Under the pieces are notes generated by a model. It was not told the origin of the DNA. It worked only from the letters and a program-made list of their open reading frames with translations, and made no database searches. A stretch of 38,250 nt of DNA from an uncultured Candidatus Saccharibacteria bacterium (GTDB lineage Bacteria > Patescibacteriota > Minisyncoccia > Phycocordibacterales > GWA1-40-21): the NCBI GenBank assembly GCA_964539415.1, contig CAZIID010000003.1, positions 1 to 38,250 on the forward strand, in the 5' to 3' direction. A program made the position numbers and the translations under genes. This document shows positions 1 through 38,250 of this stretch, one piece after another (positions within the stretch are counted from its first letter, which is position 1; each line of letters begins with the position of its first letter).

Positions 1-8
1 CCTCTCCA

Positions 9-210
9 ACTTAAAGTGAGGATATTCAATTTAAAAACATTACGGAAGGAAATTTTTAGCAAAAAATTCTTTTCTTTTACTTAAAGCGAGGTCTAGCATT
101 TCAAAAGCCTTACGGAATATAACTTTTAGCAAAAAGTTATATGAGTAGAGAAAAAGCACTGCGACGGCAGTGCTTTTATCGTGCTTTTGAAATGCTAGAC
201 CGAGCGACCC
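9..210. repeat. Structured palindromic repeat: 19-bp IR enclosing two 11-bp hairpins, plus a degenerate tandem half-copy (period 70 bp)
   Basis: GGTCTAGCATTTCAAAAGC (90-108) / GCTTTTGAAATGCTAGACC (183-201); inner hairpins 117-142 (loop AGCA) and 152-177 (loop GACG); 9-70 resembles 79-140 (ACTTAAAG.GAGG...TTACGGAA...TTTTAGCAAAAA). The 152-177 hairpin may double as the rplY terminator. Confidence 0.8.
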
Positions 211-864
211 TTACTTCTTCGGCTCTTCTGCAGCTTCACCCTCAGCACCTTCTTTAGCTTCTTTACCTTTCTTTACAACTTCTATTGTTGATAGATCAAC
301 TGGAGCAACTTCAACTTCTTCTTTTGGTTCATAAACAGAAGCAACAACTTCTTCTGGATTTGCTTTTGCTTCTACACCAGCTGGCAATTTAATATCTTTA
401 ACTGTAATAACACTATCAAAATTTACAAGCGCAGATAAATCAACTTCTATATCTTTAGGAAGATCTTTAGGTAAAGCTTCAATTTCAAGCTCATACATAA
501 CTTTCACAAGAACTCCACCCAAGTCTTTTGCTGCAGGAGCAACACCGATAAATTCGATAGGAACTTTTATTTCAAGTTTCTTACCTTTTTCAATTGCATA
601 AAAGTCAGCGTGTCTTGGCTTGTCAGTTACTGGGTCAAGATCAACATCGTGTATCAAAACATCAACATCTATTCCATCACCTTCTAAATGAATAATTGAA
701 GATTCTCCGGCATCAGCTAAAGTTTTCTCAAAAATAGCATAATCAACGGTAATTGATGTAGATTTTTCTTTCTTACCATAAAAAACTGCTGGCATTTTGC
801 CTGTTTTTCTTAATTTTTCTACATTTGTCTTAACGTCTCTCTTTTCAACTTTTAATGTAAGCAT
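211..864 (-). CDS. rplY: 50S ribosomal protein L25 / general stress protein Ctc (long form)
   Basis: LRKTGKMPAVFYG, HADFY, GGVL, LPKDLP..IEVD motifs; acidic C-tail. Confidence 0.95.
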   Translation of the reverse strand: MLTLKVEKRDVKTNVEKLRKTGKMPAVFYGKKEKSTSITVDYAIFEKTLADAGESSIIHLEGDGIDVDVLIHDVDLDPVTDKPRHADFYAIEKGKKLEIKVPIEFIGVAPAAKDLGGVLVKVMYELEIEALPKDLPKDIEVDLSALVNFDSVITVKDIKLPAGVEAKANPEEVVASVYEPKEEVEVAPVDLSTIEVVKKGKEAKEGAEGEAAEEPKK

Positions 865-910
865 AGTTCCCGTATTATATATATTTTTAGAAAAAACACA
901 AGTGTTTATA

Positions 911-1777
911 TTACATATTGGAAAACACCCTCAATTTTTCCTCAACAACCTTCTGCATCTCCTCTATCGTAATGTTCATATATTTATAAGGAGCCACTTC
1001 GTCTGGTTTTTCTAATAAGGCTTTTTTTATACCATTTTTAAAGGCAACACGAAGCTCTGTATTTATATGAACTATTACCACCCCAGCTTCAATCGCTGAT
1101 TTTATATCATCAATTGAATTTCCAGAAGCTCCATGCAACACGAGAGGTACAGCAACACTTTCACTTATATCTTTGATTCTTTTAATATTTAGATTCGGAT
1201 CTTTTCCACCTTTTAACATCCCATGAATATTTCCGACAGCTGGAGCCAAAAGATCTACACCAGTCTTCAGAACAAAATCTTCTGCTTCACTAGGTTTAGT
1301 CAAAAATTCTTCTGTTATTTTTACACCTTTAGGAATACCATCCAAAACCTTTGATGAAGTACCTATAAAACCAAGTTCCGCTTCTACTACTATTTCAGGA
1401 TTTTTTGATTTGGCATATTCTACACATTCTTTAGTTTTCGAAATATTTTCTTCATAAGACATTCCTGTTGCATCAAAAATGACAGCGTCAAAACCTGCAT
1501 CAATAGCTTCTTTTACACCTTCTACTGTATATGTATGATCGGCATTTAAAAAAATTGGATAATTGTATTCATCTCTTATGCTTTTGACTAAAGCCGCAAC
1601 TTGTCTTGTTCCTATGTATTTTCTTTCTCCTTCAGCAACCCCGATTATTACTGGTAAATTGAATTTTTTTGCTGCATTAAAAATTGCCCATAGACCCTCA
1701 ATGTTTGAAATATTAAAATGACCTATGGCTATCTTTTTTTCTTTTGCTTCTTTTATATATTCTTTAAGTGTTTTCAT
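911..1777 (-). CDS. fba: Class II fructose-bisphosphate aldolase
   Basis: GHFN, NADH, VEAELG, AVGNIHG, LVLHGASG, HINTE motifs. Confidence 0.93.
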   Translation of the reverse strand: MKTLKEYIKEAKEKKIAIGHFNISNIEGLWAIFNAAKKFNLPVIIGVAEGERKYIGTRQVAALVKSIRDEYNYPIFLNADHTYTVEGVKEAIDAGFDAVIFDATGMSYEENISKTKECVEYAKSKNPEIVVEAELGFIGTSSKVLDGIPKGVKITEEFLTKPSEAEDFVLKTGVDLLAPAVGNIHGMLKGGKDPNLNIKRIKDISESVAVPLVLHGASGNSIDDIKSAIEAGVVIVHINTELRVAFKNGIKKALLEKPDEVAPYKYMNITIEEMQKVVEEKLRVFSNM

Positions 1778-2220
1778 TTTCCTATATCTTCACCCCAAAG
1801 TTCGGGTTTATTTTTAATAAAATCTGACATAATTTTTTTACACTCATCTATATCCAAATTTACAATCTCTACTCCGCGACTTGCAGAATATTCTTCTGGA
1901 CCTTTAAAATTTTGATTCTCTCCTATCACAACTTTTGGAATTTTATAAAGAAGGATAGTTCCGGTGCACATATCACAAGGAGATAAAGTGGAATATATGG
2001 TGCATTTTTTATAATCAGAAGAAGTTATATTGCTGGAATTTTGTATACAATCCATTTCTGCATGTAATATATCAGATCCTGTCTGAACTCTTTTATTATA
2101 TCCTCTACCAACAATCTCTCCATCTTTTACTAAAACACTACCAATAGGTATACCACCTTCCAAAAGTCCTTTCTTTGCTTCAAGCAAAGCTTCATTCATA
2201 AAAAAATAATCGTCTTTCAT
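1774..2220 (-). CDS. Zn-dependent cytosine deaminase (yeast Fcy1-like CDA fold)
   Basis: HAE and SPCDMC zinc motifs; GENxNF and C-terminal WxEDIG typical of Fcy1-type enzymes; 4-bp overlaps with both neighbours. Confidence 0.85.
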   Translation of the reverse strand: MKDDYFFMNEALLEAKKGLLEGGIPIGSVLVKDGEIVGRGYNKRVQTGSDILHAEMDCIQNSSNITSSDYKKCTIYSTLSPCDMCTGTILLYKIPKVVIGENQNFKGPEEYSASRGVEIVNLDIDECKKIMSDFIKNKPELWGEDIGK

Positions 2221-2933
2221 ATATTTCTCATTTCATCTATAACTTCTTTTACATCTAAACTTTCAAAAATCGCTGATCCGGAAATTAATCTGTTTACTCC
2301 AGCTTGGATTATACTATGAGCATTCTCTATCGTTACTCCGCCATCAACACTTATAATCGCTTCTGGATGACTCTGTCTTAGCTCTCGTATTTTTCCTAAT
2401 ACTTCCTCAACAAAAGATTCTCCTTGATAACCGACTTTTCTAATTCCCATAAATTGTACAAAGTCAGCAAGGGATCTACCTTCTTTGTTTGAATCCAAAA
2501 ATTGATGAATATGGTCATTTGAAGTTTTAACATCAAAAGCTACACCAAATTCCAAACTTACAGGTACATCCGAAAGATAACCGTATTTCTCTCTTAAACC
2601 CTCAAGGACGGTCTTAAGATTCGGAGTTGACTCATAGTGTAGGACTATTCTTTTTACCCCAGCCTTTATCCATGATTCTATTAATGTTTGTGGATGAGAT
2701 ACCATAAGGTCAACTTCAATATCAACCTCTTGCCAAAAAGGTAAGCCTTCATCTTCGTTTGATATAGAATGAAATTCTCCATGATCACCGACATATGGCC
2801 AACTTTTGGATGGAACAAATTTGCCGTCACATACATCCACTTGAACGATAGGAACTAAATCCTTTACAAGAGATATGTGTTCTCTTAAATCTTCAAAATC
2901 TTGTGGAATTATTGCTGGTATTATTTCTGTCAT
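2217..2933 (-). CDS. rpe: Ribulose-phosphate 3-epimerase family
   Basis: IIPAI, DVCDGKFVP, DLMV, GYQG, SVDGGV, SGSAIF. Confidence 0.88.
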   Translation of the reverse strand: MTEIIPAIIPQDFEDLREHISLVKDLVPIVQVDVCDGKFVPSKSWPYVGDHGEFHSISNEDEGLPFWQEVDIEVDLMVSHPQTLIESWIKAGVKRIVLHYESTPNLKTVLEGLREKYGYLSDVPVSLEFGVAFDVKTSNDHIHQFLDSNKEGRSLADFVQFMGIRKVGYQGESFVEEVLGKIRELRQSHPEAIISVDGGVTIENAHSIIQAGVNRLISGSAIFESLDVKEVIDEMRNI

Positions 2934-2943
2934 TTTTTTAATA

Positions 2944-3459
2944 TTAAGATATATCTATTTTACATTTAACGTCTTTTGAAATCTTCTCTATCTTCTTAAT
3001 TCTTCTAATATGTTTCTCCTCCCCAGAAAAAGTAGTTTTGAGCCACAAGTCTACAGCTTTCTTTGCCAAAGAAAATTTTACAAACCTTGCCCCAATAGAA
3101 AGTATGTTTGAATTATTGTGCTTCCTGCCAAGTTCAATTATATCTAATCTATCAGCAAAAAAACCTCCTCCATAATATACAGTAGCTCTAACATTTGGAT
3201 ATCGGTTGGCCACAATAGCTTCACCTTGTCCTGAACCACCAAAGATTATTCCTCTATTCATATCTGGATTACAAGATACAGATTCAGCTACAGGTGAAAT
3301 ATAATCTGGATAGTCATCAAATTCTTCTAAACTTTTCGCCCCAAAGTCAAAAACTTCAAAACCGGCATCCTGAAGATATTTTAATACTTTTTCTTTCAAC
3401 TCGAAACCAGCATGATCAGTACCCAAATATATTTTATATTTTTTAGAGACTTTATTCAC
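2944..3459 (-). CDS. rpiB: Ribose-5-phosphate isomerase B (Glu-type active site)
   Basis: GTDHAG, DDYPD, GGSGQGE, ANR, HNNSN, RRI motifs; GTG start. Confidence 0.92.
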   Translation of the reverse strand: MNKVSKKYKIYLGTDHAGFELKEKVLKYLQDAGFEVFDFGAKSLEEFDDYPDYISPVAESVSCNPDMNRGIIFGGSGQGEAIVANRYPNVRATVYYGGGFFADRLDIIELGRKHNNSNILSIGARFVKFSLAKKAVDLWLKTTFSGEEKHIRRIKKIEKISKDVKCKIDIS

Positions 3460-3465
3460 TATCTA

Positions 3466-3474
3466 ATTATATCA
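3466..3474 (-). promoter_or_regulatory. Extended -10 (TGATATAAT) 6 nt upstream of the rpiB GTG
   Basis: Minus strand TGA-TATAAT-tagata-GTG. Confidence 0.6.
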
Positions 3475-4902
3475 TTACTTCAAAAGAGTTAGAAGTATGT
3501 TTTTTACAGCTTGAGGATTTGCAGAACCTTTTGTGGCTTTCATAGCAAGCCCCACAAGAGACATTATTGCTGTTTCTTTTCCTGCTTTATAATCTGTAAC
3601 AATTTTTCCATTTTCAGCGACAATCTTTTCAAGGATTATTTTTAATTCCCCTTCATCATTTTTTTGCATCAGACCTTCTTTTTCTGAAATTTCTTCTGGA
3701 TCAAAATTTTCTTTGACTAATCTTGCCAATAAGTCTTTTGCAACACGAGAAGATATTTTTCCATTTCCAAAGATCTCAATCAGTTTTGCAAAATGCTCTG
3801 GTTTAGGCAAATTGGCAGTTGGATCTGTTTTTCTAAGTCCAATGTAATCAGAAGTAATAAAACTTGAAGCAGTGGATAAACTAAAAACCTTACCATTATT
3901 TTCCCAGACTAAAATTAACTTTTCAAAATAATCACTAAGGTCCTTATTTCCAACATATGTCTCTGTATCTTCGGCTTTAATGCCAATCTTTATATATTTT
4001 TCTCTTCTTTCCCAAGGTAGCTCTGGTAATTCTTTTTTCAAAGCGTTCAAGTCAAAGACCTCTGGCACCATAAGTTTGGGCAAATCAGGCTCAGGAAAAT
4101 ATCGATAGTCATGAGAATCTTCTTTTATTCTCTGTAAATAAGTTTTTTGTTTCGCCTCATCCCAACCCCTGGTTTCTTGAACTATTTTTCCTCCAGATTC
4201 AAGCACTTCGATATGTCTTTCTATTTCATATGCAATAGCTCTTTCAACTGATCTGAATGAATTTAAATTTTTAACTTCAGCTTTTGTACCAAGTCTGTCT
4301 TCGCAATCACTTACAGAAACGTTTGCTTCAATTCTCATTTCTCCTTTTTCCAAATTTGCATCTCCAGCACCAAGATATTGTAAAAGAAGTTGAAGCTCTT
4401 TGGCAAAATCAGAAGCTTCCTTTGCACTATGTATTACAGGTTCTGTAACAAGCTCCATAAGAGGAACACTTGAACGATTAAAATCTACCAAACTAAAATC
4501 GCTTCCTTCATGTGACGAGCTGGCTGTATCTTCTTCCAAATGTATTCTTGTAAGTCTGACACCGTGGAGATAACCACCGACAACTAAAGGATATTTGTAT
4601 TGGCTTATTTGATAACCTTTTGGAATATCAGGATAAAAATAATTTTTTCTGTCCCATTCTGTAAAATTTGCAATTTCTGACTGACATGCAAGACCAACTC
4701 TTAAAACTTGTTTAATAGCTTCTTTATTTAAAACAGGCAAAGTTCCAGGATGGCCCATACAAACAGGACAAACATTTACGTTTGCTTTTGTCTCATTTGG
4801 ATCATTCTTGCACGAACAAAACATCTTGGACTTAGTTTTAAGTTCTGCATGGATTTCGAGTCCTATAGTCGCCTTGTATTTACACTCTTTATTTTCGGTC
4901 AT
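3475..4902 (-). CDS. gatB: Asp/Glu-tRNA amidotransferase subunit B
   Basis: IGLEIHAEL, RKNYFYPD, HLEED, EVKNLNS, YRYFPEPDL; C-terminal YqeY-like domain. Confidence 0.97.
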   Translation of the reverse strand: MTENKECKYKATIGLEIHAELKTKSKMFCSCKNDPNETKANVNVCPVCMGHPGTLPVLNKEAIKQVLRVGLACQSEIANFTEWDRKNYFYPDIPKGYQISQYKYPLVVGGYLHGVRLTRIHLEEDTASSSHEGSDFSLVDFNRSSVPLMELVTEPVIHSAKEASDFAKELQLLLQYLGAGDANLEKGEMRIEANVSVSDCEDRLGTKAEVKNLNSFRSVERAIAYEIERHIEVLESGGKIVQETRGWDEAKQKTYLQRIKEDSHDYRYFPEPDLPKLMVPEVFDLNALKKELPELPWERREKYIKIGIKAEDTETYVGNKDLSDYFEKLILVWENNGKVFSLSTASSFITSDYIGLRKTDPTANLPKPEHFAKLIEIFGNGKISSRVAKDLLARLVKENFDPEEISEKEGLMQKNDEGELKIILEKIVAENGKIVTDYKAGKETAIMSLVGLAMKATKGSANPQAVKNILLTLLK

Positions 4903-5022
4903 AATGTTATTTTATATTGAGATAATAGCACAAAAAAAACCTTGATAGAAGAGACAGCAACATACAGAAAAAATCTTTAGCAAGAGATTTTTGTGTTTCT
5001 AAAATGTGAGGCTAAGTAACCT

Positions 5023-6003
5023 TTATTTCACACTTTCCTTCCTCAAAATCTTTATCAAACTATCCTTCAACTCTTTTATAGAAGCATCATCATATACCGT
5101 TACTGTCAAAACACTTTTATTTAATTTTTTTGCTTCTTTAATTCTCAATTTTAGAGTCTTTTCATCTACCAAGTCTGTCTTTGTGAGAATTATTATTTCA
5201 TCCTTTTCTGCAAGCTCAACGCTGTAAGCTTCAAGCTCTTGTCTAATAACTTTATATGCAGAAGTTATATCTTCGGTCTCAAGTGAAATACAGTGCAATA
5301 AAACTTTTGTTCTCTTTATATGTCTCAAAAACTTATCCCCAAGTCCCTTCCCTTCTGAAGCACCTTCAATAAGCCCAGGAATGTCGGCTAAAATAAAACC
5401 ATACATATCTCCAAGTGCTGGCTCTAGTGTCGTAAATTGATAAGCACCAACTTTTGATTTTGCATTTGTAAGTTCATTTAAAATACTAGATTTACCTGCG
5501 TTTGGAAGTCCTATAAGTCCGGCATCAGCAACAAGTTCTACCTCAATAGAGAACATTGCTTCTTCAGCACTCTTACCGACAGTAGCTTGATCAGGTCTAA
5601 TATTTACAGATGATTTAAAATATTCATTACCAAGACCACCCCTACCACCATTTAATATTTTTATAATTTCTTCGTCTTTTAATAAATTAAAGACTTCTCT
5701 TGTTTCAGCATTTTTTACAACAGAACCAATAGGTAATTCTATTATCAAATCTTCCCCATTTTTTCCATGCATGCTGTCTTTCATACCATCTTGACCACGC
5801 TCTGCAGCAAGTTCTTTTGTGTTTTTATATCGAGCGAGAATACCGATGTCTCTAACAGCTTTAATATATACATCTCCTCCTCTTCCTCCGTTACCTCCTG
5901 ACGGACCGGAATATTCTTTGCTTTTTTCATGAAGCCAACGGACAACACCATTACCCCCTTGTCCTGCTTTAATTTTTATTTTTAGTTCATCAATAAATGA
6001 CAT
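5023..6003 (-). CDS. obgE: GTPase Obg/CgtA lacking the C-terminal OCT domain
   Basis: Gly-rich Obg fold; GLPNAGKS, FTT, DIPGLIEGA, TKTD. Confidence 0.96.
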   Translation of the reverse strand: MSFIDELKIKIKAGQGGNGVVRWLHEKSKEYSGPSGGNGGRGGDVYIKAVRDIGILARYKNTKELAAERGQDGMKDSMHGKNGEDLIIELPIGSVVKNAETREVFNLLKDEEIIKILNGGRGGLGNEYFKSSVNIRPDQATVGKSAEEAMFSIEVELVADAGLIGLPNAGKSSILNELTNAKSKVGAYQFTTLEPALGDMYGFILADIPGLIEGASEGKGLGDKFLRHIKRTKVLLHCISLETEDITSAYKVIRQELEAYSVELAEKDEIIILTKTDLVDEKTLKLRIKEAKKLNKSVLTVTVYDDASIKELKDSLIKILRKESVK

Positions 6004-6013
6004 ATATTTGATA

Positions 6014-6898
6014 TTAAGCTTCTAAAGCTTTTTTAGCAAGTGCGACTGTTCCCTCTTTACTCTTAGCAACAGCAACGAAACATGCCTTGTGACAAAACAA
6101 TGCATCTTCTACGCCACTAACTTTTGCGAGTTCTCCATCTACAAGTCCAGACCAACTTTTTGGAAAATTTTTCCTATTATCAAAAGTTCCGTTTATTTGC
6201 GGTGATTTTGCTTTCCAACCTAAAGAAGAAGGAGTAATAACAAACATAACCTCTTTATAATTATCTATAAAACTTTCCCAAGGGCACTCCGCTTCAAGTA
6301 TTATTATCTGTTTATCTTCATTTTTATCATACTCTTTTTTGAAAAATATTTCTGCATCTTCTAATCCCCTATATATTTCTATTTCCCTCAAAATCATTTC
6401 TTTTGCAAAGGCAACACTCTTTAAAAAACTTTCTTCGAAACCCACTCCTCCGATTTTCCATGCTGGTTTAAATGATTGAATGACATCAAAAAGAAAAATA
6501 TCTCTAAAATCAGAAAACACAGGTCTTGATATTGTAATTCCATTGTCAGTTGCATCTATTGGTAAAACAAGTCTTTTTTCAAGTTTTTTCGCTATTTCTT
6601 TTGACTGACAAATCTCTTCTCCATATTCTTTCCATAACAAACCAAAAGTTGCATATGGTATTCCATTCTCTCTCTTTCCGATATCGCCAATATGATGATC
6701 AAATCTGCCAGATTCTTTGTTGTATATAAAACCAGTATCCAAAACATAATCAGCCTTAGACAAAATTTCACTATCTCTAGTTCTTTTTATATCCAATTCC
6801 GATAAATCTTTTTTCAACCATAAAGACAAAACAGCTGTTGCAAAAACATCATCCGCATGAAAATCACCGCTGTGAACTGCAACTTTTATTTTTTCCAT
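6014..6898 (-). CDS. MYG1 family (UPF0160) DHH-like hydrolase/exonuclease
   Basis: HSGDFHADD, RTRD, FDHH, DATDNG, FCH motifs. Confidence 0.9.
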   Translation of the reverse strand: MEKIKVAVHSGDFHADDVFATAVLSLWLKKDLSELDIKRTRDSEILSKADYVLDTGFIYNKESGRFDHHIGDIGKRENGIPYATFGLLWKEYGEEICQSKEIAKKLEKRLVLPIDATDNGITISRPVFSDFRDIFLFDVIQSFKPAWKIGGVGFEESFLKSVAFAKEMILREIEIYRGLEDAEIFFKKEYDKNEDKQIIILEAECPWESFIDNYKEVMFVITPSSLGWKAKSPQINGTFDNRKNFPKSWSGLVDGELAKVSGVEDALFCHKACFVAVAKSKEGTVALAKKALEA

Positions 6899-6899
6899 T

Positions 6900-7373
6900 T
6901 TATTTATTTTTTAAAAGCTCTTTTATTTCGGCAATCTCCTTTCTCAAAATAAAAACTTCACTTTCAACATTACAGACTTTTTCATTCGTTGTTTTTATTT
7001 CAGAAACATGTGTGACAATCTGATTTTCTTCTTTCTGCATTTTTTCAATCGCTTTTTCAAAATCTTTTCTATCTTTTTTTATTCCTGAGATTATTACAGA
7101 ATCACTAATAAACAAAGAGACATAAAGTCCAGTTATCAAAAGAAGGCCTGTCCCTATGATTATAGATATAATATTTGACCAAAAACCTTCAATAGGAAGA
7201 TTGAAACTTTCTAATAAAAAATAATCTGTAATCTGCCAAACACCCCTCCAAAATTCTACAATGGCAAATCCTCCAACGAGGGCAAAAAATATTGGGTATC
7301 TGCTAATTCTCATTCTTACCTTGTCCTCTGCTTTATCAAAATAATTGACAATACTATTAAAAAGTTTTTTCAT
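6900..7373 (-). CDS. Hypothetical membrane protein (2 TM + C-terminal coiled coil)
   Basis: Two hydrophobic stretches around FWRGVW; heptad-like C-terminus; operon-like spacing. Confidence 0.75.
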   Translation of the reverse strand: MKKLFNSIVNYFDKAEDKVRMRISRYPIFFALVGGFAIVEFWRGVWQITDYFLLESFNLPIEGFWSNIISIIIGTGLLLITGLYVSLFISDSVIISGIKKDRKDFEKAIEKMQKEENQIVTHVSEIKTTNEKVCNVESEVFILRKEIAEIKELLKNK

Positions 7374-7408
7374 ATATTTATATGTTATATGATAACATGT
7401 TTTTAAAA

Positions 7409-8899
7409 TTATTTCATCGGCTTAGGTATTTTCAACCCTAAGTATTTTAGTATAAAAGATGCTATTTCTGAAAGACTTTTTCCTTTAAAAACACTCTCTT
7501 TGTCAGTAAAAATAAATGGTACAGGATTTGTTGTGTGTGCTGTGTGTTTTACGCCTGCTTTTTTATCAAAATATATTTCAGCGTTACCGTGATCGGCAGT
7601 AATAAAAAGTGTCACGTTTCTTTCCTTAGCAACTTCTACTATCCTGCCAAGTTCTTTGTCCACGACTTCGATCGACTCAATAATAGCAGGGCCGTTACCG
7701 GTGTGACCCACCATGTCTGGATTTGCAAAGTTCACAAAGATAAAATCTGTTTCTTTTTTTATTTCCTGAATTGTTGCATCAGATATCTCTTTTGCTTTCA
7801 TTTCTGGAGCAAGATCATGAGTGGCGATGTCCTTCCTGCTATCTAGCAAAATATCTCTTTCGCCTTTAGGAGTTTTTTGATCTCCGCCATTCAAAAAATA
7901 TGTAGCGTGCGCAAATTTCTCTGTTTCAGCAATATGAGCTTGGATCAGACCTGATTTTGAGATTTCTTTTGCAAGTGTAGTCTCAATTTCAATCGGTAGG
8001 AAAACAACATCTAATTTCATATCCTCATCGTATTGAGTCATTACCGAATAAAAAAGATTCATCTTTTTTCTTTTTTCAAGAATAATTTTTGAAATCATCC
8101 TGGCTCTATCGGCTCTAAAATTATAGAAAAATATTCCATCACCTTTTTCTATGATTCCTTCTTTATCTAAAAGAGTTGGTTCAAAATGTTCATCTGTCTT
8201 ACCTGCTTTATAATATTCTTCCGCAACGACAGAAGCTTTTTGGGCTTCAAAAATATTTCCCTTCCCTTCAAAAATTAATCCAGTAGTTTTTTCAAGTCTA
8301 TCCCAATTATTATCTCTATCCATAGCAAAATATCTTCCACAGATAGTAGCAATCTTTCCAATACCTATTTTTTTAATTTTAATCTCAAGTTCTTTTATAT
8401 ATTTAACAGCACTCTGCGGAGCGGTATCTCTACCATCTGTAAAACAGTGAATATAGACATCACTAATTCCAGCTTTTTTTGCAATTTCCAAGAATGCATA
8501 CAAATGACTACTATGACTATGCACTCCACCTGGACCAAGCAGACCCATCACATGAAGTTTAGATTTGTTTTTCTTTACGTGGGCAAAGAGGTTTTTAAAA
8601 ACTTTATTTTTCTCATACGAACCAGACTTTATTGCGTCCCCAATTCTCACAAGATCAGAATAGACAACTTTACCTGCACCAATTGTTGTGTGTCCAACTT
8701 CGCTATTGCCCATTTGTCCCTCTGGTAAACCCACAGCAAGACCACTAGCCTTTAGTAGACCGTGTGGATATTCCTTCCAGAGTTTATCGAAGTTTGGTTT
8801 CTTGGCTTCTTCTATTCCGTTAAATTCTTTTTCCTTTCTGACACCCCAACCATCGAGAATTATAAGAACGATCTTTTTAATTTGTTTTTTACCAACCAT
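7409..8899 (-). CDS. gpmI: 2,3-bisphosphoglycerate-independent phosphoglycerate mutase
   Basis: ILDGWG, GNSEVGH, DGRD, AETEK, NPDMVGHTG, TADHGN, HT motifs. Confidence 0.97.
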   Translation of the reverse strand: MVGKKQIKKIVLIILDGWGVRKEKEFNGIEEAKKPNFDKLWKEYPHGLLKASGLAVGLPEGQMGNSEVGHTTIGAGKVVYSDLVRIGDAIKSGSYEKNKVFKNLFAHVKKNKSKLHVMGLLGPGGVHSHSSHLYAFLEIAKKAGISDVYIHCFTDGRDTAPQSAVKYIKELEIKIKKIGIGKIATICGRYFAMDRDNNWDRLEKTTGLIFEGKGNIFEAQKASVVAEEYYKAGKTDEHFEPTLLDKEGIIEKGDGIFFYNFRADRARMISKIILEKRKKMNLFYSVMTQYDEDMKLDVVFLPIEIETTLAKEISKSGLIQAHIAETEKFAHATYFLNGGDQKTPKGERDILLDSRKDIATHDLAPEMKAKEISDATIQEIKKETDFIFVNFANPDMVGHTGNGPAIIESIEVVDKELGRIVEVAKERNVTLFITADHGNAEIYFDKKAGVKHTAHTTNPVPFIFTDKESVFKGKSLSEIASFILKYLGLKIPKPMK

Positions 8900-8904
8900 T
8901 TTTA

Positions 8905-10239
<1,335 letters not shown>

Positions 10240-10306
10240 TTAACACAACAAAAAAGTAAAATACTAATTAATCTAAAATTGGGCAACAAAAAATAGAAAA
10301 AGAAAA

Positions 10307-10335
10307 TGTCCAGTCCGACTGAGTCGGACTGGACA
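10307..10335 (-). terminator. Intrinsic terminator of orphan 10342-10962
   Basis: 13-bp perfect stem TGTCCAGTCCGAC/GTCGGACTGGACA followed by a U-rich tract on the minus strand. Confidence 0.8.
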
Positions 10336-10341
10336 AAAAAA

Positions 10342-10962
10342 TCATTTCCAAGACATTATTACATGTCTCAGCAATCTCCTATGAATATTGATAATCGGAA
10401 ACAAATAAACCGGTTGCAAACAACAATTTTTCTTTGTGGTTTTCAGACACTTCAGAAGTGATTTAAAGAGGATTTTGCCTCCTTCACAAACAACCTGTGA
10501 ATGCCTTAACTTACCCAATATAAGTGCGTGAGCTATTTTCTTTGCTTTCAAAAACATACCCGTACCTTCGACAACATCTCTTTTTGTTAAAACAATGTCA
10601 GCTTTTTGTTTTCTTTTCTTTTTATGCTGACTTACGGTCAAATCGACAGTGACGATTGTATCCCTAAATTTAAAAAACAAATCAACACCATAAATCTTAT
10701 CAAGGGGAGAATCAATAGCAACAAAAAGTTGCAGCTCTTCCTTGTTCGGCCACAAACGAAATGCAACCTGACCGAAAAGTGCTTCTGCAATTTCAGTGTT
10801 CGGACTATTTGGATTCCACCCAATAGGTTGATTATCCATAGCCATCTGAAGCGCACGAAAAAAATCACATTTTTTTTTGCTTACCCTAATCTTTTTCCCC
10901 TTACTTGAAATACCTGTCACATCCTTTTCAAAAACATGTCCAGCTTCCGACATTTCACTCAT
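10342..10962 (-). CDS. Hypothetical protein, possible PD-(D/E)XK-like fold
   Basis: 206-aa ORF with AGGAG (10967-10971), own promoter and terminator; PLD..GVD..VTVDLT pattern. Confidence 0.65.
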   Translation of the reverse strand: MSEMSEAGHVFEKDVTGISSKGKKIRVSKKKCDFFRALQMAMDNQPIGWNPNSPNTEIAEALFGQVAFRLWPNKEELQLFVAIDSPLDKIYGVDLFFKFRDTIVTVDLTVSQHKKKRKQKADIVLTKRDVVEGTGMFLKAKKIAHALILGKLRHSQVVCEGGKILFKSLLKCLKTTKKNCCLQPVYLFPIINIHRRLLRHVIMSWK

Positions 10963-11011
10963 AGTACTCCTATTTTTAAAGAACCTAATTAGAAATTATC
11001 CCTCTATAGCA

Positions 11012-11039
11012 ATAATAACCAAATACAAAAAGAGGTCAA
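11012..11039 (-). promoter_or_regulatory. Sigma70-type promoter TTGACC-N16-TATTAT for orphan 10342-10962
   Basis: Consensus-like hexamers; spacer shares TACAAAAAGAG with 36588-36598. Confidence 0.55.
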
Positions 11040-11080
11040 CCTTTTGACCCCTTGACCAGACACTATATATGACTCAGAAA

Positions 11081-11293
11081 TTATTCTTCTCTAATCCATT
11101 CAAAACGAGGTTTTACTACTCCCTCAACCTCAACATTTTCTAAAAACATTCCCAAAGGTCTAACCCAAAATCCTCTATCTCCATAAAGGGCTTGATATAC
11201 AACTAGATCCTCCAGTGTTTCTGAATGTCTCGCTTGAGCAATTACTTTATACTCATTACCTTTATAATGTTTGTAAATTCCAAGTTTTATCAT
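11081..11293 (-). CDS. DUF1653 family protein
   Basis: YKHYKGNEY, ARHSET, VVYQALYG, WVRP, PRF. Confidence 0.9.
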   Translation of the reverse strand: MIKLGIYKHYKGNEYKVIAQARHSETLEDLVVYQALYGDRGFWVRPLGMFLENVEVEGVVKPRFEWIREE

Positions 11294-11296
11294 ACC

Positions 11297-13783
11297 CTAA
11301 ATACCGTGACATTTCTTGAACTTCTTCCCACTTCCACAATAACAAAGATCATTTCTACCTATTTTTTCATGGTCTGTTTTTGAGCCGACAACCACATTAG
11401 TGTCTTCCTTTCCTTCTGCTCCAGCTTCTTTCATATATTTCTGAGTATCTTTTAGTTTTTGTTCTTCTTGCACAAAAGCACCAGCACCAATATGTGGCAA
11501 AAGACCTACCACCTGTTCCTTCACGGCTTCCTGCATTTCCTTAAATAATCTGAGTCCGTCTTTTTTATATTCAACAAGCGGGTCTCTTTGTCCGTAAGCT
11601 CTCAAATTTACGCTTGAACGCAAATAGTCCATAACCTCAAGGTGATCAACCCAAAACATATCTACAGCTTGGAGCATTATTATTCTTGCAATTCGGTAAA
11701 ATTCCGCTTCGCCAATCTGTTTTTTCTTTTCTTCAACCCCTTTTATAACTTCTTCATTACCAGAAATTATTTCATCTAATTTTTCTTTTATGTCTGCTAT
11801 ATTTCCAATCAAAACTTTTCTCCTTCTTTCGTAAACAGTTTTTCTTTGGAAGTTTAAAACATCATCATAATCAAGTATATGTTTTCTAGCATCAAAATTA
11901 AAACCTTCTATTTTTGTCTGAGCACTTTCAAGAGATCTTGTGATGAATGAATTTTCTATCGCTTCATCTTCAGGTATTCCAAATCTTCCCATCATCTTTT
12001 TTACTGCATCGTTTGCAAATATCCTCATTAGAGAATCCTCCATTGAAACATAAAACTGAGTCTTACCTGGATCTCCCTGTCTTCCTGCTCTTCCTCGTAG
12101 CTGGTTATCTATTCTTCTTGCTTCATGTCTTTCTGTACCGATAACACAAAGTCCTCCAAGGCCTTTTATCTTCTCATATTCTTCATTATCAAATGGAACT
12201 CCACCAAGTTTTATATCCACACCTCTACCAGCCATGTTTGTCGCAACAGTAACCGCACCAAATTTTCCAGCTTGAGCTACTATCTCTCCTTCTTTCTCAT
12301 GGTTTTTAGCATTTAATACGCAATGAGTAATTCCTTCTCTCTGTAAGTATCCAGAAAGTTCTTCATTTTTCTCAATTGAAACTGTACCTATAAGCACAGG
12401 CTGACCTGTGGCGTTTATTTTTTTTACGTCTCTTGCAAGAGCTTTTAATTTTCCGTGTTCAGTTTGAAATATAAGGTCATTTAAATCACTCCTTGCTATT
12501 GATTTGTTTGTTGGTACAAGCAAAGTGTCTGTATGATAGACTTTCAAAAATTCTTCCGCTGAAGTAAGTGCTGTTCCTGTCATACCAGAAAGCTTCTTAT
12601 ACATTCTAAAATAATTTTGGAATGTAATAGAAGCAAAAGTTCTTGATTCTTTTTGAACCTTTACACCTTCTTTGGACTCTATAGCTTGATGCAAACCTTC
12701 TGACCATCTTCTACCTGGCTGAAGTCTTCCAGTAAATTCATCAACAATGATTATTTCATCTTCCTTTACTACATAATCTTTATTCAATTCAAAAAGCGCC
12801 TTAGCTCTAACAGCGGTTTCTAAATGATGTACGTATTTGATACCACCATCTGTATATATATTTTCAACACCTAAAGATTTTTCTGCTCTGTTTATTCCAG
12901 CATCTGTCAGCTGTATCGCCTTCATCTTTTCATCTACAGTAAAATCTACATCTTTAACAAAATTTCTAACAATTTTTGTGAAGACATCGTAAAGACTTTC
13001 TGAATCTTGAGTTGGAGCAGATATAATAAGAGGCGTTCTTGCTTCATCAATCAAAATAGAGTCAACTTCATCTACAACTGCAAAGTGATAATCTCTTTGT
13101 CTAAGTTTATCAATTTCATATTCAATATTGTCTCGGAGATAATCAAAACCATATTCATTATTTGTTCCGTAAGTTATATCAGCAAGATAAGATTCCTTTC
13201 TTGTACAAGGTCTCAAAAATTCATAAACAATTTTAAAAGATCCCAATTCATCTCTTTTTTCATCTAGTGGATCTTTTTCTGACTGGTGACTTGGATCATA
13301 AAGAAATGAAGACTCATGATTAATTACCCCAACTGACAAGCCTAGAAAAGAATAAATTTGTCCCATCCAAACAGCGTCTCTTCTTGATAAATAGTCGTTA
13401 ACTGTAACTATGTGAACTCCTTTTCCTTCAAGTGCATTTAGATATGCAGGAAGAGTTGCAACAAGAGTTTTTCCTTCTCCAGTTCGCATTTCAGCGATAT
13501 TTCCTCTGTGTAGAATAATTCCACCCATAAGTTGAACGTCAAAATGTCTTTGACCCAAAGTTCTTTTTGAAGCCTCTCTAACGATGGCAAAAGCTTCTGG
13601 TAATATGGAATCAAGAGTTTCTCCTTTTGATATTCTTGTTTTAAATTCTACTGTCTTTGCTCTTACTTCTTCATCTGAAAGTTTAGAAAAAGATTCCTCA
13701 AAAGCATTGATTTGCTTAATCAATGGCTCTAAAGTCTTCATGTATCGGCTCTGTCTGTCTCCAAATATATTGCTTAAAAACAT
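11297..13783 (-). CDS. secA: Preprotein translocase ATPase SecA (start re-assigned to ATG 13783, MFLSNIF)
   Basis: MRTGEGKT, DEVDSILIDEARTPLIIS, TNMAGRG, QLRGRAGRQGDPG, C-terminal SEC-C (CYCGSGKKFKKCH). Confidence 0.97.
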   Translation of the reverse strand: MFLSNIFGDRQSRYMKTLEPLIKQINAFEESFSKLSDEEVRAKTVEFKTRISKGETLDSILPEAFAIVREASKRTLGQRHFDVQLMGGIILHRGNIAEMRTGEGKTLVATLPAYLNALEGKGVHIVTVNDYLSRRDAVWMGQIYSFLGLSVGVINHESSFLYDPSHQSEKDPLDEKRDELGSFKIVYEFLRPCTRKESYLADITYGTNNEYGFDYLRDNIEYEIDKLRQRDYHFAVVDEVDSILIDEARTPLIISAPTQDSESLYDVFTKIVRNFVKDVDFTVDEKMKAIQLTDAGINRAEKSLGVENIYTDGGIKYVHHLETAVRAKALFELNKDYVVKEDEIIIVDEFTGRLQPGRRWSEGLHQAIESKEGVKVQKESRTFASITFQNYFRMYKKLSGMTGTALTSAEEFLKVYHTDTLLVPTNKSIARSDLNDLIFQTEHGKLKALARDVKKINATGQPVLIGTVSIEKNEELSGYLQREGITHCVLNAKNHEKEGEIVAQAGKFGAVTVATNMAGRGVDIKLGGVPFDNEEYEKIKGLGGLCVIGTERHEARRIDNQLRGRAGRQGDPGKTQFYVSMEDSLMRIFANDAVKKMMGRFGIPEDEAIENSFITRSLESAQTKIEGFNFDARKHILDYDDVLNFQRKTVYERRRKVLIGNIADIKEKLDEIISGNEEVIKGVEEKKKQIGEAEFYRIARIIMLQAVDMFWVDHLEVMDYLRSSVNLRAYGQRDPLVEYKKDGLRLFKEMQEAVKEQVVGLLPHIGAGAFVQEEQKLKDTQKYMKEAGAEGKEDTNVVVGSKTDHEKIGRNDLCYCGSGKKFKKCHGI

Positions 13784-13800
13784 AGGGTTATAATAGCACA

Positions 13801-13834
13801 AAAAAGAAAACCGCCAAACGGCGGTTTTCTTTTT
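13801..13834. terminator. Bidirectional intrinsic terminator downstream of the micro-ORF
   Basis: 15-bp perfect IR AAAAAGAAAACCGCC-aaac-GGCGGTTTTCTTTTT. Confidence 0.85.
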
Positions 13835-13847
13835 AAAAGGATTGATA

Positions 13848-13919
13848 TTATCTCTTCTTCTTAGCTACTTTCTTTACAGCTTTCTTAGCTGCCTTCTTTG
13901 CTTTCTTTTTTGCTGCCAT
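13848..13919 (-). CDS. 23-aa Lys/Ala-rich histone-H1-like micropeptide MAAKKKAKKAAKKAVKKVAKKKR (not in ORF track)
   Basis: Hand-translated ATG..TAA; varied synonymous codons; upstream TGC-TAATAT (13996-14004) and downstream terminator. Confidence 0.8.
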   Translation of the reverse strand: MAAKKKAKKAAKKAVKKVAKKKR

Positions 13920-14131
13920 TTTAGTTTTTCTAAAACTTTATTTTAGAAATGAATTATTTTTTTTAAAGCCTAAGACATCTTATCGACTTGCTAAAATATT
14001 AGCACAAGATATCTGACACTTATAATTTTATAACAAGCAGAAAAAAATACAATAGTTTTTTATCATTTTGTTTTAATTTAAAATTAATTTCTAAAAAAAC
14101 TTTTTTCAAAATAAAAATAAAATAAATTTCA

Positions 14132-15151
14132 TTAAACAAATTCAACTTCTTCTTCCAAAAATAATCCAGTTTTTTCTTTTACAATATTTTTTATATATTC
14201 AGAAAATATTTTTATATCAGAAGTTTTTGCTTTGCCATAATTTACTATAACTAATGCTTGTTTTTCGTATACGCCAACATCCCCTTTTCTATAGCCCTTT
14301 AATAGACATATTTTATCTAAAACAAAACCCAAAGGTATCTTTACACGCTCTTCATCTAAATCAAACTTAGGAAGTAACGGAAACTTTTCTAAAAGTTTTT
14401 TGTAATTTTCTTTAGTTAAAATTGGATTTTTAAAAAACGAACCAGCACTTCCAAGATCTTTTATTTCAGGTAATTTATTTTTTCTAAAATCAATTATTTT
14501 ATTTCTGATATCATCAACAGAAAAGTTATCCACAGTTTTATTTGAAAAAATATTTTTTAATTCTGAATATTTTAAATTCGCAAAAAACTTTTTTGATAAT
14601 TTATATGAGGCAGAAAGTACAATTAAAGTTTTTTTATTTTTAAATAAACTATTTCTGTACTCAAAATTGCAATCTTTGTTTGATAAAGAAAAAACAGTAA
14701 AATTTTCTATATCTAAGACTTCAACTTCTTCTATAAAATCTTTTACTTCTGCTCCGTAAGCTCCAATATTCTGTACAGCAGAAGCACCAACAGTTCCTGG
14801 TATATTAGAGAGATTTTCAAGCCCATAGAGTTTATTCTTTATAGAAAAAGAAACAATTTCATCCCAGTTTTCTCCTGCACCACACTTTAATATTGAAAAA
14901 TTATTATCAACTTCAATGATCCCCCTTCCCATCATTTCATTTTTTATAATCAAACCATCAAAACCACCATCAGAAAAAATAGTATTTGAACCTCCGCCTA
15001 AAACAAAAAACTTCAAAGAGTTATCTTTACAAAAAACAACAGCCTCTTTTAATTCATTTAAGTTTTTAATAACACAGAAAAAACGAGCATCCCCGCCCGT
15101 TCTCATTGTGCAAAAATTCGCTAGTCTTACTTTTTCTTTTATATCAAGCAA
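14132..15151 (-). CDS. murB: UDP-N-acetylenolpyruvoylglucosamine reductase
   Basis: GGGSN, GLENLSNIPGTVGA, QNIGAYG, YRNS, SAGSFFKNP; TTG start. Confidence 0.95.
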   Translation of the reverse strand: MLDIKEKVRLANFCTMRTGGDARFFCVIKNLNELKEAVVFCKDNSLKFFVLGGGSNTIFSDGGFDGLIIKNEMMGRGIIEVDNNFSILKCGAGENWDEIVSFSIKNKLYGLENLSNIPGTVGASAVQNIGAYGAEVKDFIEEVEVLDIENFTVFSLSNKDCNFEYRNSLFKNKKTLIVLSASYKLSKKFFANLKYSELKNIFSNKTVDNFSVDDIRNKIIDFRKNKLPEIKDLGSAGSFFKNPILTKENYKKLLEKFPLLPKFDLDEERVKIPLGFVLDKICLLKGYRKGDVGVYEKQALVIVNYGKAKTSDIKIFSEYIKNIVKEKTGLFLEEEVEFV

Positions 15152-15160
15152 GTTATTTAT

Positions 15161-15260
15161 ATTATTCCAACTTATGACCGGCGGGGGCTAACCTCCAAAA
15201 AATGTCTTTATGTGAGTGCAACCGCCGGTCGTAACTTGAAACAATCTTTTCTGAATGAAC
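15161..15260 (-). ncRNA. Putative small RNA or structured leader 'RNA1' (long imperfect hairpin with ~37-nt loop)
   Basis: Arms 15161-15184 / 15222-15245 (core GACCGGCGG/CCGCCGGTC); outer stem has G-U pairs on the minus strand; TGA-TATAGT at 15267-15275; 9-bp IR 15286-15317 over the -35 region. Confidence 0.5.
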
Positions 15261-15367
15261 TTTTATACTATATCATATATTAAAATACATTTCACATAAA
15301 TATTCCATGAAATGTACCCAAAAAAGTAACGAACAAAGTGGAACTTCAATCTATTTCCTTAATTCCA

Positions 15368-15441
15368 GAAACGTAAAGCCCCACCGAAGTGGGGCTACAC
15401 GTAGACATTCGTTAGGGCTAACACATTGCTAGCACTCACAA
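15368..15441 (-). ncRNA. Putative ~70-nt small RNA 'RNA2' (or 14-aa leaderless micro-ORF) with own promoter and UUCG terminator
   Basis: TGA-TATAAT at 15447-15455; 5' hairpin GCUAGCA-AUG-UGUUAGC (G-U on minus); AGCCCCAC-UUCG-GUGGGGCU-UU at 15375-15396. Confidence 0.6.
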
Positions 15442-15475
15442 ACTGTATTATATCACATATAGAAATAAAAGCAAA

Positions 15476-17641
15476 TTATTCGTATTGCAGGGTTTTAGAC
15501 CAAATAGCGTTTATCATTTTCTTTCCTTCAATTTCAAAAGAAGGATTCATTTTTATAGCTTTATTTATTTCCCCTACTGACTGAGACAGTAATCCTTGCT
15601 TATAATAATCCACAGCTCTTACAGTATAAGCTCTTGTTATATTTTCATCAGAAGCTTGTGAAGTATTTATAAGTTCCAAGGCACTTTTCTCATCACCGCT
15701 CATAATAAGCATAGACGCATAAAGAATTTTTGGTTTATCAATACTCTTATCAAGCTCATACACCATCTTCGCTTCGTCTCTAGCTTTTTCTTTTTCTCCC
15801 AAATTTATATAACTCTGTATAAGCTCAAAAGCTATTGTTTGCTTGTTAGGTGAAAGCTCTTTTGCTTTTTCCAAGAAAGGCATCGCTAAGTCTGATCTTC
15901 CGATGTTGTTTAACATTGAACCAGTAAATAATTGATATCTAGCATCATTTGGAGTTTTAAGTATCTGTTCATGCATTTCTTCCAAAGCATAATTTATATA
16001 AGCGAGTTTTGTTTCGTTTGTGACTCCTTTAGAAAAACCAACTTTTTGTGACATGTTGAGCAACTGTTCTCTAATCTCAGGATTTGCAAAAGTTTTATAA
16101 GCTATCGCTTTCTTAAAAGACTCCATGGTCTGCTCTGCTGTTAAGGCAACAACTTTTTTGTCCTTTACGCTATATTCTTGAGCGCTCATAGCTTTTATCA
16201 AAAATGTATTCGCCATGATCGGACGAATATTCACCCACCACAAAGTAAAGCCGAGCATAAGAACAATAATAATAGCTAAAATATTTTTTAAGTCTTCACT
16301 CATTTCAAAATCTTCATATTTTTTTGGGACCTTAATCAAATCTTCTTTTCCATCTGTCTCCGTAAAATATAAATAAGACAAAACAGTAAAGAACAAGAAA
16401 TAACTAACTAGATTGTCAAAAACAAAAAGATTCTGGAAGAAATACGCTGCTAGAAGTCCAACAATTAGTGCTTTCTCAAATACTTCTCTTTTACTTTTCC
16501 AGACAACGTAAAGGCAAGAAATAAATATTGCTAAATACGAAAGCAGTCCAAGTGCTCCACCTGCGACAAGCATATCGAGTGGCATATTGTGCGCCCTATC
16601 AAACCAAGATTCCTGACCATACATTCTTGGATCATAATATTTATTAAATACATAATTAAATCCATCCTGTCCCCATCCTAAAATTGGTTTCTCAATAAAT
16701 CCTTTAATAGCCATTGGCCAAACATATTGTCTGGCTTGACCCTGAAGAGATACGTTACTCCAAGATATCGCAGAAAGTCTATTTAGAGTTGGATTACTCT
16801 TTATCCAGCTCATATCCTTTACCACAAAGAAAGCACCGACAATAAGAATTATTGCTAAAATTTTAATTATTGAAACCCTCTTCATTACAGACTCTTTCTT
16901 TTCCCAGATAGCAGAAATAATAAAGGTTACAAGTATTCCTCCCAAGAAACCTAAAATAACTCCTCTTGTTTGTGTTTTCCAAATACCCCAAAAATTTAAT
17001 AGCGCAATTAAAATGTATGCATAAAATTTCCAATCGCCCAACCATCTTTTTACCATAATCCAAGAACCGATTACATTTTTTTTAATAACATCTTTATATA
17101 GAAGAATCAAAGCAAAGAAAATATTAAAAAGAAAATATACAGCTATATAAATGGCGTTACCAAGTGGACCAGAAATTCTAACAAGTGGGTCTGCAGCTTC
17201 TTTACTAGAAACTACTTTCACTAACATAAAGAGGCTGGCAACAACTGAAGATCTAAAAAACCAAAGCCAGTTTTCTTCACTCTTCATTACAGTTCCAAAA
17301 ACAACAAGATAAGCCCAAAGATGAACAAGTGTGACAAAACCATCCATTCTCTCAAAGTTACTCCAAAGAGCTTTTGTTGGTGCTACAGCAAAAATATCTG
17401 CAAGAAGCATCACTAAAGTAAAAGCAGAAACAGAAATTAAAATCCAAGAAAACTTTGGTCTATACTCTTTATAATTTATAGCCAAAACTAAATATAGTGC
17501 AAAAATAATTTCTACGATTATTCTAAAGGCGAAATTCTTTCCTGTGATATAAGGGAAAAACATACTATTCGCCACAAAAAATGGTATTAGTAGCACCCCC
17601 CAAAGACCTGCAATAATACTGTATTTTAATATTTCTTTCAT
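15476..17641 (-). CDS. O-antigen ligase / O-oligosaccharyltransferase-like (Wzy_C) membrane protein with C-terminal TPR-like repeats
   Basis: Many TM helices; GN..Y, TQTRG, R..W..KPILGWG, DRAHN..LD..G motifs; helical C-terminus. Confidence 0.85.
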   Translation of the reverse strand: MKEILKYSIIAGLWGVLLIPFFVANSMFFPYITGKNFAFRIIVEIIFALYLVLAINYKEYRPKFSWILISVSAFTLVMLLADIFAVAPTKALWSNFERMDGFVTLVHLWAYLVVFGTVMKSEENWLWFFRSSVVASLFMLVKVVSSKEAADPLVRISGPLGNAIYIAVYFLFNIFFALILLYKDVIKKNVIGSWIMVKRWLGDWKFYAYILIALLNFWGIWKTQTRGVILGFLGGILVTFIISAIWEKKESVMKRVSIIKILAIILIVGAFFVVKDMSWIKSNPTLNRLSAISWSNVSLQGQARQYVWPMAIKGFIEKPILGWGQDGFNYVFNKYYDPRMYGQESWFDRAHNMPLDMLVAGGALGLLSYLAIFISCLYVVWKSKREVFEKALIVGLLAAYFFQNLFVFDNLVSYFLFFTVLSYLYFTETDGKEDLIKVPKKYEDFEMSEDLKNILAIIIVLMLGFTLWWVNIRPIMANTFLIKAMSAQEYSVKDKKVVALTAEQTMESFKKAIAYKTFANPEIREQLLNMSQKVGFSKGVTNETKLAYINYALEEMHEQILKTPNDARYQLFTGSMLNNIGRSDLAMPFLEKAKELSPNKQTIAFELIQSYINLGEKEKARDEAKMVYELDKSIDKPKILYASMLIMSGDEKSALELINTSQASDENITRAYTVRAVDYYKQGLLSQSVGEINKAIKMNPSFEIEGKKMINAIWSKTLQYE

Positions 17642-17656
17642 AATAATAATTAATTA

Positions 17657-18736
17657 CTAATAATTTTCTATATACGGCTCTATTAAAAGCGTGTTGGGTT
17701 TCTTTAAAAACCGATTTCTTTTTGCTTTATCGTCAAAAATATATAGAGCATACCCTCCATGCCCACCGCCACAATACTTCTTTGCTTTCTCATTAAAAGT
17801 CGGCAACTTAGACATACCCTCTTTTAGTTGTACTTGATAGGAAATTTTTACAGCCTTACATATTTCATTAAAATTTTTTCCATAAATACCTCCGCATGCT
17901 ATTTTACCAGCTTTTTCTATTTGATCATAATCTCTTTTTAGATCAACATTACTTGGGGTGTTGTGAGTTTTATCTGTCCAAAGAAGAGCCATCTTACCAA
18001 AAAGAAAATCAGGGTTAATCTTTACTTCTAAAACAGGAATTTTCCCACTTCTCCACGCGCATAAACCAGTCTCGACTATAACCGCTGGATCCTGCCAACC
18101 TACTCCAAGATCTAGTTCAGAAGCAATGCAGTCATTTCCACAAAGCAGCGCATACCCCGCTGATCCTCCAAGCCCTGCTCCTTTGTTATATTTCCAATCA
18201 TCAAGTTTTACTTTTGGGGTAATAGTACAGTTTGCGACAAAAGCCCCGTCTCTAGAAAACTTTGGGACGTCTAGCCATCCTCCTGCGAAGTCTATTCTTA
18301 AAGGCACTTCATTTGGAACATTTATTCTTCTACGGATTTCTGTTGTCGAAATCTTTTCAAAAGATAGACTCTTTGGTAACTGGACATATTTTGCACCATA
18401 CTTTTTACAAAACTTAATTTTCTCTTTTGCATGCTTGTCATCTTCGGTAGCAGCAAGAATGTCAGGCTTCATTTTTATAAAAATATCTTTAAAATCAAAA
18501 ATTGGGTCATCAAGATTCTCCCCCATAACAACCTCGTCTACAAAAGAAATAGATTCGAGGAGGTATTTCTTATGCACTTCCGGTAAAGCCGATTTCCTAC
18601 CTTTATATTTTTGCAAGACTACATCGCTAGCAAAAGAAACAATAAGATAATCACCCAAGGCTTTTGCCTGTTTAAAAAACTCTACATGCCCTGCGTGAAG
18701 GATGTCATAGCATCCAGAAACAAAAACTTTTTTCAT
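17657..18736 (-). CDS. Fusion: cytidyltransferase-like (HIGH) nucleotidyltransferase + compact GHMP-type sugar kinase (start re-assigned to 18736, MKKVFV)
   Basis: GCYDILHAGH and ISTT; then PLRIDFAGGWLD, GAGLGGS, GWQDP, KYCGGGHGG. Confidence 0.8.
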   Translation of the reverse strand: MKKVFVSGCYDILHAGHVEFFKQAKALGDYLIVSFASDVVLQKYKGRKSALPEVHKKYLLESISFVDEVVMGENLDDPIFDFKDIFIKMKPDILAATEDDKHAKEKIKFCKKYGAKYVQLPKSLSFEKISTTEIRRRINVPNEVPLRIDFAGGWLDVPKFSRDGAFVANCTITPKVKLDDWKYNKGAGLGGSAGYALLCGNDCIASELDLGVGWQDPAVIVETGLCAWRSGKIPVLEVKINPDFLFGKMALLWTDKTHNTPSNVDLKRDYDQIEKAGKIACGGIYGKNFNEICKAVKISYQVQLKEGMSKLPTFNEKAKKYCGGGHGGYALYIFDDKAKRNRFLKKPNTLLIEPYIENY

Positions 18737-18749
18737 ATTTATTTGACTT

Positions 18750-18800
18750 ATATTACCACAGACAATCAATAGTGGAATAATACTGTGAAAATGGTAATAT
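18750..18800. promoter_or_regulatory. Back-to-back divergent extended -10 promoters (TGGTAATAT on each strand)
   Basis: ATATTACCA 18750-18758 / TGGTAATAT 18792-18800 between divergent genes. Confidence 0.6.
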
Positions 18801-18818
18801 TCTGGCTATAAAACCAAG

Positions 18819-20123
18819 ATGCCCACAATATCACTTAGCTACATAAAAGAAAAGTGGAATCATACTGGATTCCAGAGATATCTCAAAAACACAGGCTGGA
18901 TGTTTTTTGGTAGACTCTTCACTCTCGGTATTTCTTTTTTGGTTGGTATATATATAGCACGTTATCTTGGACCATCAAATTATGGGCTACTTAACTACGT
19001 TATGAGTTTTGTTGGATTGTTTGCTTTCTTAACATCTTTTGGGATAGATAGTATTGTAGGGAGAGAAATAATAAAAGACCATAATAAAAAGGATGAAATA
19101 ATAGGTACTGGATTTTATTTAAAAATAATCGGGAGTATATTAGCTATATTAAGCATATTTATCGTTTCTTTTTTCACGACAAAAGACTTTTTTACCCTAG
19201 GACTTATCTGGATTTTTTCTCTTAATTTTATCCCCTCAGCTTTTAATATAATAGAGATATATTTTCAATCACAAGTACTTTCAAGAAAAGTTGTTACTGC
19301 TCAAGTAATATCAAATATAATATCAGTGACTTTAAAAATTATCTGCATCACCTTTGGAAAAGGAATATTCTGGCTATCGGTTATTTATATAGCAGAAACA
19401 ACAATTTATGCGGTCATACTATTATTCTCATTTAGGAAATTTGGTAACCACATAAAAAGTTGGAAATTTAATACAGAAATTGCAAAATCTCTTTTGAAAG
19501 ACTCTTGGCCACTAATGCTTGCGTCAATTGCTATCGGTATATATATGAAAATAGACCAAGTTATGATAAAAAACATGCTCGGAAACGAACAATCTGGTGT
19601 TTATGCGGTGGCAGTAAAGCTTGCTGAAGCCTGGTATTTTATACCGATGCTGATATGCACTTCCATATCCCCATCTATAATAAATGCATTAAAGATTAGT
19701 AAAGAACTATTCGAAAAAAGACTTAAAAAACTATACTTCGCAATGTTTTGGTTGTCTTTTTCAATAGCTGGTGTAACTACAATTGCGGCCTACCCTGTAA
19801 TTAAAATATTATTTGGCACCCCTTACCTTGGGGCTGTACATACACTACAAATATATGTTTGGGCAGGTATAGGGGTTTCTTTAGGGGTTGCAATGAACCA
19901 ATATATACTCGCCCTAAATTTAACTAAAATTTCTTTTTACACAACGATACTCGGCGCTATCATAAATGTGATACTTAATCTCATTTTAATACCAAAGATA
20001 GGAATTATCGGAGCCGCAATAGCGACGCTAATATCGTACACAACTTCAACGTTAGGCGTTTTTATCTTTAAAAACACAAGGACTCACGGGGTTTTATTTT
20101 TAAAGGCAATCATTAATAAATAA
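18819..20123 (+). CDS. Wzx-type polysaccharide flippase
   Basis: ARYLGPSNYG, KIDQVMI..G.YAVA, NLILIPKIGIIGAAIAT; multi-TM. Confidence 0.9.
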   Translation: MPTISLSYIKEKWNHTGFQRYLKNTGWMFFGRLFTLGISFLVGIYIARYLGPSNYGLLNYVMSFVGLFAFLTSFGIDSIVGREIIKDHNKKDEIIGTGFYLKIIGSILAILSIFIVSFFTTKDFFTLGLIWIFSLNFIPSAFNIIEIYFQSQVLSRKVVTAQVISNIISVTLKIICITFGKGIFWLSVIYIAETTIYAVILLFSFRKFGNHIKSWKFNTEIAKSLLKDSWPLMLASIAIGIYMKIDQVMIKNMLGNEQSGVYAVAVKLAEAWYFIPMLICTSISPSIINALKISKELFEKRLKKLYFAMFWLSFSIAGVTTIAAYPVIKILFGTPYLGAVHTLQIYVWAGIGVSLGVAMNQYILALNLTKISFYTTILGAIINVILNLILIPKIGIIGAAIATLISYTTSTLGVFIFKNTRTHGVLFLKAIINK

Positions 20124-20125
20124 AA

Positions 20126-21985
20126 ATGTGTGGAATCTCTGGAATAATTAAATTTAATAATAAAGTTAGGCACAACGAAATTGAAACTTTTTCAAATTAT
20201 CTTTTTCATCGTGGCCCAAACAGTTCTGGTGTTTGGATAAATAAAAATGAAAATGTTGCACTTGGCCACAGAAGACTTTCGATTTTAGACTTATCAATTT
20301 CTGCATCTCAACCAATGTCTTTTGATGATTATCAAATAGTTTTTAACGGTGAAATTTATAATTTTATTGAAATCAAAAATGAATTAGAAAATTGTGGATT
20401 TAAATTTTCGACAAATTCTGATACAGAGGTGATACTTAAATCTTACAAAAAATGGGGAGACAAAATGCTCGATAAATTCAATGGAATGTGGGCTATTGCA
20501 ATTTACAATGAAAAAAAAGATGAACTTTTTTTATCCAGAGACAGGTTTGGCATTAAGCCACTTTATTATTACTTGAATGAAGATGTATTTATATTCTCTT
20601 CAGAAATACAGGCCATTCATAAATTTTTGGGTAATAATACCCCCCTAAATAGAGAAGTTCTAAAAAACATCGCAAATGGAGATTTTTCCCATCACGGAAC
20701 AGATCAAACGTACCTAGAAAATACGCATTCACTACTTGCCGGGCATAATCTAATCTATAGAAATAAACAAATCATTAAATATCAATGGTACTCAATAAAG
20801 AAGGTAAGCGTTCCAAAAGAATTTGACGAACAAGCAAAAATACTAAGAAATTTAATTTGTGATTCATGTAAATTACGATTAAGAAGTGATGTGCCAGTAG
20901 GTACATGTCTGTCCGGAGGATTAGATAGCAGTAGTATTGTGGGAGTAATTAATAATTATAAACCCGATTACAATTCAAGATTCAACAACTATAAACATCA
21001 TTCTTTCTGTGCGACCTTTAAAGGAACTCCTATAGACGAAAGTACAAAAGCAGAAAAGGTAGCAAAAAAATTTAACTTAGAATTAAACACCATTGATATA
21101 AAAGCACCAACAGAGAAAGAACTTGTAAATTTTTTACTCAAATGTGATGGACCAATGAATTCTCTTGCTTTTTACCCTATAACGAAACTATACGAAAAAA
21201 TTAAAAAAGAAAATATCACGGTTACATTAGATGGACAAGGTCCAGATGAAATGTTGGGAGGATATAGACCACTTTCAGAAGCACTGACAACGGCATTTCA
21301 AAAAAGAAAATTTAAGTGGTTTTGGGACATATACAAGACCTATTCTAATCAGGGAGAAAGTGCGCAATTTAGCGCCAAAAAAAATTCTAGAAAAACTCTA
21401 TTTTTATTTGCATTCCAAAATATGAAAAAAATACTAAAAGATATTCTTGTAAAATTTAAACTTTTAAAAACACATTTTAACGACTACGGCCATCCAATAT
21501 TTATAAAATCAAAGCTAGATATAAGTTTGTACAAACAATTTTTTTTCTCTCCCCTTCCAGGAATATTACAGCAGTATGATAGGTGTTCAATGTCTAATGG
21601 TGTAGAGTGCAGAATGCCATTTATGGACTACAGAATAGTTGAGTTTATATTTTCCTTACCAGAAGAATCAAAAATTGGAAACGGTTATACCAAAAGAGTT
21701 CTCAGGGAAGCAATGAAAGGTATTGTGCCTGATGATACGCGCCTCGATAAACACAAACTTGGTTTTAATGCTCCAATCGTTGATTGGTTTAAGGGAGAAT
21801 TAAAAAACTTCATGCTCAAACAAATGGATACTAAAGAATTTGAAAATTCAGAATTTTTTGACGCAAAAACTATTAAAAAACAATTTAACAAGTTTATTTT
21901 ATCCAAAGAACCACAATGGGATACAGCTTGGAAATTTTGGGGGCCTGTTCACTTAACGTGGTGGCTAAATGAACTAAAAAAATAA
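20126..21985 (+). CDS. asnB: Asparagine synthase (Gln-hydrolysing) family amidotransferase, glycan-cluster type
   Basis: MCGI, HRGP, FNGEIYN, RDRFGIKPLY, LSGGLDSS, GQGPDE, DR..E.RMPF. Confidence 0.92.
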   Translation: MCGISGIIKFNNKVRHNEIETFSNYLFHRGPNSSGVWINKNENVALGHRRLSILDLSISASQPMSFDDYQIVFNGEIYNFIEIKNELENCGFKFSTNSDTEVILKSYKKWGDKMLDKFNGMWAIAIYNEKKDELFLSRDRFGIKPLYYYLNEDVFIFSSEIQAIHKFLGNNTPLNREVLKNIANGDFSHHGTDQTYLENTHSLLAGHNLIYRNKQIIKYQWYSIKKVSVPKEFDEQAKILRNLICDSCKLRLRSDVPVGTCLSGGLDSSSIVGVINNYKPDYNSRFNNYKHHSFCATFKGTPIDESTKAEKVAKKFNLELNTIDIKAPTEKELVNFLLKCDGPMNSLAFYPITKLYEKIKKENITVTLDGQGPDEMLGGYRPLSEALTTAFQKRKFKWFWDIYKTYSNQGESAQFSAKKNSRKTLFLFAFQNMKKILKDILVKFKLLKTHFNDYGHPIFIKSKLDISLYKQFFFSPLPGILQQYDRCSMSNGVECRMPFMDYRIVEFIFSLPEESKIGNGYTKRVLREAMKGIVPDDTRLDKHKLGFNAPIVDWFKGELKNFMLKQMDTKEFENSEFFDAKTIKKQFNKFILSKEPQWDTAWKFWGPVHLTWWLNELKK

Positions 21986-21986
21986 C

Positions 21987-22895
21987 ATGAATTCACCAAT
22001 AGTCCTATTTGTCTATAACAGACCTTATCATACTAAGAAAACACTTGAGGCTCTTAAACACAATATTCTTGCAAAAGAAAGTGAACTTTTTATTTTTGCT
22101 GATGGTCCCAAAAAAAATAAAGAGGATTTAGAAATAAAGCAAGTAAGAGAAATTATTAATAATGTCAGCGGGTTTAAGAAAGTTTATGTAAAAGAGAGTC
22201 CAATCAATTTAGGTTTAGCTCAGTCTATAGTAGGTGGTGTCACTGAAATTTTAAATAGATACAAAAGTATTATTGTCTTGGAGGACGATATAATCACCTC
22301 ACCTTTTTTTCTAAATTACATGAATGAAGCATTAGAAATGTACAAAGAAGATATTGAAGTCATGCATGTTTCCGGATATTTTTTTAAAATTAAAGAAAAA
22401 CTCCCGCAAACTTTTTTTTATAATCAAACGACATGCTGGGGATGGGGCACATGGAGTAGAGCTTGGATTAATCTTAGTATGGATCCAAATTATCTATTAA
22501 GTGAAATAAAAAAAAATAGGCATGGCGAACACAGATTTAATATTGATGGATCAAATGATAGTTTTATTAAACAACTTCAGATGAATATTTCTGGCGAGCT
22601 TAGGACATGGGCAATAAAATGGCAAGCTAGTGTCTTTATTAAAAATGGGCTATGTCTCCATCCAAGATATTCTTATACGACCAATATTGGATTAGATGGT
22701 AGTGGGCAGAATTGTGGTAAGACAAAAAAATTTGATATACCTATCGTAAGTAATTATTCAGAAATAAAAAGAATACCACTTGTAGAATCAAAAGAAGCAC
22801 GGCAGGCAGTTATTAACTATAATAAAAGATACTTTTATATTAATAAGTGCAGATCGTTTATTAAAAAAATAATCAATTTAATAATTAAATTGTAA
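21987..22895 (+). CDS. Glycosyltransferase family 2-like
   Basis: YNRP, IFADG, NLGLA, LEDD, CWGWGTW. Confidence 0.88.
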   Translation: MNSPIVLFVYNRPYHTKKTLEALKHNILAKESELFIFADGPKKNKEDLEIKQVREIINNVSGFKKVYVKESPINLGLAQSIVGGVTEILNRYKSIIVLEDDIITSPFFLNYMNEALEMYKEDIEVMHVSGYFFKIKEKLPQTFFYNQTTCWGWGTWSRAWINLSMDPNYLLSEIKKNRHGEHRFNIDGSNDSFIKQLQMNISGELRTWAIKWQASVFIKNGLCLHPRYSYTTNIGLDGSGQNCGKTKKFDIPIVSNYSEIKRIPLVESKEARQAVINYNKRYFYINKCRSFIKKIINLIIKL

Positions 22896-23636
22896 ATGGA
22901 AAAAAAACTAACAACAATAGAATATTGGGACCAAATTAACAATAATAAAGGTTTTACGCCAGCTGACAAAGACAATCCAATTAGAATATTCATAGAGAAA
23001 CATGTTACACCAAAAAAAGACGGTAAGGTTTTTGAAGTAGGATGTTTTCCAGGTTCATATTTGTCTGTATTTTCTAATCTTGGTTATGAGCTTAATGGTA
23101 TAGATTATTCGTTATTAACTGAATCAAATTTAAATAATTGGTTAGTAGAAAAAAAATACAAAGTTGGACAAATAAAAAGTGGAAACTTCTTCGATGTGCA
23201 ACCGGGAGAACATTATTTTGATGTCGTTTGTTCTTTTGGTTTTATCGAGCATTTTAATGATTATTTATCTGTAATAGAGAAACACGGAAACTTTGTTAAA
23301 TCCGGTGGAAAACTTATTATAACCACTCCAAATTTTAAAGGTAAAATTCAAAAAAAATTTCATACTTTTTTTGACAATGAAAATTTAATCAAGCACAATT
23401 TAGATTCCATGGATCCTTTTCAATGGAGAGTTCACATGGAAAAAAAAGGTTTTGAGACTGAGTTTTGTGGATGGTTTGGAAATTTAGTTTTATGGGTAGA
23501 AAGACAAAAGCGTCCTATTAATAAAAAAATAATATTAAAAATACTTTTTTTTATCTTAAGAATAATTAAAAAAATACAGATACCCAATAATAAGTCATAT
23601 TCTCCTTACTGTGGATTAGTTTTAATAAAAAAATGA
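22896..23636 (+). CDS. Class I SAM-dependent methyltransferase
   Basis: FEVGCFPG, GIDYS, FDVVCSFGFIEH, GGKLIITTPN. Confidence 0.88.
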   Translation: MEKKLTTIEYWDQINNNKGFTPADKDNPIRIFIEKHVTPKKDGKVFEVGCFPGSYLSVFSNLGYELNGIDYSLLTESNLNNWLVEKKYKVGQIKSGNFFDVQPGEHYFDVVCSFGFIEHFNDYLSVIEKHGNFVKSGGKLIITTPNFKGKIQKKFHTFFDNENLIKHNLDSMDPFQWRVHMEKKGFETEFCGWFGNLVLWVERQKRPINKKIILKILFFILRIIKKIQIPNNKSYSPYCGLVLIKK

Positions 23637-24721
23637 AAATACTTCAAGTTAACACTTTTGATAGTGGTGGAGGGGCAGCGAAATTTTGTGTTAGACTCAA
23701 AAAATATTTGGATAACTTTTCGACCAACTGGCTATTAGTAAAAAAAAGTAAAGATGAAAATAATATTCAAATAGGCCCTACACTTACCCAAAAAATTTTA
23801 AACAAACTTTTTAGTTTAGAGGGCGCCGGCCGAAATACTTTTTCATTATTTAAAAAACTACCTTTCTGGAATCAGATAGACCTGATACATTTTCACAATT
23901 TACACGGCGGATTCTTCAATATATGTTCCTTATCAAAACTATCAAAAGAAAAAAAGTGTATATGGACACTCCATGACCCTTGGATTATAAACAATAAGAA
24001 AGAACTAGTACCCGAATATAAAAATATTTTTAAGACAGAGAATTTAATTTTTAATTACTTTAAGACGAAAGCTATAAATGATTCAAATATTATACTTGTC
24101 ACACCTTCAGTATGGCTTAAAGAAAAAGTCCAAATAGAATATCCAAACAAGAAAATTGTAGTGATTAACAATGGTGTAGACATTGAAGTTTTTTCTCCAT
24201 TAGACAAAGAAGAAGCAAGAAATAAACTAGAATTACCCACCGATAAGAAGATAATACTATTCACAGCAAACGGTGGAATAAAAAATACAGAAAAAGGATC
24301 ATCCTATCTAGAGGAGATTGAAAAACAGTATCGTGATGTTTTGGTTATCAAACTTGGAGGCAATGACAAATACATAGAAAACGAAAAAACTTTGGCTTTG
24401 TATTATTCATCTGCTGATCTCCTGCTATTCCCATCTCTCGCAGAGAACTTCCCATTAAGTATACTCGAAGCAATGTCCTGCGGTACACCTGTTGTGGCCT
24501 TTAACACTGGTGGTATTGCAGAAATAATTAATCACAAAATAAATGGATATGTATCGGAGTATAAAAATATTCAAGATTTAATAAATGGAATAAATTTTAT
24601 TTTAGAACAAAAAGATGATAGTCTAAGATATAATGCTAGGAAAAAAATCATGGAGAAATTTGATTCTAATGTAATTTTTAAACAGTATTTAGACTTATAC
24701 AAAGAAACAACAACAAAATGA
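23633..24721 (+). CDS. Glycosyltransferase family 4 (WcaC-like)
   Basis: GGAA, HNLHG, WTLHD, ENFPLSILEAMSCGTPVV. Confidence 0.9.
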   Translation: MKILQVNTFDSGGGAAKFCVRLKKYLDNFSTNWLLVKKSKDENNIQIGPTLTQKILNKLFSLEGAGRNTFSLFKKLPFWNQIDLIHFHNLHGGFFNICSLSKLSKEKKCIWTLHDPWIINNKKELVPEYKNIFKTENLIFNYFKTKAINDSNIILVTPSVWLKEKVQIEYPNKKIVVINNGVDIEVFSPLDKEEARNKLELPTDKKIILFTANGGIKNTEKGSSYLEEIEKQYRDVLVIKLGGNDKYIENEKTLALYYSSADLLLFPSLAENFPLSILEAMSCGTPVVAFNTGGIAEIINHKINGYVSEYKNIQDLINGINFILEQKDDSLRYNARKKIMEKFDSNVIFKQYLDLYKETTTK

Positions 24722-25470
24722 AAATATCAATTATAATGCCTACATATAACTGCGGACAATATATCAAAAAAGCTATTGATAGCGTTTTAAAACAACCTTA
24801 TAACGACAAAGAACTCATTGTTATTGATGGTGGATCAAAAGACGACACGGTCGAAATATTAAAATCATACGGAGATAAGATAGAGTGGGTTTCAGAAAAA
24901 GATAATGGTCAAGCAGATGCAATAAATAAGGGATTTAAAAAAGCCAAAGGAGAAATCGTGACTTGGCTAAACGCAGATGACTATTACGAGCCCGACATCT
25001 TTGAATATGTGGTAAAAGAATTCGAGAAAGATCCACAAGTCGTCCTAGTATACGGAAACTGTAAATCTGTATCTAAATTGAATACTAGTGTAAATATACC
25101 TCCTAAAAATATAACAAGTCGAGATATGATCCAAAAGGGTAACTTTATTTTTCAACCCGCCTCTTTTTATCGCATGGAGACAATTAAAAAAATAAACTAT
25201 CTAAATGACAAATTAAACTTTTGGATGGAATACGAGATGTTTATACAGCTACTAAAAAATGGAAAAGGGTTTTACGTTGATAAATTTTTGGCTAATTTTA
25301 CGTTGAGAGAAGATCAAAAATCAAATTTTAAAAATATAATAGAGATGGATAAAGAATTATATAGCATTAGCCGTAAACATGGTGGAAACCATTTTTCAAA
25401 AATATTTTTTAAAAAAGTATTTAATCAAGCGGTTAATCTTTTTAGACAAAGAAATGAAAAAACTCTTTAA
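24718..25470 (+). CDS. Glycosyltransferase family 2 (WcaE-like)
   Basis: ISIIMPTYN, IDGGSKD, DNGQADAINKG, WLNADD. Confidence 0.9.
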   Translation: MKISIIMPTYNCGQYIKKAIDSVLKQPYNDKELIVIDGGSKDDTVEILKSYGDKIEWVSEKDNGQADAINKGFKKAKGEIVTWLNADDYYEPDIFEYVVKEFEKDPQVVLVYGNCKSVSKLNTSVNIPPKNITSRDMIQKGNFIFQPASFYRMETIKKINYLNDKLNFWMEYEMFIQLLKNGKGFYVDKFLANFTLREDQKSNFKNIIEMDKELYSISRKHGGNHFSKIFFKKVFNQAVNLFRQRNEKTL

Positions 25471-26170
25471 AAAAACCATAAAAATAATACTGTCCCCCTT
25501 TGTAATAAAAGATTATTTATCTTACATAAACAGAGACGATAAAAAGAGATTCTCTATTAAGTTGAGTGACTTTTACCCTTGTGTTAAAGACAAAACTATT
25601 AAAACAAATTTTGATGCACATTACATATATCACACAGCATGGGCAACTAGAAAAGTAAAAGAAATTAACCCTACTATTCACATAGACATTTCTTCTAGTT
25701 TATATTTTTCTAGTATAGTTTCTGCCTTTGTTCCCATTGATTTTTTTGATTATAGACCAGCAGAATTAAATCTTTCTAACCTTAAAAGTAATCACGCAGA
25801 TTTAACAAAACTCCCCTTTCCGAATGATAGTATAAAATCTTTGTCATGTATGCACACAATTGAACATGTTGGACTTGGCAGATATGGAGATACAATTGAT
25901 TCTGATGGTGATCTTAAAGCAATATCAGAACTAAAGAGAGTTTTAGCAAAAGGCGGTTCTTTATTATTTGTGGTGCCCGTCGGGGAACCAAAAATAGAGT
26001 TCAATGCTCATAGAATTTATTCTCACGAACAAATAATGGAATATTTTGGTGATTTAAAATTGAAAGAATTCACTCTCATTACCGACGACGGAAAATTCAT
26101 AGAAAACGCCTCCAAGAATCTAGTTAATAACCAAAAATACGGATGTGGTTGTTTTTGGTTTAAAAAATAA
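25454..26170 (+). CDS. DUF268-like SAM-methyltransferase-fold protein (start re-assigned to ATG 25454)
   Basis: SCMHTIEHVGLGRYGD..D, FNAHRIY. Confidence 0.8.
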   Translation: MKKLFKKTIKIILSPFVIKDYLSYINRDDKKRFSIKLSDFYPCVKDKTIKTNFDAHYIYHTAWATRKVKEINPTIHIDISSSLYFSSIVSAFVPIDFFDYRPAELNLSNLKSNHADLTKLPFPNDSIKSLSCMHTIEHVGLGRYGDTIDSDGDLKAISELKRVLAKGGSLLFVVPVGEPKIEFNAHRIYSHEQIMEYFGDLKLKEFTLITDDGKFIENASKNLVNNQKYGCGCFWFKK

Positions 26171-26174
26171 AAAT

Positions 26175-27023
26175 ATGATAACAGTAAAATTACAGGGAGG
26201 TCTGGGAAATCAAATGTTCCAATATGCTTTTGGAAGAAGTTTATCTATTAAAAAAGGAGAAAATCTGACATTAGATATAAGCAGTTTTAACAACACAGCG
26301 ATTATAGATACCAAAAGAAAATATCTTTTGGATAATTTTAATATTAAACCTCTAATATCTGAAACAGATACTTTTCAATCAATAGACAGATTTTTTTGGA
26401 AAGTTATAAATAATACGGGGTTGCTTTTAAAAAAGGATTTCCACATTCACTACCATTCTTTTTTTAACAAAGTACCTTTAAAAAAATTTGATAGCTATTT
26501 CCAAAGCTATAAATATTTTGAACAGTATCAAGAAGAAATTAGAAAAGATTTCAGTTTAAAAATAGAACTTCCAAAAAAGGCTTTAGAAATATTAAACACA
26601 ATTAAAAATAAAAATTCTGTTTCCCTCCACGTTAGACGTGGCGATTATGTTTCAAATAAAAAGAATGCAAACACTTATGGAAGCTGTTCTTTAGACTATT
26701 ATAGAAATGCTATATCCACAATATGTGGTAAAATTTCTAATCCTGTTTTTTTTGTTTTTTCTGATGATATAGAATGGGTAAAAAATGAATTAATAATAAC
26801 CGCTGAAACAGTATATGTTAGTCAATACTCTTTTGGTGAAGTTGCGGAACTTTTTTTAATGAGTCAATGTAAAAATAACATCATTGCAAATAGCTCTTTT
26901 AGTTGGTGGGGTGCTTGGTTGAACAATGATAAAGATAAAATAGTAATATGTCCAAGAAAATGGACTCTCATTTCAAACTTTGATACGATTGATTTGATCC
27001 CAGATAATTGGATTAAACTTTGA
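26175..27023 (+). CDS. GT11 alpha-1,2-fucosyltransferase-like (start re-assigned to ATG 26175)
   Basis: GGLGNQMFQYA, HVRRGDY, FSDD, IIANSSFSWWGAWL. Confidence 0.9.
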   Translation: MITVKLQGGLGNQMFQYAFGRSLSIKKGENLTLDISSFNNTAIIDTKRKYLLDNFNIKPLISETDTFQSIDRFFWKVINNTGLLLKKDFHIHYHSFFNKVPLKKFDSYFQSYKYFEQYQEEIRKDFSLKIELPKKALEILNTIKNKNSVSLHVRRGDYVSNKKNANTYGSCSLDYYRNAISTICGKISNPVFFVFSDDIEWVKNELIITAETVYVSQYSFGEVAELFLMSQCKNNIIANSSFSWWGAWLNNDKDKIVICPRKWTLISNFDTIDLIPDNWIKL

Positions 27024-27024
27024 G

Positions 27025-28167
27025 ATGAAAAAAATAGACATATTAATTCCAAATTTTGACGACTTTGGCGCCCAAAGAGTTGCTATTAATGTGGCTAATT
27101 CTCTATGTAATGATTATGAAGTAAATTTCGTAGTTTTTAATGACAATGGGCCATTCAAAACATATCTAAATAAAAAAATAAAAATAATAAAATTAGATTA
27201 TGGATTTTTTAACATACCCAAAATACGGATTTTCCCCAGATTTTTTCATTACCTAAATTTCATAAAAAACAACAAAACAGATATTTCAATAGCTTTCTCG
27301 CCAGTAGCAAATCTCATCGTACTTTTTACAAAAATACTAAAACCAAAATTAAAAACTATAATACAAGAACATGGCTACCCAAGTCTTGCAATTAAAGACA
27401 GACAAAATATGGGGCCAATACTAGAATGGTTTTTTCGCCATATAGTTTTTAAACTATATAATATTAGCAATATTTTTCTGTGTATAACAGAAGCAATAAA
27501 AGAAGATTTCACAAAAAACTTCGGAATTAAGAAAGAAATCATAAGAGTGGTAAGGAATCCAGTTGATATAGAAAAAATTAACAAATTAATAAATGAACCT
27601 ATTCCCGATTTCAAGTTTAATCCTCAAAAAAAATATATTATTGGCATAGGTAGGCTCGTTGACCAAAAAAACTTTTTCAAACTCGTAAGTATTTTTCAGA
27701 AAGTTAAAAAAATAATCACAAACACAGAATTAATAATTTTAGGTGATGGACCAGATAAGGAAAATTTAGCCAAAAATGCAATGAAATTAGAATTAGGAGA
27801 ATCAGTCCATCTTTTAGGTTTTAATAAAAATCCCTACGCTTTTTTAAAAAAATCTAATTGTTATTGTTTGACTTCAAACTGGGAGGGTCTACCTCAAGTC
27901 ATTGCCGAAGCAATGATATGTAAAACACCAGTCATAGCAAACGATTGCAAATCAGGCCCTAGCGAAATGATTAATAATGGTAAAACTGGTTTTTTAATTC
28001 CAATGAGCAACGAGAATCTCTTCGTGGAATGTATTATCAATATTTTGGAAAATAAAGATTTGTGCAAAAAAATTACAGAAGAGGCATATTTATTTGCCCA
28101 AAAAGAGTATTCCATTGAACAATGTGTTATAAATTATAAGAGCATCTTAAATTCATTAACTATATAA
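27025..28167 (+). CDS. Glycosyltransferase family 4
   Basis: GAQRV, GRLVDQK, EGLPQVIAEAM. Confidence 0.9.
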   Translation: MKKIDILIPNFDDFGAQRVAINVANSLCNDYEVNFVVFNDNGPFKTYLNKKIKIIKLDYGFFNIPKIRIFPRFFHYLNFIKNNKTDISIAFSPVANLIVLFTKILKPKLKTIIQEHGYPSLAIKDRQNMGPILEWFFRHIVFKLYNISNIFLCITEAIKEDFTKNFGIKKEIIRVVRNPVDIEKINKLINEPIPDFKFNPQKKYIIGIGRLVDQKNFFKLVSIFQKVKKIITNTELIILGDGPDKENLAKNAMKLELGESVHLLGFNKNPYAFLKKSNCYCLTSNWEGLPQVIAEAMICKTPVIANDCKSGPSEMINNGKTGFLIPMSNENLFVECIINILENKDLCKKITEEAYLFAQKEYSIEQCVINYKSILNSLTI

Positions 28168-28170
28168 AAC

Positions 28171-29994
28171 ATGTGTGGAATAATAGGAATAATTGCAAAT
28201 AAAACAAAAAATTATAAACCCGAACTTGATCGAGGGATTTTTGCTTTACGCCATCGCGGACCAGATGGAAATGGAAGTTTCTATTTTGAAAACTGTGCTT
28301 TTGGCCACACAAGACTTAGTATTATAGACCTAAGCACTGGTAACCAACCAATGTTATCCGCCGATAATAATCTCGCAATTACTTTTAATGGTGAGATCTA
28401 TGGATATAAAGATATAAAAGGAGATTTGAAGGACTATAGTTTTAAAACTACTTCTGATACTGAAGTTATTCTTGCCTTGTATGAGAAGTATGGTTCAAAA
28501 ATGCTAGAAAAACTTCCTGGTATGTTTGCTTTTGGAATTTGGGATAATAAGTCAGAAACACTTTTTTGTGCAAGAGATCGTTTCGGTGAAAAACCTTTTT
28601 ATTATGCAAAAGGAGAAAATGGCGAATTTGTTTTTGCGTCAGAGATTAAAGCTATACTTGCAACTGGTTTAGTTAAACCAATTTTAGATAAAACTTCCCT
28701 ATTACATTACTTTAAACATCTTTATATAAATCCAAACAATACTATCTATAAAAACATCTTTACCCTACCACCAGCACACTTTCTTACTTATAAAAATGGA
28801 GAAATAAAAATAGAAAAATACTGGACCATACCAAAATTGAATGAAAAAATTTCTCTAACAGAAGCAACTGAAAAATTCAAACAACTTTTAGATAAGGCTG
28901 TATCAAAACAGTTAATTGCAGATGTTCCTGTTAGCGCATTTTTAAGTGGAGGATTAGATTCTTCTACAATAGTATCTGTCGCGAGCAAAATTAAACCAAA
29001 TATTCAAACCATATCTTTTGGTTTTGGTGATTCCATAGATGAACTACCATTTGCAAAAGCTGTATCCAAGAAATACGACACCAAACATATAGAAATAAAA
29101 TCAGAAGAATATAATATAGCCGGACTCTTTCTTGAAATGCAAGAAATATATGACGAACCTTTTGCAGATTCTTCAAATATACCGACGTACTTAATATCAA
29201 AATCTGCAAAACAATATGGAAAGGTAGTACTTACTGGAGATGGAGGTGATGAACTTTTTGGTGGATATACAGGTTGGTATAAACCAATATACTTTGCGCT
29301 TCAAAAATGTCCTCTCAAATTTTCCGTAATAGCAAAAGACTTGTTTAATATAATTTTCAAAAATTCTAGAGACGCTAAACTTGATTTATATTATCGTCTG
29401 CAAGGTTTTTTGAGTAAATTTAGAAATAAAAATCCATTACAATCTCATATTGAAAAAAATACTTATTTTTCTGACACAGAATTAAATAAAATATTTATTG
29501 ATAAAATTCCTAATAATTCAAATATCAAAAAACCTTCAGACCTAGAAGATGTTATGAATTATGATCTGCTAAATTATATGCCAGGTGATATTCTGACAAA
29601 GATAGACCGTGCTTCAATGGCCGTCGGACTTGAACTGCGTTCCCCTTTTCTTGATATAGACTTTGCCTCTTTCTGTCTTTCTCTGCCCTATAATCTAAAA
29701 ATAAATGATAAAGAAGATAAAATCATTCTAAGAGAGGCTTATAAAGAAGACTGGCCAAAAGAAATAATAAATAGGGGCAAACAAGGTTTTGGTGCTCCGG
29801 TTACCGAATGGTTAAAAACACCATCTTTTATAAAATTAAAGGAAGAATTTTTAAATGATAAAAATAAAAAAATATTTGAGATATTAAACTTCAACGAATG
29901 CCAAAATGCTGTAAAGAAAGACAATTATCAAACATGGATACTACTTACCTTATCTGTATGGCTAGAAAAGCACAATCTAATATTAAAAGATTAA
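28171..29994 (+). CDS. asnB: Second asparagine synthase family amidotransferase
   Basis: MCGI, HRGPD, RDRFGEKP, LSGGLDSS, EPFADSS, GDGGDELFGGY, DRASM..E.RSPFLD. Confidence 0.92.
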   Translation: MCGIIGIIANKTKNYKPELDRGIFALRHRGPDGNGSFYFENCAFGHTRLSIIDLSTGNQPMLSADNNLAITFNGEIYGYKDIKGDLKDYSFKTTSDTEVILALYEKYGSKMLEKLPGMFAFGIWDNKSETLFCARDRFGEKPFYYAKGENGEFVFASEIKAILATGLVKPILDKTSLLHYFKHLYINPNNTIYKNIFTLPPAHFLTYKNGEIKIEKYWTIPKLNEKISLTEATEKFKQLLDKAVSKQLIADVPVSAFLSGGLDSSTIVSVASKIKPNIQTISFGFGDSIDELPFAKAVSKKYDTKHIEIKSEEYNIAGLFLEMQEIYDEPFADSSNIPTYLISKSAKQYGKVVLTGDGGDELFGGYTGWYKPIYFALQKCPLKFSVIAKDLFNIIFKNSRDAKLDLYYRLQGFLSKFRNKNPLQSHIEKNTYFSDTELNKIFIDKIPNNSNIKKPSDLEDVMNYDLLNYMPGDILTKIDRASMAVGLELRSPFLDIDFASFCLSLPYNLKINDKEDKIILREAYKEDWPKEIINRGKQGFGAPVTEWLKTPSFIKLKEEFLNDKNKKIFEILNFNECQNAVKKDNYQTWILLTLSVWLEKHNLILKD

Positions 29995-30684
29995 ATTAAG
30001 TAGAGCTCTCCATCTAATTTTCAAACCCAAAAGTCTAACTTTAAAGTTTTTTGATTTTGTAATTCCCTCTTTCAGCAATCTGTATTTAATGAGTTTCTCA
30101 GATATATTTTCTGTATTAAATTTTGTCGCTATTCTCGTCCACAGTTCATAATCTTGAGCATATCTAAAAGAAGTGTCATAAAGACCAACCTTCTCAAATA
30201 CGGATTTTCTTATCATCACGCTTGGATGAATAAAAGGATTATGAAATAATATTCCTTTTTTTATCTCACTACCTGTAACAGGTGTATTGTAGTCTCTTAA
30301 ATATTTACCATTCTCATCTATAAATTCTGCCCAAGTGCCACACATTGCGCATTCTGGATTCGCGTCTAAAAAATTAATCTGTTTTAGAAAACGCTCAGGT
30401 AAAGAAATATCATCTGCATCCATTCTTGCAATGTATTCACCATTACTATACCCTATTGCCTCATTTAAAGATTTTGTGAGACCTTTGTTTTGATTATTAA
30501 ATAATCTAATCCTACTATCTTTGTAACTCTCTAATATTTCTCTTGATTTATCAGTAGACCCGTCGTTAATAATAATAAATTCAAAATCAGAAAAAGTCTG
30601 CGATAAAACACTATCAACCGCTTCTTTGACATATCTCTCGCAATTATAGACAGACATTATTACGCTGATTTTCGGACTATTCAT
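29983..30684 (-). CDS. Glycosyltransferase family 2
   Basis: ISVIMSVYN, NDGSTD, ARMDADD, HPSV, QDYELW. Confidence 0.9.
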   Translation of the reverse strand: MNSPKISVIMSVYNCERYVKEAVDSVLSQTFSDFEFIIINDGSTDKSREILESYKDSRIRLFNNQNKGLTKSLNEAIGYSNGEYIARMDADDISLPERFLKQINFLDANPECAMCGTWAEFIDENGKYLRDYNTPVTGSEIKKGILFHNPFIHPSVMIRKSVFEKVGLYDTSFRYAQDYELWTRIATKFNTENISEKLIKYRLLKEGITKSKNFKVRLLGLKIRWRALLNLIF

Positions 30685-32710
30685 TGTCTTGCTGACCCAA
30701 CATTTTTCTTAAAACATCTTCTGGAATTTCTTTTGGTTTATTATTAGGCTCGACTGGATTTGTTTCAACATTAGTTTCTTTTTTTGTTTCTATCTTAACT
30801 TCTGTCTTTGTCTCAACTGTATGTTCTATCTTGTGGTCAGAAGTATTATTTTCTTTTTTTTGCTCAACTTTATTTTCTTCTTGTTTTTTTTCTGGAATTT
30901 TATTTTCAACGTTTACCGATACAGGTGTTGTTTTCTTTGGTAAAACAGAAGCCAAAGCTGATCTTAAATCAGAAGTGTTTTTATCACTTGCACCAGCACC
31001 ATTTTTCTTTTTATCCAAAACTTTATTTAACTGATTTTTTCTCTGTTCTTCTTCCTTCTCTTTTTGGGTTAATTGTTTACTCAATTCTTTTAAAGGCAGG
31101 AAATCATCGGCTTTTTCATCTAGCTCTTCAATAGGAGGTAGGGTAGGTTTTGGCGTCTGAACAGTACTTTCAACCCGTGGGGTATTTTGAACTGTTTTAG
31201 GGGCAATTTTGGGCTCAGAAACGGCATTCTGAGGCCTATTTTGATTGATTACGGGTTTCTGAACAATGTTATTATTTTGAGCTGTATTTTGGTTATTTCC
31301 TGATTTAAAATTGCCATTTGTAACATTTTGAACAGCTGGCTGAATTGGAACCTGAGCCTTTGTTTTTAAATCAGTTTTTTCAGCTGAGTTTATTTTATTC
31401 TGAGGTTTTGGCTCAACGTATTTGGTCTCATGCCACACCTTTATAGCCTCCTCAACTTTCATTCTTTCTTGTGCAAAAAGTTTTCTTGAACTATCAACTA
31501 TTTCTCTTTTATATGAGATCACAGGTTGTGGATATGGTGGAAGTGAAGCGGCAGAAAAAGGCGAAGAACTAACTCCATCTATCATAAGTTTTAAATATAG
31601 CTGATATATTCCGAGGTTAACCAAATCTTCGGCTGTAAACTGCGGTGCAAATTCTTTTTCAAATAACTCAGCATCAAAAGCACCAACTCTAAAAGAAATC
31701 ATCGTACCAACGTTTCCAAAAACAGCAGCTCTCACCTCTTCTGGCATTTGCTCTACGTATTGGTGAGTTATTGTAAGATTGAGTTTATATTTTCTAGCTT
31801 CAGACAAAATGTTTGCGAAAGATTCATTTGCAAAAGACTGGAATTCATCTACATACAAATAGAAGTTCGGAAGTTTATTTAGAGCCGACTCTTGAACATC
31901 GGCACGAGACATAGCACCGAGATATATTTTTGTAACAAGCATACTTCCAAGCAAAGTTGCATTTGTCTCTCCTACTCTTCCTTTTGAAAGGTTTATTATT
32001 AAAATTTTCTTTTCATCCATCACTCTTCTTATATCAAAAGAAGATTTTGGTTGTCCGATAATATTTCTTATAAGAGGGTTTGCAGTAAATTGTCCGATCT
32101 TGTTTTGGATTGCTGGAGTTGCTTCTGCAGCAAATTTCTCCGTATATTTTGCAAATTCATCTACCCAAAAAGATTTTACAGCGGGATCTGAAATATTATC
32201 TACAACTTTCTTTCTATAATCTTTGTCGGAAAGCATTCTATTAACACCGAGCAGAGTTGCACTTGGATATTCAAGAAGTGCGAGTAAAGTATTGCTCAAA
32301 ATATATTCCATTCTTGCAGACCAAGCATCCTCCCAAATCTTTTTGAAAGTACTCATAAGACCTGACGCAACAAGGTGTCTTTTATCAAAACCAACATCTT
32401 CCATAACATTAAAAGAAATTGGATGATCCAAATCAAAAGGAGCAAAATAAATAACATCTTTAATTCTTTCTGGTGGAACGTAATCCAAAAGAAGCTCAGC
32501 TGTTTTTCCGTGAGGGTCGATAAATGCCATACCTTCACCATTTTGAATATCTTGAATCGCCATGTTCTCAAGCAAAGTAGATTTGCCCATACCAGTCTTT
32601 CCGATAACATACATATGACGAGTTCTGTCTTTTGCTTTAATACCAAACTTCACTCGTTTGTTACGAGAATCTGTTTCTCCGAAATATGTAATTTTATTAT
32701 TAGGATCCAT
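30677..32710 (-). CDS. VirD4/TraG/HerA-like ATPase with long low-complexity C-terminal tail
   Basis: Walker A GKTGMGKS, IDPHG, Walker B LYVDEFQ, SEARKY, GNVGT. Confidence 0.88.
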   Translation of the reverse strand: MDPNNKITYFGETDSRNKRVKFGIKAKDRTRHMYVIGKTGMGKSTLLENMAIQDIQNGEGMAFIDPHGKTAELLLDYVPPERIKDVIYFAPFDLDHPISFNVMEDVGFDKRHLVASGLMSTFKKIWEDAWSARMEYILSNTLLALLEYPSATLLGVNRMLSDKDYRKKVVDNISDPAVKSFWVDEFAKYTEKFAAEATPAIQNKIGQFTANPLIRNIIGQPKSSFDIRRVMDEKKILIINLSKGRVGETNATLLGSMLVTKIYLGAMSRADVQESALNKLPNFYLYVDEFQSFANESFANILSEARKYKLNLTITHQYVEQMPEEVRAAVFGNVGTMISFRVGAFDAELFEKEFAPQFTAEDLVNLGIYQLYLKLMIDGVSSSPFSAASLPPYPQPVISYKREIVDSSRKLFAQERMKVEEAIKVWHETKYVEPKPQNKINSAEKTDLKTKAQVPIQPAVQNVTNGNFKSGNNQNTAQNNNIVQKPVINQNRPQNAVSEPKIAPKTVQNTPRVESTVQTPKPTLPPIEELDEKADDFLPLKELSKQLTQKEKEEEQRKNQLNKVLDKKKNGAGASDKNTSDLRSALASVLPKKTTPVSVNVENKIPEKKQEENKVEQKKENNTSDHKIEHTVETKTEVKIETKKETNVETNPVEPNNKPKEIPEDVLRKMLGQQDNE

Positions 32711-32745
32711 TCCAGTTAATTATAATATGTTTTTATATAAAAAAA

Positions 32746-32795
32746 TAGCCCTGCTCTAATCTTGTTCATTGTTGAACAAAAATAGAGCAGGGCTA
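32746..32795 (-). terminator. Terminator hairpin of orphan 32809-33198
   Basis: TAGCCCTGCTCTA/TAGAGCAGGGCTA outer stem, TTGTTCA/TGAACAA inner stem, U-tract on minus. Confidence 0.75.
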
Positions 32796-32808
32796 ACGTG
32801 CTTAAAAA

Positions 32809-33198
32809 TTATCCGAGACTAACAGTTGAAAACTGCCTCATCGTTCCGCTTGGAATGTTGCAAGGCCGAATCTTACCGTCGCACCCCCTTGGACCGACAT
32901 TTGAGGCATCTCTTGATTTACGAACAAAATCAACACTCGCCCAAAAACTTTTTGCACCGAGGACAATCGAAGCTTTCATCGCTTCCCCCAAACCGATGTT
33001 GTTATCAAGATAACGAAGAGCATAGGATTTCGTAATCTCAATAGCTTCGCTTCTTTCCATAACAGGCCAACCCATTATTTCAAAAGCATTCTCAACTGTA
33101 TATGAAATCTCCCGCTGGTTTCCAAATGCGTCGACGAGGTGCTTCATAAACCTCCTCTGACGATTCCCCCTTCTCCTGCTTCCTTTCGACATAAACAT
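32809..33198 (-). CDS. Hypothetical protein, Arg-rich N-terminus
   Basis: 129-aa ORF between a consensus promoter and a terminator; G-rich segment before the ATGs. Confidence 0.55.
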   Translation of the reverse strand: MFMSKGSRRRGNRQRRFMKHLVDAFGNQREISYTVENAFEIMGWPVMERSEAIEITKSYALRYLDNNIGLGEAMKASIVLGAKSFWASVDFVRKSRDASNVGPRGCDGKIRPCNIPSGTMRQFSTVSLG

Positions 33199-33297
33199 CC
33201 CCCCAAAGAAAAGAACTCCCCTGACTAATGCTCTGTGCTATTTTAAACACAAAAGAAGAAATGCACTCACATTCCCTCCCGCATTACACCTATATAT

Positions 33298-33326
33298 AGT
33301 ATACAGAAAAATGACTATAGTGTCAA
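33298..33326 (-). promoter_or_regulatory. Sigma70 promoter TTGACA-N17-TATACT
   Basis: Near-perfect consensus upstream of orphan 32809-33198. Confidence 0.75.
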
Positions 33327-33329
33327 CAA

Positions 33330-33380
33330 AAAACCTAGGCTAAACCTCTCTGGTAATTTGGAGGTTTAGCCTTTGGTTTT
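33330..33380 (-). terminator. Hairpin downstream of the DUF4015-like gene
   Basis: AGGCTAAACCTC (33337-33348)/GAGGTTTAGCCT (33361-33372), flanking A/T tracts. Confidence 0.6.
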
Positions 33381-33402
33381 TAAATTATTTATTAATTACT
33401 TC

Positions 33403-33486
33403 TGTCATTGCGAGGAGGTCTACCGACGTGGCAATCCAAGAAATTAAAAGATGGTTTGTTTCGTCACTTTGTTCCTCGCAAAGACA
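33403..33486. repeat. GTCATTGCGAG...GCAATCC palindromic REP/RPE-like element
   Basis: TGTCATTGCGAGGA...GCAATCC...TCCTCGCAAAGACA terminal IR; related copy inside murC. Confidence 0.8.
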
Positions 33487-33498
33487 AAAAGAAAAAAA

Positions 33499-34668
33499 CT
33501 ATTTAATCTTAAAAGCTGAAGTAGTATATTTATTTGATGCATTCCACATCATCCAAGAATCAAGTCCGCTATCATAAGTTGCCTGCATTTGAGCTCTAAC
33601 TTTTACTGCATCGTAATCAGCACCCAAATCAAAATCTTGAAGCCAAGGTCTGAGTTTGTTTGGAGTGCTACTTGCGACTATTGCTCTACCGACGGCAATG
33701 TCCATTGAATATTTTATAACTTCATAAGGATTATCTGCTGGGTTTGCAAGATTTATAAAACCGCTTGGATAATGAGATGGATATACCATTGGAGCGACAT
33801 AGTCAAAATATTTTAAAGCACTCTCAAGTATTTGACCTATATTTAGATCATCATAATTCGTTGTCGTCATACCAAAAACGTCTCCAGAAATAGGAACTCC
33901 TAGGTCCTTTAGGTTTTCATGTAGGTAAGAATAAAACTCATTCATCACTTCAGTCTTAATTTTTCCTTCAGAAAACGGATAGTAAATATCTTTCATATTT
34001 CCATCGGACGGAAATCTAATATAATCAAAATTTATTTCATCAAAACCTATTGCGTAAGATTCTTTTGCTAAGTCTACTACATAATCCCAAATCTCTTTTG
34101 ACCCCGCATCAAACCAACTTATACCTTTATAGTCTTTCCAAATTGCTCCGTCACTTTTTCTTTTAACAGCAGAGTCTGGCTTTTTACCTACGAGAAAATG
34201 ATCTTGAAACGTTGATATTCTTCCAATTACATAAATATTGTCTTTGTGGAGTTCATTTATAAATTCTTTCAAATCAGAACTTTTACAACCCTTCCCCCCG
34301 TTATCTGCAAATTTAGCACCTTCCGGAGTAAAGGAAATTGTTCCTGTATAATCTTTAATATCAATAAGAATTGAATTTATTTCAGTATTGCGTGCAATGT
34401 TTGCCAACCCTTCTCTTATGCTTGGAGTGGCAGCAACACAAGCTGTCATATAAATAGCTTTTACAGGAATGGGAGTTTTTATATGCACGACTTTTATACC
34501 ATCATCTTTCTTTACCGTTTCGGTAGTTGAGGAAGTATCGCCTTTGATAAGTTCAAAATTTAAAGGAAAAAAGTAAGGAGTTATAAAATAAAAAACTCCT
34601 GCAAAAATTATTGCAGATATAACAAAAGAAATATATATTTTTCCTGAATTGGAAATTTTGTTAATCAT
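33499..34668 (-). CDS. Membrane-anchored putative glycoside hydrolase (DUF4015-like)
   Basis: N-terminal TM; IDIKD, GFDEINFDYIRFP, PMVYPSHY, RPWLQDF, WNASNKY. Confidence 0.8.
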   Translation of the reverse strand: MINKISNSGKIYISFVISAIIFAGVFYFITPYFFPLNFELIKGDTSSTTETVKKDDGIKVVHIKTPIPVKAIYMTACVAATPSIREGLANIARNTEINSILIDIKDYTGTISFTPEGAKFADNGGKGCKSSDLKEFINELHKDNIYVIGRISTFQDHFLVGKKPDSAVKRKSDGAIWKDYKGISWFDAGSKEIWDYVVDLAKESYAIGFDEINFDYIRFPSDGNMKDIYYPFSEGKIKTEVMNEFYSYLHENLKDLGVPISGDVFGMTTTNYDDLNIGQILESALKYFDYVAPMVYPSHYPSGFINLANPADNPYEVIKYSMDIAVGRAIVASSTPNKLRPWLQDFDLGADYDAVKVRAQMQATYDSGLDSWMMWNASNKYTTSAFKIK

Positions 34669-34898
34669 TAAATACTTTTCTTCCCTTTTGGCTCGCTTTG
34701 AGAAAAAGTATCATTCTTCTCTTCTCCATGAAGAACCCTAAGCACTTCGTGAAGTTCTCTTCTTATAAGAAGAGAAAGGATTGCTATTAAAACGCCAAAA
34801 AAGACATAAAGAAAAGTCTTGGTACTGCTCGGGAAACCAGAATAAGGGACCAAAGCTACTAATATACCAAAAACAAATATTGTTGAAATTTTAATCAT
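34668..34898 (-). CDS. Small two-TM hypothetical protein
   Basis: Helical hairpin around PYSGFP; start of the next gene overlaps its stop. Confidence 0.7.
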   Translation of the reverse strand: MIKISTIFVFGILVALVPYSGFPSSTKTFLYVFFGVLIAILSLLIRRELHEVLRVLHGEEKNDTFSQSEPKGKKSI

Positions 34899-34960
34899 AC
34901 TTTATATAAAATTAATTAGATACAGTTTATAATAACAAGTTTAATGTAAATATCAAAGGA

Positions 34961-35662
34961 TTATTTTTCTGAAACTATTACAACAAACTCTCCTCTTACC
35001 TTATCTGGATTAACTGTAAAATATTTTTCAATATCAGACGGGCTTCCAGATATTACTTGCTCAAAAATTTTTGTAAGCTCACGTGCAATAGTAATATTTT
35101 TCTCTGGTGCAAATTTAACAAGAGATGCTAAAGCTTTCATTATTCTGTGAGGTGATTCATAAAAAACCATTGTTCTTTCTGTCTCAGCCATTTCTTTAAA
35201 TAAAGTTTCTCTTCCCTTCTTGTGCGGTAAAAATCCAAGAAAAATAAACTCAGATGTATCAATACCAGAAACAGATAGAGCCGTGACAAGAGCTGACGGA
35301 CCAGGAATAGGAATAATTTCTAATTCGGGAAAAACAGCACGAAGTTCTGAGACAAGCACTGTCCCTGGATCAGATATTGCTGGTGTTCCAGCACAAGATA
35401 CAAAAGCAATATTTTTTCCATCAGCGACCGCATCAAATATTTTCTGCAATTTGTTAACCCTTTCTGTTTGTCCAAAAGAACGAGCAGAATCGGCAGGATA
35501 ACTCATCAATGGTGTTTTTATATCATATCTACTTAAAAGATTTTTTGTGATTCTTGTATCTTCAGAAAGAATTAAATCGACTTCACTCAAAGTCCTTACG
35601 GCTCTGTAAGTTATGTCTTCCAAATTTCCAATTGGTGTACCAACAATATAAAATTTACTCAT
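34961..35662 (-). CDS. rsmI: 16S rRNA (cytidine1402-2'-O)-methyltransferase
   Basis: TPIGNLEDITYRA, EDTR, AGTPAISDPG, GFLP, YESPHR, RELTK, RGEF. Confidence 0.95.
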   Translation of the reverse strand: MSKFYIVGTPIGNLEDITYRAVRTLSEVDLILSEDTRITKNLLSRYDIKTPLMSYPADSARSFGQTERVNKLQKIFDAVADGKNIAFVSCAGTPAISDPGTVLVSELRAVFPELEIIPIPGPSALVTALSVSGIDTSEFIFLGFLPHKKGRETLFKEMAETERTMVFYESPHRIMKALASLVKFAPEKNITIARELTKIFEQVISGSPSDIEKYFTVNPDKVRGEFVVIVSEK

Positions 35663-35735
35663 ACATATAATCTACCTTAAATTTAAAATAATACCAACTT
35701 TGCATTAATTAAAAATTAATTACATAAAAAAGAAA

Positions 35736-35761
35736 GCGCGGAAACCTTTCGGTTTCCGCGC
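35736..35761 (-). terminator. Intrinsic terminator of orphan 35773-36489
   Basis: GCGCGGAAACC-GAAA-GGTTTCCGCGC-TTTCTTTT on the minus strand. Confidence 0.85.
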
Positions 35762-35772
35762 ATATTTAAAGA

Positions 35773-36489
35773 TCACCCTTTCGGAAAAACATTCGTACTT
35801 CCATCACTCTGTCCCCACGGGAAATGGAATGTGGTATGTCCATCTGCTTGGATCCTCGACCGAATCTCAGTGAGTATATCACTTCTCTTTTCGAGAGATG
35901 CAATATGTCGTCTTTTCTCAGCTAGGGTCAAGCGATACATAGAAACGAAAGCAAATACCAGTGAAGGTCCCATCTGAGGATAGCTCTCGAAGAACTTTAT
36001 TACCTCCTTTTCATCATCTATGATATCTACATCCGAAATGAAGAATTCGTAATTAACTTCGAAGAGTTTGGTCATGCAAATGACGCCAGCGTTTGTAAGA
36101 ACTGCACTGACGATATTTACATCATCAAGTTGCATGCGACAAATCTCGACAATTTTAGTTCTGGTAAGAGCCTTGATCTTGGGATCACTTTTCATCTGGT
36201 CAGAAATGCGATACTTATATTCAGACCAACGTGTTCTTTCATCAAAAACAAATTCGTCTGTACCTTTAAGGAAATAACAATTGATTGAATTGTCTCCTTC
36301 CAGAAATCTGAACAGTGGGATGTATTCGATATCCGCTTTGCAGTATACGAATACAACCTTAAAAAGATCGTACCACTCTTGTGGCGACAATTCGTCGCAT
36401 CCAACCTTCTTCAATCCTGAAATGATTGCGACTTTGTCAGAGAGTATCAGTTTCGTATCTTTTCCTTCTTGACTGTTGGACGAATCCAT
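35773..36489 (-). CDS. Hypothetical protein
   Basis: 238-aa ORF, AGGAG 7 nt upstream, own promoter and terminator, visibly more GC-rich than neighbours. Confidence 0.7.
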   Translation of the reverse strand: MDSSNSQEGKDTKLILSDKVAIISGLKKVGCDELSPQEWYDLFKVVFVYCKADIEYIPLFRFLEGDNSINCYFLKGTDEFVFDERTRWSEYKYRISDQMKSDPKIKALTRTKIVEICRMQLDDVNIVSAVLTNAGVICMTKLFEVNYEFFISDVDIIDDEKEVIKFFESYPQMGPSLVFAFVSMYRLTLAEKRRHIASLEKRSDILTEIRSRIQADGHTTFHFPWGQSDGSTNVFPKG

Positions 36490-36496
36490 TGTCAGT

Positions 36497-36602
36497 CTCC
36501 TATTTGTGGCTGTCGGACGAATCCGTTGTCAGCCGTTGTGGTGTACTACCGGAACACTCCGGCGTCTAAAATAGAGATTACTCTTTTTACAAAAAGAGTC
36601 AA
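36497..36602 (-). promoter_or_regulatory. Promoter TTGACT-N16-TAATCT with operator-like IR, followed by a two-hairpin 5' UTR and SD
   Basis: ACTCTTTTT-ac-AAAAAGAGT 36580-36599; hairpins 36549-36562 and 36508-36534 (UUCG loop on minus). Confidence 0.6.
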
Positions 36603-36725
36603 ACCTACAACCTTCACAATTAAACATGAAACTTTTACATGTATACAATAACTTACGACCGTTTATTATTGTATGCATAGAGAAAAAATGAGAAATATAC
36701 TATAAATTGTTACAAGAATTAAAAA

Positions 36726-36753
36726 GAGCCTTCATGCTAATGCACGAAGGCTC
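36726..36753 (-). terminator. Probable terminator downstream of murC
   Basis: GAGCCUUCGUGC-AUUA-GCAUGAAGGCUC-UUUUU with a G-U pair on the minus strand. Confidence 0.7.
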
Positions 36754-36770
36754 GAATTTTCTCTCAAAAA

Positions 36771-36814
36771 CAAAAATATCCAATCTACGCCATGGCGTAG
36801 ATTGGATATTTTTG
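36771..36814. repeat. Perfect 44-bp spacerless palindrome
   Basis: CAAAAATATCCAATCTACGCCA|TGGCGTAGATTGGATATTTTTG. Confidence 0.9.
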
Positions 36815-36826
36815 GAAACATTTTTC

Positions 36827-36930
36827 CTTATACCCCAGTAGTAGAGAAATATGAATTTCTCACTACGGGGCAGGCTTATACCTGCCTGCCACGCCTGCGC
36901 GTGCAGGGCAGTCAGGCTAATTTCTTATAC
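36827..36930. repeat. Two CCTG(C/A)C...GGT hairpin mini-elements separated by CTTATAC direct repeats
   Basis: CTTATAC at 36827, 36875 and 36924; GC-rich hairpins ending in CAGG at 36874 and 36916. Confidence 0.65.
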
Positions 36931-38238
36931 TATCTTTTCCCCAATCTTGTATGCCTCCCCTGCTCCCATAGTTATTAAAACTTCGCCACCTTTTAGATTT
37001 TTCTTTAAATAGTTTTCTGCTTCAGAAAAAGTCGAAAAAGAATGAACCTTCTTTTTCCTGGATTGCTTTGCTTCGCTCGCAATGACAGCAGAAGCTAAAA
37101 TGTCAGATGAGATTGTTGGATCAAACACTTCACGGGCTGGAAATATCGGCACGAGCAAGACCTCATCTGCGTCAGTAAAAGCTTTTGCAAAGTCATTCAA
37201 TAAGAGCTTAGTTCTAGAAAAAAGATGTGGCTGAAAAACTACTATTATTTTTTCTTTTTTAAACATCTCCCTTGCACCTTTTAAGGTTGCCTTTATTTCT
37301 GTTGGATGATGACCATAATCATCATAAATTTTTGTTCCATCTTTTGTCTCACCTTTAAATTCAAATCTTCTCCATGTTCCAGAAAATTCAGATAAAGATT
37401 TTTCTGCTTTATGCTTATCTATTTCTAATATATGTGCAACAGCAAGAGCCACTGCCCCATCAAGTTTATTGTGTTTACCAGGAAAATTTAACTTCATTTT
37501 TTCATCATAAAAATCCATATAATCTACAACCTTCGCTTTAACATCTTTTAAGACATTAGTTTTTTCTAAATTTTTCTTATCACAAACAATATATCCCTTT
37601 TCTGAAACTTTCTGTGCCATTTCATTAAAAGCACTTTTAATATCGTCTAGATCTTTATAATAATCTAAATGATCATTATCAATATTTGTGATGGCCAATA
37701 TCGTCGGTTCAATATTTAAAAATGATCTTCTATATTCACAAGCCTCAACAATAAAATATTTGCTTTTGCCTGAGATGAAGTTTGTTTTTGATTCTTTTAG
37801 CAAAGAACCGACAATAACTGTAGGATCAAGTTTGTTGTCCATAGCTATTTTTGCAACCATTGCTGTCGTGGTTGTCTTACCATGAGTACCAGAAACAGCA
37901 ATTGTATATTTGTGAGCCGATATTTTATTTAAAGCTTCTGGATATGTAATACAAACTATCCCTCTTTTTTTAGCTTCCCTTAATTCAGGATTTTCTTCTG
38001 TTATAGCTATAGTATAAATTACCAAATCAGTATTTTTAGTAAGATTTTTACTATCATGTCCTAGAGATATCTTTGCACCTTCTTTTTTTAATTCTTCTAT
38101 AACTTCTGAAACTGAAGAATCCGAGCCACTAACCTTTTTACCTTCCGACAACATCATACGGGCAATAGCAGATATTCCTATACCACCAATTCCGATAAAA
38201 TATATATTTTTATAATCATCAAAAAAACTTTTTTTCAT
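36925..38238 (-). CDS. murC: UDP-N-acetylmuramate--L-alanine ligase
   Basis: GIGGIGIS, GTHGKTTTT, EACEY, DHLD, RRFE, DDYGHHPTE, FQPH, MGAG. Confidence 0.96.
   Translation of the reverse strand: MKKSFFDDYKNIYFIGIGGIGISAIARMMLSEGKKVSGSDSSVSEVIEELKKEGAKISLGHDSKNLTKNTDLVIYTIAITEENPELREAKKRGIVCITYPEALNKISAHKYTIAVSGTHGKTTTTAMVAKIAMDNKLDPTVIVGSLLKESKTNFISGKSKYFIVEACEYRRSFLNIEPTILAITNIDNDHLDYYKDLDDIKSAFNEMAQKVSEKGYIVCDKKNLEKTNVLKDVKAKVVDYMDFYDEKMKLNFPGKHNKLDGAVALAVAHILEIDKHKAEKSLSEFSGTWRRFEFKGETKDGTKIYDDYGHHPTEIKATLKGAREMFKKEKIIVVFQPHLFSRTKLLLNDFAKAFTDADEVLLVPIFPAREVFDPTISSDILASAVIASEAKQSRKKKVHSFSTFSEAENYLKKNLKGGEVLITMGAGEAYKIGEKIV
37054..37088 (-). repeat. In-frame half copy of the GTCATTGCGAG element inside murC (encodes VIASEAKQSR)
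   Basis: Minus strand CTGTCATTGCGAG-cgaagcaaa-GCAATCCAGGAAA vs 33402-33443 CTGTCATTGCGAG...GCAATCCAAGAAA. Confidence 0.8.
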
Positions 38239-38250
38239 ATATAAATATTA

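Follow-up and report, generated by a model that had tools for sequence, protein, structure and literature searches.

The window, i.e. the whole 38,250-nt stretch of DNA that was analysed, holds a gap of 320 nt between a gene for a Wzy_C/TPR protein and murB, the genes here being on the minus strand. Two RNA elements lie in this gap. They are called unit 1 and unit 2 in the following, and correspond to RNA2 and RNA1, respectively, of an earlier sequence-only reading of the same DNA. The genes and the two units are, in the order of transcription:

15476-17641, minus strand: upstream gene, a 721-aa ORF, O-antigen-ligase-type (Wzy_C) with TPR repeats by Pfam
15366-15441, minus strand: unit 1, a small RNA of about 75 nt; fold -33.8 kcal/mol, z -5.25; 90.6 bits with covariance model R1
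15160-15247, minus strand: unit 2, a long hairpin with a 37-nt structured apical domain; z -3.78; 93.9 bits with covariance model R2
14132-15151, minus strand: murB (UDP-N-acetylenolpyruvoylglucosamine reductase), 339 aa, with the Pfam domains FAD_binding_4 and MurB_C and an N-terminus aligned with relatives

The 'ligase' that had been placed at the border of the gap is not a DNA ligase; Pfam assigns it to the O-antigen-ligase type (Wzy_C) with TPR repeats. The proposal of two minus-strand RNA elements outside Rfam was borne out. With Rfam 15, 0 families reach the gathering threshold in the window, and at E-values up to 10 the region 15000-15650 gives chance hits only, the best being mir-2002 with 20.4 bits vs a threshold of 49. 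A 25-codon ORF in the spacer between the units (about 15349-15272) was dropped as a candidate gene; the spacer is without conservation even within the genus.

Architecture of the two units

Unit 1 and its upstream signals can be described by the following features, all of which were located on the strand that encodes murB.

15447-15474, minus strand: unit 1 promoter, with a -35 box TTGCTT (15474-15469), a 16-nt spacer and an extended -10 box TGaTATAAT (15455-15447), as read in the sequence
15432-15440, minus strand: site A (UGUGAGUGC; conserved core GUGAGUGC = 15439-15432), complementary to site A' of unit 2
15417-15433, minus strand: small hairpin of unit 1 with palindromic GCUAGC-type arms, 5 pairs, with G-C/G-U and U-A/U-G variation
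15403-15409, minus strand: site C (AAUGUCU) in the single-stranded linker of unit 1, complementary to site C' of the unit 2 loop
15371-15402, minus strand: intrinsic terminator of unit 1, with a GC-rich stem, a UUCG loop and a U-rich tail to about 15366, found by repeat search, scan and fold

The layout of unit 1 is thus a 5'-terminal seed A, followed by the small hairpin, the single-stranded linker with C and the intrinsic terminator. The terminator arms are at 15371-15384 and 15389-15402, and the scan lists a terminator-like site at 15396-15377. The terminator stem covaries (e.g. C-G/U-A 8:8), and a T-run is found at the 3' end in 59 of 67 loci. Among the 16 aligned unit 1 sequences, GUGAGUGC is invariant, and so is the ACGAAUGUCU-type linker; the small hairpin is longer in two genomes (G012 and G039). 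The promoter overlaps the stop codon (15478-15476) of the Wzy_C/TPR gene. It is absent from the promoter scan output for the window because its -35 box is weak, and boxes of the TTG...TGCTATACT type are kept in 17/17 aligned relatives. In 51 of 67 loci the strict form of the pattern, counted as conserved TTG...TGnTAnnnT (near-consensus TTGACA/TTGCTT ... TGCTATACT), precedes the seed by 3-11 nt, vs 41 of 1340 random positions (3.1%). Since the promoter is just upstream of the seed, the 5' end of unit 1 should coincide with the seed or adjoin it. On these signals, unit 1 is predicted to be an independently transcribed RNA with a sigma-70-type promoter of its own and an intrinsic terminator. A metatranscriptome contig of 154 nt spans 15401-15554 with 0 differences, although it comes from one study and contigs of this kind reveal neither the ends nor the strand nor the level of a transcript; no contig of the study was matched to unit 2. 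Another unit 1-like gene in the same genome (contig C1:62089-62199, 23 bits) was rejected: it is without a promoter and lies within ORFs.

For unit 2, the features are:

15267-15295, minus strand: promoter-like site for unit 2 and murB, GTGAAA-17-TATAGT with TG, from the scan; a consensus match only
15211-15219, minus strand: site A' (GCACUCACA) in the apical domain, which pairs with A or, in cis, with the GGAG segment
15201-15207, minus strand: site C' (AGACAUU) in the apical loop, complementary to site C
15185-15198, minus strand: GGAGG-UUAGCCC, the 3' strand of the cis helix P2 as indicated by P2 covariation, Shine-Dalgarno-like, including motif B (15192-15185)

The arms of the main stem (15161-15184 and 15222-15245) are 24 nt long, 83% complementary and separated by 37 nt. 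In the alignment of 19 unit 2 sequences, compensatory changes are seen for 17 of the 27 predicted pairs, and the apical domain is nearly invariant. An extended -10 had been proposed for each unit. That of unit 1 belongs to the promoter kept in relatives, whereas the region of the unit 2 site is kept only in the same-genus genome G001; other relatives have -10-like boxes 8-10 nt before the unit 2 hairpin. The murB start codon is a UUG at 15151, 9 nt beyond the end of the hairpin, and the window has no terminator between unit 2 and murB, so that unit 2 can be regarded here as the murB leader. The GGAG is located 43 nt before the murB start, which is too far for an ordinary Shine-Dalgarno site.

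The sequence-only reading rested on three short matches between the units. Two of these hold in full: A and A' are reverse complements at 9/9 positions (15432-15440 and 15211-15219), and C and C' at 7/7 (15403-15409 and 15201-15207), although the conserved part of site A covers only 8 nt (GUGAGUGC) and not all 9. The third, motif B, is present as an 8/8 direct repeat (15185-15192 and 15415-15422), but its identity is not conserved in relatives: of the 16 aligned unit 1 sequences, only 4 have the 8-mer in exactly this form. In unit 1, motif B (15422-15415) forms the 3' arm of the small hairpin. The 5' end of unit 1 (GAGUGCUAGC) resembles the 3' strand of P2 (GAGUUAGC), which explains motif B as a by-product; both strands read GAGU..UAGC. 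That the triple match is unlikely to be chance was confirmed by shuffling the two stretches (45 and 37 nt) 20000 times with their dinucleotides preserved. Of these shuffles, 118 had a complementary run of at least 9, 5 had such a run together with a second one of at least 7, 128 had a direct run of at least 8, and 0 of 20000 had all three. The sites run A-C in one unit and A'-C' in the other, which is a crossing geometry.

Conservation and co-evolution in the class

When 60 relatives were searched at the DNA level, both units turned up, with 75-92% identity, in the majority of the family's genomes and also in several further families of the same order; the spacer that separates them is not conserved. 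The covariance models R1 (unit 1) and R2 (unit 2) were built from alignments of 16 and 19 sequences, respectively. Both derive from one family and find the units in 26-32% of class genomes, R1 matching 49 and R2 40 of 151. In a sample of 151 genomes from the phylum 3 were matched, all three belonging to the class, and R2 gave no match outside it. The elements are single-copy, syntenic and not mobile. For the class-wide comparison both units were located with the covariance models and paired by genome, which gave 62 pairs.

Site C differs widely among lineages and always matches its own partner. Lineage pairs of unit 1 and unit 2 segments are GAAAAUCU/AGAUUUUC, CUAUUUGUC/GACAAAUAG, ACUAAGUCU/AGACUUAGU and ACUACGUC/GACGUAGU, the first of which is specific to the lineage of G081, where the two genes are 1780 nt apart. 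Matched switches also occur within genera (G142 vs G171/G110; G123 vs G153): GAUGUCU vs GAUAUCU in unit 1 is answered by GGACAUU vs GGAUAUU in unit 2, and AAAUGUCU vs AAAAAUGUUU by AGACAUUU vs AAACAUUUUU. When 30 non-redundant C segments were compared with their own and with foreign unit 2 loops, the longest Watson-Crick run was 7.60 for own and 4.92 for foreign partners, and the duplex energy -12.75 vs -6.75 kcal/mol; for both measures 0 of 10000 partner permutations reached the own value, figures that overstate independence because the genomes are related. Positions -2 to -5 of site C are Watson-Crick paired in 53/53 distinct combinations with 2-4 pair types each, in a register that was picked to maximise pairing and for which the permutation test serves as control.

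Site A is under tighter constraint than site C, yet it covaries. Positions 1-7 have one mismatch only across the 62 genome pairs. At position 1 a G-C pair is replaced by A-U, all six unit 1 sequences with an AUGAG start facing CUCAU, and at position 6 U-A is replaced by C-G in three families. In family f31, GUGGGUU faces AACCCAC (an A-U to G-C change). Own partners were distinguished from foreign ones among 19 distinct combinations with 1 of 10000 permutations, a figure to which the same relatedness of the genomes applies.

Within the unit 2 apical domain, A' (GCACUC) can also pair in cis with GAGU..GC of the UUGGAGUUAGC segment, which gives helix P2. Over 65 distinct apical domains P2 is 80.3% paired, vs 21-47% when the partner columns are slid, and it has 9 double-change cells vs 3.7 in shuffles, with 4 of 500 shuffles reaching 9. 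The pairing CUC/GAG is changed to CCC/GGG in two families, and GC..GC to GU..AC in another. Family f31 has a three-way change, CCC/GGG/GGG, in which unit 1 shifts in step to GUGGGUU. Two of the six P2 pairs are unpaired in 25 and 32 of the 65 rows, and the covariation lends the predicted helix moderate support.

G-U intermediates are frequent in A/A' and C/C' pairing. A G-U pair corresponds to C-A on the other strand, so the tolerance of G-U points to pairing at the RNA level, with RNAs of the minus strand. RNAcofold gave no intermolecular pairs, but its model is restricted to nested pairs while sites A and C cross, and this null result is therefore uninformative. Compensatory A/A' and C/C' changes in relatives are what the sequence-only reading had looked to, and they were found at both sites. 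The comparison supports the view that the complementarity of A with A' and C with C' represents functional RNA-RNA pairing that is kept by compensatory changes throughout the class. As far as alignments can show it, both RNAs are conserved, their predicted structures are supported, and both intermolecular helices as well as P2 covary.

The co-evolution also bears on a decoy arrangement, in which unit 1 would regulate other mRNAs with unit 2 as its sponge, or the reverse, and in which the adjacency to murB would be mere synteny. Unit 2 has its own terminator in several relatives and is unlinked to murB in 29 of 71 loci, and the nearly invariant 5' seed GUGAGUG is what further targets would lead one to expect. 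However, the invariance of site A is also explained by the three-way constraint with the cis strand, and the genome itself contains no other antisense match of at least 14 nt to unit 1. Moreover, site C is free to change as long as both RNAs match, which would be unexpected if C also recognised mRNAs. This matched drift argues for a dedicated one-to-one pair over a decoy for other targets, and we regard the decoy arrangement as unlikely.

Arrangement of the loci and competing readings

Unit 1 lies upstream of unit 2 in the same orientation in 57 of 61 loci, and the gap between them is 2-224 nt in 55 of these. This arrangement is compatible with a composite cis leader, i.e. a single unit 1-unit 2-murB transcript produced by read-through of the unit 1 terminator, in which A:A' and C:C' would be long-range, pseudoknot-type contacts of an attenuator. 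Some of the gaps (2-31 nt) leave scant room for a separate promoter. On the other hand, -10-like boxes precede unit 2, and the complementarity persists with the units on opposite strands (4 of 61 loci), at a distance of 1337-1780 nt from each other (2 loci, including G081) and on different contigs (G076). The units are on different contigs in G010 as well, and G005 carries two copies of unit 1. A composite leader thus appears quite unlikely. Judged by these arrangements, unit 1 is predicted to work in trans on unit 2, and the two genes need no linkage.

The genes downstream of unit 2 vary. Of the 71 unit 2 loci, 38 have murB as the next gene downstream in the same orientation; hairpin and murB are at most 35 nt apart in 31 of the 38 and 65-162 nt apart in 7. 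In several loci with the longer distance a terminator of unit 2 and then a new promoter come before murB. At 4 of the 71 loci murB is adjacent in another orientation, and at 29 it is absent from the fetched stretch. The loci without murB have genes for DUF5667 secreted proteins downstream in 8 cases and for a ribosome hibernation factor (HPF) in 4, the latter count comprising a Ribosomal_S30AE match in 2 proteins scanned and 2 more loci that begin with similar sequences. The distance from hairpin to start codon is 1-52 nt at the DUF5667 and HPF loci. Nramp, SecA and ABC1 kinase genes follow unit 2 at one locus each. With such varied downstream genes, the pair is not simply a murB leader.

This variety would also suit a functional RNA or ribonucleoprotein made of two pieces: the RNAs, once paired, would jointly bind a protein, and their role would be unrelated to control of the downstream gene. 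The very high sequence conservation of the apical domain fits such a particle, as does the lack of a predicted effect on the start region (see below). It is, however, at odds with the position of the hairpin, which in most loci abuts or overlaps the start codon by the distances given above, and no conserved protein gene was found to travel with the RNA pair at the loci examined. The housekeeping RNAs are excluded as well, on the following grounds. We therefore consider a two-piece particle very unlikely.

The possibility that unit 2 is a divergent SRP RNA was rejected, the Ffh and FtsY domains being missing too. The SRP RNA model RF00169 matched neither the genome itself (0/1) nor its relatives (0/41), and RF01854 did not match the genome (0/1). 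The genome gave no match to the Ffh M domain (PF02978) or the SRP54 GTPase domain (PF00448). Among the 41 relatives, PF00448 was above the cut-off in one, as a 41-position N-terminal fragment with 22.8 bits in a 619-aa frame, and 0 of 61 genomes of the phylum passed this cut-off. The absence of SRP in Parcubacteria has been published, according to the available part of the source (PMC4508563). An undetected tmRNA was likewise rejected as an identity for the units: a standard tmRNA occurs elsewhere in 5/5 well-assembled relatives, two of which carry both units. In the assembly studied here no tmRNA was found by RF00023 or ARAGORN, and smpB sits at a contig end; in the window ARAGORN found neither tRNA nor tmRNA. 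For 6S RNA, RF00013 was not found and the shape does not fit, and RNase P RNA is present elsewhere, on contig C9. The units also differ from a cis-encoded antisense pair, whose members are read from opposite strands of the same segment; here the genes are separate and mostly on the same strand.

A DNA-level element, with bridge-RNA-like guides as the sequence-only reading had offered or with recombination or protein-binding sites of inverted symmetry, could claim the bipartite motifs in the loop and the crossing order of A-C and A'-C', and can be regarded as extremely unlikely: no recombinase, transposase or Nop-domain protein is encoded among the 33 window ORFs that were scanned (31 plus murB and the Wzy_C protein), as that reading had itself observed for recombinases and Nop-domain proteins, the loop segments match and covary with the partner RNA rather than with a DNA target or donor, the pairing tolerates G-U, the stems covary as RNA, and the elements are single-copy, syntenic and not mobile.

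Proposed switch and comparison with known systems

Taken with the comparative data, the pair is best described as a class-wide, co-evolving RNA-RNA pair in which a dedicated base-pairing small RNA is predicted to act on a structured leader. It is previously undescribed: literature searches found no description of this RNA pair, and the available part of a review on Patescibacteria (PMC11665869) makes no mention of small RNAs.

We consider it reasonably probable that unit 1 acts in trans as a strand-displacement switch at the murB leader, by forming two short helices with the apical domain of unit 2. Binding would begin where the C linker of unit 1 meets the single-stranded apical loop of unit 2, with C' as the likely first contact, or toehold (C:C', -12.1 kcal/mol here). 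The 5' seed A (GUGAGUGC) would then form a continuous helix of 8-9 bp with A' (-16.0 kcal/mol). In free unit 2, A' is predicted to be paired in cis with the GGAG-containing strand in P2, and binding of unit 1 should therefore displace this bulged strand and expose it. In partition-function folds, the predicted unpaired probability of GGAGG increased from 0.39 to 0.69 when A' and C' were blocked; the main stem was unchanged, and so was the murB start region (0.45 vs 0.45). Unmasking of the murB start region by unit 1 was accordingly discarded as a candidate mechanism, the unchanged fold giving no prediction of a simple release of the ribosome binding site.

The RNA pair probably controls the neighbouring gene, with murB as the putative target in this genome. 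Binding of unit 1 might conceivably alter the fate of the murB message, for which the exposed strand could serve as a Shine-Dalgarno-like standby site, or the duplex could be cut by RNase III. RNase III is present; Hfq was not found.

Several known RNA systems resemble the proposed switch in part. In Escherichia coli, DsrA, RprA and ArcZ activate the rpoS leader by an anti-antisense mechanism that requires Hfq, and the strand that is freed is a real ribosome binding site beside the start codon. As in that system, a trans-acting small RNA would pair here with one strand of a leader helix and free the other, Shine-Dalgarno-bearing strand. Unlike in rpoS, the GGAG is 43 nt away from the start codon, Hfq was not found, two separate helices would be formed, and the pair is one-to-one and genomically adjacent. 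OxyS and fhlA form a two-site kissing complex in which both fhlA sites are hairpin loops flanking the ribosome binding site. As in OxyS-fhlA, the small RNA described here is predicted to contact a structured 5' leader through two short intermolecular helices that are separate from each other (here 8 and 7-13 bp), but a single apical domain contains both sites, one of which is part of a cis helix, and the topology is crossing instead of colinear.

In CopA/CopT of plasmid R1, RNA I/RNA II of ColE1 and RNA-OUT/RNA-IN of IS10, the two partners are read from the two strands of one DNA segment, and their complementarity is complete. Like units 1 and 2 as proposed here, these are dedicated one-to-one pairs in which recognition starts at a loop and the match counts rather than the sequence. 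In contrast to these pairs, units 1 and 2 are encoded by separate genes, mostly on the same strand (57/61), and share two short sites that are kept by compensatory mutation. Bridge RNAs of the IS110 family similarly present bipartite recognition segments in a loop; units 1 and 2 differ from these in having no recombinase nearby, an RNA as the partner and conserved single-copy chromosomal loci.

More tentatively, the pair may be a self-contained and portable two-RNA switch of Paceibacteria-type CPR bacteria, in which the 5' end of the small RNA would mimic the GGAG strand of a hairpin cassette and open the cassette by toehold strand displacement. On that proposal the cassette would stand before the start codons of murB, of DUF5667 secreted proteins and of the hibernation factor, i.e. 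of genes for the envelope and for the state of the ribosome.

To our knowledge, no small RNA regulator has been characterised in CPR/Patescibacteria, organisms that are not growable alone and have few recognisable regulators. For the study of RNA-RNA covariation between separate genes, the two genes are a natural data set of unusual clarity. Since the pair is more conserved than its spacer, has co-evolved in dozens of families and is located at a gene for peptidoglycan synthesis, it offers a concrete and easily synthesised system. If it were indeed a portable switch, it would count as the first described RNA regulator of a lineage that has very few protein regulators, and as a natural counterpart to engineered toehold switches.

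Genes around the two RNA units

The gap upstream of murB that holds the two RNA units lies between murB and a Wzy_C/TPR gene, next to which is a large glycan cluster, and the surrounding features are arranged as follows:

11297-13801, minus strand: secA
13802-14131: gap of 330 nt between secA and murB
14132-15151, minus strand: murB
15160-15247, minus strand: unit 2, the long hairpin that forms the murB leader
15272-15349, minus strand: ORF of 25 codons in the spacer between the units
about 15366-15441, minus strand: unit 1, the small RNA
15476-17641: gene upstream of unit 1; its product is a Wzy_C protein (O-antigen-ligase type) that carries TPR repeats at its C-terminal end
17657-30684: large glycan cluster, adjoining the Wzy_C/TPR gene
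30677-32710: ORF of 677 amino acids

The glycan cluster encodes a flippase, glycosyltransferases of the GT1, GT2, GT4 and GT11 types, methyltransferases and two asparagine-synthase-like proteins. The 677-residue protein weakly matches TrwB_AAD_bind, a type IV secretion coupling protein domain (33.5 bits). The spacer ORF encodes many aromatic residues, and AAGGA is found 6 nt upstream of its TTG start codon. It is probably a chance ORF, since the spacer shows no conservation, even with a genome of the same genus.

SRP components and tmRNA

Searches with SRP RNA models gave no match in the window's own genome or in any of 41 relatives, and neither the Ffh M domain nor the SRP54 GTPase domain was detected in the own genome. 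The sole SRP54 GTPase match in the 41 relatives is a fragment of 41 positions, barely above the cut-off, and among 61 genomes of the phylum none scored over it. FtsY-type domains are likewise missing here. The non-detection of the system agrees with the published absence of ffh and ffs from Parcubacteria (PMC4508563). The own genome does encode smpB, at a contig end (C30:59-484). No tmRNA was found in this assembly; one is present in all five well-assembled relatives, and its absence here probably reflects an assembly gap.

Unit 2 in relatives

In relatives of genus g4 (loci L008, L010 and L012-L015), unit 2 is followed by an intrinsic terminator of its own and then by a TGCTTTAAT-type promoter preceding murB, both 60-130 nt downstream of unit 2. 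In some relatives only 2-31 nt separate the two units (e.g. locus L005, 1600-1640), and on its conserved 3' side the unit 1 terminator reads TTTTGCAT/TTTTGCGT, about 17 nt upstream of a TATAAT-like box preceding unit 2. Judging from the sequences, this segment might also serve as the -35 element of the unit 2 promoter. The downstream gene also varies: in eight genomes of other families (L050, L055, L058, L059, L073, L078, L083 and L084) murB is replaced by a gene for a DUF5667 signal-peptide protein, 1-52 nt after the hairpin. The separate terminator and new promoter before murB argue that unit 2, as predicted from these signals, is a free-standing RNA at the six g4 loci.
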